This document shows positions 1 through 64,000 of a stretch of DNA of 64,000 nucleotides, one piece after another. Position 1 is the first letter of the stretch; each line of letters starts with the position of its first letter. The notes beneath the pieces are model-generated. The model was not told where the DNA came from, did no database searches, and saw nothing but the letters and a program-made list of their open reading frames with translations. Source of the DNA: Macrostomum lignano. Lineage: Eukaryota. The translations under genes and the position numbers were made by a program. The DNA lies in NCBI GenBank assembly GCA_002269645.1, contig NIVC01000016.1:310001-374000 (forward strand). The letters run 5' to 3'.

Positions 1-814
1 GTATTCGCTTTCTGTGCTACTTATCAGTAGCATATCAGTAGTATATGCTGTGAAACCACGCTGCACAAATACACTGGCGAGATAGCAAGTTTAAAGAGAT
101 TTAAAGAGATATTAAAACTTTCATATTTTCCTCTTAAAATTCTAAAATGCTTAATTCTTACTCATTTGAATCGCCTTAAATTAAAAAACAACGTACTTTT
201 TTTCTTCAATCACTTTGAAAAATTTATCAGACTTAAAACAAATTCAACTTTATATTCAACAGACAGGGTGTGCAGTTCGGTGCTCCGAGTTCGTGTAAAT
301 TTTGACAGATATTTAACAACCTCGTGCTGACAGGAAATCGGTGCGCTGCTCCCAGGAGACACAGAACAGACGGACAGGCACAGAGAGACACAGAGCTAGT
401 GTGAAAGAGACTAAGAAAGATACTTTCAGAGGACAGCAACAGCTATTGACAAGCAACAAGACAAGTAAAACGGATACAGTTAATAAATAGCATAAACTTG
501 GTTAATAACAAAAAAATCTGCACAGCTTCTTAGCAACTCAGCGATTCAGAAAGTCGTTCTGATGGGATATGGAGATTGGGAATAAAAACGGACGAAGCAT
601 GGGACGCGACGGACTGACAAAACTGGGAAAGGACGGAGTTGGGAGAAACCTTTTAACTCTTATTCTGCATAGTTCGAAACAATCAAGTGTGCAATTGGAT
701 TTCGCCACTGACTCGACTGAACAATAAAGAACGGCACAGGCTCAAAACGGTCTACTGTGAGTAGAGAAAAAATGTTTTTTTTAAAACAACAAAAAAACTA
801 AAATTGAAGGTCGA

Positions 815-3578
<2,764 letters not shown>

Positions 3579-3637
3579 CCTGCTGGGGTCACGAGGCGAG
3601 TTGGCAACACTGCATTGAAAAAAATGTAGCAGGGAGC

Positions 3638-3672
3638 TGAGCTGGCGAGATGGGGCACAGCGGCTGTATATA
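3638..3672 (-). promoter_or_regulatory. Candidate TATA/Inr core promoter of the zinc-finger gene
   Basis: TATATA on the minus strand at 3672-3667, with Inr-like CCAGCT/TCAGCT about 29-34 nt downstream, in a GC-rich and GA-rich region just upstream of the ATG at 3578. Confidence 0.3.
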
Positions 3673-4519
3673 GAGGCCTTCAGAGCCTTGAGCAGCTTGT
3701 GTGTGTGCGCGGAGGTTGGGTGGGGCCCCGGGGCTCAGGGGAACTAGAACAAAGGAGGCTGGAGTGGGGAACGCTTGCGAAAAATAGAAAAGAGAAAAGA
3801 GAGGCCCCGTGTAAGAGCCGTGAGCTTTGGATTGGAAAAGGGAGAGAGAGAGAGGAGGATTGAGTGGAGGCTGGGGAGGAGCGACGTGTGCCGCCGTCTC
3901 GGGTTTGTGTGCAGGCCGCGCCGCCTCTTCATCTTCACTCTCCCTCTCTCTCTCTGCTGCTCCGCACGCAGCGCGTGAGCTCGCGCTAGTGTGTGTGCGT
4001 GGAATGGGAGATGGGAGGGGATGAGGGGGGGGACGCCCAAATTCCCTCCCAAAATCCCAGCGTGTGCGGGCGCGCGTGCTCGCGACCTGAAAACCAGAGG
4101 GAGGGAGAGGCTTTGGATTTTTTCGAACCAGAAAAGATGGGGCGGCGGCTCGAATCGGGCGCGGCACGCACGCGACTCGGGAGGCCTCGACGGGTGGCCG
4201 AGTTTGTGAGCTGTGCTCAGGGGGGGGGGACACAAAGCTCGTTGCTCGACCTGGGCAGCTGTGTGCCGCACACTCGGAGATGTGACTCAGCCTTCGATTC
4301 GGACGGGTTGAGAGAGCCTTCAATGCAGACTTCTCACCTGAGCTTCAAGCTAAAGTAGTTCCATATTGGCGATTCGCTGTTTATATTTTTTCTTGATATG
4401 GCCATGGAAACTGCGCCAAGTTTCAATAAACTCACTCAGAGTTACACCAGACACAAAATATCTACTCCTGAATTCTAAATCGATTATCTTAAATCCCCCA
4501 TTCCGAATCCCACTTACTA

Positions 4520-4930
4520 CAACCCCAATCCTATGCCCCAAATCCCAAGTCCCAAATTTCACATCCAAAATACCAAATCTTACGTCAAATTCTATACCCG
4601 AGATCCAAAAATCCCAAATCCCAAATCCCTAATCATGTATCATAAATCCAGCATCAATTTCTATTCCCTAGATCCAAAAATCTTTAATCCTACATTCCAA
4701 ATCCAAAATCTAAAATCTAAATCTCAAATCTCACATCCCAAATCCCAAACCCCAATTCCTAAATCCCACATCCCAAATCCTAAATCCCACATCCAAAATC
4801 TCAAATCCTAAATCCTAAATCCTAAACCCCACATCCCACATCCTACGCCCTAAAGCCCGCATATAATTCTACACCCTAGATCTCAAAATCACAGATCCCA
4901 CATCACAGGTTCCAATTAGACAATCTCTAT
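4520..4930. repeat. Degenerate AAATCCC/CCAAATCC low-complexity repeat
   Basis: Many imperfect aaatccc(a)aa units. Confidence 0.8.
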
Positions 4931-6235
4931 CACAAAATTCAAAATCCTACACCGGAAACTCTTCATCCTGCAATTCAGCGTCGAAGCCAACCCCATCCCG
5001 AATTCAGCACCCTTAAAATCCCTTGAACAGTTCACATCACTTACCTGCTGAATATTCAGTGAGTTATTTTCTAATCCTGTCTGCCTCTTTCAGTGGAAGA
5101 CAATTGCAGAGGCTTGCAGGGCCGGGCGGAGTCTCTGACAATAGGGAACAGGAATGGTGCTTTTTGGTGGATGCGGCAGATGCAGCCAGGGGAGGGGAGG
5201 AGGGAGCGGGGCTGGGCGGGCAGGAGCAGATGCTGTGTGCCGCAGTGCCACGCGGAGCCATCCATTGGTCTCAGCACGGATGCAGAACCAAGTTTGCAGC
5301 CGCCCCAGCAGCACAGACGCACAAAAAACCTCCCCCCCCCGCAGACCCCTCTGCGTCTGTCTCAGTGTTTTTCTTCCCTTCTTCCAGCGTCCCCGTGAGA
5401 GGGGAGACTGTAGCAATGAAACAATCTGCTGCTTCTGCTGCTGGCTGGCGAGCTCTGGAGGCCACCCCGGAGCGCCTCAATTGTCTTCTGGCTAAGGGCA
5501 GACTGGGGGGAGACAGCGGACACACAGAAGAACTGCATGGGATGAATACTTTTCTCCCAATGGCCCACCCCGGCCTCAGCTTCAGCCTGTTTCACCTGAA
5601 ATCCTGGGGGCAGGGGGGGGGTTGGTTAATGCTTGTCGTCCTTCCCCCCTTTCTCTTGCTCGGTGCGTACAATCGAGGCAGGTGCCAACATCTGTGCCCG
5701 AGTGGTCCGCAGAGCTGCAGGCCTCGTCATCAAATTTTAGCAGCAGAAACAGCAGAAGCAACAGTTGAGAACCTGCCGGCACAGAGCTCTCACCCCCGCG
5801 CCCCAAACCGCGCACAGAACCATCCCAGACACGGCCAGCTTCCCAGACTCCCTCTCCATCAGGCCTCCCACTAACCCGGAGCTGCCAACCCAAACTATTT
5901 GAAAGGGGCAGCAGCTGAGGGTACAGAGCTGCTTTCGGAACAGGAGACGGGAGAGGAGAGATATATGGGAGAACAATAGGAGAAGAGGGTTGTGAGAGGT
6001 GCAGCTGGGGATGTCCCGACATTGGCACGCCATTCATCCATGGGAGGCTGAACTCTGTGAGTGCCGCGTGCGTGCCTGGCACACCCAGGCTGAGGCAGAG
6101 GTTTTTTTGGCCAGAGCTCTCCGCAATTCAATTCTGCAACAATTTGCTTTTGCAGCAGCCGGGAGGAGTGGCAGGTGAATGCAGCCGGAGAGTGCGGTCG
6201 ATTCCACTTGGTTTAGGTATTGGCTGGTGCGAGGT

Positions 6236-6355
6236 CAGGTGGGGGAGACTCAGGTGGGGAGACTCAGGTGGGGGAGACTCAGGTGGGGGAGACTCAGGTG
6301 GGGGAGACTCAGGTGGGGGAGACTCAAGTGGGGGAGACTCAGGTGGGGAGACTCA
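6236..6355. repeat. 15-bp tandem repeat CAGGTGGGGGAGACT, about 8 copies
   Basis: Read directly from the sequence. Confidence 0.95.
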
Positions 6356-6364
6356 GACTCAGGT

Positions 6365-7552
6365 GTGTAGCATTGGTCCTACACAGGACCAATGCTACAC
6401 AGGACCAATGCTACACAGGACCAATGCTACACAGGACCAATGCTACACAGGACCAATGCTACACAGGACCAATGCTACACAGGACCAATGCTACACAGGA
6501 CCAATGCTACACAGGACCAATGCTACACAGGACCAATGCTACACAGGACCAATGCTACACAGGACCAATGCTACACAGGACCAATGCTACACAGGACCAA
6601 TGCTACACAGGACCAATGCTACACAGGACCAATGCTACACAGGACCAATGCTACACAGGACCAATGCTACACAGGACCAATGCTACACAGGACCAATGCT
6701 ACACAGGACCAATGCTACACAGGACCAATGCTACACAGGACCAATGCTACACAGGACCAATGCTACACAGGACCAATGCTACACAGGACCAATGCTACAC
6801 AGGACCAATGCTACACAGGACCAATGCTACACAGGACCAATGCTACACAGGACCAATGCTACACAGGACCAATGCTACACAGGACCAATGCTACACAGGA
6901 CCAATGCTACACAGGACCAATGCTACACAGGACCAATGCTACACAGGACCAATGCTACACAGGACCAATGCTACACAGGACCAATGCTACACAGGACCAA
7001 TGCTACACAGGACCAATGCTACACAGGACCAATGCTACACAGGACCAATGCTACACAGGACCAATGCTACACAGGACCAATGCTACACAGGACCAATGCT
7101 ACACAGGACCAATGCTACACAGGACCAATGCTACACAGGACCAATGCTACACAGGACCAATGCTACACAGGACCAATGCTACACAGGACCAATGCTACAC
7201 AGGACCAATGCTACACAGGACCAATGCTACACAGGACCAATGCTACACAGGACCAATGCTACACAGGACCAATGCTACACAGGACCAATGCTACACAGGA
7301 CCAATGCTACACAGGACCAATGCTACACAGGACCAATGCTACACAGGACCAATGCTACACAGGACCAATGCTACACAGGACCAATGCTACACAGGACCAA
7401 TGCTACACAGGACCAATGCTACACAGGACCAATGCTACACAGGACCAATGCTACACAGGACCAATGCTACACAGGACCAATGCTACACAGGACCAATGCT
7501 ACACAGGACCAATGCTACACAGGACCAATGCTACACAGGACCAATGCTACAC
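6365..7552. repeat. 16-bp minisatellite ACACAGGACCAATGCT, about 73 perfect copies, preceded by one inverted unit
   Basis: Read directly; gtgtagcattggtcct (6365-6380) is the reverse complement of the unit. Confidence 0.97.
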
Positions 7553-7997
7553 GGGACTAATTATAAAAAACTGTTATAAACGCACGCAATCCTGAAACAC
7601 GCACACTTATTGCATTCTATAAATGGTCATATTAACTGCTATTTCCCAGATAGGATTGAAAATCTGAAGTCTCGTGGACGGGTATAGGCGCACTGCACTC
7701 AAAAGTGACTGAGCAGTCCATCGCGCACAAAACGCCAAACCCTAACCTTTCTTAACCCTATTCTTAACCCTTCCAACCCCCCCCCCCCCTTGGCTTGGGT
7801 TTGAATTTTGGGCGAACTAAATGAAGTGAGGCTGCACGCTAGGCGATGAGATGGGGAAGGCATGGTTGAGCGAGGGGCGTGGCTCGAGTCCCGGGGCTGC
7901 TATTCTCTACAAGCCCCGGTTTGCACACGCACCGATGCGACTGGAGGAGGGCTGGGTAAGCGAAGAACAACATTTTTTTCGCGAGTCCCAGCGAGTC

Positions 7998-8033
7998 TAT
8001 AAAGGGAGAGAGAGGGGGGAAGGCATTTCATTC
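7998..8033 (+). promoter_or_regulatory. Candidate TATA + Inr core promoter (possibly of the AGBL2-like gene)
   Basis: TATAAA at 7998-8003 and TCATTC with A at 8030 (spacing 32), in a GC-rich and GA-rich island 1.6 kb upstream of the ATG at 9611. Confidence 0.3.
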
Positions 8034-9610
8034 CGCAATTGGGAGCTCTGCTCTCCCCCCACAGCCCACACTGTTACTTCCTTCAACTCGTCCGCGTGCG
8101 TGCCTTTTGTCTCAGACCCGCAGCCGTCCCCATCCCGTTCCCCTCTCTCGCTCTGTGCCGCTCCGCTCGCTACTAATTCTTTGCTGCATTTCTAAAAGCC
8201 TGCCTGCACTGCCGTCCGCGACCTCCTGTCCCGCATCAGCGCAGGTGGGCTTAGGTGGGAGATGAGGCACGGAAAGGAAAGAGGAAAGAGGATGCTGAGG
8301 AACAAGCGTGGGGGTGGGAGCAAGGCGGATAGATGAGGAAGAGACTGCAGCATCGAGAGCCACCTGTGCGATGCCGTGTGTGTCTGTGTGAGAGAGAGAG
8401 CTAGCACAGTCTCGGGCACTGTGTTGTCATGGAGATCATGCGAGGCTTAGAGAGAGCCTGGTCGCTGGGACGCATTTTTCCCAGATGCAACAGCAGAAAA
8501 TCTTTTCTTTCCTCGTGGGTGGCAGACTATAGGGTGCTTCAGCAGAAACAGTAGCTTTATAGCTTTTTGTGAGCTTGGAAAAAGTTGCATTCTGCTGACA
8601 GGGAAAGCGTTTGTGTTTTTTTTCACTAGAACAGCCCGAATCCAAACAATTGGACGAGTTTAATGCACATTATAGTTTTGCTGCGCTATGGCAGGATTAT
8701 AGCTGGATTGTATGTAACTGCACACTTCAAATTGTTGCATGAGAGCCATTCATCAAAAACAACTAACCAAACTAAAAAAGATTACTTATAGAAATATGGC
8801 GTTGGGAAGGCATACTTGGAAAACTTGGATTGCTAAAATGATTATTTTGAAGTCCGAGACTGCGAAAATGCTTGCAAACTGTGCATGTACTCCTTATGGT
8901 ACGAGCAGAATTTATATGTAACATGAATAAGCAGACACGAAATGAACAGTGTATTGCAAAAAATTAAACAATATATTTTGCAGCACGAAACAACTTGGAT
9001 TCTATAAAATATAAGATCTACAGAGAAATTTTTAGCTGCCGGTCGGAATATTTCAGAATAACGTTTGCAGAAGAGCCTTGTGAGAAAAAATAAACCCATA
9101 AATTTATCTCTTCTGCTTTTAATGCAATTTAAAGACTAAAGGTTGTCCTTGATTTAGGTTTTTTGAAGTTCATAAACGGTATGTTTTTCTTTAGTTTTTG
9201 CAAGCCGGATAAAACAATCCGGACCGACAGTTTTACGCACGATAAACAAAATTATTTTTAACTGAAAATTACAAACTTAAAACTCAGCAAGCTTTTGCAG
9301 CACAGAAATTACAGCGTTTAAAAATTCTGTCCTCTTTTAATAAAAGTTGTTAATATTTAATATCTTCTGTGATAATGAAACATTTTCACTATTTTAAATT
9401 TCGACTCGAAGATCACGAGTTTGGAGTTTCCATCTTAATTAACGTTTCAGTCAAGAGTACGCAATTTTTGTTTAACAGGGAAATGAATTTATATACTAGC
9501 CAGTTTTCTCATGTTTTGAGTGAATTTTAGCCTTGTTTAAAAATTCGCGCAATGTATTTGGCTTCCTATAAATTTATTTAAAGAAATTACAAATATTTAT
9601 CGCAAAGACC

Positions 9611-29333
<19,723 letters not shown>

Positions 29334-30073
29334 CTGGACAGGCCCTTGAAGCAATAGAATTCTAATAGACTGTATTGGTTTGATGACTTTAAAAGACTTC
29401 CTAATTAATTCGACCGTAGAGTATTAACTGGGGGAAGGTCATGAAGCAGTGTCTGTCAAGCAGCCGGGTATTGTGTGTACAAATCCACAACAAATTGTGT
29501 GGACAACAAAATCTAATATCAGATTTCTATTTCTGTACGCTTGTATTCTAAAAAAAACAAAAGTAAATGCTGATTTTTAACTGTCCGTTAAGTCAAAATC
29601 GGGTATAAAATCAAATTGATACATACGCTCCTATATCCGGGTACTAGTACTACTATAGGCTCCCGAAATGTTCCTTTTTGAAGGTGGGCTGGGTGTCCGA
29701 TCGATATTGGATTCTCCTCCTATTGGCTGTCGCCCACTCCCTGTACCCTACCTCCCCCAGCCCAGCTTCTCTTAGGTTCCCAGCCCAGTCCCTCTCGCCC
29801 TTCCAACAGCGCCTGTCATAGGCCTCCCGGGGAACAAAGGCTTCCTTGGCCAAAGCCGGCCAATAGACTGATTCGCCAAGTGGACTCTAGCCTGTCTCCG
29901 ACGCTACCACATACTGCTTGGCGGTTACCTCCGCTCGGCTGGGCCGAGGTGCCCCTAGCGCGAAGATGCCATTTAATTGGCCAAGGCCCTTGTCATATAA
30001 ACCGACTTGGCCCGGCAGAGTGAAGGATGGCTTTACGTATTCATATGCAAAAAGCAACGAAAAATTAAATAAT

Positions 30074-30376
30074 CCATAGAAATAAAGACTTTCCGTGACA
30101 ATATTTGCGTTCCCCGGGATTTTATTTGGTAATATTCAATAATATCCCGTCAAGTCTTTATGTCTATGGTTTATACGAGATTACACATGCCTTTTTCGGG
30201 AGTTATTTTCATAAATCCCTCGGGCCTCAGGCCCTCGTGATTTATACAAATAACTCCTTCAAAAGGCATGTTTAATCTGATACACAATAACAAAGAGTAA
30301 ATTTTATTTTTCGATGCTAGCAAAACACCGGGAAACTGTTCAACAAATAAATTGTATGTTAATCAGTTAATACCAG
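30074..30376. other. Two adjacent long imperfect palindromes followed by an 80-bp segment repeated at 34226-34306 (possible Crypton/MITE terminus)
   Basis: Hairpin 1: ccatagaaataaagactt (30074) pairs with aagtctttatgtctatgg (30169). Hairpin 2: acatgccttt..ggagttatt..ataaatc..cgggcc pairs with ggccctcg..gatttat..aataactcc..aaaggcatgt (30185-30271). Confidence 0.6.
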
Positions 30377-30899
30377 TTTTAACAAGAGATTCTTAAGAAC
30401 TGAGAACTCAGCACTTGGCGGCTCGCCTCGCAATTGACAATCGTAGCAGAACAAAATCAAAAGGGTACGCGCAGTCTACTCTTGAGCTAGGTATATTTAT
30501 TCTCAATATAATATATGGCGGGGTTGACACAGGCTTTAGCGGGGGGTTGTAAGTGTGCATGACTTGCAATGTACGTTATAACAAATCAATATGGAGGCGG
30601 TGAGAAAAGGTGGCGTGAGGCGCGGAGGGTGGCAGGTCCACTAGGCGAAGCATGAGTATAAGTAAAAGTACAGACGTACAATCAATAAGAAACCTTCACT
30701 CTTCAATCCATACCTCCCTTCTTGGCATGAGCACATGCCAACAAAACAAAGAGCACCTCGAACAAAGATCTTAAAATTAAAACATTCAATTATTATAGTA
30801 CCGCGTACTTTTCAGGAAAAAAAGTTAAATCGCTAGGATGCAATACGCTCGACAAAATGACAAAGTGAAAATAGGATCAAATAATTAGGTTAGTAAACG

Positions 30900-31815
30900 A
30901 ATCACGGGGATGCGATAAATATTCGAACTGAATTAGCAAACGGGATTGAACAGGCTTGCTAGAGTCCATCTCACGGCATAGAAAGCTATGCGTCGGCCTG
31001 TCCTCCGGCGCCATTTCGATCTGGAGGTACATCTCGGAGATGTCACAAGCCACAGCCGCTGCATCTCTCCTGAAGCGAAGCAGAACGTCAAACAATTCTC
31101 GCTGAAGCTTCGGCCCTGGGAAGACCAGAGAGTTTAACGACTTTTCGTTCCCGCCCGCCGAGGCATCGAAGACGATTCGAACCTTTGTCGTCAGCTTGTC
31201 GAATCGAATAATCCGAAAATGCGGCAGAAAACACCTGGCTGTGAACCCCTCTACTGCAACGTGCCGAATGTAGCCTTGTTGCTCTAGGCATGCTTGGTAT
31301 TGCTTTGCCACCTCCAGATCCTTCTTCAACCGGGTCTCCGTGTTACAAAGCTGTATGATCGCCATCCCATCTCAAGCGAACTTTCGCCTCTGGCTTCCAC
31401 GGAATTCCCATCTGGTATCGGCCGTTTGTTAGCTTTAATGAAGACTTGGCTTGCTCGACTGCAGCTTGCTCATCCGCTGTCCAATTTTGATCTTGAGCTG
31501 GCCGGATTTCTTCGACCTCCCAGAACTTGCGCAGCACTGGTGACAGCATCTCCTCGCTGGTGACACAGAAAAAGGTGCTGAACAAGTTTGTCTGATGCTG
31601 AATCTGTTCTACTGGACCCACACCTGTCCATCCAAGGGGAGTCAAACGTGCCTGTGGCTCCCCAGGGCCACCGCGAACTTCTCGGTAGGACACATGTAAC
31701 TCCGCATGATGCACTCCTATCAGCAGGGCTATGAGATGCGGTGCATGGAGCTGAGGAAATGGAATACGCTCCAGATGTTTCCAATCCACTGCTGTCGTCT
31801 GCCAATCCGTGGCCT
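30900..31815 (-). pseudogene. Frameshifted BEL/Pao pol fragment (PR-RT linker and N-terminal half of RT)
   Basis: LLIGVHH..LTPLGWT..FWEVEE..YQMGIPWK, then LPHF..KVRIVFDASA..GPKLQRELFDVLLRFR..DISEMYLQI, in shifting frames; truncated before the catalytic DD. Confidence 0.85.
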
Positions 31816-33711
31816 TCAGCTTCCGGTGACGCTGTCTGTCGTGAATGCCGTGATCGGACGACTCAGACTTCCATCTACACTTTCGAGCGTCATCGTAACC
31901 GGAGCTGTCAAGAATGTATCTGTCTGTCCGTTCAAAACGTTCACTTTCACTCGCTCCACATTGCCCTCCAGTCCCAGAGCTTCAGCAATCTCCGCATTCA
32001 CATACGTCCCTGTACTCGCGTCGTCCAACAGTGCGTTCACCTTCACTACACGGCCGCCTGCCTTGAGAACTACTGGAACTGTTCGCAGCGACGTTGCACT
32101 TCCACTTCCTGCCATCATAGTTACGGCGGCTCCTTTGCGACCCGACTCAGCGCTCTTTTTGCCTCCTTCGGCCGGAGAATTCTTCTTCGACTCAGTTTTT
32201 GCAGCCTCGTCAGAGTGCAGCAAGCGGTGGTGAAACTTGTTGCATTCACCGATTCCACATCGGCGTCCATGACGGCATATCCGAGCAGCATGACCGCGAG
32301 CTAAGCAGCAAAAGCATGATTTCGAATCTTGCGCAGCCTTCCACCGATTTTCAATTGACAGCTGTCTAAATGTTGGACACTTCCACAGCTCATGTTGATC
32401 TTGACACAGCATACAAGATTTTGACGGAGACGCTTGTTGATGATCTGCAAGAAACGTTTTGGACCGCGTCTCCTTCTTAACCTTCTCTTCACTCGTCACA
32501 CCGTGCGCAATCTCCATGGCTTCTGTCTGGAAAGCGGCCTCCATCAGCATCCACTCGAGTAACATCTTTACGCTCTCTTGCCTATGTCCTTCGAATAGCC
32601 AACGCCGGTAACGCGCCACCATCTGCTCAGGGAGCTTCTTCTGCAACTTTGCGTACAACAACCTGTCAGTCAATTCTGAGACCTTACCAGACTCTTTGAG
32701 ATTTACAACTGCGACATCTAACAGATTAGAGAATTGCTTAAGCTCTTTTGCATTGGTGGAGCGGATGGGTGGAAAGTTATCGAGCTCTTCAAGATACAGA
32801 GCGATACGTCGGCGGCTGCCCCCGAATTCGCGTTCCAATCTATCTTTGGCAGCCTCGTAAGCAGCGGCAGAGTGACCCAGATGTTCGACTAATTTCAAAG
32901 CCGGCCCTTGAAGATATTGACGGAGTTGAAGCAATTTGAACTCCGGCGTGGCAGGAGCTCTATCAATACAAGCAGTAAAGGCGGCTTTCCAAGATTCGTA
33001 CTGCTGCTTTTCGCCGCCGAACTTTGGGATCTCTGCACGCCGAAGCATCTTCCAAAGATCCTTTGCTAACTCGGCTTCACCGCTGCTAGTCTGAGAATGG
33101 CCCGCCTCACTTACAGAGTCATCAATACTACTGGCACTCACAACCGGCATTGCCGTAGCCGCAATCGCCGCCGTCGTCGCCGTCGTTGCAGTCGTCGCAG
33201 TCGTCGCAGTCGCGGCAGTCGCCGCAGTGGCCGCAGTCGCCGCAGTGGCCGCAGTCGTGGCAGTCGCCGCAGTCGCCGCAATCGCCGCAATCGCGGCAGT
33301 CGCCGCAGGCGCAGCAGTCACGGCAGTCTGATGAGCAGTGATGAACTGAGTGACACATTTCATAGTGTCTTGAAACTGCTGCTCCACTTGATCCAGCTCG
33401 TCCAGAAGTTTGTCTCGAGCTTCTTCTGTGGCTTCTTGCTGAAGGAGCTCATCATAGAATTCGTCAAGCAGCTTCACGCACTCTTCGTGTGCTGCAGTGG
33501 CTGCATCGCACGCTTGCTGGATCGCTTCATGATCGGTGTCGCTCTGTAGCAACAGTACCAGACGGTTTCGACTCCTAGTTGCTGCAGACTTCGTTCTTGC
33601 CTTCACTCGTCGAAACTGTTCGATGCGAAGCCGCTCCTCAGTGCTGATCTCTTTTTCTTCTTCATCTTCTGAGCAGCCAGTCTGCTGCTGATTCGATTCG
33701 TGGCTGGCCAT
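31816..33711 (-). CDS. BEL/Pao Gag-protease ORF (631 aa)
   Basis: Pao-type Gag core (EIPKFGGEKQQYESWKAAF), three Cys/His knuckles (CMLCQDQHELWKC, CFCCLARGHAARIC, CGIGECNKFHHRLLH) and aspartic protease LLDDASTGTYV. Confidence 0.85.
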   Translation of the reverse strand: MASHESNQQQTGCSEDEEEKEISTEERLRIEQFRRVKARTKSAATRSRNRLVLLLQSDTDHEAIQQACDAATAAHEECVKLLDEFYDELLQQEATEEARDKLLDELDQVEQQFQDTMKCVTQFITAHQTAVTAAPAATAAIAAIAATAATATTAATAATAATAATAATATTATTATTATTAAIAATAMPVVSASSIDDSVSEAGHSQTSSGEAELAKDLWKMLRRAEIPKFGGEKQQYESWKAAFTACIDRAPATPEFKLLQLRQYLQGPALKLVEHLGHSAAAYEAAKDRLEREFGGSRRRIALYLEELDNFPPIRSTNAKELKQFSNLLDVAVVNLKESGKVSELTDRLLYAKLQKKLPEQMVARYRRWLFEGHRQESVKMLLEWMLMEAAFQTEAMEIAHGVTSEEKVKKETRSKTFLADHQQASPSKSCMLCQDQHELWKCPTFRQLSIENRWKAAQDSKSCFCCLARGHAARICRHGRRCGIGECNKFHHRLLHSDEAAKTESKKNSPAEGGKKSAESGRKGAAVTMMAGSGSATSLRTVPVVLKAGGRVVKVNALLDDASTGTYVNAEIAEALGLEGNVERVKVNVLNGQTDTFLTAPVTMTLESVDGSLSRPITAFTTDSVTGS

Positions 33712-34362
33712 TTACCTGAACCACGCTCTGCTACCAAAATGTTAACAAGAGATTCTTAAGAACTGAGAACTCAGCACTTGGCGGCTAGCCTCGCAATTGA
33801 CAATCGTAGCAGAACAAAATCAAAAGGGTAAGCGCAGTCTACTCTTGAGCTAGGTATATTTATTCTCAATATAATATATGGCGGGGTTGACACAGGCTTT
33901 AGCGGGGGGTTGTAAGTGTGCATGACTTGCAATGTACGTTATAACAAATCAATATGGAGGCGGTGAGAAAAGGTGGCGTGAGGCGCGGAGGGTGGCAGGT
34001 CCACTAGGCGAAGCATGAGTATTGACGTGCAGTGAGTAACGTCACTCGGTCTGAACAATTACATTGCAATAATAGCATTGAATGAAGAAAACTATTTTTA
34101 ACTGGCGTGAAGCAATGACTGAATTGTCATTGCTATGCACTTTTGGTGACAATAGCACGCGCGTGGGATGCGTGATAATGTCATTTTGGACATTAACACG
34201 CAACGGCAATTTAAACAATAACAAAGGGTAAATTTTATTTTTTTATGTTAGAAAAACATAAAAAACTGTTCAACAAAGAAACCGTATGTTAATCAGTTAA
34301 TACCAGGCCTATATAGTAACGTCACTCAAAAAGAATATCGATCGGATTGCGACTGCCGCCAA

Positions 34363-34914
34363 TTACTGGTCACTTTCATCTTCTTTGACGGAGCAGCCTG
34401 CACACGTAGTGTGCCGTCGGTCTGGACAGGCTCTTGATAAACATCCGCACATTCCTCCAACGTAGCCTCGCTTATTGTGATTGGATTTTGGACGAGCTAG
34501 CTTATCAATCTCATTGACATTAGTTTCGGAAACTGTATGATCCAGCGCCTGATCCACAGCCTGAGATGCCCTATACAAACTGTGATCAAGACGCCTCGAT
34601 AAGTAGCGCTTAACAGTTCGCTCACACTTTTGCCCAGTGATGAGCATGATCTCCTGGATAGTCTGGCCACAGGGATCCAGGTCGAACACTCTAGTTACTC
34701 TGCAGTTTAAGAAAAGTTGGCAACTGATTAATCTAGATGCAAATGTGTTCACAGAGAAACATTATAAATATGGTGGGCAAAAGCACAGGTCAAACTACCT
34801 ACCGTATGCAGCGGTTGGTGTACACCCTACTAAGGCCTGATTTCTCACTGACGTTCTTCACAAACTCTTGAAGATAGCGAAAGCCTCTAGCAGTTTTCTC
34901 GGAGAATATATAGC
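34363..34914 (-). pseudogene. Crypton-type tyrosine recombinase (DUF3504-like) C-terminal remnant with a spliceosomal intron (34802-34700); its 5' part continues at 50273 to about 50370
   Basis: Splicing GTAGGT..TGCAG gives SEKSGLSRVYTNRCIR|VTRVFDLDPCGQTIQEIMLITGQKCERTVKRYL, which matches the Crypton YR pattern S..aGLs..YTNH..RaT....l...G......IM..tGHk...s...Y. The frame stays open across the reconstructed empty Polinton site. Confidence 0.65.
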
Positions 34915-35833
34915 AGTAGTAGGAGTTAGCAGAACACGGCCGCAGGAAATTCCGTGGAAATTCCGTCACTGGTTTACGTACTGGAGAGATGGCTCCTAGA
35001 GCCCTGATCGCCTAAAACTTACAAGCCTTCGCTGAGTACCAGGTATGGGGGAAGGATGAGCATTGCAACTACATGTATAGGATTTCATGTAAGCATAAAG
35101 CAGCGGTAGGAGCAGAAAACGAGAAGCGCGTATGAATAAAATAAATAGTGGTGCTGCGCGTATACTGTGCATGTATATGGCTGTGTCTGACTTTTGATAT
35201 GGTATAGAAATGCAACTGTTTTTTAATCATTTATGCATAGTAGAAGATACTAAAATTATAATAGGCTCGTATGCTTTTAAAAATTTGCCAATTCGCAGGT
35301 TTTTGTTTGCTTACTCTTTCGGCCTGGAGCTTCTTTTTTGCAAAGTATGGCTGCGCCTTCTTCAGAGATCAATTAAGTTGTAAACTGATTTAAGGTAGCC
35401 TTGGATTTTCGCCCCCTCCAGATAACGCATTGCAGCGAAGTGATATCGGGGTTGTCTGGCTGGCTCGATAGGGGCAATAAAGTTTTGGACCATTACTGTT
35501 AAAGATTATATTCCAAGTTGTTTTCGTCATAAAGCAACGGTTTGTATTATGCTTGCGTCGGCATAACGTTTTGAAAAAGGATGAAATGGGCCCTTTCGTT
35601 TTTATAAGATAATTTAAACTTGAGGCCGAGGGTATATGGAGTCTACATTGGCTGCTTGAATTTACTTGTGAATAAAAGACCATTATAAACGTATAACGCT
35701 ATGCATTGAACTGGATCCTATATAAGATCTGCTGGCCCGTTACTGCTGATAGTAAATTTGAAAAGAATATAAATAGAGAGGAGCAGCAGCTGAAGATCAA
35801 GTAGCGATTATTAGTGAATAATTTCAAATTAGA

Positions 35834-37366
35834 ATGTCGTCCGATTGGCAATACGAGGTGTGCATGACTTGTAAAAAATGCAAACAAGGTGGACTCCGAC
35901 CGGATCGACATAAAAACTGCACGAACGTGACGAAGTGGAGTGTCTGCTGGCAGTGCTCAAAGGTTTCTCTATATGAAGCGAAGAAGAGCGCTAAGCAATC
36001 TAAGGCTCATCGGGGTCACCAATTGCTGCCTGGGACTAAAGACACAGCGCGATCTTTTCGACGAATGGTAATGGGAGCGGCGAGGCGACACATGGAGCAT
36101 CAAACGGCGGAAGTGGCAGCAGCCAAGCAGCGATCGAGCGTGCTCAGTCAAGTAATTAATGGTGTAATTCAAGCTCGAAACGACAGCCTATGTTCCAGCG
36201 ATGAGTTCGTAGACGTAAATACTAGAGAACCCTCGATACTTCCTCAGCCAAACAATGGAATGGAAACTGGGACAGCTGACGCAGTGCAAGCCATTGCACC
36301 TATTAGACGTGCTCCATCCATAAGAGGCAAGCAAATGGTTCAAATCGATAGTTCGATGATTGAAGAAGAAGGCGACGAGATGGAGGAGGACATCGAACTT
36401 GACGGCTTTGCTTCTGCTGCTGCTGGTGTCCCGGTTGGCGCCGACTCTGCTGCTGCTGCTGGTGTCCCGGTTGGCGCCGACTCTGCTGCTGCTGCTGGTG
36501 TCCCGGTTGGCGCCGACTCTGCTGCTGCTGCTGGTGCCCCGGTTGGCGCCGACTCTGCTGCTGCTGCTGGTGCCCCGGTTGGCGCCGACTCTGCTGCTGC
36601 TGCTGGTGCCCCGGTTGGCGCCGACTCTGCTGCTGCTGCTGGTGTCCCGGTTGGCGCCGACTCTGCTGCTGCTGCTGGTGCCCCGGTTGGCGCCGACTCT
36701 GCTGCTGCTGCTGGTGTCCCGGTTGGCGCCGACTCTGCTGCTGCTGCTGGTGTCCCGGTTGGCGCCGACTCTGCTGCTGCTGCTGGTGCCCCGGTTGGCG
36801 CCGACTCTGCTGCTGCTGCTGGTGCCCCGGTTGGCGCCGACTCTGCTGCTGCTGCTGGTGTCCCGGTTGGCGCCGACTCTGCTGCTGCTGCTGGTGCCCC
36901 GGTTGGCGCCGACTCTGCTGCTGCTGCTGGTGCCCCGGTTGGCGCCGACTCTGCTGCTGCTGCTGGTATCCCGGTTGGCACTGACTCTGCTGCTTCAAAC
37001 AAAATTCCAGCCGCAGTCACTGATGCAGCTGTTACTGTTGCAAATGGTCATGATGAGCTCAATAAGCTGCTAGCGTCCATCGACCTGCCAACGACGACGA
37101 TGACGCCGGCAAATGTTGCTGATATTAATGAAAATGCTGGTGCTAACTATTTTACTTTAAATCTGCTATTGCCGCACGTGAGTGGAGTGGCTATGTTGTG
37201 CAAGTTGACGGCAATAAAATCACTCTTATCCCGATGTAATTTCCTATTTTATTTTCTCTGTACTCACACAAATTCGTTTTTATTTGGGTTGGTGTGGAGT
37301 GTGGACGTTGGTTACAATATATTAGAACCGTGGGTTGGTAAAGCATTCATGAGGATATTGGAGTAG
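35834..37366 (+). CDS. Polinton cargo ORF: Cys/His-rich N-terminus plus a 36-bp tandem repeat (AAAAGVPVGADS, about 16 copies at 36412-36995)
   Basis: 510-aa ORF with CxxCxxC...H..C...CxxC...HxxH; possible donor GTGAGT near 37178. Function unknown. Confidence 0.45.
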   Translation: MSSDWQYEVCMTCKKCKQGGLRPDRHKNCTNVTKWSVCWQCSKVSLYEAKKSAKQSKAHRGHQLLPGTKDTARSFRRMVMGAARRHMEHQTAEVAAAKQRSSVLSQVINGVIQARNDSLCSSDEFVDVNTREPSILPQPNNGMETGTADAVQAIAPIRRAPSIRGKQMVQIDSSMIEEEGDEMEEDIELDGFASAAAGVPVGADSAAAAGVPVGADSAAAAGVPVGADSAAAAGAPVGADSAAAAGAPVGADSAAAAGAPVGADSAAAAGVPVGADSAAAAGAPVGADSAAAAGVPVGADSAAAAGVPVGADSAAAAGAPVGADSAAAAGAPVGADSAAAAGVPVGADSAAAAGAPVGADSAAAAGAPVGADSAAAAGIPVGTDSAASNKIPAAVTDAAVTVANGHDELNKLLASIDLPTTTMTPANVADINENAGANYFTLNLLLPHVSGVAMLCKLTAIKSLLSRCNFLFYFLCTHTNSFLFGLVWSVDVGYNILEPWVGKAFMRILE

Positions 37367-38859
37367 AAAAAGAAATACTTGTGTGTGTGCACTATCCAAA
37401 TATTAATATTCAAACGAAACCCATATCAGCTTCTGTTTTGCTCGTAATGGTTTTCAGGACTACTTCAAATGCTAGGGTGTGTTGCTATAGGGGATATAGG
37501 TTGATTAAATGGTTTTTATGATGTACTTTTTAGCTAATATAATTGCTTAATAAACTTATCTAATGTTTCGAACTCTTGGTCAGTGTTCTTTAAACTTCTG
37601 CATGCATGCTGCAGTTTCAAATGGAGCTCGCTGCTGTTAATTGTCAGGTAATAAACATTGCATGCCCTACTGAATCAAAATAAACTTGCTAGTAAATTAG
37701 CTACAGTTGTAAGAGCCATTATTCCTTGCCTACTATACTTATACATTGCCTTATAAATACGACTATTTTTTATATTCGATTGAAGAATTCTGTGCCTAAT
37801 AAATATATGTTTTTAGTATTGTTAAGTAGTAAAATAGCATCAATAGTAGCTTTTAGCCTAATTCTGTGTCTTTAATTAGTTTTAATACGTACGCCATTTT
37901 TACCTGTAATACTATAAAAGAGAGAGAGAAAAATAAACGAAGGAGAACTTGCGCTCGTTGGTTTCCTCCGCCTGCCAATTTTAGACTCCGGTCTTGGCCC
38001 CAGCGGTTGTAATTGTTCCAAAAATAGATCTGAATTGGTCTTAGTCATTTAAAGGCGCTCCGCCTCCCCTCTCCCACGGAGCTTCGTACAGCCAGAAGCG
38101 TACAGGCCTCCTTTCCCCACTCTCCCCAGGACGTGCAGTCCCACCCCAAGCCGCTCCCCTTTCCTCCTCTTTCCCAGAGAATATACGTCCCGCCCCTCAA
38201 TCCTCTCCCCTCTTTGTGGACATTCTGTCTGCACAGGTGTACAGCCTTATTCCCTCGGACTTACAGTCTGATCCTCCCCCAAGCATCCCCGCTCCCGACC
38301 CTTCTTCGTAGAAATTTCCCACATTCATTAGGCAGATTGCCTTCTTATCTAATGCTGTCAGCATTCCCTATTAGTATTTAGAAGTTCCCCTTAGTGTGCT
38401 TTCCCAGGCAACTCTGATCCATCGCGAAGCCCTTAATTCCATCTCCCATCTATATTTCCCGGACTGAGAATAGAAACTGTGTCTTGCCGCTCGGACACAC
38501 CACGCCACCAGGAGCAACCTACGGCTTACTCCTGTTAGTAGTATAAATTGCGAAGTTCGCCCGGATTCTAAGAAGACCCTGAAAATTCCAATAACCCTCG
38601 ACTCCCCTTACAACAGATTTTGGTGTCAGAATAGGAAAACTTCCCTCCCCCAAGAACCCTATAACAAATTTGATTGCAGCAGTAAGATTCTTAGACAAAA
38701 AGACCAGAACCCTACAACAGATTTGGTAGCAGCGTTGTGATAAACCACAGGCAGAAGTTTACCCCCTACAACAAATTTGGTGGCAGCGGTGGGATTTGAA
38801 TCTGGTGAAACGCGCACTCAAACCCCAGTATAATTTCCATCCCCTATCCCCGAAATACA

Positions 38860-39873
38860 ATGGCCGCAGGAATCAATGAAGCCCTTGCGCTCTTAGCTGA
38901 AGAGCTCCGCAACCGACTCGAATTAGGCCCCCTTAGACATGTGAAAATCCAGAAATACCTCCCCAGCCAAGATATCAGAGTCTGGCTTACCGCATTCGAT
39001 CAGCAATGCGAGAACGAAGGAATAGATGAGGAAAACCGGAAGCAGGAACTGCTTACCAATCTAGACCTGAGTACTGCGTTTGCAGCAGTTCAACGCCTCA
39101 ACCTCCCAGCTAATCTCCCCTATGAAGATTTCAAGGAAAGACTAATCGAAAGATTTGGAAAAGTAGGTAGCTCCGCCGAATTTCGCGAAGAGTTTAGGAA
39201 TCGCTGCCAAGGCAGAAACGAATCCACTGACAGTTTTGCCGATGCCCTAATAGAATTAGCCTCCCGCGCATTCCTAAATATGGATGCTGAGCAGAGAGAG
39301 GAAGAACTGGTCGAGCAGTTCATTAAAGGTGTAAGAACCCCTCCCGACACCCGTGAGAAGCTAATTTTTGCCCAACCGGCTAGTCTCCAAGCCGCCCGCA
39401 GAATGCTGCGCAGAATTGAAGCTGCTTATCAGATGTCCCACAAAGGTGGAATTAGAGTGACTAAAGATGAGAAAGAGGAGAATAAGGCTAAAACTGATCA
39501 ATTGATCATCAATCAGCAGAACCAGATTGACCGCCAAGAAAGGCTTATTCAGAACCTGCAGAAGCAACTGGCCGAAACAGCGCAATGCGCCCCGCCATCT
39601 CAGGTGTTCCCCCAGCAACAGTATAGGCAGCCACCCCAGCAGCAGTACAGACAGCCACCCCAGCAGCAGTACAGACAGCCACCCCAGCAGCAGTACAGAC
39701 AGCCACCCCAGCAGCAGTACAGACCGCAACCTCAGCAGCAGTACAGGCCCCAGCTGATGAACCAGCCGCCAAGACGTGAACCCCCAAGAAGAAATGAACG
39801 TCAGCCCCCTAACCCAAGATATGAGCCGCTGAAGTTCCGCAACCCCCGTGACTCCCAGAAGTCGGGAAACTGA
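38860..39873 (+). CDS. Gypsy Gag (337 aa), capsid-like domain, no CCHC knuckle, PQQQYRQ repeats
   Basis: W..F..W/L..F-type CA motifs (VWLTAFDQQC, YEDFKERLIERFG, QGRNESTDSF); ends at the slippery site GGGAAAC-TGA. Confidence 0.9.
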   Translation: MAAGINEALALLAEELRNRLELGPLRHVKIQKYLPSQDIRVWLTAFDQQCENEGIDEENRKQELLTNLDLSTAFAAVQRLNLPANLPYEDFKERLIERFGKVGSSAEFREEFRNRCQGRNESTDSFADALIELASRAFLNMDAEQREEELVEQFIKGVRTPPDTREKLIFAQPASLQAARRMLRRIEAAYQMSHKGGIRVTKDEKEENKAKTDQLIINQQNQIDRQERLIQNLQKQLAETAQCAPPSQVFPQQQYRQPPQQQYRQPPQQQYRQPPQQQYRQPPQQQYRPQPQQQYRPQLMNQPPRREPPRRNERQPPNPRYEPLKFRNPRDSQKSGN

Positions 39874-42800
39874 GAAGCCAGGGTCGAGTTAAGAGGCCAC
39901 GCCCCTCAGGCCAAAATATTGCTTACTCTCCGGCCTCCCCATCATTCGAAAATGCCCCCCAACCAAAATACCGGCAACCTCCCCAGTACGGTTTCCGCTA
40001 TCCCCGCAAAACCTCCCATGTACAGCCAATGCCTGTGAATAATGCGATATCTGTCTCCCCCAATAATTTTTCACTTCTTGCCTTTGACGAAATCGACGAT
40101 GCCATGCCAAATGCCCCCCATGACCCCCATGTGTACAATGACCCCCATGCGACTACAGCTCACGCGACTGCTTCCCATGTAACCAATGCGATTTCTGCTC
40201 ATCACGCGTCCGCACCCCATGTACCCACTGCGCTTGCACCCCATGTATCCCATGCGATTAAAACCAATAATGCTTTATTCAGTGCTGAAACCCGCTCAAA
40301 GAAGCGACAAAAGCCAAAACCCAATTCCCCATCCCGAATCGACCTGACTAAGCTAGAAGGCTATGAAGCTGTAATTGTCGGCGATATCCAGAAAGAATCG
40401 ATTGATTTTCTGCTAGACACAGGCGCCAGAAATAATTTCCTGAGCCGCTCAACCTGGTCTAAGCTATTCCGTGCCGATCAAATCCGAGACACTAGCAAAT
40501 GTATCAGTACATTTGACGGTACCCCAGTTCAATTAGAAGGAGAAATATCCGCCCAAGTGAAGTTTGGCGATATCCAAATCGAAGTTGATTTCCTCCTATG
40601 CCGACATGATTGTGACAATATTCTAGGTATGGAATTTTTCCTATCCCAATGCGAAAGCATTCAGCTAGCCAAAGGAATGCTAGTGCTTAATGAAGGTACC
40701 TGTATACCCATGCAGTATACCCGCCTCCCCGTGAAAGTTTGCCGAGTCTATACTCAAGAAAGAGCTATCATCCCAGCTAATAGTGCCCTCCGAATACCCG
40801 TGAAGTTAGCCAAGAATTGTGAATCGAATTACGGCACCCCCATGACCATTGAAGCCATTGGCGATACTGTCCGAACCCGTGATTTCTCATTAGAAATGGT
40901 TCCAACCCTAGTAACTATGAAAGAAGGCAAAGGAATTGTTGAAATTATTAACCGCCACCCAGTAGATGTGAATTTAACTAAAACTTCCCTAATTGGCTTA
41001 GCCAGACCCATGAAGGCTAAAGACTTAACCTATTGGCAGACCCCAACTCCCAACCCCCAACCCCCTGCGAAAGTCAACCAGACTCAATGTACTGAAGATT
41101 CCTGGATTAATGAAGTGAGCCTTGGCCCTGAACTGTCAGATGAACAGCGAAAAGCAGTCATCGACTTGATGAAAGAAAACCGTGAAGCCTTTTCCCAGAA
41201 TGAATTAGACATGGGCCTGACACACTTAGTAACCCACGAAATCTCTATCAAAGACCCCACCCCCGTTAGAATCCCAGCCAGACGCATCCCCCCACACTTG
41301 CAAAAGCAAGTTGACGCCCAATTAGATGACATGCTAGCCAAAAACCTAATTAGACCCTGCTATTCAACCTACTCCACCCCCTTAGTAATTGTCCCCAAGA
41401 AAGACGGTTCTATTAGAATCGTGAGCGATTTCCGAGTGCTCAATTCAAGAGTTAATTACTACCCCTACCCCCTCCCTAATATTCAAGAGACCTTCTCCCA
41501 CCTAACTGGTAGCCAATACTTTAGTAGCCTTGATTTAAACTCAGGATACTGGCAAGTCCCCATCAAAGAAGAAGATAAGCATCGAACCGCCTTCTCCACC
41601 CTAACTAGAGGCCAATTTGAATATCAAGTGATGGCCCAAGGACTTTCCAATGCCCCCGGAACCTTCCAACGCCTAATGAATTTAGTCCTATTAGGAATCC
41701 AGCATAAGTTCGCCATGTCCTATATCGATGACATAATCGCCTACTCCCAAAATTTTGCCGACCATTTAGAGCACTTAAGAGAAGTGTTTAAGCGACTAAT
41801 TGCCGCAGGTCTGAAGTTGAGACCCAAAAAGTGCAATCTTTTCCATCACGAGTTGAAATATCTAGGACACGTGATTGGCCGAAAAGGCATTCAAACAGAC
41901 AAGACGAAGATTGAAGCAATCCAAACTTGGCCCCGTCCCAAAGACGTAAAAGAATTACGCAGTTTTCTTGGCCTATGCAATTATTATTGCCGATTCGTGA
42001 AGAATTATGCCGAAGTGGCTCACCCCCTATTTCAACTGACCCGAAAAGGAGTTCAGAATTTCCAATCTAAGTGGAGCAAAGTGCATGACGAAGCCTTTGA
42101 ATCCCTGAAGCAGCGCATGATGTCTACTGAAGTGTTAGCCTACCCCGAATATGTCGAAGATGAGAATGTGAAGATGGTGCTCGACACAGATGCCAGTGAC
42201 GACAGGATTGGCGCATGCCTTGGCCAAATCCAGAGTGATGGCATAGAGCGACCAATAGCCTATTTTAGTAGAGCAATGAAAGAGTCTGAGAAGCGATACC
42301 CCATTACTCGGAAAGAATTGTTAGCCCTTGTCGACGCTATGAGGCATTTCAGATTTTATCTGATCGGCAAGAAATTCTTAGCCCGAACTGATCATAAAGC
42401 GATAATTTGGCTCATGAGACAGACAGAAGCAACCGGAATCCTAGGAAGATGGATAGAGCGCCTAAATGAATTCAGGTTCGACATTGAACACAAAAGCGGC
42501 GCAAAGCATTCCAATGCCGACGGATTGTCGAGAAGACCAGCTGAGATAGCTGAAGCCCCTGAAGTATCCCCTGAAGTAGCCCCTGAACTTGCTGAAACAG
42601 CACCTGAAGTTTCTGAAGTCCCTGACGCAGCCACTGAGCCTGCTGAAGCGATCCTTGAAACCCCTGAAGTATCTGAAGTAATTTCTGAGAACCCTGAGCC
42701 AATCCCTGAGAAAGTTGAGAAGTTGACCCCTGTTCCCCTGAGAGATGAGAGTGCTCCCGCTGAAACTAAGGACAACCCCATGTCCCAGTCACCTGAAGCC

Positions 42801-44702
42801 CTGACAGAAAGCGAGACCCAGCTTGAATATCCCAAATCTAGGACAAAGCTAATTGTCTCAGGAAGAGAAGTAGATGAAAGAGAAGAAGAGACAGGAAAGT
42901 GTGAGAAACTATTAACTGATTATCTTCCCAGCCCCCTGAAGAAAGAACAAATTCTAGAAGCCCAAGCTGCTGACCCCATCATTAGAGCTCTATTAGAAGC
43001 TAAATCCCAGAAACTGAGCCAATTTCCCAAAACACCGGACGTGCCAGAAAAGATCAGTAAGCATTATGCACTGATGAAAATCGATAACGAATTATTAACA
43101 ATTGCCGAAGACGGAAAAACCAAAATTGTTTTGCCCCCATCCTTAGATAAAGCAGTCTTTACTGACCTTCACTGCAGCCCCCTCGCAGGACATTTAGGAA
43201 GAGATAAGACGCTCCAGAGAATCCGAGAAAGATTTTGGCGACCTGGACTAAGCACTTCAGTTGAGCAATTAATTGCTGAGTGCATCCCCTGCCTTGAGAG
43301 CAAGAAAGGACACTTTGTCCAGGCCCCAGTCCAGTCATTCCCCATTGGCGAAGCATTTAGCCGCCTGCACATAGATATTATCGGTCCAATTTCTAAAGAA
43401 AGCAAACGAGGTCATAAATATGTCCTGACAGTTGTTGATAGTACAACTAGATACCCCTTCGCTTTTCCCATTAGAAACCAAAAGTCAGACACAGTTATTA
43501 AGATACTACTTGAACGGATAGTAGCAGAATATGGACAGCCCACCTGGATCCACACAGACAATGGAAAAACTTTCGCTAGTAAACAATTTAAAGCTTTTTG
43601 CGAACTTTATAATATTCGCCACACCTTCACTACCCCCTACCATGCCCAATCTAATGGCTTAGTAGAACGGTTTAATAAGCAAGTCAAGTCAATCATCACC
43701 TGTCTGATCAATAAGGATCATGGTGATTGGGATTTACTAATTCCAGCAGCCCTAGTAGCAGTCCGCACCAGCCCCAATTCAACCACAGGTTTTTCCCCTC
43801 ACTTCCTATTATTTGGCAGAGAAGCCACCTTACCTCTAGACACTCAGATCAGAAGTACAGCAGAACACGCTGATTATCCCGCCTACATTACTAAGCATGC
43901 CGAAAGATTAGAGGAAGCTCATAAGATAGTCAAGAAGAAGTTAGAAAAAGTAGTAGAGAAAAGACAGACCGCCGCTGAAACCAATAAGCTCCCCCCGAGA
44001 GTCCCCATAGGTTGTCTAGTTTTAATTAATAACCCCCAGTTAGATAGCGAAGAATCCCACAAGTTCCACCGAAAGAAGAGATCCGCCTTTAGAGTTTTAG
44101 CCCAACTATCAGAAGTGGTTTTCAAAGTCCAGAAAGAAGAAGAAGGAGAATTAGTAGGAAAAGAAATGCTCGTGCATCGAGATAACTTAACTCCAGTCCC
44201 GAACTCAACCCCAGAACAAATCACTAAGGAAGGCCAGCGAGATGCCCCTGATTCCGCCCCTGTTCCCATCCCCACTTCCGCTAAACCTAAGAGACAACCT
44301 GTAATTAAGGAAGGCCAACCCCGCCGAAATTCCCAAAAATTAATCTTGCCCGAACCAGTTGAATCTGAAGAAGAATCCGATGAAGAAGAAATTAATTGGA
44401 GATGCCAAATTAGAGAAGCAGAGAACGAAGAGTTAGAAGAAGGAGACAATGAAATCCAGCCAGAAGAATGGAGTGAAGCCCAAGCAGAGGAAGCGAATGA
44501 AATGACCGATGAGTCAGAGAGTGAGGCCCCGAACGAAGAGATCCCTGAGCCCCAACCCCCCTCTCCTGCCCCGCGAGATCCCGAACCCCCGCGCCGTCAC
44601 CCCTACAATTTAAGGCCCCCACCCCAAAATAAACAGCGTTGCAACTGCCATCTAGACAGACTACTAATAGCACTAAACCTCTTGCGCAACTTAGAATTTT
44701 AG
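39864..44702 (+). CDS. Gypsy Pol (PR-RT-RH-IN), expressed in the -1 frame from gag
   Basis: PR LLDTGA, RT YIDD, RH DTDASD..E..D, IN HHCC (HCSPLAGHLG..CIPC) and DDE (HIDII, TDNG, VERFN). The frame is open from 39864 through ATG 40029 to 44702. Confidence 0.95.
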   Translation, partial: GKLRSQGRVKRPRPSGQNIAYSPASPSFENAPQPKYRQPPQYGFRYPRKTSHVQPMPVNNAISVSPNNFSLLAFDEIDDAMPNAPHDPHVYNDPHATTAHATASHVTNAISAHHASAPHVPTALAPHVSHAIKTNNALFSAETRSKKRQKPKPNSPSRIDLTKLEGYEAVIVGDIQKESIDFLLDTGARNNFLSRSTWSKLFRADQIRDTSKCISTFDGTPVQLEGEISAQVKFGDIQIEVDFLLCRHDCDNILGMEFFLSQCESIQLAKGMLVLNEGTCIPMQYTRLPVKVCRVYTQERAIIPANSALRIPVKLAKNCESNYGTPMTIEAIGDTVRTRDFSLEMVPTLVTMKEGKGIVEIINRHPVDVNLTKTSLIGLARPMKAKDLTYWQTPTPNPQPPAKVNQTQCTEDSWINEVSLGPELSDEQRKAVIDLMKENREAFSQNELDMGLTHLVTHEISIKDPTPVRIPARRIPPHLQKQVDAQLDDMLAKNLIRPCYSTYSTPLVIVPKKDGSIRIVSDFRVLNSRVNYYPYPLPNIQETFSHLTGSQYFSSLDLNSGYWQVPIKEEDKHRTAFSTLTRGQFEYQVMAQGLSNAPGTFQRLMNLVLLGIQHKFAMSYIDDIIAYSQNFADHLEHLREVFKRLIAAGLKLRPKKCNLFHHELKYLGHVIGRKGIQTDKTKIEAIQTWPRPKDVKELRSFLGLCNYYCRFVKNYAEVAHPLFQLTRKGVQNFQSKWSKVHDEAFESLKQRMMSTEVLAYPEYVEDENVKMVLDTDASDDRIGACLGQIQSDGIERPIAYFSRAMKESEKRYPITRKELLALVDAMRHFRFYLIGKKFLARTDHKAIIWLMRQTEATGILGRWIERLNEFRFDIEHKSGAKHSNADGLSRRPAEIAEAPEVSPEVAPELAETAPEVSEVPDAATEPAEAILETPEVSEVISENPEPIPEKVEKLTPVPLRDESAPAETKDNPMSQSPEALTESETQLEYPKSRTKLIVSGREVDEREEETGKCEKLLTDYLPSPLKKEQILEAQAADPIIRALLEAKSQKLSQFPKTPDVPEKISKHYALMKIDNELLTIAEDGKTKIVLPPSLDKAVFTDLHCSPLAGHLGRDKTLQRIRERFWRPGLSTSVEQLIAECIPCLESKKGHFVQAPVQSFPIGEAFSRLHIDIIGPISKESKRGHKYVLTVVDSTTRYPFAFPIRNQKSDTVIKILLERIVAEYGQPTWIHTDNGKTFASKQFKAFCELYNIRHTFTTPYHAQSNGLVERFNKQVKSIITCLINKDHGDWDLLIPAALVAVRTSPNSTTGFSPHFLLFGREATLPLDTQIRSTAEHADYPAYITKHAERLEEAHKIVKKKLEKVVEKRQTAAETNKLPPRVPIGCLVLINNPQLDSEESHKFHRKKRSAFRVLAQLSEVVFKVQKEEEGELVGKEMLVHRDNLTPVPNSTPEQITKEGQRDAPDSAPVPIPTSAKPKRQPVIKEGQPRRNSQKLILPEPVESEEESDEEEINWRCQIREAENEELEEGDNEIQPEEWSEAQAEEANEMTDESESEAPNEEIPEPQPPSPAPRDPEPPRRHPYNLRPPPQNKQRCNCHLDRLLIALNLLRNLEF

Positions 44703-45079
44703 CCCGTCTACACCTTCCTACCCCTCCCTCGCCGTCCCCATTCGCCCAACAGACCCCAAATTTTAGACAAAGAGAGCCCTCGACTAGACCCTTGCTATAC
44801 ACAAAGGACCCCTCGAATTATCGATCGACAAAGAAACTAGAGCCCAAAGAGCGTAGAAAAATGAGGTTGGTCACGAAAACAAGAGGACCTCCCTGGTCTG
44901 TGAACAATAGTCAGTAAATATAAGCATTTTTAGGCCGTTGCACAATCAGATCCCAAGCCTCCTGCTCTCCAAAATTCCCGAATCCTCCGCAATCATTACT
45001 GTCAAGCCCGACTTTTAAAATTTCTACTATCCAAGCGATTTTTAAGACCCTATACTGATCAAGCAATCAGTCCCCAATC

Positions 45080-46075
45080 ATGTACTCCGAGGAGAGTCTT
45101 AGGCAATTAGAGGATGACCTCCGCCTCAGCGATTCTGACGCTGATGAGTTCGACGACGAATCAGATAGCGACTTGCCTGTCCCCGAGCGCCAGCCTACGA
45201 GACCAAGTAAGCCCGGTCCCAAGCCCCGCATCGCCTCGGTTGTGACCCGTCCTCCGCCATCCACCTCAAACGCCTGCCCACCGTCATCCGCCTCAGACGC
45301 CTGTCCTCCGCCATCCACCTCAGACGCCCGCCCGTCGCCATCCATCTCGGAAGCTCGAGTAGCACTGCTCAAGCGTCACGCCGACGTGCCAGTTGCTATC
45401 TCCCCGGCCGCCATTCAACGCCAACCCCCCAACACCAAGTCGGCTATCGTTTTGAGCACGAGTGAAGCCCCGCCGCCGCCCATCCGCAAGAGACTTGGAC
45501 CCCGTCCTTCATCAGCGCAACAAGAGTCTCGACCCCGCTCCCGATCTCCGCCGAAGCAGCAGCCTGTGAAACCTCTTGTCACCCCGCCGCCGAATTATGG
45601 AGTACGGCCGATGAACCAGCCGCGTCCCCGCCCCGTTCCGCCGATCAAAATGGAGCCACTGGATTCTGGCATACCGCCCCTGATGGCCGGCTTTGTCAGG
45701 CAGGATCAGCCGCTGCGCGAAATCGGCGGTAACTTCACACAAGCTGTTGAGAGCCTGCCGGAGGCTCAGCGTGCCAGCTACCGCCGCCTGATTACGGCCA
45801 TTAAGCTGTACTTGGTTCAGGCTGGAAGGTTTCGAGACGGACGCGAATTCCCACAGCGCGAGACTCTGCGGCCAGTTTTAAATAATCTGCGCCAACTGCA
45901 GCCCGTGCACGCAGTCGCTGCTTGGAGGCGCGCTGTGCACTACGCACTATCGGACCTTCGTCGCGGCCCTCGACGTTTCAACGAGCAGAGCCTCGGCCTC
46001 GAAATTCGCTGGCTCGGCCAGGAGTGCGGCTTGCCGTATCGTAATCAACTGCCAAGCGAGTTTAATATGTTTTAG
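45080..46075 (+). CDS. Gypsy ORF3, unknown non-Env accessory protein (331 aa)
   Basis: Intact ORF between pol and the PPT with an acidic N-terminus, a Pro/Ser/Arg-rich disordered middle and a helical C-terminal domain. No signal peptide or TM segment. Shares motifs with the degenerate ORF at 54009-57620. Confidence 0.8.
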   Translation: MYSEESLRQLEDDLRLSDSDADEFDDESDSDLPVPERQPTRPSKPGPKPRIASVVTRPPPSTSNACPPSSASDACPPPSTSDARPSPSISEARVALLKRHADVPVAISPAAIQRQPPNTKSAIVLSTSEAPPPPIRKRLGPRPSSAQQESRPRSRSPPKQQPVKPLVTPPPNYGVRPMNQPRPRPVPPIKMEPLDSGIPPLMAGFVRQDQPLREIGGNFTQAVESLPEAQRASYRRLITAIKLYLVQAGRFRDGREFPQRETLRPVLNNLRQLQPVHAVAAWRRAVHYALSDLRRGPRRFNEQSLGLEIRWLGQECGLPYRNQLPSEFNMF

Positions 46076-47669
46076 TAGCATTTGACATTCATTTTGCATG
46101 CGTAAAACTTTTAGATACATCATTTTGTCTCCATAATCTACGTTTTAATTTTGTGTGTATTGTTCATTATTGCTTTATTAGTACTTTTTGAAAAATTTTC
46201 ACTCATTACTCATTCAAATTTTTCAAGCCAGGAAGGCCAATTGTAAGAGCCATTATTCCTTGCCTACTATACTTATACATTGCCTTATAAATACGACTAT
46301 TTTTTATATTCGATTGAAGAATTCTGTGCCTAATAAATATATGTTTTTAGTATTGTTAAGTAGTAAAATAGCATCAATAGTAGCTTTTAGCCTAATTCTG
46401 TGTCTTTAATTAGTTTTAATACGTACGCCATTTTTACCTGTAATACTATAAAAGAGAGAGAGAAAAATAAACGAAGGAGAACTTGCGCTCGTTGGTTTCC
46501 TCCGCCTGCCAATTTTAGACTCCGGTCTTGGCCCCAGCGGTTGTAATTGTTCCAAAAATAGATCTGAATTGGTCTTAGTCATTTAAAGGCGCTCCGCCTC
46601 CCCTCTCCCACGGAGCTTCGTACAGCCAGAAGCGTACAGGCCTCCTTTCCCCACTCTCCCCAGGACGTGCAGTCCCACCCCAAGCCGCTCCCCTTTCCTC
46701 CTCTTTCCCAGAGAATATACGTCCCGCCCCTCAATCCTCTCCCCTCTTTGTGGACATTCTGTCTGCACAGGTGTACAGCCTTATTCCCTCGGACTTACAG
46801 TCTGATCCTCCCCAAGCATCCCCGCTCCCGACCCTTCTTCGTAGAAATTTCCCACATTCATTAGGCAGATTGCCTTCTTATCTAATGCTGTCAGCATTCC
46901 CTATTAGTATTTAGAAGTTCCCCTTAGTGTGCTTTCCCAGGCAACTCTGATCCATTGCGAAGCCCTTAATTCCATCTCCCATCTATATTTCCCGGACTGA
47001 GAATAGAAACTGTGTCTTGCCGCTCGGACACACCACGCCACCAGGAGCAACCTACGGCTTACTCCTGTTAGTAGTATAAATTGCGAAGTTCGCCCCGGAT
47101 TCTAAGAAGACCCTGAAAATTCCAATAACCCTCGACTCCCCTTACAACAGATTTTGGTGTCAGAATAGGAAAACTTCCCTCCCCCAAGAACCCTATAACA
47201 AATTTGATTGCAGCAGTAAGATTCTTAGACAAAAAGACCAGAACCCTACAACAGATTTGGTAGCAGCGTTGTGATAAACCACAGGCAGAAGTTTACCCCT
47301 ACAACACAGTGAAAGTGAGTTTTCAAAGTTTTTGCTTTACTTCTTTATAAAAAAATGGATCTAGATAAGTACGCTCATAGATAAACAGATTCTGTGTGAT
47401 TTGATTCGCAAATTAAAAAAATCAGTGGATTTTTTTTGAATAATAATTTAAAGTGGCATGTCTGTTAGACAACTGTATAACGCTTTTAATTGCAAGCTCT
47501 TAGCGCGAATAAGTAAACTTAATCATTAAATTTGCATATTTAAATGAAAAATTAAAAATTAATTAAAAATTAAAAATTAAAGTAACTAGGAGTACCTTCA
47601 GCATGCTCACTGTTAATCAAAATAGTTCGCATTATAATCATAAACTACATGATGAGGGATGTGCCAAAG

Positions 47670-48441
47670 CTAAACCTTTCTTAAGTCTTTTTCATCCACC
47701 CAGCCTGTCGAATCGTAGCCGGCCCACTTGACAAGATAGCGAATTTTCCCTCTTTGCTTTTGTGTCTTCAACACTTTCTCAATCACGTATAGTCGCTGTG
47801 AGTCCGGCACCGCCTGCAGCTCGTGCTCGTGAAAGAGGCCTTGAATCTCTTCTCCCTTCATGTCTCGGATCTTGTACATGTAAGGATAATGTTTCGGAGC
47901 TTTTGCAACTACAGTGTACACTTCCTCACTCCAGTTTGCTTTGTACCCTTTTCTGAATAGCCGGGGCGCGTTAGAAATTCTTAGTTTGATTTTCACTGAA
48001 CTTTGGTTTCCTGACTTTATCCAAAGTTTCTATTGCCTTGCCATCATACAGGTTCATCCACACTTCCGACTCATTTTGCTTGCAAACATTTCTTGGCGCC
48101 ATTCTGATGCTTCTGTGAAAAGTAGCATTGTACGACTTCACTAACTTTGGTAGCACATCGATGCATGTGAGGATATACTTGTATCCGTGATTGTACTTTG
48201 CGAACGGAATCATTTCTACCAGATCCAGTTTCCACTGATCATCCATAGCTCGAACTACAATTGGTGCTCGGGGATAGTTTCTTCTTGATGGCTTGTGTAA
48301 AGTGTAAACTGCCTGTTCGTTAAGCCAATTCTTAACAGATTTTTCTCCCACTTTGATACCTTGTTTTCGAGCCTCATTCAGAAGTTTGTTGCAACCAGAA
48401 AAACAGGCAGGCTGCTCGGGATTAAAGAATATCTTTTCCAT
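47670..48441 (-). pseudogene. Polinton integrase with C-terminal chromodomain, internally deleted and frameshifted
   Basis: YTLHKPSRRNYPR..QWKLDLVEM..YKYILTCIDVL joined directly to PKLVKSYNATFHRSIRMAP; frameshift near 47985; then FRKGYKANWSEEVY..YKIRD..GLFHEHELQ..IEKVLK..YLVKWAGY. Confidence 0.9.
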
Positions 48442-48932
48442 TTGCTAAAAAAATCAACTGAGACAGCTTTCTTTCTTAAATGCTTAAGGGCCTGCGACGA
48501 AAAAAGTTTGAAAGAACAACAGTGTATTTTACATGCAGTAACATATATACGCTAAAGCAAGCATTCAGCGGAGCACAACACAGTGAGCATTTACTTCAGT
48601 GATTCGATTCAGAACAGTTACAGACAAAAGAAAGGAAACTGAGTAAAGTTTAAATGAAATCAAGTTGTTAGTCAAATTGTTGAAAATGAAGTCACGCGAA
48701 CTTCTGAATAAATTTTGATTTTTTACCACAATTTTTTTCTCGATTATTATAATTTTTATATGCGCATGGTAATCAAAGAAATACAAAATGCGAACTATCG
48801 CTGTCATTTAAAAACAAGTTCACTCATCATCTTCGTCCGAGTTCGGCAGCTCGTCGCGGGGCATCCACCTCGGCCTCTTGACCGCATCCTGCCTGCGCAG
48901 AGCCCACGGTTGCTTGCGCTTTCTGCTGTTGT

Positions 48933-49525
48933 TCACCGCAGCCGCATGAGCCCGGAATTGATACCATACCGGATCTTCTTGCAAGTTTGTGTCCTCTGAC
49001 GGGATGTAGTAACGAACGTCAGGTCTGTTGGTGAGCGGGCCTCTTCTTCACCCTCATTCGGCTCAATCTTGACGGGAAGCTTCACGGTGACCTCTTCATC
49101 ATTGTCAGATGAACTCAGCTCATAGTTCATTCGCATGCTTTGAGAGGGCTCTGCCAGCTGCTTGTCGATCCAGCCAGAAGCGTGTCACAGTTTTTGCCAC
49201 AAAAGCGGAGACAGAGGCACTGTTTTGCGTCTCAGAAACTCTTCGCAACAGTCCTCGGGCAGTCGCTTCAACCAAATTGTTCCTTGTTTAACCTCAATAA
49301 ACTTGTCAAAGCCCAATTTCACATCCTTGGTTTCACCGCTTAGAGCAGCCTTCACGAGCGAGCGCTTTACCTCCTTTAGTTTCGCCCATGCGTATTCAGA
49401 TTGAAGCCGGGAACTCCAGGCTTGAGGCTGGCGCTGCTGCCATGCCGAAAAAACTTCCTTATGGCGATGAATTTTTGCCCTTCAAATTCCTGCACCTGTA
49501 CCTTGTAGCCTTCGCCGATGTCCAT
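48933..49525 (-). pseudogene. Tandem PC4-like (ssDNA-binding) domain protein in the Polinton, with one frameshift and one nonsense codon
   Basis: MDIGEGYKVQVQEFEGQKFIAIRKFF..LKPGVPGFNL / AWAKLKE, then a second repeat LGFDKFIEVK..LSPLLWQKL*HASGWIDKQL. This matches the PC4 pattern (V.V.EFKG...IDIR.Y.....KPG.KGISL...QW..LK). Confidence 0.6.
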
Positions 49526-50715
49526 GATTCACGTGAAGTCTTCAGAGATAAAAAAGTGAAGTATGATCTTAAAAATGCTTTTCAAAGCTGGCCCTTTTAT
49601 ATCCTCATGGCGGAGTGGGGTGGGTGAATGCTAGGAAAGGGTTGGCCAGTATACATTAGCCTCCCCCACTCCAGATGCACAGCACTTCACACTGCAGGCA
49701 CAGTGCTGGGCTGATTTCAATTCAAGCAAGCATATTACAAACATAAAACAGCAGCGGCTCCACCCAATTTCAGTGGCTTTCCCTGCGACAGAGTGCACCA
49801 ACGCATTTACATAGGCGCTGTGTTCACACACTAGACAGCGATAGTTCGCATTTTTTGCAAAAAAGAAGCTCCAGGCCGAAAGAGTAAGCAAACAAAAACC
49901 TGCGAATTGGCAAATTTTTAAAAGCAAAAATGATTTTGCTCTTCTACTATGCATAAATGATTAAAAAACAGTTGCATTTCTATACCATCTCAAAAGTCAG
50001 ACACAGCCATATACATGCACAGTATACGCGCAGCACCACTATTTATTTTATTCATATGCGCTTCTCGTTTTCTGCTCCTACCGCTGCTTTATGCTTACAT
50101 GAAATCCTATACATGTAGTTGCAATGCTCATCCTTCCCCCATACCTGGTACTCAGCGAAGGCTTGTAAGTTTTAGGCGATCAGGGCTCTAGGAGCCATCT
50201 CTCCAGTACGTAAACCAGTGACGGAATTTCCACGGAATTTCCTGCGGCCGTGTTCTGCTAACTCCTACTACGTATAGCGATTCGCTGCATCTCGACTGTC
50301 TAATGACCTTGGGCATGATCGAATGACGTGCAAATCAAGTCGAACTCGCCGGATGTTACTCCTGAAATCTCACCATTCGGCATAGCTCCGTAGTTAAATA
50401 GAGGCAGAACTTCTGCCACTGTAGTTGGCTCTGCGTCAGCCATGGCGATTTCGTTTGCGTAAATGAAAGATGCAAGCAATCAAATCTGCTGTCTTTCTAC
50501 TCAGCTCTCTTATCCCTTCTGTCTCCCTTTTTATGGGGTCAAAAAACTACAGTGCTTATTAATGTCGATGTGGGCCATAGACTAAAATTTATTTAAATTT
50601 TATTGTAAAAAGTGGGAGCTTTGCCCCCACATCCCCATTATCACTCTCCCCACCTCGACTCCTTCCGGCATCAACTAATGCCATAGACGAAAGCGCATAG
50701 CAATGTTTCTACTGC

Positions 50716-50851
50716 ACTATTTTTGAGTGTTAATGTCATTACCACGCTCGCGCTAAGGGGTGTGGGGGTGGGACGGCGAGCCCCCACTAGCCTTACTAAT
50801 GCCAGGGGTGTGGGGCGCGGCGAGCTAATAACATTAACACTCAAAAATAGT
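50716..50851. other. 21-bp perfect inverted repeat enclosing a GC-rich direct repeat
   Basis: ACTATTTTTGAGTGTTAATGT (50716-50736) and ACATTAACACTCAAAAATAGT (50831-50851); internal ggggtgtgggg..cggcgagc occurs twice. Confidence 0.7.
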
Positions 50852-51072
50852 ATAAGAATATATCATTGAGGACCAAAATATCGCAAAATTTCATCCAATA
50901 AATTGGAAGAACCTGCGGGTGGAATCTGTCGGCGAAGTGACGAATGAAGAGCTTTTGGACTTCTTGAACTTTAGATACGTAAAATACTTCCGATTTTCCG
51001 ATTTTTCTGAAACTTTTAGAGGGTGTCCAAAATAATAATTAAGAAAAAAACTACAAAAAATACCCTCAGAGG

Positions 51073-51911
51073 TAACTCGAGCTCGATTTGTTAATCTATG
51101 TTATTAGTGATGTAACTCGAGCTCGATTTGTTAATCTATGTTATTAGTGATGTAACTCGAGCTCGATTTGTTAATCTATGTTATTAGTGATGTAACTCGA
51201 GCTCGATTTGTTAATCTATGTTATTAGTGATGTAACTCGAGCTCGATTTGTTAATCTATGTTATTAGTGATGTAACTCGAGCTCGATTTGTTAATCTATG
51301 TTATTAGTGATGTAACTCGAGCTCGATTTGTTAATCTATGTTATTAGTGATGTAACTCGAGCTCGATTTGTTAATCTATGTTATTAGTGATGTAACTCGA
51401 GCTCGATTTGTTAATCTATGTTATTAGTGATGTAACTCGAGCTCGATTTGTTAATCTATGTTATTAGTGATGTAACTCGAGCTCGATTTGTTAATCTATG
51501 TTATTAGTGATGTAACTCGAGCTCGATTTGTTAATCTATGTTATTAGTGATGTAACTCGAGCTCGATTTGTTAATCTATGTTATTAGTGATGTAACTCGA
51601 GCTCGATTTGTTAATCTATGTTATTAGTGATGTAACTCGAGCTCGATTTGTTAATCTATGTTATTAGTGATGTAACTCGAGCTCGATTTGTTAATCTATG
51701 TTATTAGTGATGTAACTCGAGCTCGATTTGTTAATCTATGTTATTAGTGATGTAACTCGAGCTCGATTTGTTAATCTATGTTATTAGTGATGTAACTCGA
51801 GCTCGATTTGTTAATCTATGTTATTAGTGATGTAACTCGAGCTCGATTTGTTAATCTATGTTATTAGTGATGTAACTCGAGCTCGATTTGTTAATCTATG
51901 TTATTAGTGAT
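51073..51911. repeat. Perfect 40-bp tandem array, about 21 copies
   Basis: Unit GTAACTCGAGCTCGATTTGTTAATCTATGTTATTAGTGAT; no spacers. Confidence 0.98.
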
Positions 51912-52199
51912 AATTTGATACAAACAGTTTCGGAGAATTGTTGCGTTTGAAAAAGAACTTTTTTAGAATATTAACTTTTAATCGTATATACGGGCCCGTA
52001 TTTCCAAAAATTTGATGAATTTATTCTTGAGCAACAACCAGAGGATTTGAAGCAAACGGAGTGTCTATTCTAAGTTTCATTAACTCAATTTGTTATAGTG
52101 CAGCGACAGTGCCACTTCAGTTTAGTGGTTTTAATAATGCTGACTCACGGTTCGGCACCACCCTCACCTACCGCTTTTTGATTCGTTGTCGTTCTCTCA

Positions 52200-53412
52200 T
52201 CGTTGCGACTACTAGCCGTACATTCTGCCAGAAGCTCCATCCTCAGCATCCTGCACGCTGGACACCCGGGTATCGTCAAGATGGACCTTAAAGCCAAAGA
52301 CTACTTCTACTGGCCATGCAGGAACGCGCAACTGCATCGAGCGGACTGTTAGCCAGTGCGAGGCCTGTCAGCGGAACATGAAGGCGCAGTCGGAGACTCT
52401 GATGACCATTGATATGCCTGAGTTCCCGTTTCAAGTTTGCTCTACCGACCTGTTCGAGTACCGCGGTGCAACCTATCTGGTGTACGTGGACGCCTACAGC
52501 CACTGGATGAGCGTCACCCGACTGCGCTCGACGACCAGCAACGCCGTGGTGCAGGTGCTCCAAGACCATTTCCAGAACTTTGGTGTGCCTGAGAAGCTCA
52601 TCAGTGATAACGGTCCGCAGTTCTCGGCCGGGGAATTCCGCCAGTTCATCAAAAGATTTCAAGTGGAGCACCGCATGTCGAGTCCAACCTACCCGCAGTC
52701 GAACGGCAGAGCAGAGCGATATGTGCAGACATCCAAGAATATGATGAAGAAGTGTCAGGAGACTGGTCAGAGCCTGGCCATGGCCCTTCTGCACTATCGC
52801 AACACGCCAGTCGGTAGCGGCTTTCCAAGTCCCGCAGAAATGGCGTTCGGCCGCAAACTCCGGTGCGATTTGCCTACAGCGGTGCAGGATCTGCGGCCTC
52901 GGGAGACCCCCGTGCACGCCAGCATTGAAGCCTTTGAGAAGCAACGGACCCAAGCAGCTCAACTCTACAATCGCGGTGTCCGCGCACTGCAACGCTTGAA
53001 GGTCGGCGAACCGGTCTGGCTTTAATGCGGTCGCCGAGATTGGGCGGCTGCCGAGGTAGACAACGAAGTTGACGGCAGCCCAAGGTCCTACTGGCTTCGC
53101 ACCGAGTCGGGACAGCTACTCCGGCGTAATCGGCGGTTCATGCGGCCTCGTCAGATTGGCGTTCCGTTCTATGAGAGCTACCCGGAGGCCGGCGAGGATG
53201 GCGAGATGGAAGCGAATGTGCAGCCGGCACCTGTGCAGCCGGCACCTGAGCAGAGGGCACCTGTGCAGCCGGCACCTGTGCAGCCGGCACCTGTGCAGCC
53301 GGCACCTGTGCAGCCTGACCAGTCGGAGTGCTCCGGTTCGGAACAGCCTGGATTCCGAACCAGGCGAGGTCGACTCGTACAACAGCCAAAGCGGTACCAG
53401 GCCTCGTGGTGA
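52200..53412 (+). pseudogene. Gypsy (Mag/K02A2.6-like) integrase relic
   Basis: LHAGHPGIVKM..YFYWP / CEACQ (frameshift); TDLFEY..VDAYS..SDNGPQF..PQSNGRAER; premature TAA at 53023-53025; tail RSYWLRTESGQLLRRNRR..RTRRGRLVQQPKRY. Confidence 0.88.
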
Positions 53413-53849
53413 ACCAACCCAGTGAACTGATAATTGATTGCGATTGACTGATTGACTGTAATGGCGTATTGGCCGTTACACTATAATTGCGAGAAACTTT
53501 ATTGTTGGTATAATCCTTGTTTTATTCCTGCTTTGTGACAAATATTTATTCATAAATGTTATCTCGAGCGACTTTGCAATGCAAGAACAAATATTTTATT
53601 TTAATGTTCCGTTACTTTTACTCTTCGAACTCGTAGGATTATCGTTAACTAATGTTGGGAGGTTTTGTGTGTGGCTTGTGTGCACTAATATTTACTCTCG
53701 CAATTTCGTGTACATCTATGTACGCTGACCCCCACCCCTTCTATCTACAGTGAAGTTCTCAACAATATATATCGGTGTTTACCCAGTGTCTGGGTCTAAG
53801 ATTTTTCTCGCTCGCTCGCAAACATGACTTGGCATTTATCATAACATGC

Positions 53850-56800
53850 ACCACTCCGGTGGAAGCGCCTGTAGGACCTGTACATGTTGGTAGGCCTGCT
53901 AGGAATCGTAGGCAGCCTGATAGGCTAATCGTTAATCATAGGGCCAAAACGTATGTTAGCAGAATCGCCCGCATCCGTGCACAGAATAAAACGCATTACA
54001 GCTTAGCGATGTCTCGCCTTCCTAACAAGCGCACTGAGCGCTCGCCGCCGACAGAGGACGAAAACCGATCGGCCAATCGTCGGGTTCGATACGTGGCCAC
54101 CTCTGTCCCAAACCTGCCGGCCCAAGCGATCGGCGCCGCGGCTGGGCAATATGAACCATTCGGAGGTTCTCCGGATGCGCCTCGGGTGCCGGTCCGCCTA
54201 AGACTAGGGTATCACCCGACCGCACGGCCGACGTTGCCGCCGCCAGGACATCGCTCTCCGCCGCCCGAGCGTCGACCGCTGATGGAAATTCTGCGTCTTG
54301 ACTTAGCTGCAGGGTGGTCCGTAGACACAGTGGGGAGGCGAGGGTCGCCCATTCCGCTAGCCCCTGAAGGCCCGCAGACAGGCAGAGGCGTGGGGCCGGT
54401 CAGGGTGGTCCGCCGGTCCGTCCTGCAGCGTGATCTTCCGTTGGGAAGAAACTGGCTCGTCTAGTCGCCCGAAGGAACTGGATGAGCCGTGGGATGCTGT
54501 CGGGCTGGCAGACCTCGTCAATGGACGGGTTCGGCCCGAGGTAGCGTAGCCGGTCTCTGTTAAAGAAAGGGCAGTGACAAACAAAGTGCTGAGCATCTTC
54601 ATTGTCGTACTCACAAAAGGGGCAAAGTTCGCTCTCGAGGTCACCTCGGAGGAAGCAGTGCCTGGCGAGGTAGCCATGGCCAGTAAGGGTCATGACAAGG
54701 GCTCGAATATCCTTCCGATTCTGGTTCAGAAGGATGTTTCTGAGCCTGCGAGACGGGCAAGGAACCGCGGCACGAGATTGCCGGCAGTTTTGAGTGCCCG
54801 CCCATCTGTCCCTGTGGAGGGAGTCAGCCCAGTCGTCGATCTGACGATTGATGACTGTCAAGGGCATAGGGACCAGGGTGGCAGGGCCGAAGAAAGAGCC
54901 AGAGCCGCCCCTCTTGGCGAGGGTGTCTGCCAGCTCGTTCCCCGGAAAGCCTGCGTGCCCCGGGATCCACTTCAGCCTGACAGTATTGCTACTGGCCAGG
55001 AGGTTGAGCTGCCGGGCGCAGTCGGCGACTGTCCGGGAGTTCGTTGTGGTGTGGCAAAGGGCCTGTAAGGCCGCTTGGCTGTCGGAGTGGATGACAATAG
55101 TGTTTCCTCTCGTACCCTTGGCATTCAGCTCTGCAGCGCAAGAGCTGATGGCAAGGACTTCGTTCTGGAAGACAGTGGAGAGTCTACCAGTGTGCTGGGC
55201 ATGCGTGGCAATTACGCGGCCGTCGATGATGATGCAGACCCCAAAGCCGGCGCGACCGTCTTTGATGGATCCGTCCGTGTAGCAATGGATCTCCTGGAAT
55301 TTCCAGTGGTCATTTGCAGCATCCCTAGAGGGGATGGTGACCTTGTAGCGCTGAAAGAGGTTGAGAGTGCGGGGTTCGCCGTCAGATAGGACGTGGAGCC
55401 CGCCGCTGTCTCTCAAGTCCTTGAGGCATAGGTCGGCGTGGGGCAAAAGCTTGCGCTTCGCCATGGCCCTATTGGGGCTGGATTCGAATGCCAGCGTCAG
55501 CTAGACGGCGGGCAGTCTTAGCCGCTTCCCTGCGGACAAAGATGTCCAGCGGAGGAATGTTGAGGAAGGCGTTGAGGCCATCGTAAGGAGCAGACGGAGG
55601 GGCGCTCATGATCATGCGACATGCGCGCCCTTGCGCTCTCCCGAGAGCCTCTAGACAGGTCTTTACCTGCAGGGCGCTAGCCCAGATCAGGCCGCCATAC
55701 GAGATAGCGGGCCTAACCATTGCAGTGTAGATCCACCAGAAGCGCTTGGGGGTAAGTCCCTAGGTGGTGCCGACAGCCCTGCGCAGTTGCGCAAGGACTG
55801 CAAGGGCCCTCTTGGCTTTCGCTTGAATGTAGGGCGACCAGTTTAGCCTGTGGTCCAGGGTAATACCTAGACATTTAGTCTGCTTGCAGAAGGGGATTTC
55901 CCTTCCGTAAAGCGTGAGCGGCCGAATCTGCCACTTGGTCCTGCTGGTGAACATGATCGCTGCGGTCTTAGTCTCAGAGAGCCTTAAACCACAGCGGTCC
56001 GCCCATTGCTCAGCGGCGTAGATGAGGTTCTGAAGAAGGTCCCTGAGGGTCTCAGGGGACGGACCAGATGCCACCGCGGTGACATCGTCCGCATATCCAA
56101 CTTTCAGAATGGGGTCAGGCCGAACATCCCGGAGGAGCTCATCGATGACCATATTCCAGAGAACTGGAGACAGCACCCCACCTTGCGGGCTACCTTTGCA
56201 GACGGGGACCGTCCTCTGGTAGCCCAGCAGACTGGCGGTGGCCGTGCGATGGCTGATCATGTACATGATCCATCTGGTGAGATGTGAGTGCGTTTGCCTC
56301 TCACGAAGAGCTCTTCGGAACGCCTCAAAGAGGACGTTATCGAAGGCGCCAATGATGTCCAGGAAGATCCCCAGAGCAAAGCCATTACCAAGCACGGCCT
56401 TCTCGAGTTTATCGACCAGGACATGCAGCGCGCTTTCAGTGGAGCGACCCGCCCGAAAAGCGTGCTGGTTCTCGCTGAGAGGTTTGTTCTTCAGCTCAAC
56501 AGAGTCAAGATGGAAATTCTGCGTCAGGAGCCGAGATGGGGCCAGAGGCACAACCGCCCCCCCCGGTGCCCCCCGCGGGGATCGAGTCAACCCCACGGGC
56601 GAGGGAGACTCCGCCTCACTTCGACTCCTGCGCACCGCTCCGACGCCGAGCTCCGCTGCCGGCATGATGCCTCCTAGCGAAGCGATCGGGCTGACTCTGG
56701 CCCAAGTCCGCTGGCAATTGGCTGCGCAGGGTGCCACTGCGACTCACGCTCCGCAAGCATCAGCTCCTAGTCCTCCAGCTCCGAATGCCATGGTCGTCGA

Positions 56801-58210
56801 CCCGACTCCACCGGTGCCGGGACCAAGGGCGCCGACGCAAAAGGCCGAAGCTATGACTCCACCCTGGCCTGGCCAGACTAACGTCTGGAACCGGCCTTCC
56901 CGCCTAACAGCAGCAGCACGCCACTGTCCCGGAGGACGCCCGGCCGGAGAGGCAGGATGCAGCGGCTCAGACCTCCGACCATGAGTTTACCGAGGACAGC
57001 TTTCCCACCTACTCGTGGAGCCAGCTCGCTGATGAACTGAGAGCTGCTTGTCCAGCGGCGCTTCCCAACTCGCCGCAGCCAGCTTTCACGGAGGACGCCG
57101 CCATCCAGTTTGTCAGCACGGGAGCATCCGGGCTGGATGTCGCCGGTATAGTCGGCTCAGGAGCATCCGGCCTGGACGTCGCAGGTACAGGAGCATCCGG
57201 CCTGGACGTCGCCGGTGTAGCCGGCACTGGAAGGTTCGGCCAGAACGTCGCCGGTCTAGTCGGCTCAGGAGCATCCGGCCTGGACGTCTCCGGTGTAGCC
57301 GGCTTGGGAGCGGACGGCCGGGGCATCATCGGCCTGACTGGCGGCCAGGCGCTGATTGACCAAGGGGCCACTTATGTCGCCGGCCTACTGGTCATGGCGG
57401 CCCAAGCCGGGGAGTGGCCCGACTTCGTGAAATGGCCGCACTGGGACCGGCTGCGTAGCCTAGCGGATGGTGAACGCCAGGTCCTGATGAACAGTGCAGC
57501 CCGGCTCGCTCGTAGCGAGCTGGCACAGCCACGGCACCCGGAAGTTCTGCACGCGGTCACCGGTCTCATCATCCGCGCCATCGCAGGCCGCGCACCGGTG
57601 ATGCCGGACATTATTGCTAGGTCCTGTGGAAATCAGAAAAAACAATCAACAGCAACTCGCATGACAATTGAATTCAGGACATTGCCCAGGGTGCTCCCAC
57701 CTCCCGAGCCTTCGGCTCAGCCGGGCACCGGCATGTCAAAGGGCCCCTTTTGCTCACTTGCATTTGTTCTCGGTGCTGTATTTAGGCGCCTGTTTTCTGC
57801 GGGCTGGCGCCCCCGCTTCTATTTAGGGCTTCATTACGGCCTTCGCTCAGCTGAAATTGCCATAAAAACGGTTGCGGCGGATTACGTTGCTCCCTTTTGC
57901 GCCGTTTGTGAGCGCCCCTTTCTCTTGCTCCACACTTACTTAGGCCTCTGCTCATTGTTCAACGGCAATCCACCATGTTTAGGCGCTACTTTCTCAGGGC
58001 TGGCGCCCCCTCCCATGTTCTAATACTCAAGGGCTGCAAGGGCCTTGGCCAAGCCATTGCGTCATTGTGACAATACCATATTTTTGCCAAAGACCCATCT
58101 CTTTCCTTTATCAAATTAAATTTTACTATTTAGCTATTTTATTAAATAAAGCGCGCTTCGCTTTCACTCCGCCTCTTCATTTGAACGGGGAGAGTGTAGT
58201 CGCACCTTTA
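53850..58210 (+). mobile_element. 3' portion of a second, degenerate Gypsy element (IN tail, ORF3 homologue, PPT, start of LTR)
   Basis: IN-tail-like RPARNRRQPDRL (about 53895); ORF3-like sequence from ATG 54009 to about 57620, split by a LINE and frameshifted; PPT GAACGGGGAGAG (58183-58194) followed by TGTAGT. Confidence 0.6.
54298..56508 (-). mobile_element. 5'-truncated non-LTR retrotransposon with RT + RNase H + C-terminal CCHC (LOA/Lian-like), pseudogenised
   Basis: 17-bp TSD GATGGAAATTCTGCGTC at 54281-54297 and 56509-56525; RT motifs QHAFRAGRST, FLDIIGAFD, GSPQGGVLSP, YADD; RNase H YTDGS..E..SDSQAAL..WIPGHAG..NELAD; W to TAG at 55762-55760 and a frameshift near 55466. Confidence 0.93.
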
Positions 58211-58212
58211 CC

Positions 58213-60372
58213 CGGGTCGACCAAGAAATGCTGGAGTTCATGGAGGAAACCATTAACACGAACCCGAGTATGACTTTAGCCAAGTTGAAAACTGGATTGC
58301 ACGCTCGTTATCCTGACAAGCATGATGTCTCCATCGCAACAATAGGTCGACACTTCGATGGGCTGTTGTACACAACGAAGCTCGTGAGAGAGTTGCCAGT
58401 AGAGAGAAATTCGCCGGCGAATCTGGAACAGCGTCGTGCCTACTGTGAGTGGTGGTGCAGTCCGGCTGTAGGCAACAGCCCAAAGGTCTATGTGGACGAG
58501 TTCGGCTTCAATTGTTGGACACGACGCACGCAAGGACGCGCTCCTCAAGGCCAGAGGGCATACAGACTCGTCGCAGGTTCAAAGGGTCCTCGTTTGTCGG
58601 TTTGCTGCGCTATATCTCCAGGGGTTGGAGTAATGCACTTTCAAACTTACCCGACTGGCATGACGAAAGAGCGTTTTGGTGAATTTCTCAACATCAGGCC
58701 AGCAACATCCAAGCTGCGTTCAATGTGCCAGCATACATTATTTACGACAATGTGAGCAGTCACAACGATGGTGAAGACCAAGAAGTCGCCGGAGTTGTCC
58801 AAATGTTGTGGCCTGCGCCACAATGACCTTCTCCTCAACCTTTTTTTTTGGTGCATGCGAACCGCCCAGTCTGCCGCCCTAGCTGGTTTGAGTTGGTTCA
58901 GCCGGCTTTGGTTTTAGGCAGCCGGCGTGTGCTCAGATTGGCTGGCTGGGCCGGCAGACCCTCGCTTTTCTACCCCCCCCCCCCGTTCGTAAAGCCTTAC
59001 CCAGCGCGTGTTTTGATTGGCTGGGCTGGGGTTGGGTGCTCGCGGGGTTCTGTTTTGTGTGTACTTGCGCTCAGGCCGGTTTGGCCCACTCCCCCATTTT
59101 TGGCATACTATTTATTAGCTGGCTTGGAACCGGCCGGTGGCACGCTGCTTGGATTTTGTGGTTAGAGCTACACCAGCGACTGAGTAGGAAAACTAATATA
59201 AAAGTACAAAACTGCATGAGCCCAGTGAATTCTCGAACAGTGCGTCACCAGCCAATCCGTGCCACCCGCCGTCCTCGAGCTGCCAGTACAGTTATCACGG
59301 CTAAATAGACTGCGCTATATGAGTCGGTTCGACCCCGCCCGGTGAGCTAAAATTACGTTGTTCGGGTTGCGTTCGCGTTTTTTGGGACTCTCTGCACGTG
59401 TCTCCCCTCCATCCTCGCCGCCTCATCGCTTCACTTACTCACCTCCTTGCTCACCTGCACTCTTCGATTGGCTTGGAGTGTCTGTACGCCCCAGCTAATC
59501 CATCACCTCGTATCTCTTAATTGGTCTCTTGAGTGTCTGTTCGCCCCGACCAATCCCTCGTCTCGCATCCCTTGATTGGTCCGGAGTGTCTGTACGCCCC
59601 AGCCAATCCTTCACATTCACCTCGCTTTCTCATTCACCTCGGTGACTCCCGGGCCGGCTCTGAGTGGCTATCCGCTCCGCCGACCGCGGCAGTACCCCGA
59701 GCCTTCCGTGACCGAGGAGTGTCTGTGCGCCCCCGAGTCGCATCTCTCCCTCTTTCCCTCGGAGTGGCCATCCGCCTCGAGGAGCGCCGGTCGTTCGCCT
59801 TCTGTCCATCCCTCCGCCGCGCACCCGGGGCAGTCCCACACCGAACCCGCTACCCGGGGAAAACAAACGACCGGGCTAGACGAGATCGCAGCCCGCGAGT
59901 ACAACACAAATACAACGCCTGTCACCTTACAGTCCGTTCTTGACGCCAGTCGAGAATGCAATTTCTACCTGGAAAGCTGCCATCAAGGCCGAGCTCACGA
60001 GAAACATGGACGCTTTCCTGAATCCGGACCAGGCGACATTGGCTGGACGAAGCAAGGCTACCTACCGGCGTGACCTTCTGGAGGCTGTCACAAATAACAC
60101 GGTGAACTTTGTGACGCCTGACAACTGCCACGCGTGGTACAATTACTGCTTGACCTACGTGCCGCGATGTATTGCGGGTGTGCCAATTAACGGCTGCTTA
60201 AATCATGCTACAGCTTATGACTATCCAATCATTTTGTGCTCACTTTACGCTCGTAATGTCATTCATGTTCTTTTGATTATTTCGATTGCCTGTTTTGTTT
60301 CTTTGAATTGCTTGTGTACTTCTCACGTACGTATGAGCTGTAAAAGAAAGTCAATACATTGAATATTCACTG
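58213..60372 (+). mobile_element. IS630/Tc1-mariner superfamily transposon (5'-truncated, disrupted)
   Basis: HTH region, then VYVDEFGFN, YDNVSSH and (after the solo LTR) PYSPFLTPVE; right end ...TTCACTG followed by TA (60373-60374); frameshift near 58690-58730. Confidence 0.85.
58804..59906. mobile_element. Solo LTR (1103 bp) inserted in the transposase
   Basis: Termini TGTTGT...ACAACA; 4-bp TSD CAAA (58800-58803 and 59907-59910); removing it restores the transposase frame (VVQ-I-QRLSPYSP). Confidence 0.9.
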
Positions 60373-60895
60373 TAACAGGTTTGGAGTGTCCCAAAAGAAT
60401 GACAGAATTCAGGAAAGAAAATTATTTTGTCTATAATTACTTGTCTTAATCGATTGAAAAGTGTCGGAATTGAATTTGCGGAATGGAAATATCAACGAGA
60501 AAAACAATAATGCGCAGGCTCTTTTTACCCCACTTGGAGGAATTGGTTGGCAATTGTTAGAACTGATTGACTGTTTGTCGAAAGTGTATGCAAAGATTTG
60601 ATTTTGAATCGCAGTTTGTAGCAACTGGTTGAAAACGGATGCCTCACTTGACGGAATTGGTTTGAAGTTGTTGGAAATTATTGAATTTTTGTTGGAACTG
60701 TATGCGAATTTTCAAATTTGTATCACTGTTAGTCGAAACTGGTTCAAAATCTAAGCTGTCACAACCAAAAAGTGTTGGAATCGGAAGCCAGAAAATTAAA
60801 ATCGGTTGCAGATAGTTCAAAACTGAAAGTGAAAAGGTGTAACGCATTTCAGGTGCGTGCTACCATTGCTACTAAAAACTTTCCGCCTTCTAAGA

Positions 60896-62438
60896 TCCAT
60901 CCTCCTATATACTAAAAATGGTCTGTCTGTGTCTATCTATCTATGTGATCGATTAGAGAAAAAATGGCTGGACCGATTTTGTTCGAACTTGCACTGTTCG
61001 ATCAGAAATTTTCCCGTGACTGTACATGCATCGTGGCTAAGAAATTGCTCGATGCTAAAGGCATTAAATATTCGAAAAACATGCTTTTTCGCAAAGGTCA
61101 AGCAAACTTTTCGACTTGAAATGCATTGTAAGAATGCTAGAGAAAAAACTGACTGGTTGAATTCTGATTCTGAAATAGATTGCATCATAACTGAATTGTA
61201 ACTCCGACTTGAATTGAAAATGCAGTGTGGAAGCGTAGCACCAGACTTGATTTAAATTGCGTAACCATATTGTTAACTGATACTGACTGACTGAGAAACT
61301 GATTATGTCATAACTGCTTCGTGTGATTTACTCTATGCTTGGATTTTAAAGTGTTGAATTATATAAGTGCAAAATTTGATGTTATCAAAACGATAAGAGC
61401 TAGCCTAGAGGTAAACAGACTGAACTACTAAATGCAGAAACGATGGTTCGAATTTTCATAGAGTATAATTTTTTTTAATTAAAGCTTTTCAACGTCAGGA
61501 AAACTAAAAGACTTTTTAAAAAGAATCGTCATGTAAAAATCGTAGAAGCGTCATGTAAAAAATCATAGAAGCGTCATGTAAAAAATCATAGAAGCGTCAT
61601 GTAAACAATCATAGAAGTGTCATTTAAAAAAATCATAGAAGCGTCATGTAAACAATCATAGAAGCGTCATGTAAAAATCATAGAAGCGTCATGAAAAAAT
61701 CATAGAAGCCTCATTTAAAAAGTAATGAAAGTGTCATTTAAAATATTAAGAAGCATCATGGTAGAATAAAAGAAGCGTCATGTCAGACATGAAGGGTGTC
61801 ATGTAAAAATTAAATGAAGCTATAATGCTGTGCTGGGGAGAATTACTGAGACGTCAAGGCTCTCAGAGAATAACTGAGATTACGGGGGGGGTTTCTGAGA
61901 TGTCAAAGCAAAAGTCAGAGGCTACTTCAAAGTTCATGTACTTTACTCAATTTTTTATTGCATTCTTTGTTGGCTCGCCACGGGGGGGGGGGGCGCTGAT
62001 AAAAAAAGCGTAATGTAAAAAATAAAAGAAGCTTCATGTCGAACTTAAGAGATTCATTTGGGAATCCCTAAGATGTCGAGGCTTGCAGGGAATCGCTATA
62101 ATGCTGTAGTAGTGCTATAATGACTCTCAGAGAGAATTACTGAAATTTCAATGCTTTAGGGTTAGGTTAGGGTTAGGGTTAGGGTAGGGTTAGGGTTAGG
62201 CTAGGGTTAGGGTTAGAAGGTTGACAGATATTTTTAGATTTCCAAGGCTTATTGGGGGCATTGCTGAGATGTCAAGGGGGGAAGTTGATGTGTTAAAGCT
62301 TGTGGGGGGGAATTATTGACATGTCAAGGCTTACAAGGTTTGACAGGAGATTTTTTAAGATTTCAAGGATATATGTAGCTTATTAAAAAACGTGTATTGC
62401 ATTTCTTTGGCGCCCCAACGGGGGGCGTAGATTGCTAG
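60896..62438 (+). mobile_element. Non-autonomous Helitron, copy 1
   Basis: 5' A|TC..TATATACTAAAAATG with a GTCT microsatellite and GGCTGGACCGATTTT; 3' hairpin CGCCCCAACGGGGGGCG then CTAG|T at 62435-62439; internal 23-24-bp repeats and a TTAGGG tract. Confidence 0.82.
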
Positions 62439-63219
62439 TCCAATATACTAAAAATGAAAATCTTGCTTGCTTGTAATCGATTAGAGAAAAAATGGCTTAA
62501 CCGATTTTCATGAGACTTGCACTGTTCGATCAGAAATTTTCCCGTGACTGTACATGCATCGTGGCTAAGAAATTGCTCGATGCTAAAGGCATTAAATATT
62601 CGAAAAACATGCTTTTTCGCAAAGGTCAAGCAAACTTTTCGACTTGAAATGCATTGTAAGAATGCTAGAGAAAAAACTGACTGGTTGAATTCTGATTCTG
62701 AAATAGATTGCATCATAACTGAATTGTAACTCCGACTTGAATTGAAAATGCAGTGTGGAAGCGTAGCACCAGACTTGATTTAAATTGCGTAACCATATTG
62801 TTAACTGATACTGACTGACTGAGAAACTGATTATGTCATAACTGCTTCGTGTGATTTACTCTATGCTTGGATTTTAAAGTGTTGAATTATATAAGTGCAA
62901 AATTTGATGTTATCAAAACGATAAGAGCTAGCCTAGAGGTAAACAGACTGAACTACTAAATGCAGAAACGATGGTTCGAATTTTCATAGAGTATAATTTT
63001 TTTTAATTAAAGCTTTTCAACGTCAGGAAAACTAAAAGACTTTTTAAAAAGAATCGTCATGTAAAAATCGTAGAAGCGTCATGTAAAAAATCATAGAAGC
63101 GTCATGTAAACAATCAGAGAAGTGTCATTTAAAAAATCATAGAAGCGTCATGTAAACAATCATAGAAGCGTCATGTAAAGAATCGTAGAAGCGTCATGTA
63201 AACAATCATAGAAGCGTCA
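62439..63219 (+). mobile_element. Non-autonomous Helitron, copy 2 (head-to-tail with copy 1, 3'-truncated)
   Basis: Starts TCCAATATACTAAAAATG immediately after CTAG; near-identical to about 60950-61690. Confidence 0.82.
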
Positions 63220-64000
63220 CTAGCAATCTACGCCCCCCGTTGGGGAGCCAAAGAAATGCAATACACGTTTTTTAATAAGCTACATATATCCTTGAAATCT
63301 TAAAAAATCTCCTGTCAAACCTTGTAAGCCTTGACATGTCAATAATTCCCCCCCCCCCACAAGCTTTAACACATCAACTTCCCCCCTTGACATCTCAGCA
63401 ATGCCCCCAATAAGCCTTGGAAATCAAAAATATCTGTCAACCTTCTAACCCTAACCCTAGCCTAACCCTAACCCTAACCCTAACCCTAACCCTAACCCTA
63501 ACCTAACCCTAAAGCATTGAAATTTCAGTAATAATTCTCTCTAAGAGTCATTATAGCACTACTACAGCATTATAGCGATTCCCTGCAAGCCTCGACATCG
63601 TAGGGATTCCCAAATGAATCTCTTAACTTCGACATGAAGCTTCTTTTATTTTTTACATTACGCTTTTTTTATCAGCGATCCCTCCCCTGAGGAGGCATCA
63701 AATAATGCAATAAAAAGTTTTCAATAAACTACATGTAGACTTTAGCCTTGAAATCTCATTTATACCCCCGTGAGCCTTGACATCTCAGCTATTCCCCCCG
63801 TAAGCCTTAACATGTCAGCGATAGCCCCCATAAACCTTGAAATCTAAAAAATCCCCTGTTATTCTGTTAACCTTGAAACCCGATAAAATCTAACCCTCAA
63901 CCCACACCTGACCTAAACCTAACTTTAACCCAACCTAAAGCCTTGAAATCTCAGCAATTCTTCTCCCCTAAGCCTTGACATTTTAGTGATTCCTTCTTTA
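63220..64000 (-). mobile_element. Non-autonomous Helitron, copy 3 (inverted, runs off the window)
   Basis: Reverse complement of the copy 1 3' end (CTAG at 63223-63220, hairpin, CCCTAA tract at 63446-63510). Confidence 0.8.

Follow-up and report, generated by a model that had tools for sequence, protein, structure and literature searches.

The Ty3/Gypsy retrotransposon Cer1 of C. elegans carries, in the position of a third open reading frame (ORF3), a sequence described as part of CERV, which is needed for export of the genomic RNA (PMC10309623). Third ORFs that do not encode envelope (Env) proteins are reported downstream of pol in LTR elements of bdelloid rotifers, where they are patchily distributed among families, are common to unrelated lineages, and are typically expressed from spliced messages (PMC5408684). 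Plant LTR retrotransposons are also described with extra ORFs, of unassigned function, located after pol and ahead of the 3' LTR (PMC11963269, PMC7264820). Outside the retrotransposons, the herpesviral proteins ICP27, ORF57, and EB2 are described as having a disordered N-terminus and an ALYREF-binding motif beside a basic NLS-like patch (PMC6177440, PMC3017119), with a globular C-terminal domain in ICP27 and ORF57 (PMC6177440) and a leucine-rich NES in ICP27 (PMC3017119). EB2 and ORF57 are further reported to bind RBM15-family proteins (PMC10111866).

The locus described here lies within a 64,000-nt stretch of Macrostomum lignano DNA (the window) and has, like the rotifer and plant elements, an additional ORF in the interval from pol to the 3' LTR. 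Its host, element A (Table 1), is identified as a Ty3/Gypsy LTR retrotransposon by its LTRs with a target-site duplication, primer-binding site (PBS), polypurine tract (PPT), and PR-RT-RH-IN order. The element is young, as an earlier reading made from the DNA letters (the sequence-only reading) had held: its LTRs differ in 4 alignment columns, and the CAGT target-site duplication is present. The closest Pol is also from M. lignano, with 87% identity in RT-RH and 63 to 67% overall. We take element A to be Gmr1/Osvaldo-like, from its motifs and a by-eye reading of published consensuses, and its PBS is presumably of the tRNA-Leu type; there is no tRNA gene in the window.

Table 1. Features of element A, ORF3, and element B, in window coordinates
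Feature	Position	Strand	Remarks
Element A, whole	37708-47306	+	LTR pair, CAGT target-site duplication, gag, pol, ORF3
5' LTR, element A	37708..38773	+	1066 nt, TG...CA; preceded by CAGT target-site duplication
Primer-binding site, element A	38778..38796	+	TGG...; 4 nt past 5' LTR
gag, element A	38860..39873	+	337 aa; Retrotrans_gag match weak, below cutoff
pol frame, element A	39852..44702	+	PR-RT-RH-IN by Pfam; overlaps gag end
pol-ORF3 spacer	44703..45079	+	Unstructured; unscored TATAA, initiator-like, ATG, and AG acceptor signals
ORF3	45080..46075	+	331 aa, intact
NES-like pattern and LSDSD, ORF3	45098..45139	+	Leucine-rich pattern (residues 7-16) overlapping LSDSD (16-20), acidic N-terminus
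27-nt tandem repeat in ORF3	45254..45348	+	3.5 copies, in frame, within disordered region
Hydrophobic-x-x-R-L-G, ORF3	45482..45499	+	Residues 135-140 IRKRLG, basic; followed by RSRSPP
Five-helix C-domain of ORF3	45713..46024	+	Residues 212-315, net charge ~+8; predicted by AlphaFold2
PPT, element A	46230..46241	+	Short purine-rich tract ahead of 3' LTR
3' LTR, element A	46242..47306	+	1065 nt; followed by CAGT
Integrase, element B (decayed Gypsy)	52216..53412	+	In-frame stop at 53025
Element B post-integrase ORF, 5' piece	54009..54297	+	ATG 54009; Pro/Arg-rich; VRLRLG at 54192, RSPP
5'-truncated non-LTR retrotransposon (LINE)	54298..56508	-	RT and RNase H; inside element B ORF
Element B ORF, remaining pieces	56509..57627	+	Different frames; QAG helical domain at 57403 in frame 56908-58023

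Each LTR of element A contains three internal units resembling an LTR end plus PBS, spaced by ~52 nt, before the true end (38609-38796 and 47143-47306); these units may have been left behind by repeated extension of the LTR, or they may serve as decoy primer sites. The only tie between ORF3 and this array, with which it had been suggested to act, is membership of the same element. The 1.07-kb 5' LTR has a TATA-like site and AATAAA near its 5' end (AATAAA at LTR positions ~91 and ~225), a placement that would make U3 very short and U5 unusually long; near 38540 there is another TATA-like site. Within gag, a 24-nt tandem repeat (39610-39746) encodes Q/P/Y/R-rich units.

Several other repeats and genes surround the element. 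A 429-nt repeat, 96% identical and inverted, lies on either side of it (34916-35344 and 49854-50271). Upstream, the plus strand has a 514-aa frame (35822-37366) that contains a 36-nt tandem array, is Cys-rich at its N-terminus, and matches FAM76 weakly, below cutoff. Also upstream, the minus strand has a gag-protease of BEL/Pao type (DUF1759; 30877-33711) whose downstream frames have decayed; a 281-nt direct repeat lies close by, with copies at 30379 and 33742. Downstream, a fragment at 47971-48444 (minus strand) has no above-cutoff Pfam match and presumably, judged by eye, resembles a Polinton/Ginger-type integrase. Pieces of a Tc1/IS630-like DDE transposase (58150-58755 and 59880-60362) are separated by ~1.1 kb of other sequence, the second piece lacking a DDE match, and the end of the window (60944-64000) contains duplicated and inverted segments with 23-nt repeats, along with short arrays of TTAGGG that occur in both orientations. 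Exons at 815-2035 (minus strand) and 15615-17985 (plus strand), which by eye we take to be host exons of a C2H2 zinc-finger protein and a carboxypeptidase-like protein, belong to genes whose introns are full of minisatellites. The window has no canonical heat-shock element.

ORF3 runs as previously read, on the sense strand, from an ATG at 45080 to a stop codon ending at 46075, following the pol stop (44702) and preceding the PPT and 3' LTR (46242). It is not a chance frame: when the 1539-nt interval was block-shuffled 5000 times, 331 stop-free codons appeared in 2 cases, and the remaining five frames of that interval contain 9 to 14 stops each. We regard ORF3 with high confidence as a real functional gene. 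The acidic N-terminus (net charge -12 over residues 1 to 32) and the Pro/Ser/Arg-rich stretch (residues 33 to 198) proposed for its product are both present, and residues 133 to 331 are Arg-rich, with a net charge of +18. The first two-thirds of the protein are disordered. GC3 is 0.63 in ORF3 versus 0.44 in pol, which would fit a separately acquired module. The spacer upstream of ORF3 contains TATAA (44919) and an initiator-like TCAGAT (44946), 27 nt apart. It also has one ATG (44861) ahead of the ORF3 start and several AGs that could act as acceptors; nine donor-like GT[AG]AG matches also lie upstream of ORF3, and all of these signals are unscored. Folding of the spacer is no better than that of shuffles (z +1.16). 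In the scan for response elements, 4 of 158 windows had a folding z below -2.5 and Rfam gave no match; no clear candidate for a structured response element emerged.

Modeling of residues 199 to 331 with AlphaFold2 from the single sequence yields five helices, in line with the helical C-terminal domain anticipated in the sequence-only reading. The mean pLDDT is 72.5 (70 to 72.5 over the five models) and the pTM 0.68, and ten-residue blocks of the core average 79 to 92; these scores are good evidence of a folded domain. Neither ORF3 nor its C-domain matched any Pfam family, including Gag, capsid, and matrix domains, and the profile test for a known Env, Gag, or host domain gave no ORF3 match. 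For the C-domain, phmmer returned nothing at E ≤ 0.001, and no host homologue, among 1.84 billion representatives; a word-seeded search left 0 of 208 candidates (protein lengths 182 to 580) at E ≤ 10; the ESM Atlas was blank; and PHROGs and NCBIfam gave nothing save a sub-cutoff ODC_var row. No relative was found in phage genomes, among 530 candidates from prokaryotic genomes, or in 131 Pol proteins, and an exact look-up did not place the exact family of element A among the annotated M. lignano proteins found. For eukaryotes, the ORF3 searches covered annotated proteins, those of M. lignano included. A 35-residue match between the C-domain and uteroglobin fusions among PDB sequences (E 0.006) was rejected. 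The protein thus still appears to be unnamed, as had been claimed, no search made having returned a named family.

In the structure searches, Foldseek returned nothing for the C-domain at E ≤ 0.001, and the top fold score, to the Gle1 CTD (VIA Z 8.5, rmsd 4.2, 126 aligned), is in the usual range for helical bundles. A relation to Gle1 would suit a role in export, but we rejected it because this Z value falls within helical-bundle noise and Gle1 is missing from the list for the corresponding domain of element B. Chains of ICP27, matrix, capsid, and Rev-like proteins are not near the top of the fold-search lists, which excludes nothing. On the predicted model, the C-domain is apparently a new small helical domain.

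Downstream of element A lies a decayed Gypsy element (element B), which we take to be Mag-like from its motifs and by-eye reading and for which no LTR pair was found. The integrases of the two elements are 24% identical, and no alignment of their DNA was found, as previously noted. In element B, a spacer of ~600 nt separates the integrase from the start of an ORF at 54009, which is interrupted by a LINE with a 17-bp direct duplication on its two sides (54281 and 56509). The frame at 57403, to which ORF3 had been compared as though it were an ORF, proves not to be intact: it is a stop-to-stop frame with its first Met at the QAG block and represents the 3' piece of the disrupted ORF. The broken ORF occupies the same post-integrase position as ORF3, a correspondence absent from the sequence-only reading. 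Its helical domain is predicted with less confidence than that of ORF3 (pLDDT 59). For this domain, a word-seeded search gave 0 of 335 candidates, the Atlas and the Foldseek viral set were blank, and a DUF7706 match (E 0.018) fell below that family's cutoff. In-frame tandem Gly/Ala/Ser-rich repeats (57121-57311) lie just upstream of the domain, and a perfect 40-nt tandem array of 21 copies (51072-51911) lies just upstream of the integrase remnant.

The resemblance between ORF3 and the element B ORF is borderline by sequence alignment. The QAG block aligns without gaps, as reported, with 7 identities in 27 positions, but the rest of the C-domain alignment, which had been described as gap-free, needs gaps (anchor offsets 10, 10, 17, and 16); selection on a folded domain had been deduced from that by-eye alignment, which is too borderline and gapped to carry it. 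BLASTP of ORF3 against the element B frame gives an E value of 0.017, and the score is attained by 87 of 5000 shuffles. For the trimmed domains, five scoring schemes were applied with 3000 shuffles each, of which 12, 22, 47, 316, and 31 attain the local score; the global score is attained by 125 to 1097 of 3000, and hhalign reports a probability of 1.6% (6 of 200 shuffles). Against shuffled controls, the likeness is borderline pairwise (P ~0.004 to 0.03) and not significant window-wide, where 92 of 100 shuffled queries equal the score and three unrelated frames exceed it.

Other evidence comes from outside this alignment. The N-terminal parts of the two proteins align independently at P-[IV]-R-x-R-L-G...RSPP, with 74 of 3000 shuffles reaching the score. 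Helix boundaries also match: in both models the helices stop at QAG and S[DE]L, restart past a shared Pro, and span GLxIR. In a fold search of 48,161 chains, 20 of the top 50 entries are common to both domains, including all of the top 9 for element B, and several of these neighbors are hit over near-identical target ranges, although such overlap could arise between any bundles alike in topology. Because position, helix boundaries, fold neighbors, and a second motif coincide, homology of the two ORFs is likely. They would then probably constitute one ORF3 family, defined from two sequences of which one is broken.

The second motif suggests a function. The pattern hydrophobic-x-x-R-L-G (phi-xxRLG) occurs in the disordered region of ORF3 and in element B (54192) and is missing from the Gag and Pol of element A. 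Its chance occurrence by shuffling is 0.028 in ORF3, 0.066 in the element B pieces, and 0.0018 jointly, a figure that overstates the case because such motifs are short, were noticed after the fact, and belong to one of many classes that could match. Background frequencies are 24 matches in 182,446 residues and 18 in the 127,996 residues of the six-frame window translation. As described in a preprint (PMC13370473), the pattern defines type 1 ligands of the ALYREF RRM and resembles viral ligands; the data there are for the human or mouse protein. HSV-1 ICP27 is reported to contact REF via V104, W105, R107, and L108 (PMC3017119); in ORF3, an Arg replaces the key Trp. The acidic N-terminus contributes an LSDS[DE] motif, expected by chance at 0.0014 over the whole of ORF3 and 0.02 within residues 1 to 32, and acidic LSD motifs are described as ligands of the SPOC domains of SPEN and RBM15, the latter of which aids viral RNA export (PMC10111866). 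The element B pieces contain neither an LSD motif nor an N-terminal NES-like pattern. A PTB-binding PRI motif was considered, since both ORFs read RLGxxP, and was rejected because the published pattern is unmet; PDB peptide searches with the two motif regions returned nothing useful.

The sequence-only reading had proposed a retroelement-encoded accessory factor, for example an RNA-binding or export protein or a silencing suppressor. The export option is the part that gains backing, in the form of an ALYREF-type sequence motif in both ORFs. We tentatively suggest, at a probability of roughly 0.4, that ORF3 encodes a nuclear export adaptor for the element's own full-length RNA, a reading favored by the RLG, NES-like, and LSD motifs, by the layout shared with ICP27 and ORF57, and by the precedent of CERV in Cer1. 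The protein would be made from a subgenomic mRNA, either spliced or internally initiated, would enter the nucleus via the basic patch at residues ~135 to 156, and would bind element RNA through its Arg-rich parts. The RLG motif would then dock on the ALYREF RRM, the LSD motif, if phosphorylated, possibly also docking on a SPOC domain of the RBM15/SPEN type, and unspliced genomic RNA would be passed to TREX/NXF1, with Gag and Pol made as a result. In a broader and more doubtful form, distant Macrostomum Ty3/Gypsy lineages might share a mobile module with a novel domain that has converged on the ICP27 strategy (an ALYREF-binding RLG motif, a SPOC-binding LSD motif, and an NES) for export through TREX/NXF1.

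Ordered by our confidence, the readings of ORF3 are export adaptor, trans-activator or anti-silencing factor, captured passenger or chance resemblance, packaging helper, and Env. The next after export is a factor that would use its helical domain to bind either the LTR or a chromatin protein and its acidic N-terminus to activate or to recruit, with ORF3 possibly expressed from an internal promoter by a logic like that of plant TRP28. Foamy-virus Tas has a comparable trans-activator logic. An acidic N-terminus joined to a basic helical domain would suit such a factor, as would the TATAA and initiator-like pair ahead of the ORF3 ATG; LSD motifs are said also to recruit SPEN/SMRT-type regulators (PMC10111866), and the extra ORFs of plant Retand have been proposed to be DNA-binding regulators (PMC11963269). 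However, Pfam shows no convincing DNA-binding or chromatin-reader domain, the 5' piece of element B is not acidic, and the RLG motif, kept in both elements outside the folded domain, points to RNA processing. We consider this role unlikely. If ORF3 were instead a passenger that had been captured, or an orphan acquired independently, with its motifs and its likeness to element B due to chance and no family behind them, this would account for the window-wide shuffles, the mostly nonsignificant global alignments, and the low hhalign probability, and it would agree with the elevated GC3; moreover, element A is too young for decay to show in ORF3. This reading is nonetheless improbable given an intact 331-codon frame with a well-folding domain, the way in which position, the N-terminal motif, helix anchors, and fold neighbors independently agree, and the lack of a host homologue among the representatives searched.

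Slightly more improbable still is a role in the cytoplasm, as an RNA chaperone or a helper in packaging, through which ORF3 would supply a nucleic acid-binding activity missing in Gag. Pfam finds no zinc knuckle in the Gag of element A, and the Arg-rich part of ORF3 could fill that place, but this Gag has a basic C-terminal tail of its own, ORF3 has no Gag, capsid, or matrix domain by sequence, and its nuclear-type motifs would be left unexplained. An Env or Env remnant, which only the position of ORF3 favors, is exceedingly improbable and can be regarded as largely refuted. The protein has no furin site (R-x-[KR]-R) and, judged by hydropathy (best 19-residue value 1.0) and its acidic N-terminus, no TM helix or signal peptide, all as previously read; with no such site, no hydrophobic stretch, and 3 Cys in total (one of them in the C-domain), it is not an Env. 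It also has one N-glycosylation sequon and no match to an Env profile in Pfam, and a spliced leader with a signal peptide would still leave it without a membrane anchor.

If ORF3 is indeed an export adaptor, it would be an analogue of CERV and not a homologue. CERV, a 517-aa protein joined by splicing to exons of gag, is described as containing a Cys-rich loop as well as H and M domains and a GTPase-like G domain (PMC10309623), whereas ORF3 has its own ATG, one predicted all-helical domain of ~105 residues, and no Cys cluster. The likeness to ICP27 and ORF57 would be an analogy only, between a retrotransposon and herpesviruses: ORF3 shares the arrangement of a disordered N-terminus, a predicted ALYREF-binding motif beside a basic patch, an NES-like pattern, and a C-terminal domain, but it has no ICP27-homology domain by sequence (Pfam and PDB), its C-domain is far smaller, and its translation contains no RGG box. 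The rotifer ORF3s are described as captured GDSL esterases or DEDDy exonucleases or as TM/coiled-coil proteins (PMC5408684), none of which ORF3 of element A matches, and the Retand ORFs are described as antisense with a TRP28 domain (PMC11963269), whereas ORF3 lies on the sense strand and matches no Pfam family. A survey of M. lignano reports 137 families and, in the parts examined, does not discuss extra ORFs; three of six of its consensuses (id38, id55, and id115), judged by eye, have no room for a post-pol ORF, and so ORF3 is not universal among such elements (PMC12801592). We found no description of the ORF3 protein in the literature; an earlier M. lignano classification paper or repeat libraries such as Repbase or Dfam may contain one. 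Non-Env third ORFs are thus already known, and this protein family appears to be undescribed.

On how LTR retrotransposons without Env export their unspliced RNA, and on what unexplained third ORFs do, CERV is the one worked-out case in the literature found. Were the motif reading wrong, ORF3 would be one more orphan third ORF. Should it hold, ORF3 would join CERV as a second export factor encoded by an element, one whose docking site on the host is predictable, and would add an apparently new small helical domain and an instance of module sharing between distant Gypsy lineages. It offers a six-residue, testable link to a host export adaptor in a flatworm in which transgenesis is available.

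Follow-up and report, generated by a model that had tools for sequence, protein, structure and literature searches.

A LINE-interrupted 3′ extra ORF in a decayed Ty3/Gypsy element of Macrostomum lignano

The locus and its LINE insertion

The window, the whole 64,000-nucleotide stretch of M. lignano contig NIVC01000016.1 analysed here, contains an intact Ty3/Gypsy element (element a) and a second, decayed member of its lineage (element b), of which the 3′ end lies at 53889-58201. The features of both are collected in Table 1. Element b carries an extra, non-Env ORF (ORF3b) after its integrase (IN) tail. Its membership in Ty3/Gypsy was established through P0004, a database gene model with an Integrase_H2C2 domain whose Gag and IN are 42% and 42-51% identical to those of element a. 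The 5′ part of element b is absent from the window and P0004 does not contain an RT, and the lineage placement rests on Gag and IN. The RT of element a is closest to Ty3 in the PDB; the Gypsy clade may be Gmr1/Osvaldo. An integrase fragment at 52216-53412, just upstream of element b, was considered as its Pol and rejected (E = 0.38 to P0004, versus 7e-38 for element a), and judged by sequence comparison it belongs to an unrelated element.

Table 1 Features of the two Gypsy elements and of the LINE insertion
Feature	Position	Strand	Remarks
Element a, intact Ty3/Gypsy; gag, pol order PR-RT-RH-IN	37708..47306	+	LTRs 99.6% identical; 4-bp TSD
ORF3a, intact separate 331-aa ORF of element a; C-terminal five-helix domain	45080..46075	+	φ-x-x-RLG at 45482-45499
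IN C-terminal tail peptide, element b	53889..54008	+	No stop before ATG at 54009; 31/40 residues as in the P0004 post-integrase segment
ORF3b 5′ piece; two RSPP motifs, φ-x-x-RLG at 54192-54209	54009..54297	+	38/86 aligned residues identical to P0004
TSD, left copy, 17 bp	54281..54297	+	Last base may also be part of the LINE 3′ repeat unit
Non-LTR retrotransposon, 5′-truncated; partial RT, RNase H, Cys/His tail	54298..56508	-	High-copy family; Pfam, contig depth
TSD, right copy, 17 bp	56509..56525	+	Exact match to left copy
ORF3b Pro/Ala-rich middle, in a frame other than that of the 5′ piece	56526..56984	+	37/106 aligned residues identical to P0004
ORF3b 3′ piece, third frame; acidic linker, GASGLDVAG repeats, helical domain with QAGEWPDFVKWP	56908..57620	+	45% identical to P0004 across 56 aa (E = 3e-9)
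PPT, then TGTAGT(C), the likely start of a truncated 3′ LTR	58183..58201	+	Multi-copy stretch ends nearby

The IN-tail peptide, PPT and TGTAGT reported by a first-pass annotation of this DNA are all present, with the PPT at 58183-58194 and TGTAGT starting at 58195. The possible 3′ LTR extends for merely 6-7 bp after the PPT and is followed by IS630/Tc1-type transposase sequence. Neither the IN tail nor the 3′ UTR gave support for an RNA structure (z = 0.14 and 1.35), and Rfam gave no matches across 37000-61000. The order of features had been said to mirror that of the intact element. This is true of the slot that the ORF occupies, but the gene arrangement differs: ORF3b is in frame with the IN tail, whose frame is stop-free from 53754 to 54296, whereas ORF3a is a separate ORF.

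ORF3b was entered by a young, 5′-truncated LINE that generated a 17-bp duplication and is present in only some forms of the locus, in agreement with the earlier description of a LINE bounded by its TSD. The duplication is exact and unique in the window; across the area searched, such a match would arise by chance with a probability of approximately 1e-5. The insert, 2228 bp long and on the minus strand, is a non-LTR element truncated at its 5′ end, in which Pfam recognises RVT_1 (E = 5e-26) and RNase_H (E = 3e-14) domains. In contigs from the public run X6, the loose ends of other LINE copies fall at 54297, and the summed contig depth of the LINE is 46,000-207,000, compared to about 200 for the flanks. 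One 1020-nt contig from this run joins 53889-54280 directly to 56509-57137, from which it follows that a LINE-free site exists. TSD, 5′ truncation, RT and empty site, the marks of a non-LTR insertion, were all found. A look-up of RNA runs containing the locus listed none, which speaks neither for nor against expression. In itself the locus is ordinary, a dead element copy with a polymorphic LINE insertion.

Reading frames of ORF3b and its database homologue

The N-terminal peptide, Pro/Ala-rich middle, GASGLDVAG repeats and QAGEWPDFVKWP are each present as first described. The tandem repeats (57118-57310) are specific to the ORF3b copy, and QAGEWPDFVKWP (57403-57438) lies within the helical domain of the 3′ piece. 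Excision of the LINE does not join these pieces into one ORF, as had been proposed: the N-terminal frame continues for 55 codons beyond the second TSD before stopping at 56675, and the pieces occupy three frames in all. Two frame changes persist after removal of the LINE, at least three breaks are present in the window copy, and ORF3b was probably already frame-broken without the insertion. The end placed at 57620 in the first-pass annotation is a TAG (57618-57620) that is out of frame with the QAG domain. The third frame, which encodes the repeats and this domain, is open from 56908 to 58023, and so the end given for the 3′ piece in Table 1 is provisional; codon-position GC becomes flat after 57615. 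The in-frame run of the integrase tail into ORF3b, the two leftover frame changes and the unrelated origin of the integrase fragment at 52216-53412 had all been missed at first reading.

P0004 contains Gag (42% identity to element a over 125 aa) and integrase (51% over 111 aa) and, downstream of these, a homologue collinear with the three ORF3b pieces. It is the single ORF3b homologue found in database searches and, as a gene model, may contain false introns that mask frame breaks. For the middle piece, only 1 of 2000 shuffles scored as well against P0004. Because P0004 combines counterparts of the IN tail and of each ORF piece with a Gag and an IN of this lineage, it upholds the earlier suggestion that the extra ORF is a lineage feature, and these comparisons identify the interrupted sequence as a true Gypsy 3′ extra ORF. 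Since the IN tail is 31/40 identical between element b and P0004, versus 35-44% in the ORF blocks, the ORF has been kept while diverging faster. We consider it very improbable that the region instead derives from a host gene, captured as a fragment, or is a non-coding repeat whose frames are open by chance. The broken state of the window copy and the lack of any family or close protein in sequence and profile searches would fit such an origin, but the collinear, amino-acid-level conservation with P0004 in a Gypsy Gag-Pol context would not, nor would an intact ORF3a in an element with near-identical LTRs.

The IN tail reads in frame into the ORF in element b and in P0004 alike, with no stop between the tail and the ATG, and the 26 residues beyond the usual IN-tail motif are highly conserved between the two. 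This could signify that the ORF is not an RNA-export factor but a C-terminal extension of integrase, either a targeting module that binds chromatin or a host factor or a particle component cut from Pol, with element a having split it off as a gene of its own or carrying an unrelated ORF. Such an extension seems unlikely given that a Met is kept at nearly the same place after the IN tail in both sequences, that acceptor-like AG sites (identified by eye only) lie just upstream of both ATGs, and that the corresponding slot of element a holds an ORF that stands alone. One lineage has two gene arrangements, with the ORF in frame with Pol in ORF3b and P0004 and separate in ORF3a.

Relationship between ORF3a and ORF3b

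ORF3b is probably a fast-diverging homologue of ORF3a that shares its long, disordered N-terminal region, rich in Pro and Arg, and the small helical bundle at its C-terminus. The first-pass annotation had proposed this homology, and here the structural part of the evidence agrees while the sequence scores remain near chance. BLASTP between the two gave E = 0.007 and 0.07. The C-terminal score was equalled by 109 of 2000 shuffles and exceeded by 2 of 389 unrelated segments of the window. A two-sequence profile scored 1.3 bits on ORF3a (equalled by 29/1000 shuffles), a further shuffle test gave 33/500 as good, and the N-block profile was matched by 157/500. The N-terminal RLG and RSPP motifs previously noted in ORF3a and ORF3b are indeed common to both and are also present in P0004. 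The full φ-x-x-RLG motif was reached by 33/1000 shuffles for ORF3a and 12/1000 for ORF3b, though these motifs are short and were picked after being noticed, and P0004 does not contain the hydrophobic residue.

AlphaFold2 models of the two C-domains have an identical helix order, with a pLDDT of 52 for the ORF3b model. Their fold hits have 15 chains in common among the top 50, 13 of these on the same chain region, a count made without a control; if the real pool of helical-bundle hits is about 200 chains, p is 0.22 and the overlap is unremarkable. It was this structure-level agreement that raised our estimate of homology to probable. Alternatively, two sublineages could have separately gained or grown unrelated Pro-rich 3′ ORFs, with the shared QAG, RLG and RSPP words reflecting low-complexity chance. 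The ORF3a-ORF3b scores within or near shuffle ranges, the unlike gene arrangement, and a comparison of ORF3a with the P0004 C-domain that 1519 of 2000 shuffles matched are all consistent with separate gains. However, lineage, slot, size class, motif order and helix layout agree and the fold hits overlap, and we consider independent origins improbable.

The ORF3 gene appears to represent a new family, with no described family matched in database searches. Pfam has no family for the four ORF3 pieces, NCBIfam gave one hit below cutoff, and a PDB sequence search returned uteroglobin alone (E ~0.1). None of 372 candidate homologues of the ORF3a C-domain was confirmed, none was found for the ORF3b C-domain among 2734 longer proteins, and ESM Atlas gave no usable match for either. 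Pattern matches were confirmed in 0 of 17 viral and 0 of 595 metagenome contigs. A HMMER search of 1.84 billion representatives yielded two hits, both repeat proteins, which were rejected on inspection. Foldseek found nothing at E ≤ 0.001 for the C-domain models. The best fold hits were the Gle1 CTD for ORF3a (Z 8.5, rmsd 4.7, 125 aligned) and NF1 for ORF3b (Z 8.3, rmsd 2.9, 81 aligned), which we do not count as functional evidence because this Z range is common for helical bundles. Fold searches overall gave generic helical-bundle matches; none of the folds listed was ICP27- or CERV-like, an absence that rules nothing out.

A possible role and comparison with known systems

The predicted product of the extra ORF is not an Env protein. 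In a hydropathy scan, the top 19-residue values of 0.72-1.45 did not indicate Env or fusogen traits, and the conserved ORF3 pieces contain 0-1 N-glycosylation sequons and 0-3 Cys. ORF3a, ORF3b and the P0004 pieces have Arg runs rather than an RGG box, and NES patterns were uninformative (887/1000 shuffles). The φ-xxRLG motif is a type-1 ligand of the ALYREF RRM (PMC13370473), and ICP27 uses R107 and L108 in a motif of this type to bind REF (PMC3017119).

Together with the Arg-rich patches, the φ-x-x-RLG motif could point to a nuclear RNA-export helper, a reading that we offer tentatively. The ORF3 protein, translated from a message formed by splicing or trans-splicing or else released from Pol by cleavage, would be a soluble nuclear accessory factor working like Cer1 CERV or herpesvirus ICP27. 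Its Arg-rich patches would bind the element RNA and φ-x-x-RLG would bring in ALYREF/TREX, the export adaptor of the host, perhaps with proline-directed phosphorylation at RSPP as the switch, with the outcome that unspliced genomic RNA of the element exits the nucleus. That an undescribed Gypsy accessory protein recruits ALYREF by an ICP27-like φ-x-x-RLG, as a convergent route for genomic RNA export, is a more doubtful proposal. The extra ORFs may instead be real accessory genes with another role in host conflict, for example in countering silencing or in activating transcription, with RLG being incidental. The ORF diverges fast relative to the IN tail, disordered acidic and basic arms with a small helical domain would fit many adaptor roles, and 3′ extra ORFs of animal LTR elements vary in function (PMC5408684). 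Even so, no positive feature indicates a specific silencing target and RLG is kept between ORF3b and P0004 within an otherwise variable stretch, and such a role seems rather unlikely. If the export reading were true, the in-frame Pol tail and the free-standing ORF would make this a lineage that captures the birth of a retrovirus-like regulatory gene.

HSV-1 ICP27 and HVS ORF57 resemble ORF3a and ORF3b in layout: φ-x-x-RLG sits in an N-terminal arm of low complexity, and the C-terminal domain of ICP27 is helical. The ORF3 pieces do not share the RGG box, and the likeness is convergent at most. Errantivirus Env (PMC13524379) occupies the same slot, but ORF3 has no transmembrane-grade segment, at most one sequon and few Cys. 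The sORF2/FAST-like fusogens (10.1101/2025.03.14.642691) are also encoded by an extra ORF in a Gypsy element, though ORF3 is far longer than sORF2. The non-env ORF3s of bdelloid LTR retrotransposons (PMC5408684) and plant aORFs (PMC7264820) are likewise family-specific extra ORFs in the env position; where a role has been assigned, the product is a DEDDy exonuclease, a GDSL esterase or a membrane protein, and Pfam, NCBIfam and the hydropathy scan detected none of these in the ORF3 pieces. For the majority of 3′ extra ORFs in LTR retrotransposons no function is known, a question that the CERV authors call open (PMC10309623). In C. elegans Cer1, CERV occupies the env slot and is numbered as part of the polyprotein; its mRNA is spliced, and export of the gRNA depends on it (PMC10309623). 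It is described there as having G-like and Cys-loop (C4) M domains, a description that sets it apart from the ORF3 pieces, with at most three Cys each and a small helical bundle rather than a Cys-loop. Like CERV, ORF3b and the P0004 ORF sit at the env position and continue the reading frame of the polyprotein, while ORF3a stands as a separate gene.

The LINE insertion and the frames of ORF3b

The first-pass annotation placed a LINE with a 17-bp target-site duplication (TSD) inside ORF3b, the extra ORF of a decayed Gypsy element (element b), and this placement holds. The insert is a 5′-truncated non-LTR element with reverse transcriptase (RT) and RNase H, and the duplication is exact, with no further occurrence within the window. 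Contigs from 4 of 24 public sequencing runs were compared. One 1020-nt contig of run X6, presumed to be DNA, passes from 53889-54280 directly to 56509-57137 and differs from the window by 13 substitutions and 1 gap letter, and a contig of run X1 carries the LINE junction. The exact TSD, this empty site and the X1 junction show that the insertion is genuine and that some forms of the locus lack it.

Features of the window
Feature	Position	Strand	Remark
BEL/Pao-type gag-protease ORF	31343-33711	-	DUF1759
LTR ends of element a	38609-38790; 47143-47306		each three tandem att-like + PBS-like units, about 52 bp, before true end
ORF3a	45080-46075	+	331 aa
Tandem repeat	51072-51911		40-bp unit, 21 perfect copies
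3′ fragment, unrelated Gypsy element	52216-53824		integrase core; tail with 15-bp repeats; probable short LTR at about 53667-53824
Integrase (IN) tail, element b	53889-54008	+
ORF3b, pieces	54009 to about 57620	+
TSD	54281-54297; 56509-56525		17 bp
9-nt unit at LINE end	54297-54306		single here
LINE	54298-56508	-
Helix word	45098-45124; 57016-57042		ORF3a; ORF3b
Direct repeat, element b 3′ UTR	57781-57814; 57978-58010		34 bp, 85% identical
Solo LTR	58804-59906		TGTTGT...ACAACA, 1103 bp, 4-bp TSD CAAA
TTAGGG/CCCTAA tracts	62156-63512		inverted pair, flanks duplicated

Other LINE copies appear, from loose contig ends, to terminate in tandem repeats of the 9-nt unit. The solo LTR is inserted in an IS630/Tc1-type transposase, two halves of which flank it. 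The PBS-like words in the LTRs of the intact element (element a) presumably resemble different tRNA-Leu 3′ ends; a literature search on multiple PBS found nothing.

Excising the LINE had also been expected to unite ORF3b into one ORF. Instead, two frame changes persist: a stop at 56675 closes the N-terminal frame after a further 55 codons, the Pro/Ala-rich middle is read in a second frame, and a third frame holds the repeats and C-terminal helical (QAG) domain. Over this stretch a single gap letter separates the X1 and X6 contigs from the window, and hence one of the frame changes may be specific to this assembly or haplotype; a single letter is too few for both, so the copy was probably already dead when the LINE inserted. 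Over 56506-56951, run X11 (presumed RNA) has a low-depth contig with 20 gap letters relative to the window, which would be another copy or allele. The signals for the end of ORF3b disagree, with the QAG frame open up to 58023 whereas codon-position GC is flat beyond 57615; contigs of X1 and X7 have a gap within 57259-57846 that the X6 contig lacks.

A relative of element b and the integrase junction

Only one of three homologue searches gave a match, 1 of 789 candidates: the single-member, 1931-aa gene model P0004. It matches Gag and Pol of element a at 33-42% identity and then three pieces of element b in order (53865-54212, 50%, E 2e-18; 56631-56879, 35%, E 0.001; 57373-57540, 45%, E 3e-9). 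The IN tail is thus part of a Gypsy Pol from the lineage of element a, and P0004 gives the interrupted ORF an independent relative. Block identities are 31/40 in the IN tail and 38/86, 37/106, 24/58 and 29/77 in the ORF, for a model that lacks RT, ends its ORF early and may mask breaks behind false introns. P0004 has no GASGLDVAG repeats, which look like a local expansion.

The frame of the IN tail is free of stops from 53754 up to and across the ATG at 54009, and P0004 spans the same junction with one single-residue gap; in element a, Pol stops at 44702, ahead of a separate ORF3a. The tail motif and P0004 suggest that the IN tail is in the Pol frame, which can only be inferred because the upstream part has been replaced by the unrelated Gypsy fragment. 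That fragment, which abuts the IN tail and which we take to be Mag-like, was rejected as element b Pol (E 0.38 to P0004, versus 7e-38 for element a).

Summed X6 contig depth, which is not copy number, is about 6,500 at 53883 and 2,600 at 53938, drops to 160-510 across the ORF body and rises to 10,400 at 58162, with flanks at about 200. This profile is consistent with many relatives that share the IN tail and polypurine-tract region but have ORFs below 85% identity. RNA folding of the 34-bp direct repeat was not significant.

Relation of ORF3b to ORF3a

The annotation's reading of a Gypsy 3′ extra ORF stands; homology to ORF3a does not follow from sequence alone, and the two could be unrelated ORFs. 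BLASTP gave E 0.007 and 0.07. In shuffle tests the score was reached by 109/2000 (13/2000 once trimmed) and 73/2000 shuffles, and 2 unrelated segments of 389 from the window outscore the match. Against an ORF3b + P0004 profile ORF3a scored 1.3 bits (29/1000 shuffles as high), and against the P0004 C-domain it was at chance (1519/2000). Single-sequence AF2 models of the ORF3a and ORF3b C-domains (pLDDT 72 and 52) both predict a long helix with QAG at its end, then a loop closed by Pro, then three helices; they have 15 of their best 50 fold hits in common, 13 on the same chain region, an overlap without a control. Shared lineage, slot, size class, motif order and helix layout favor homology, which we consider fairly probable despite sequence scores near those of shuffles.

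A helix word, phi-x-x-L-x-x-[DE]-L-R, occurs in ORF3a, ORF3b and P0004 (1-6 of 1000 shuffles), at differing positions and also in element a Gag; the pattern was picked after seeing the sequences.

Possible function and known systems

ORF3b and P0004 represent a real family of Gypsy 3′ extra ORFs, of which element b holds a dead copy interrupted by the LINE. The family is apparently undescribed: no account of it appeared in the literature searched, and a word search of the five supplements of PMC12801592 gave no 'ORF' entry.

Judged by hydropathy, Cys and sequon content, the ORF3 proteins are not Env. A phi-x-x-RLG motif occurs in ORF3a (33/1000 shuffles) and ORF3b (12/1000); in P0004 only RLG is present, the hydrophobic residue being missing. 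RSPP is found in all three proteins and RGG in none, and P0004 has an 8-Arg run. The phi-xxRLG motif is reported to be one of the type-1 ALYREF RRM ligands, akin to herpesviral ligands (PMC13370473); in ICP27, R107A and L108A abolish binding and W105A only weakens it (PMC3017119). Our literature search found no link of a retrotransposon ORF to ALYREF via this motif. The family offers one testable mechanistic lead: by analogy, ORF3 proteins might be nuclear RNA-export adaptors acting through phi-x-x-RLG in a CERV-like manner, a tentative proposal that we favor but rate as less likely than not, its rivals being an integrase extension, another host-conflict role or unrelated ORFs.

LTR retrotransposons with additional 3′ ORFs other than env are well documented (PMC5408684; PMC7264820). 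The Env type (PMC13524379) and sORF2 type (10.1101/2025.03.14.642691) differ from the ORF3b family. The nearest working model is Cer1 CERV, described as occupying the env slot, numbered within the polyprotein, expressed from a spliced message, subject to proline-directed phosphorylation and required for genomic RNA export (PMC10309623).
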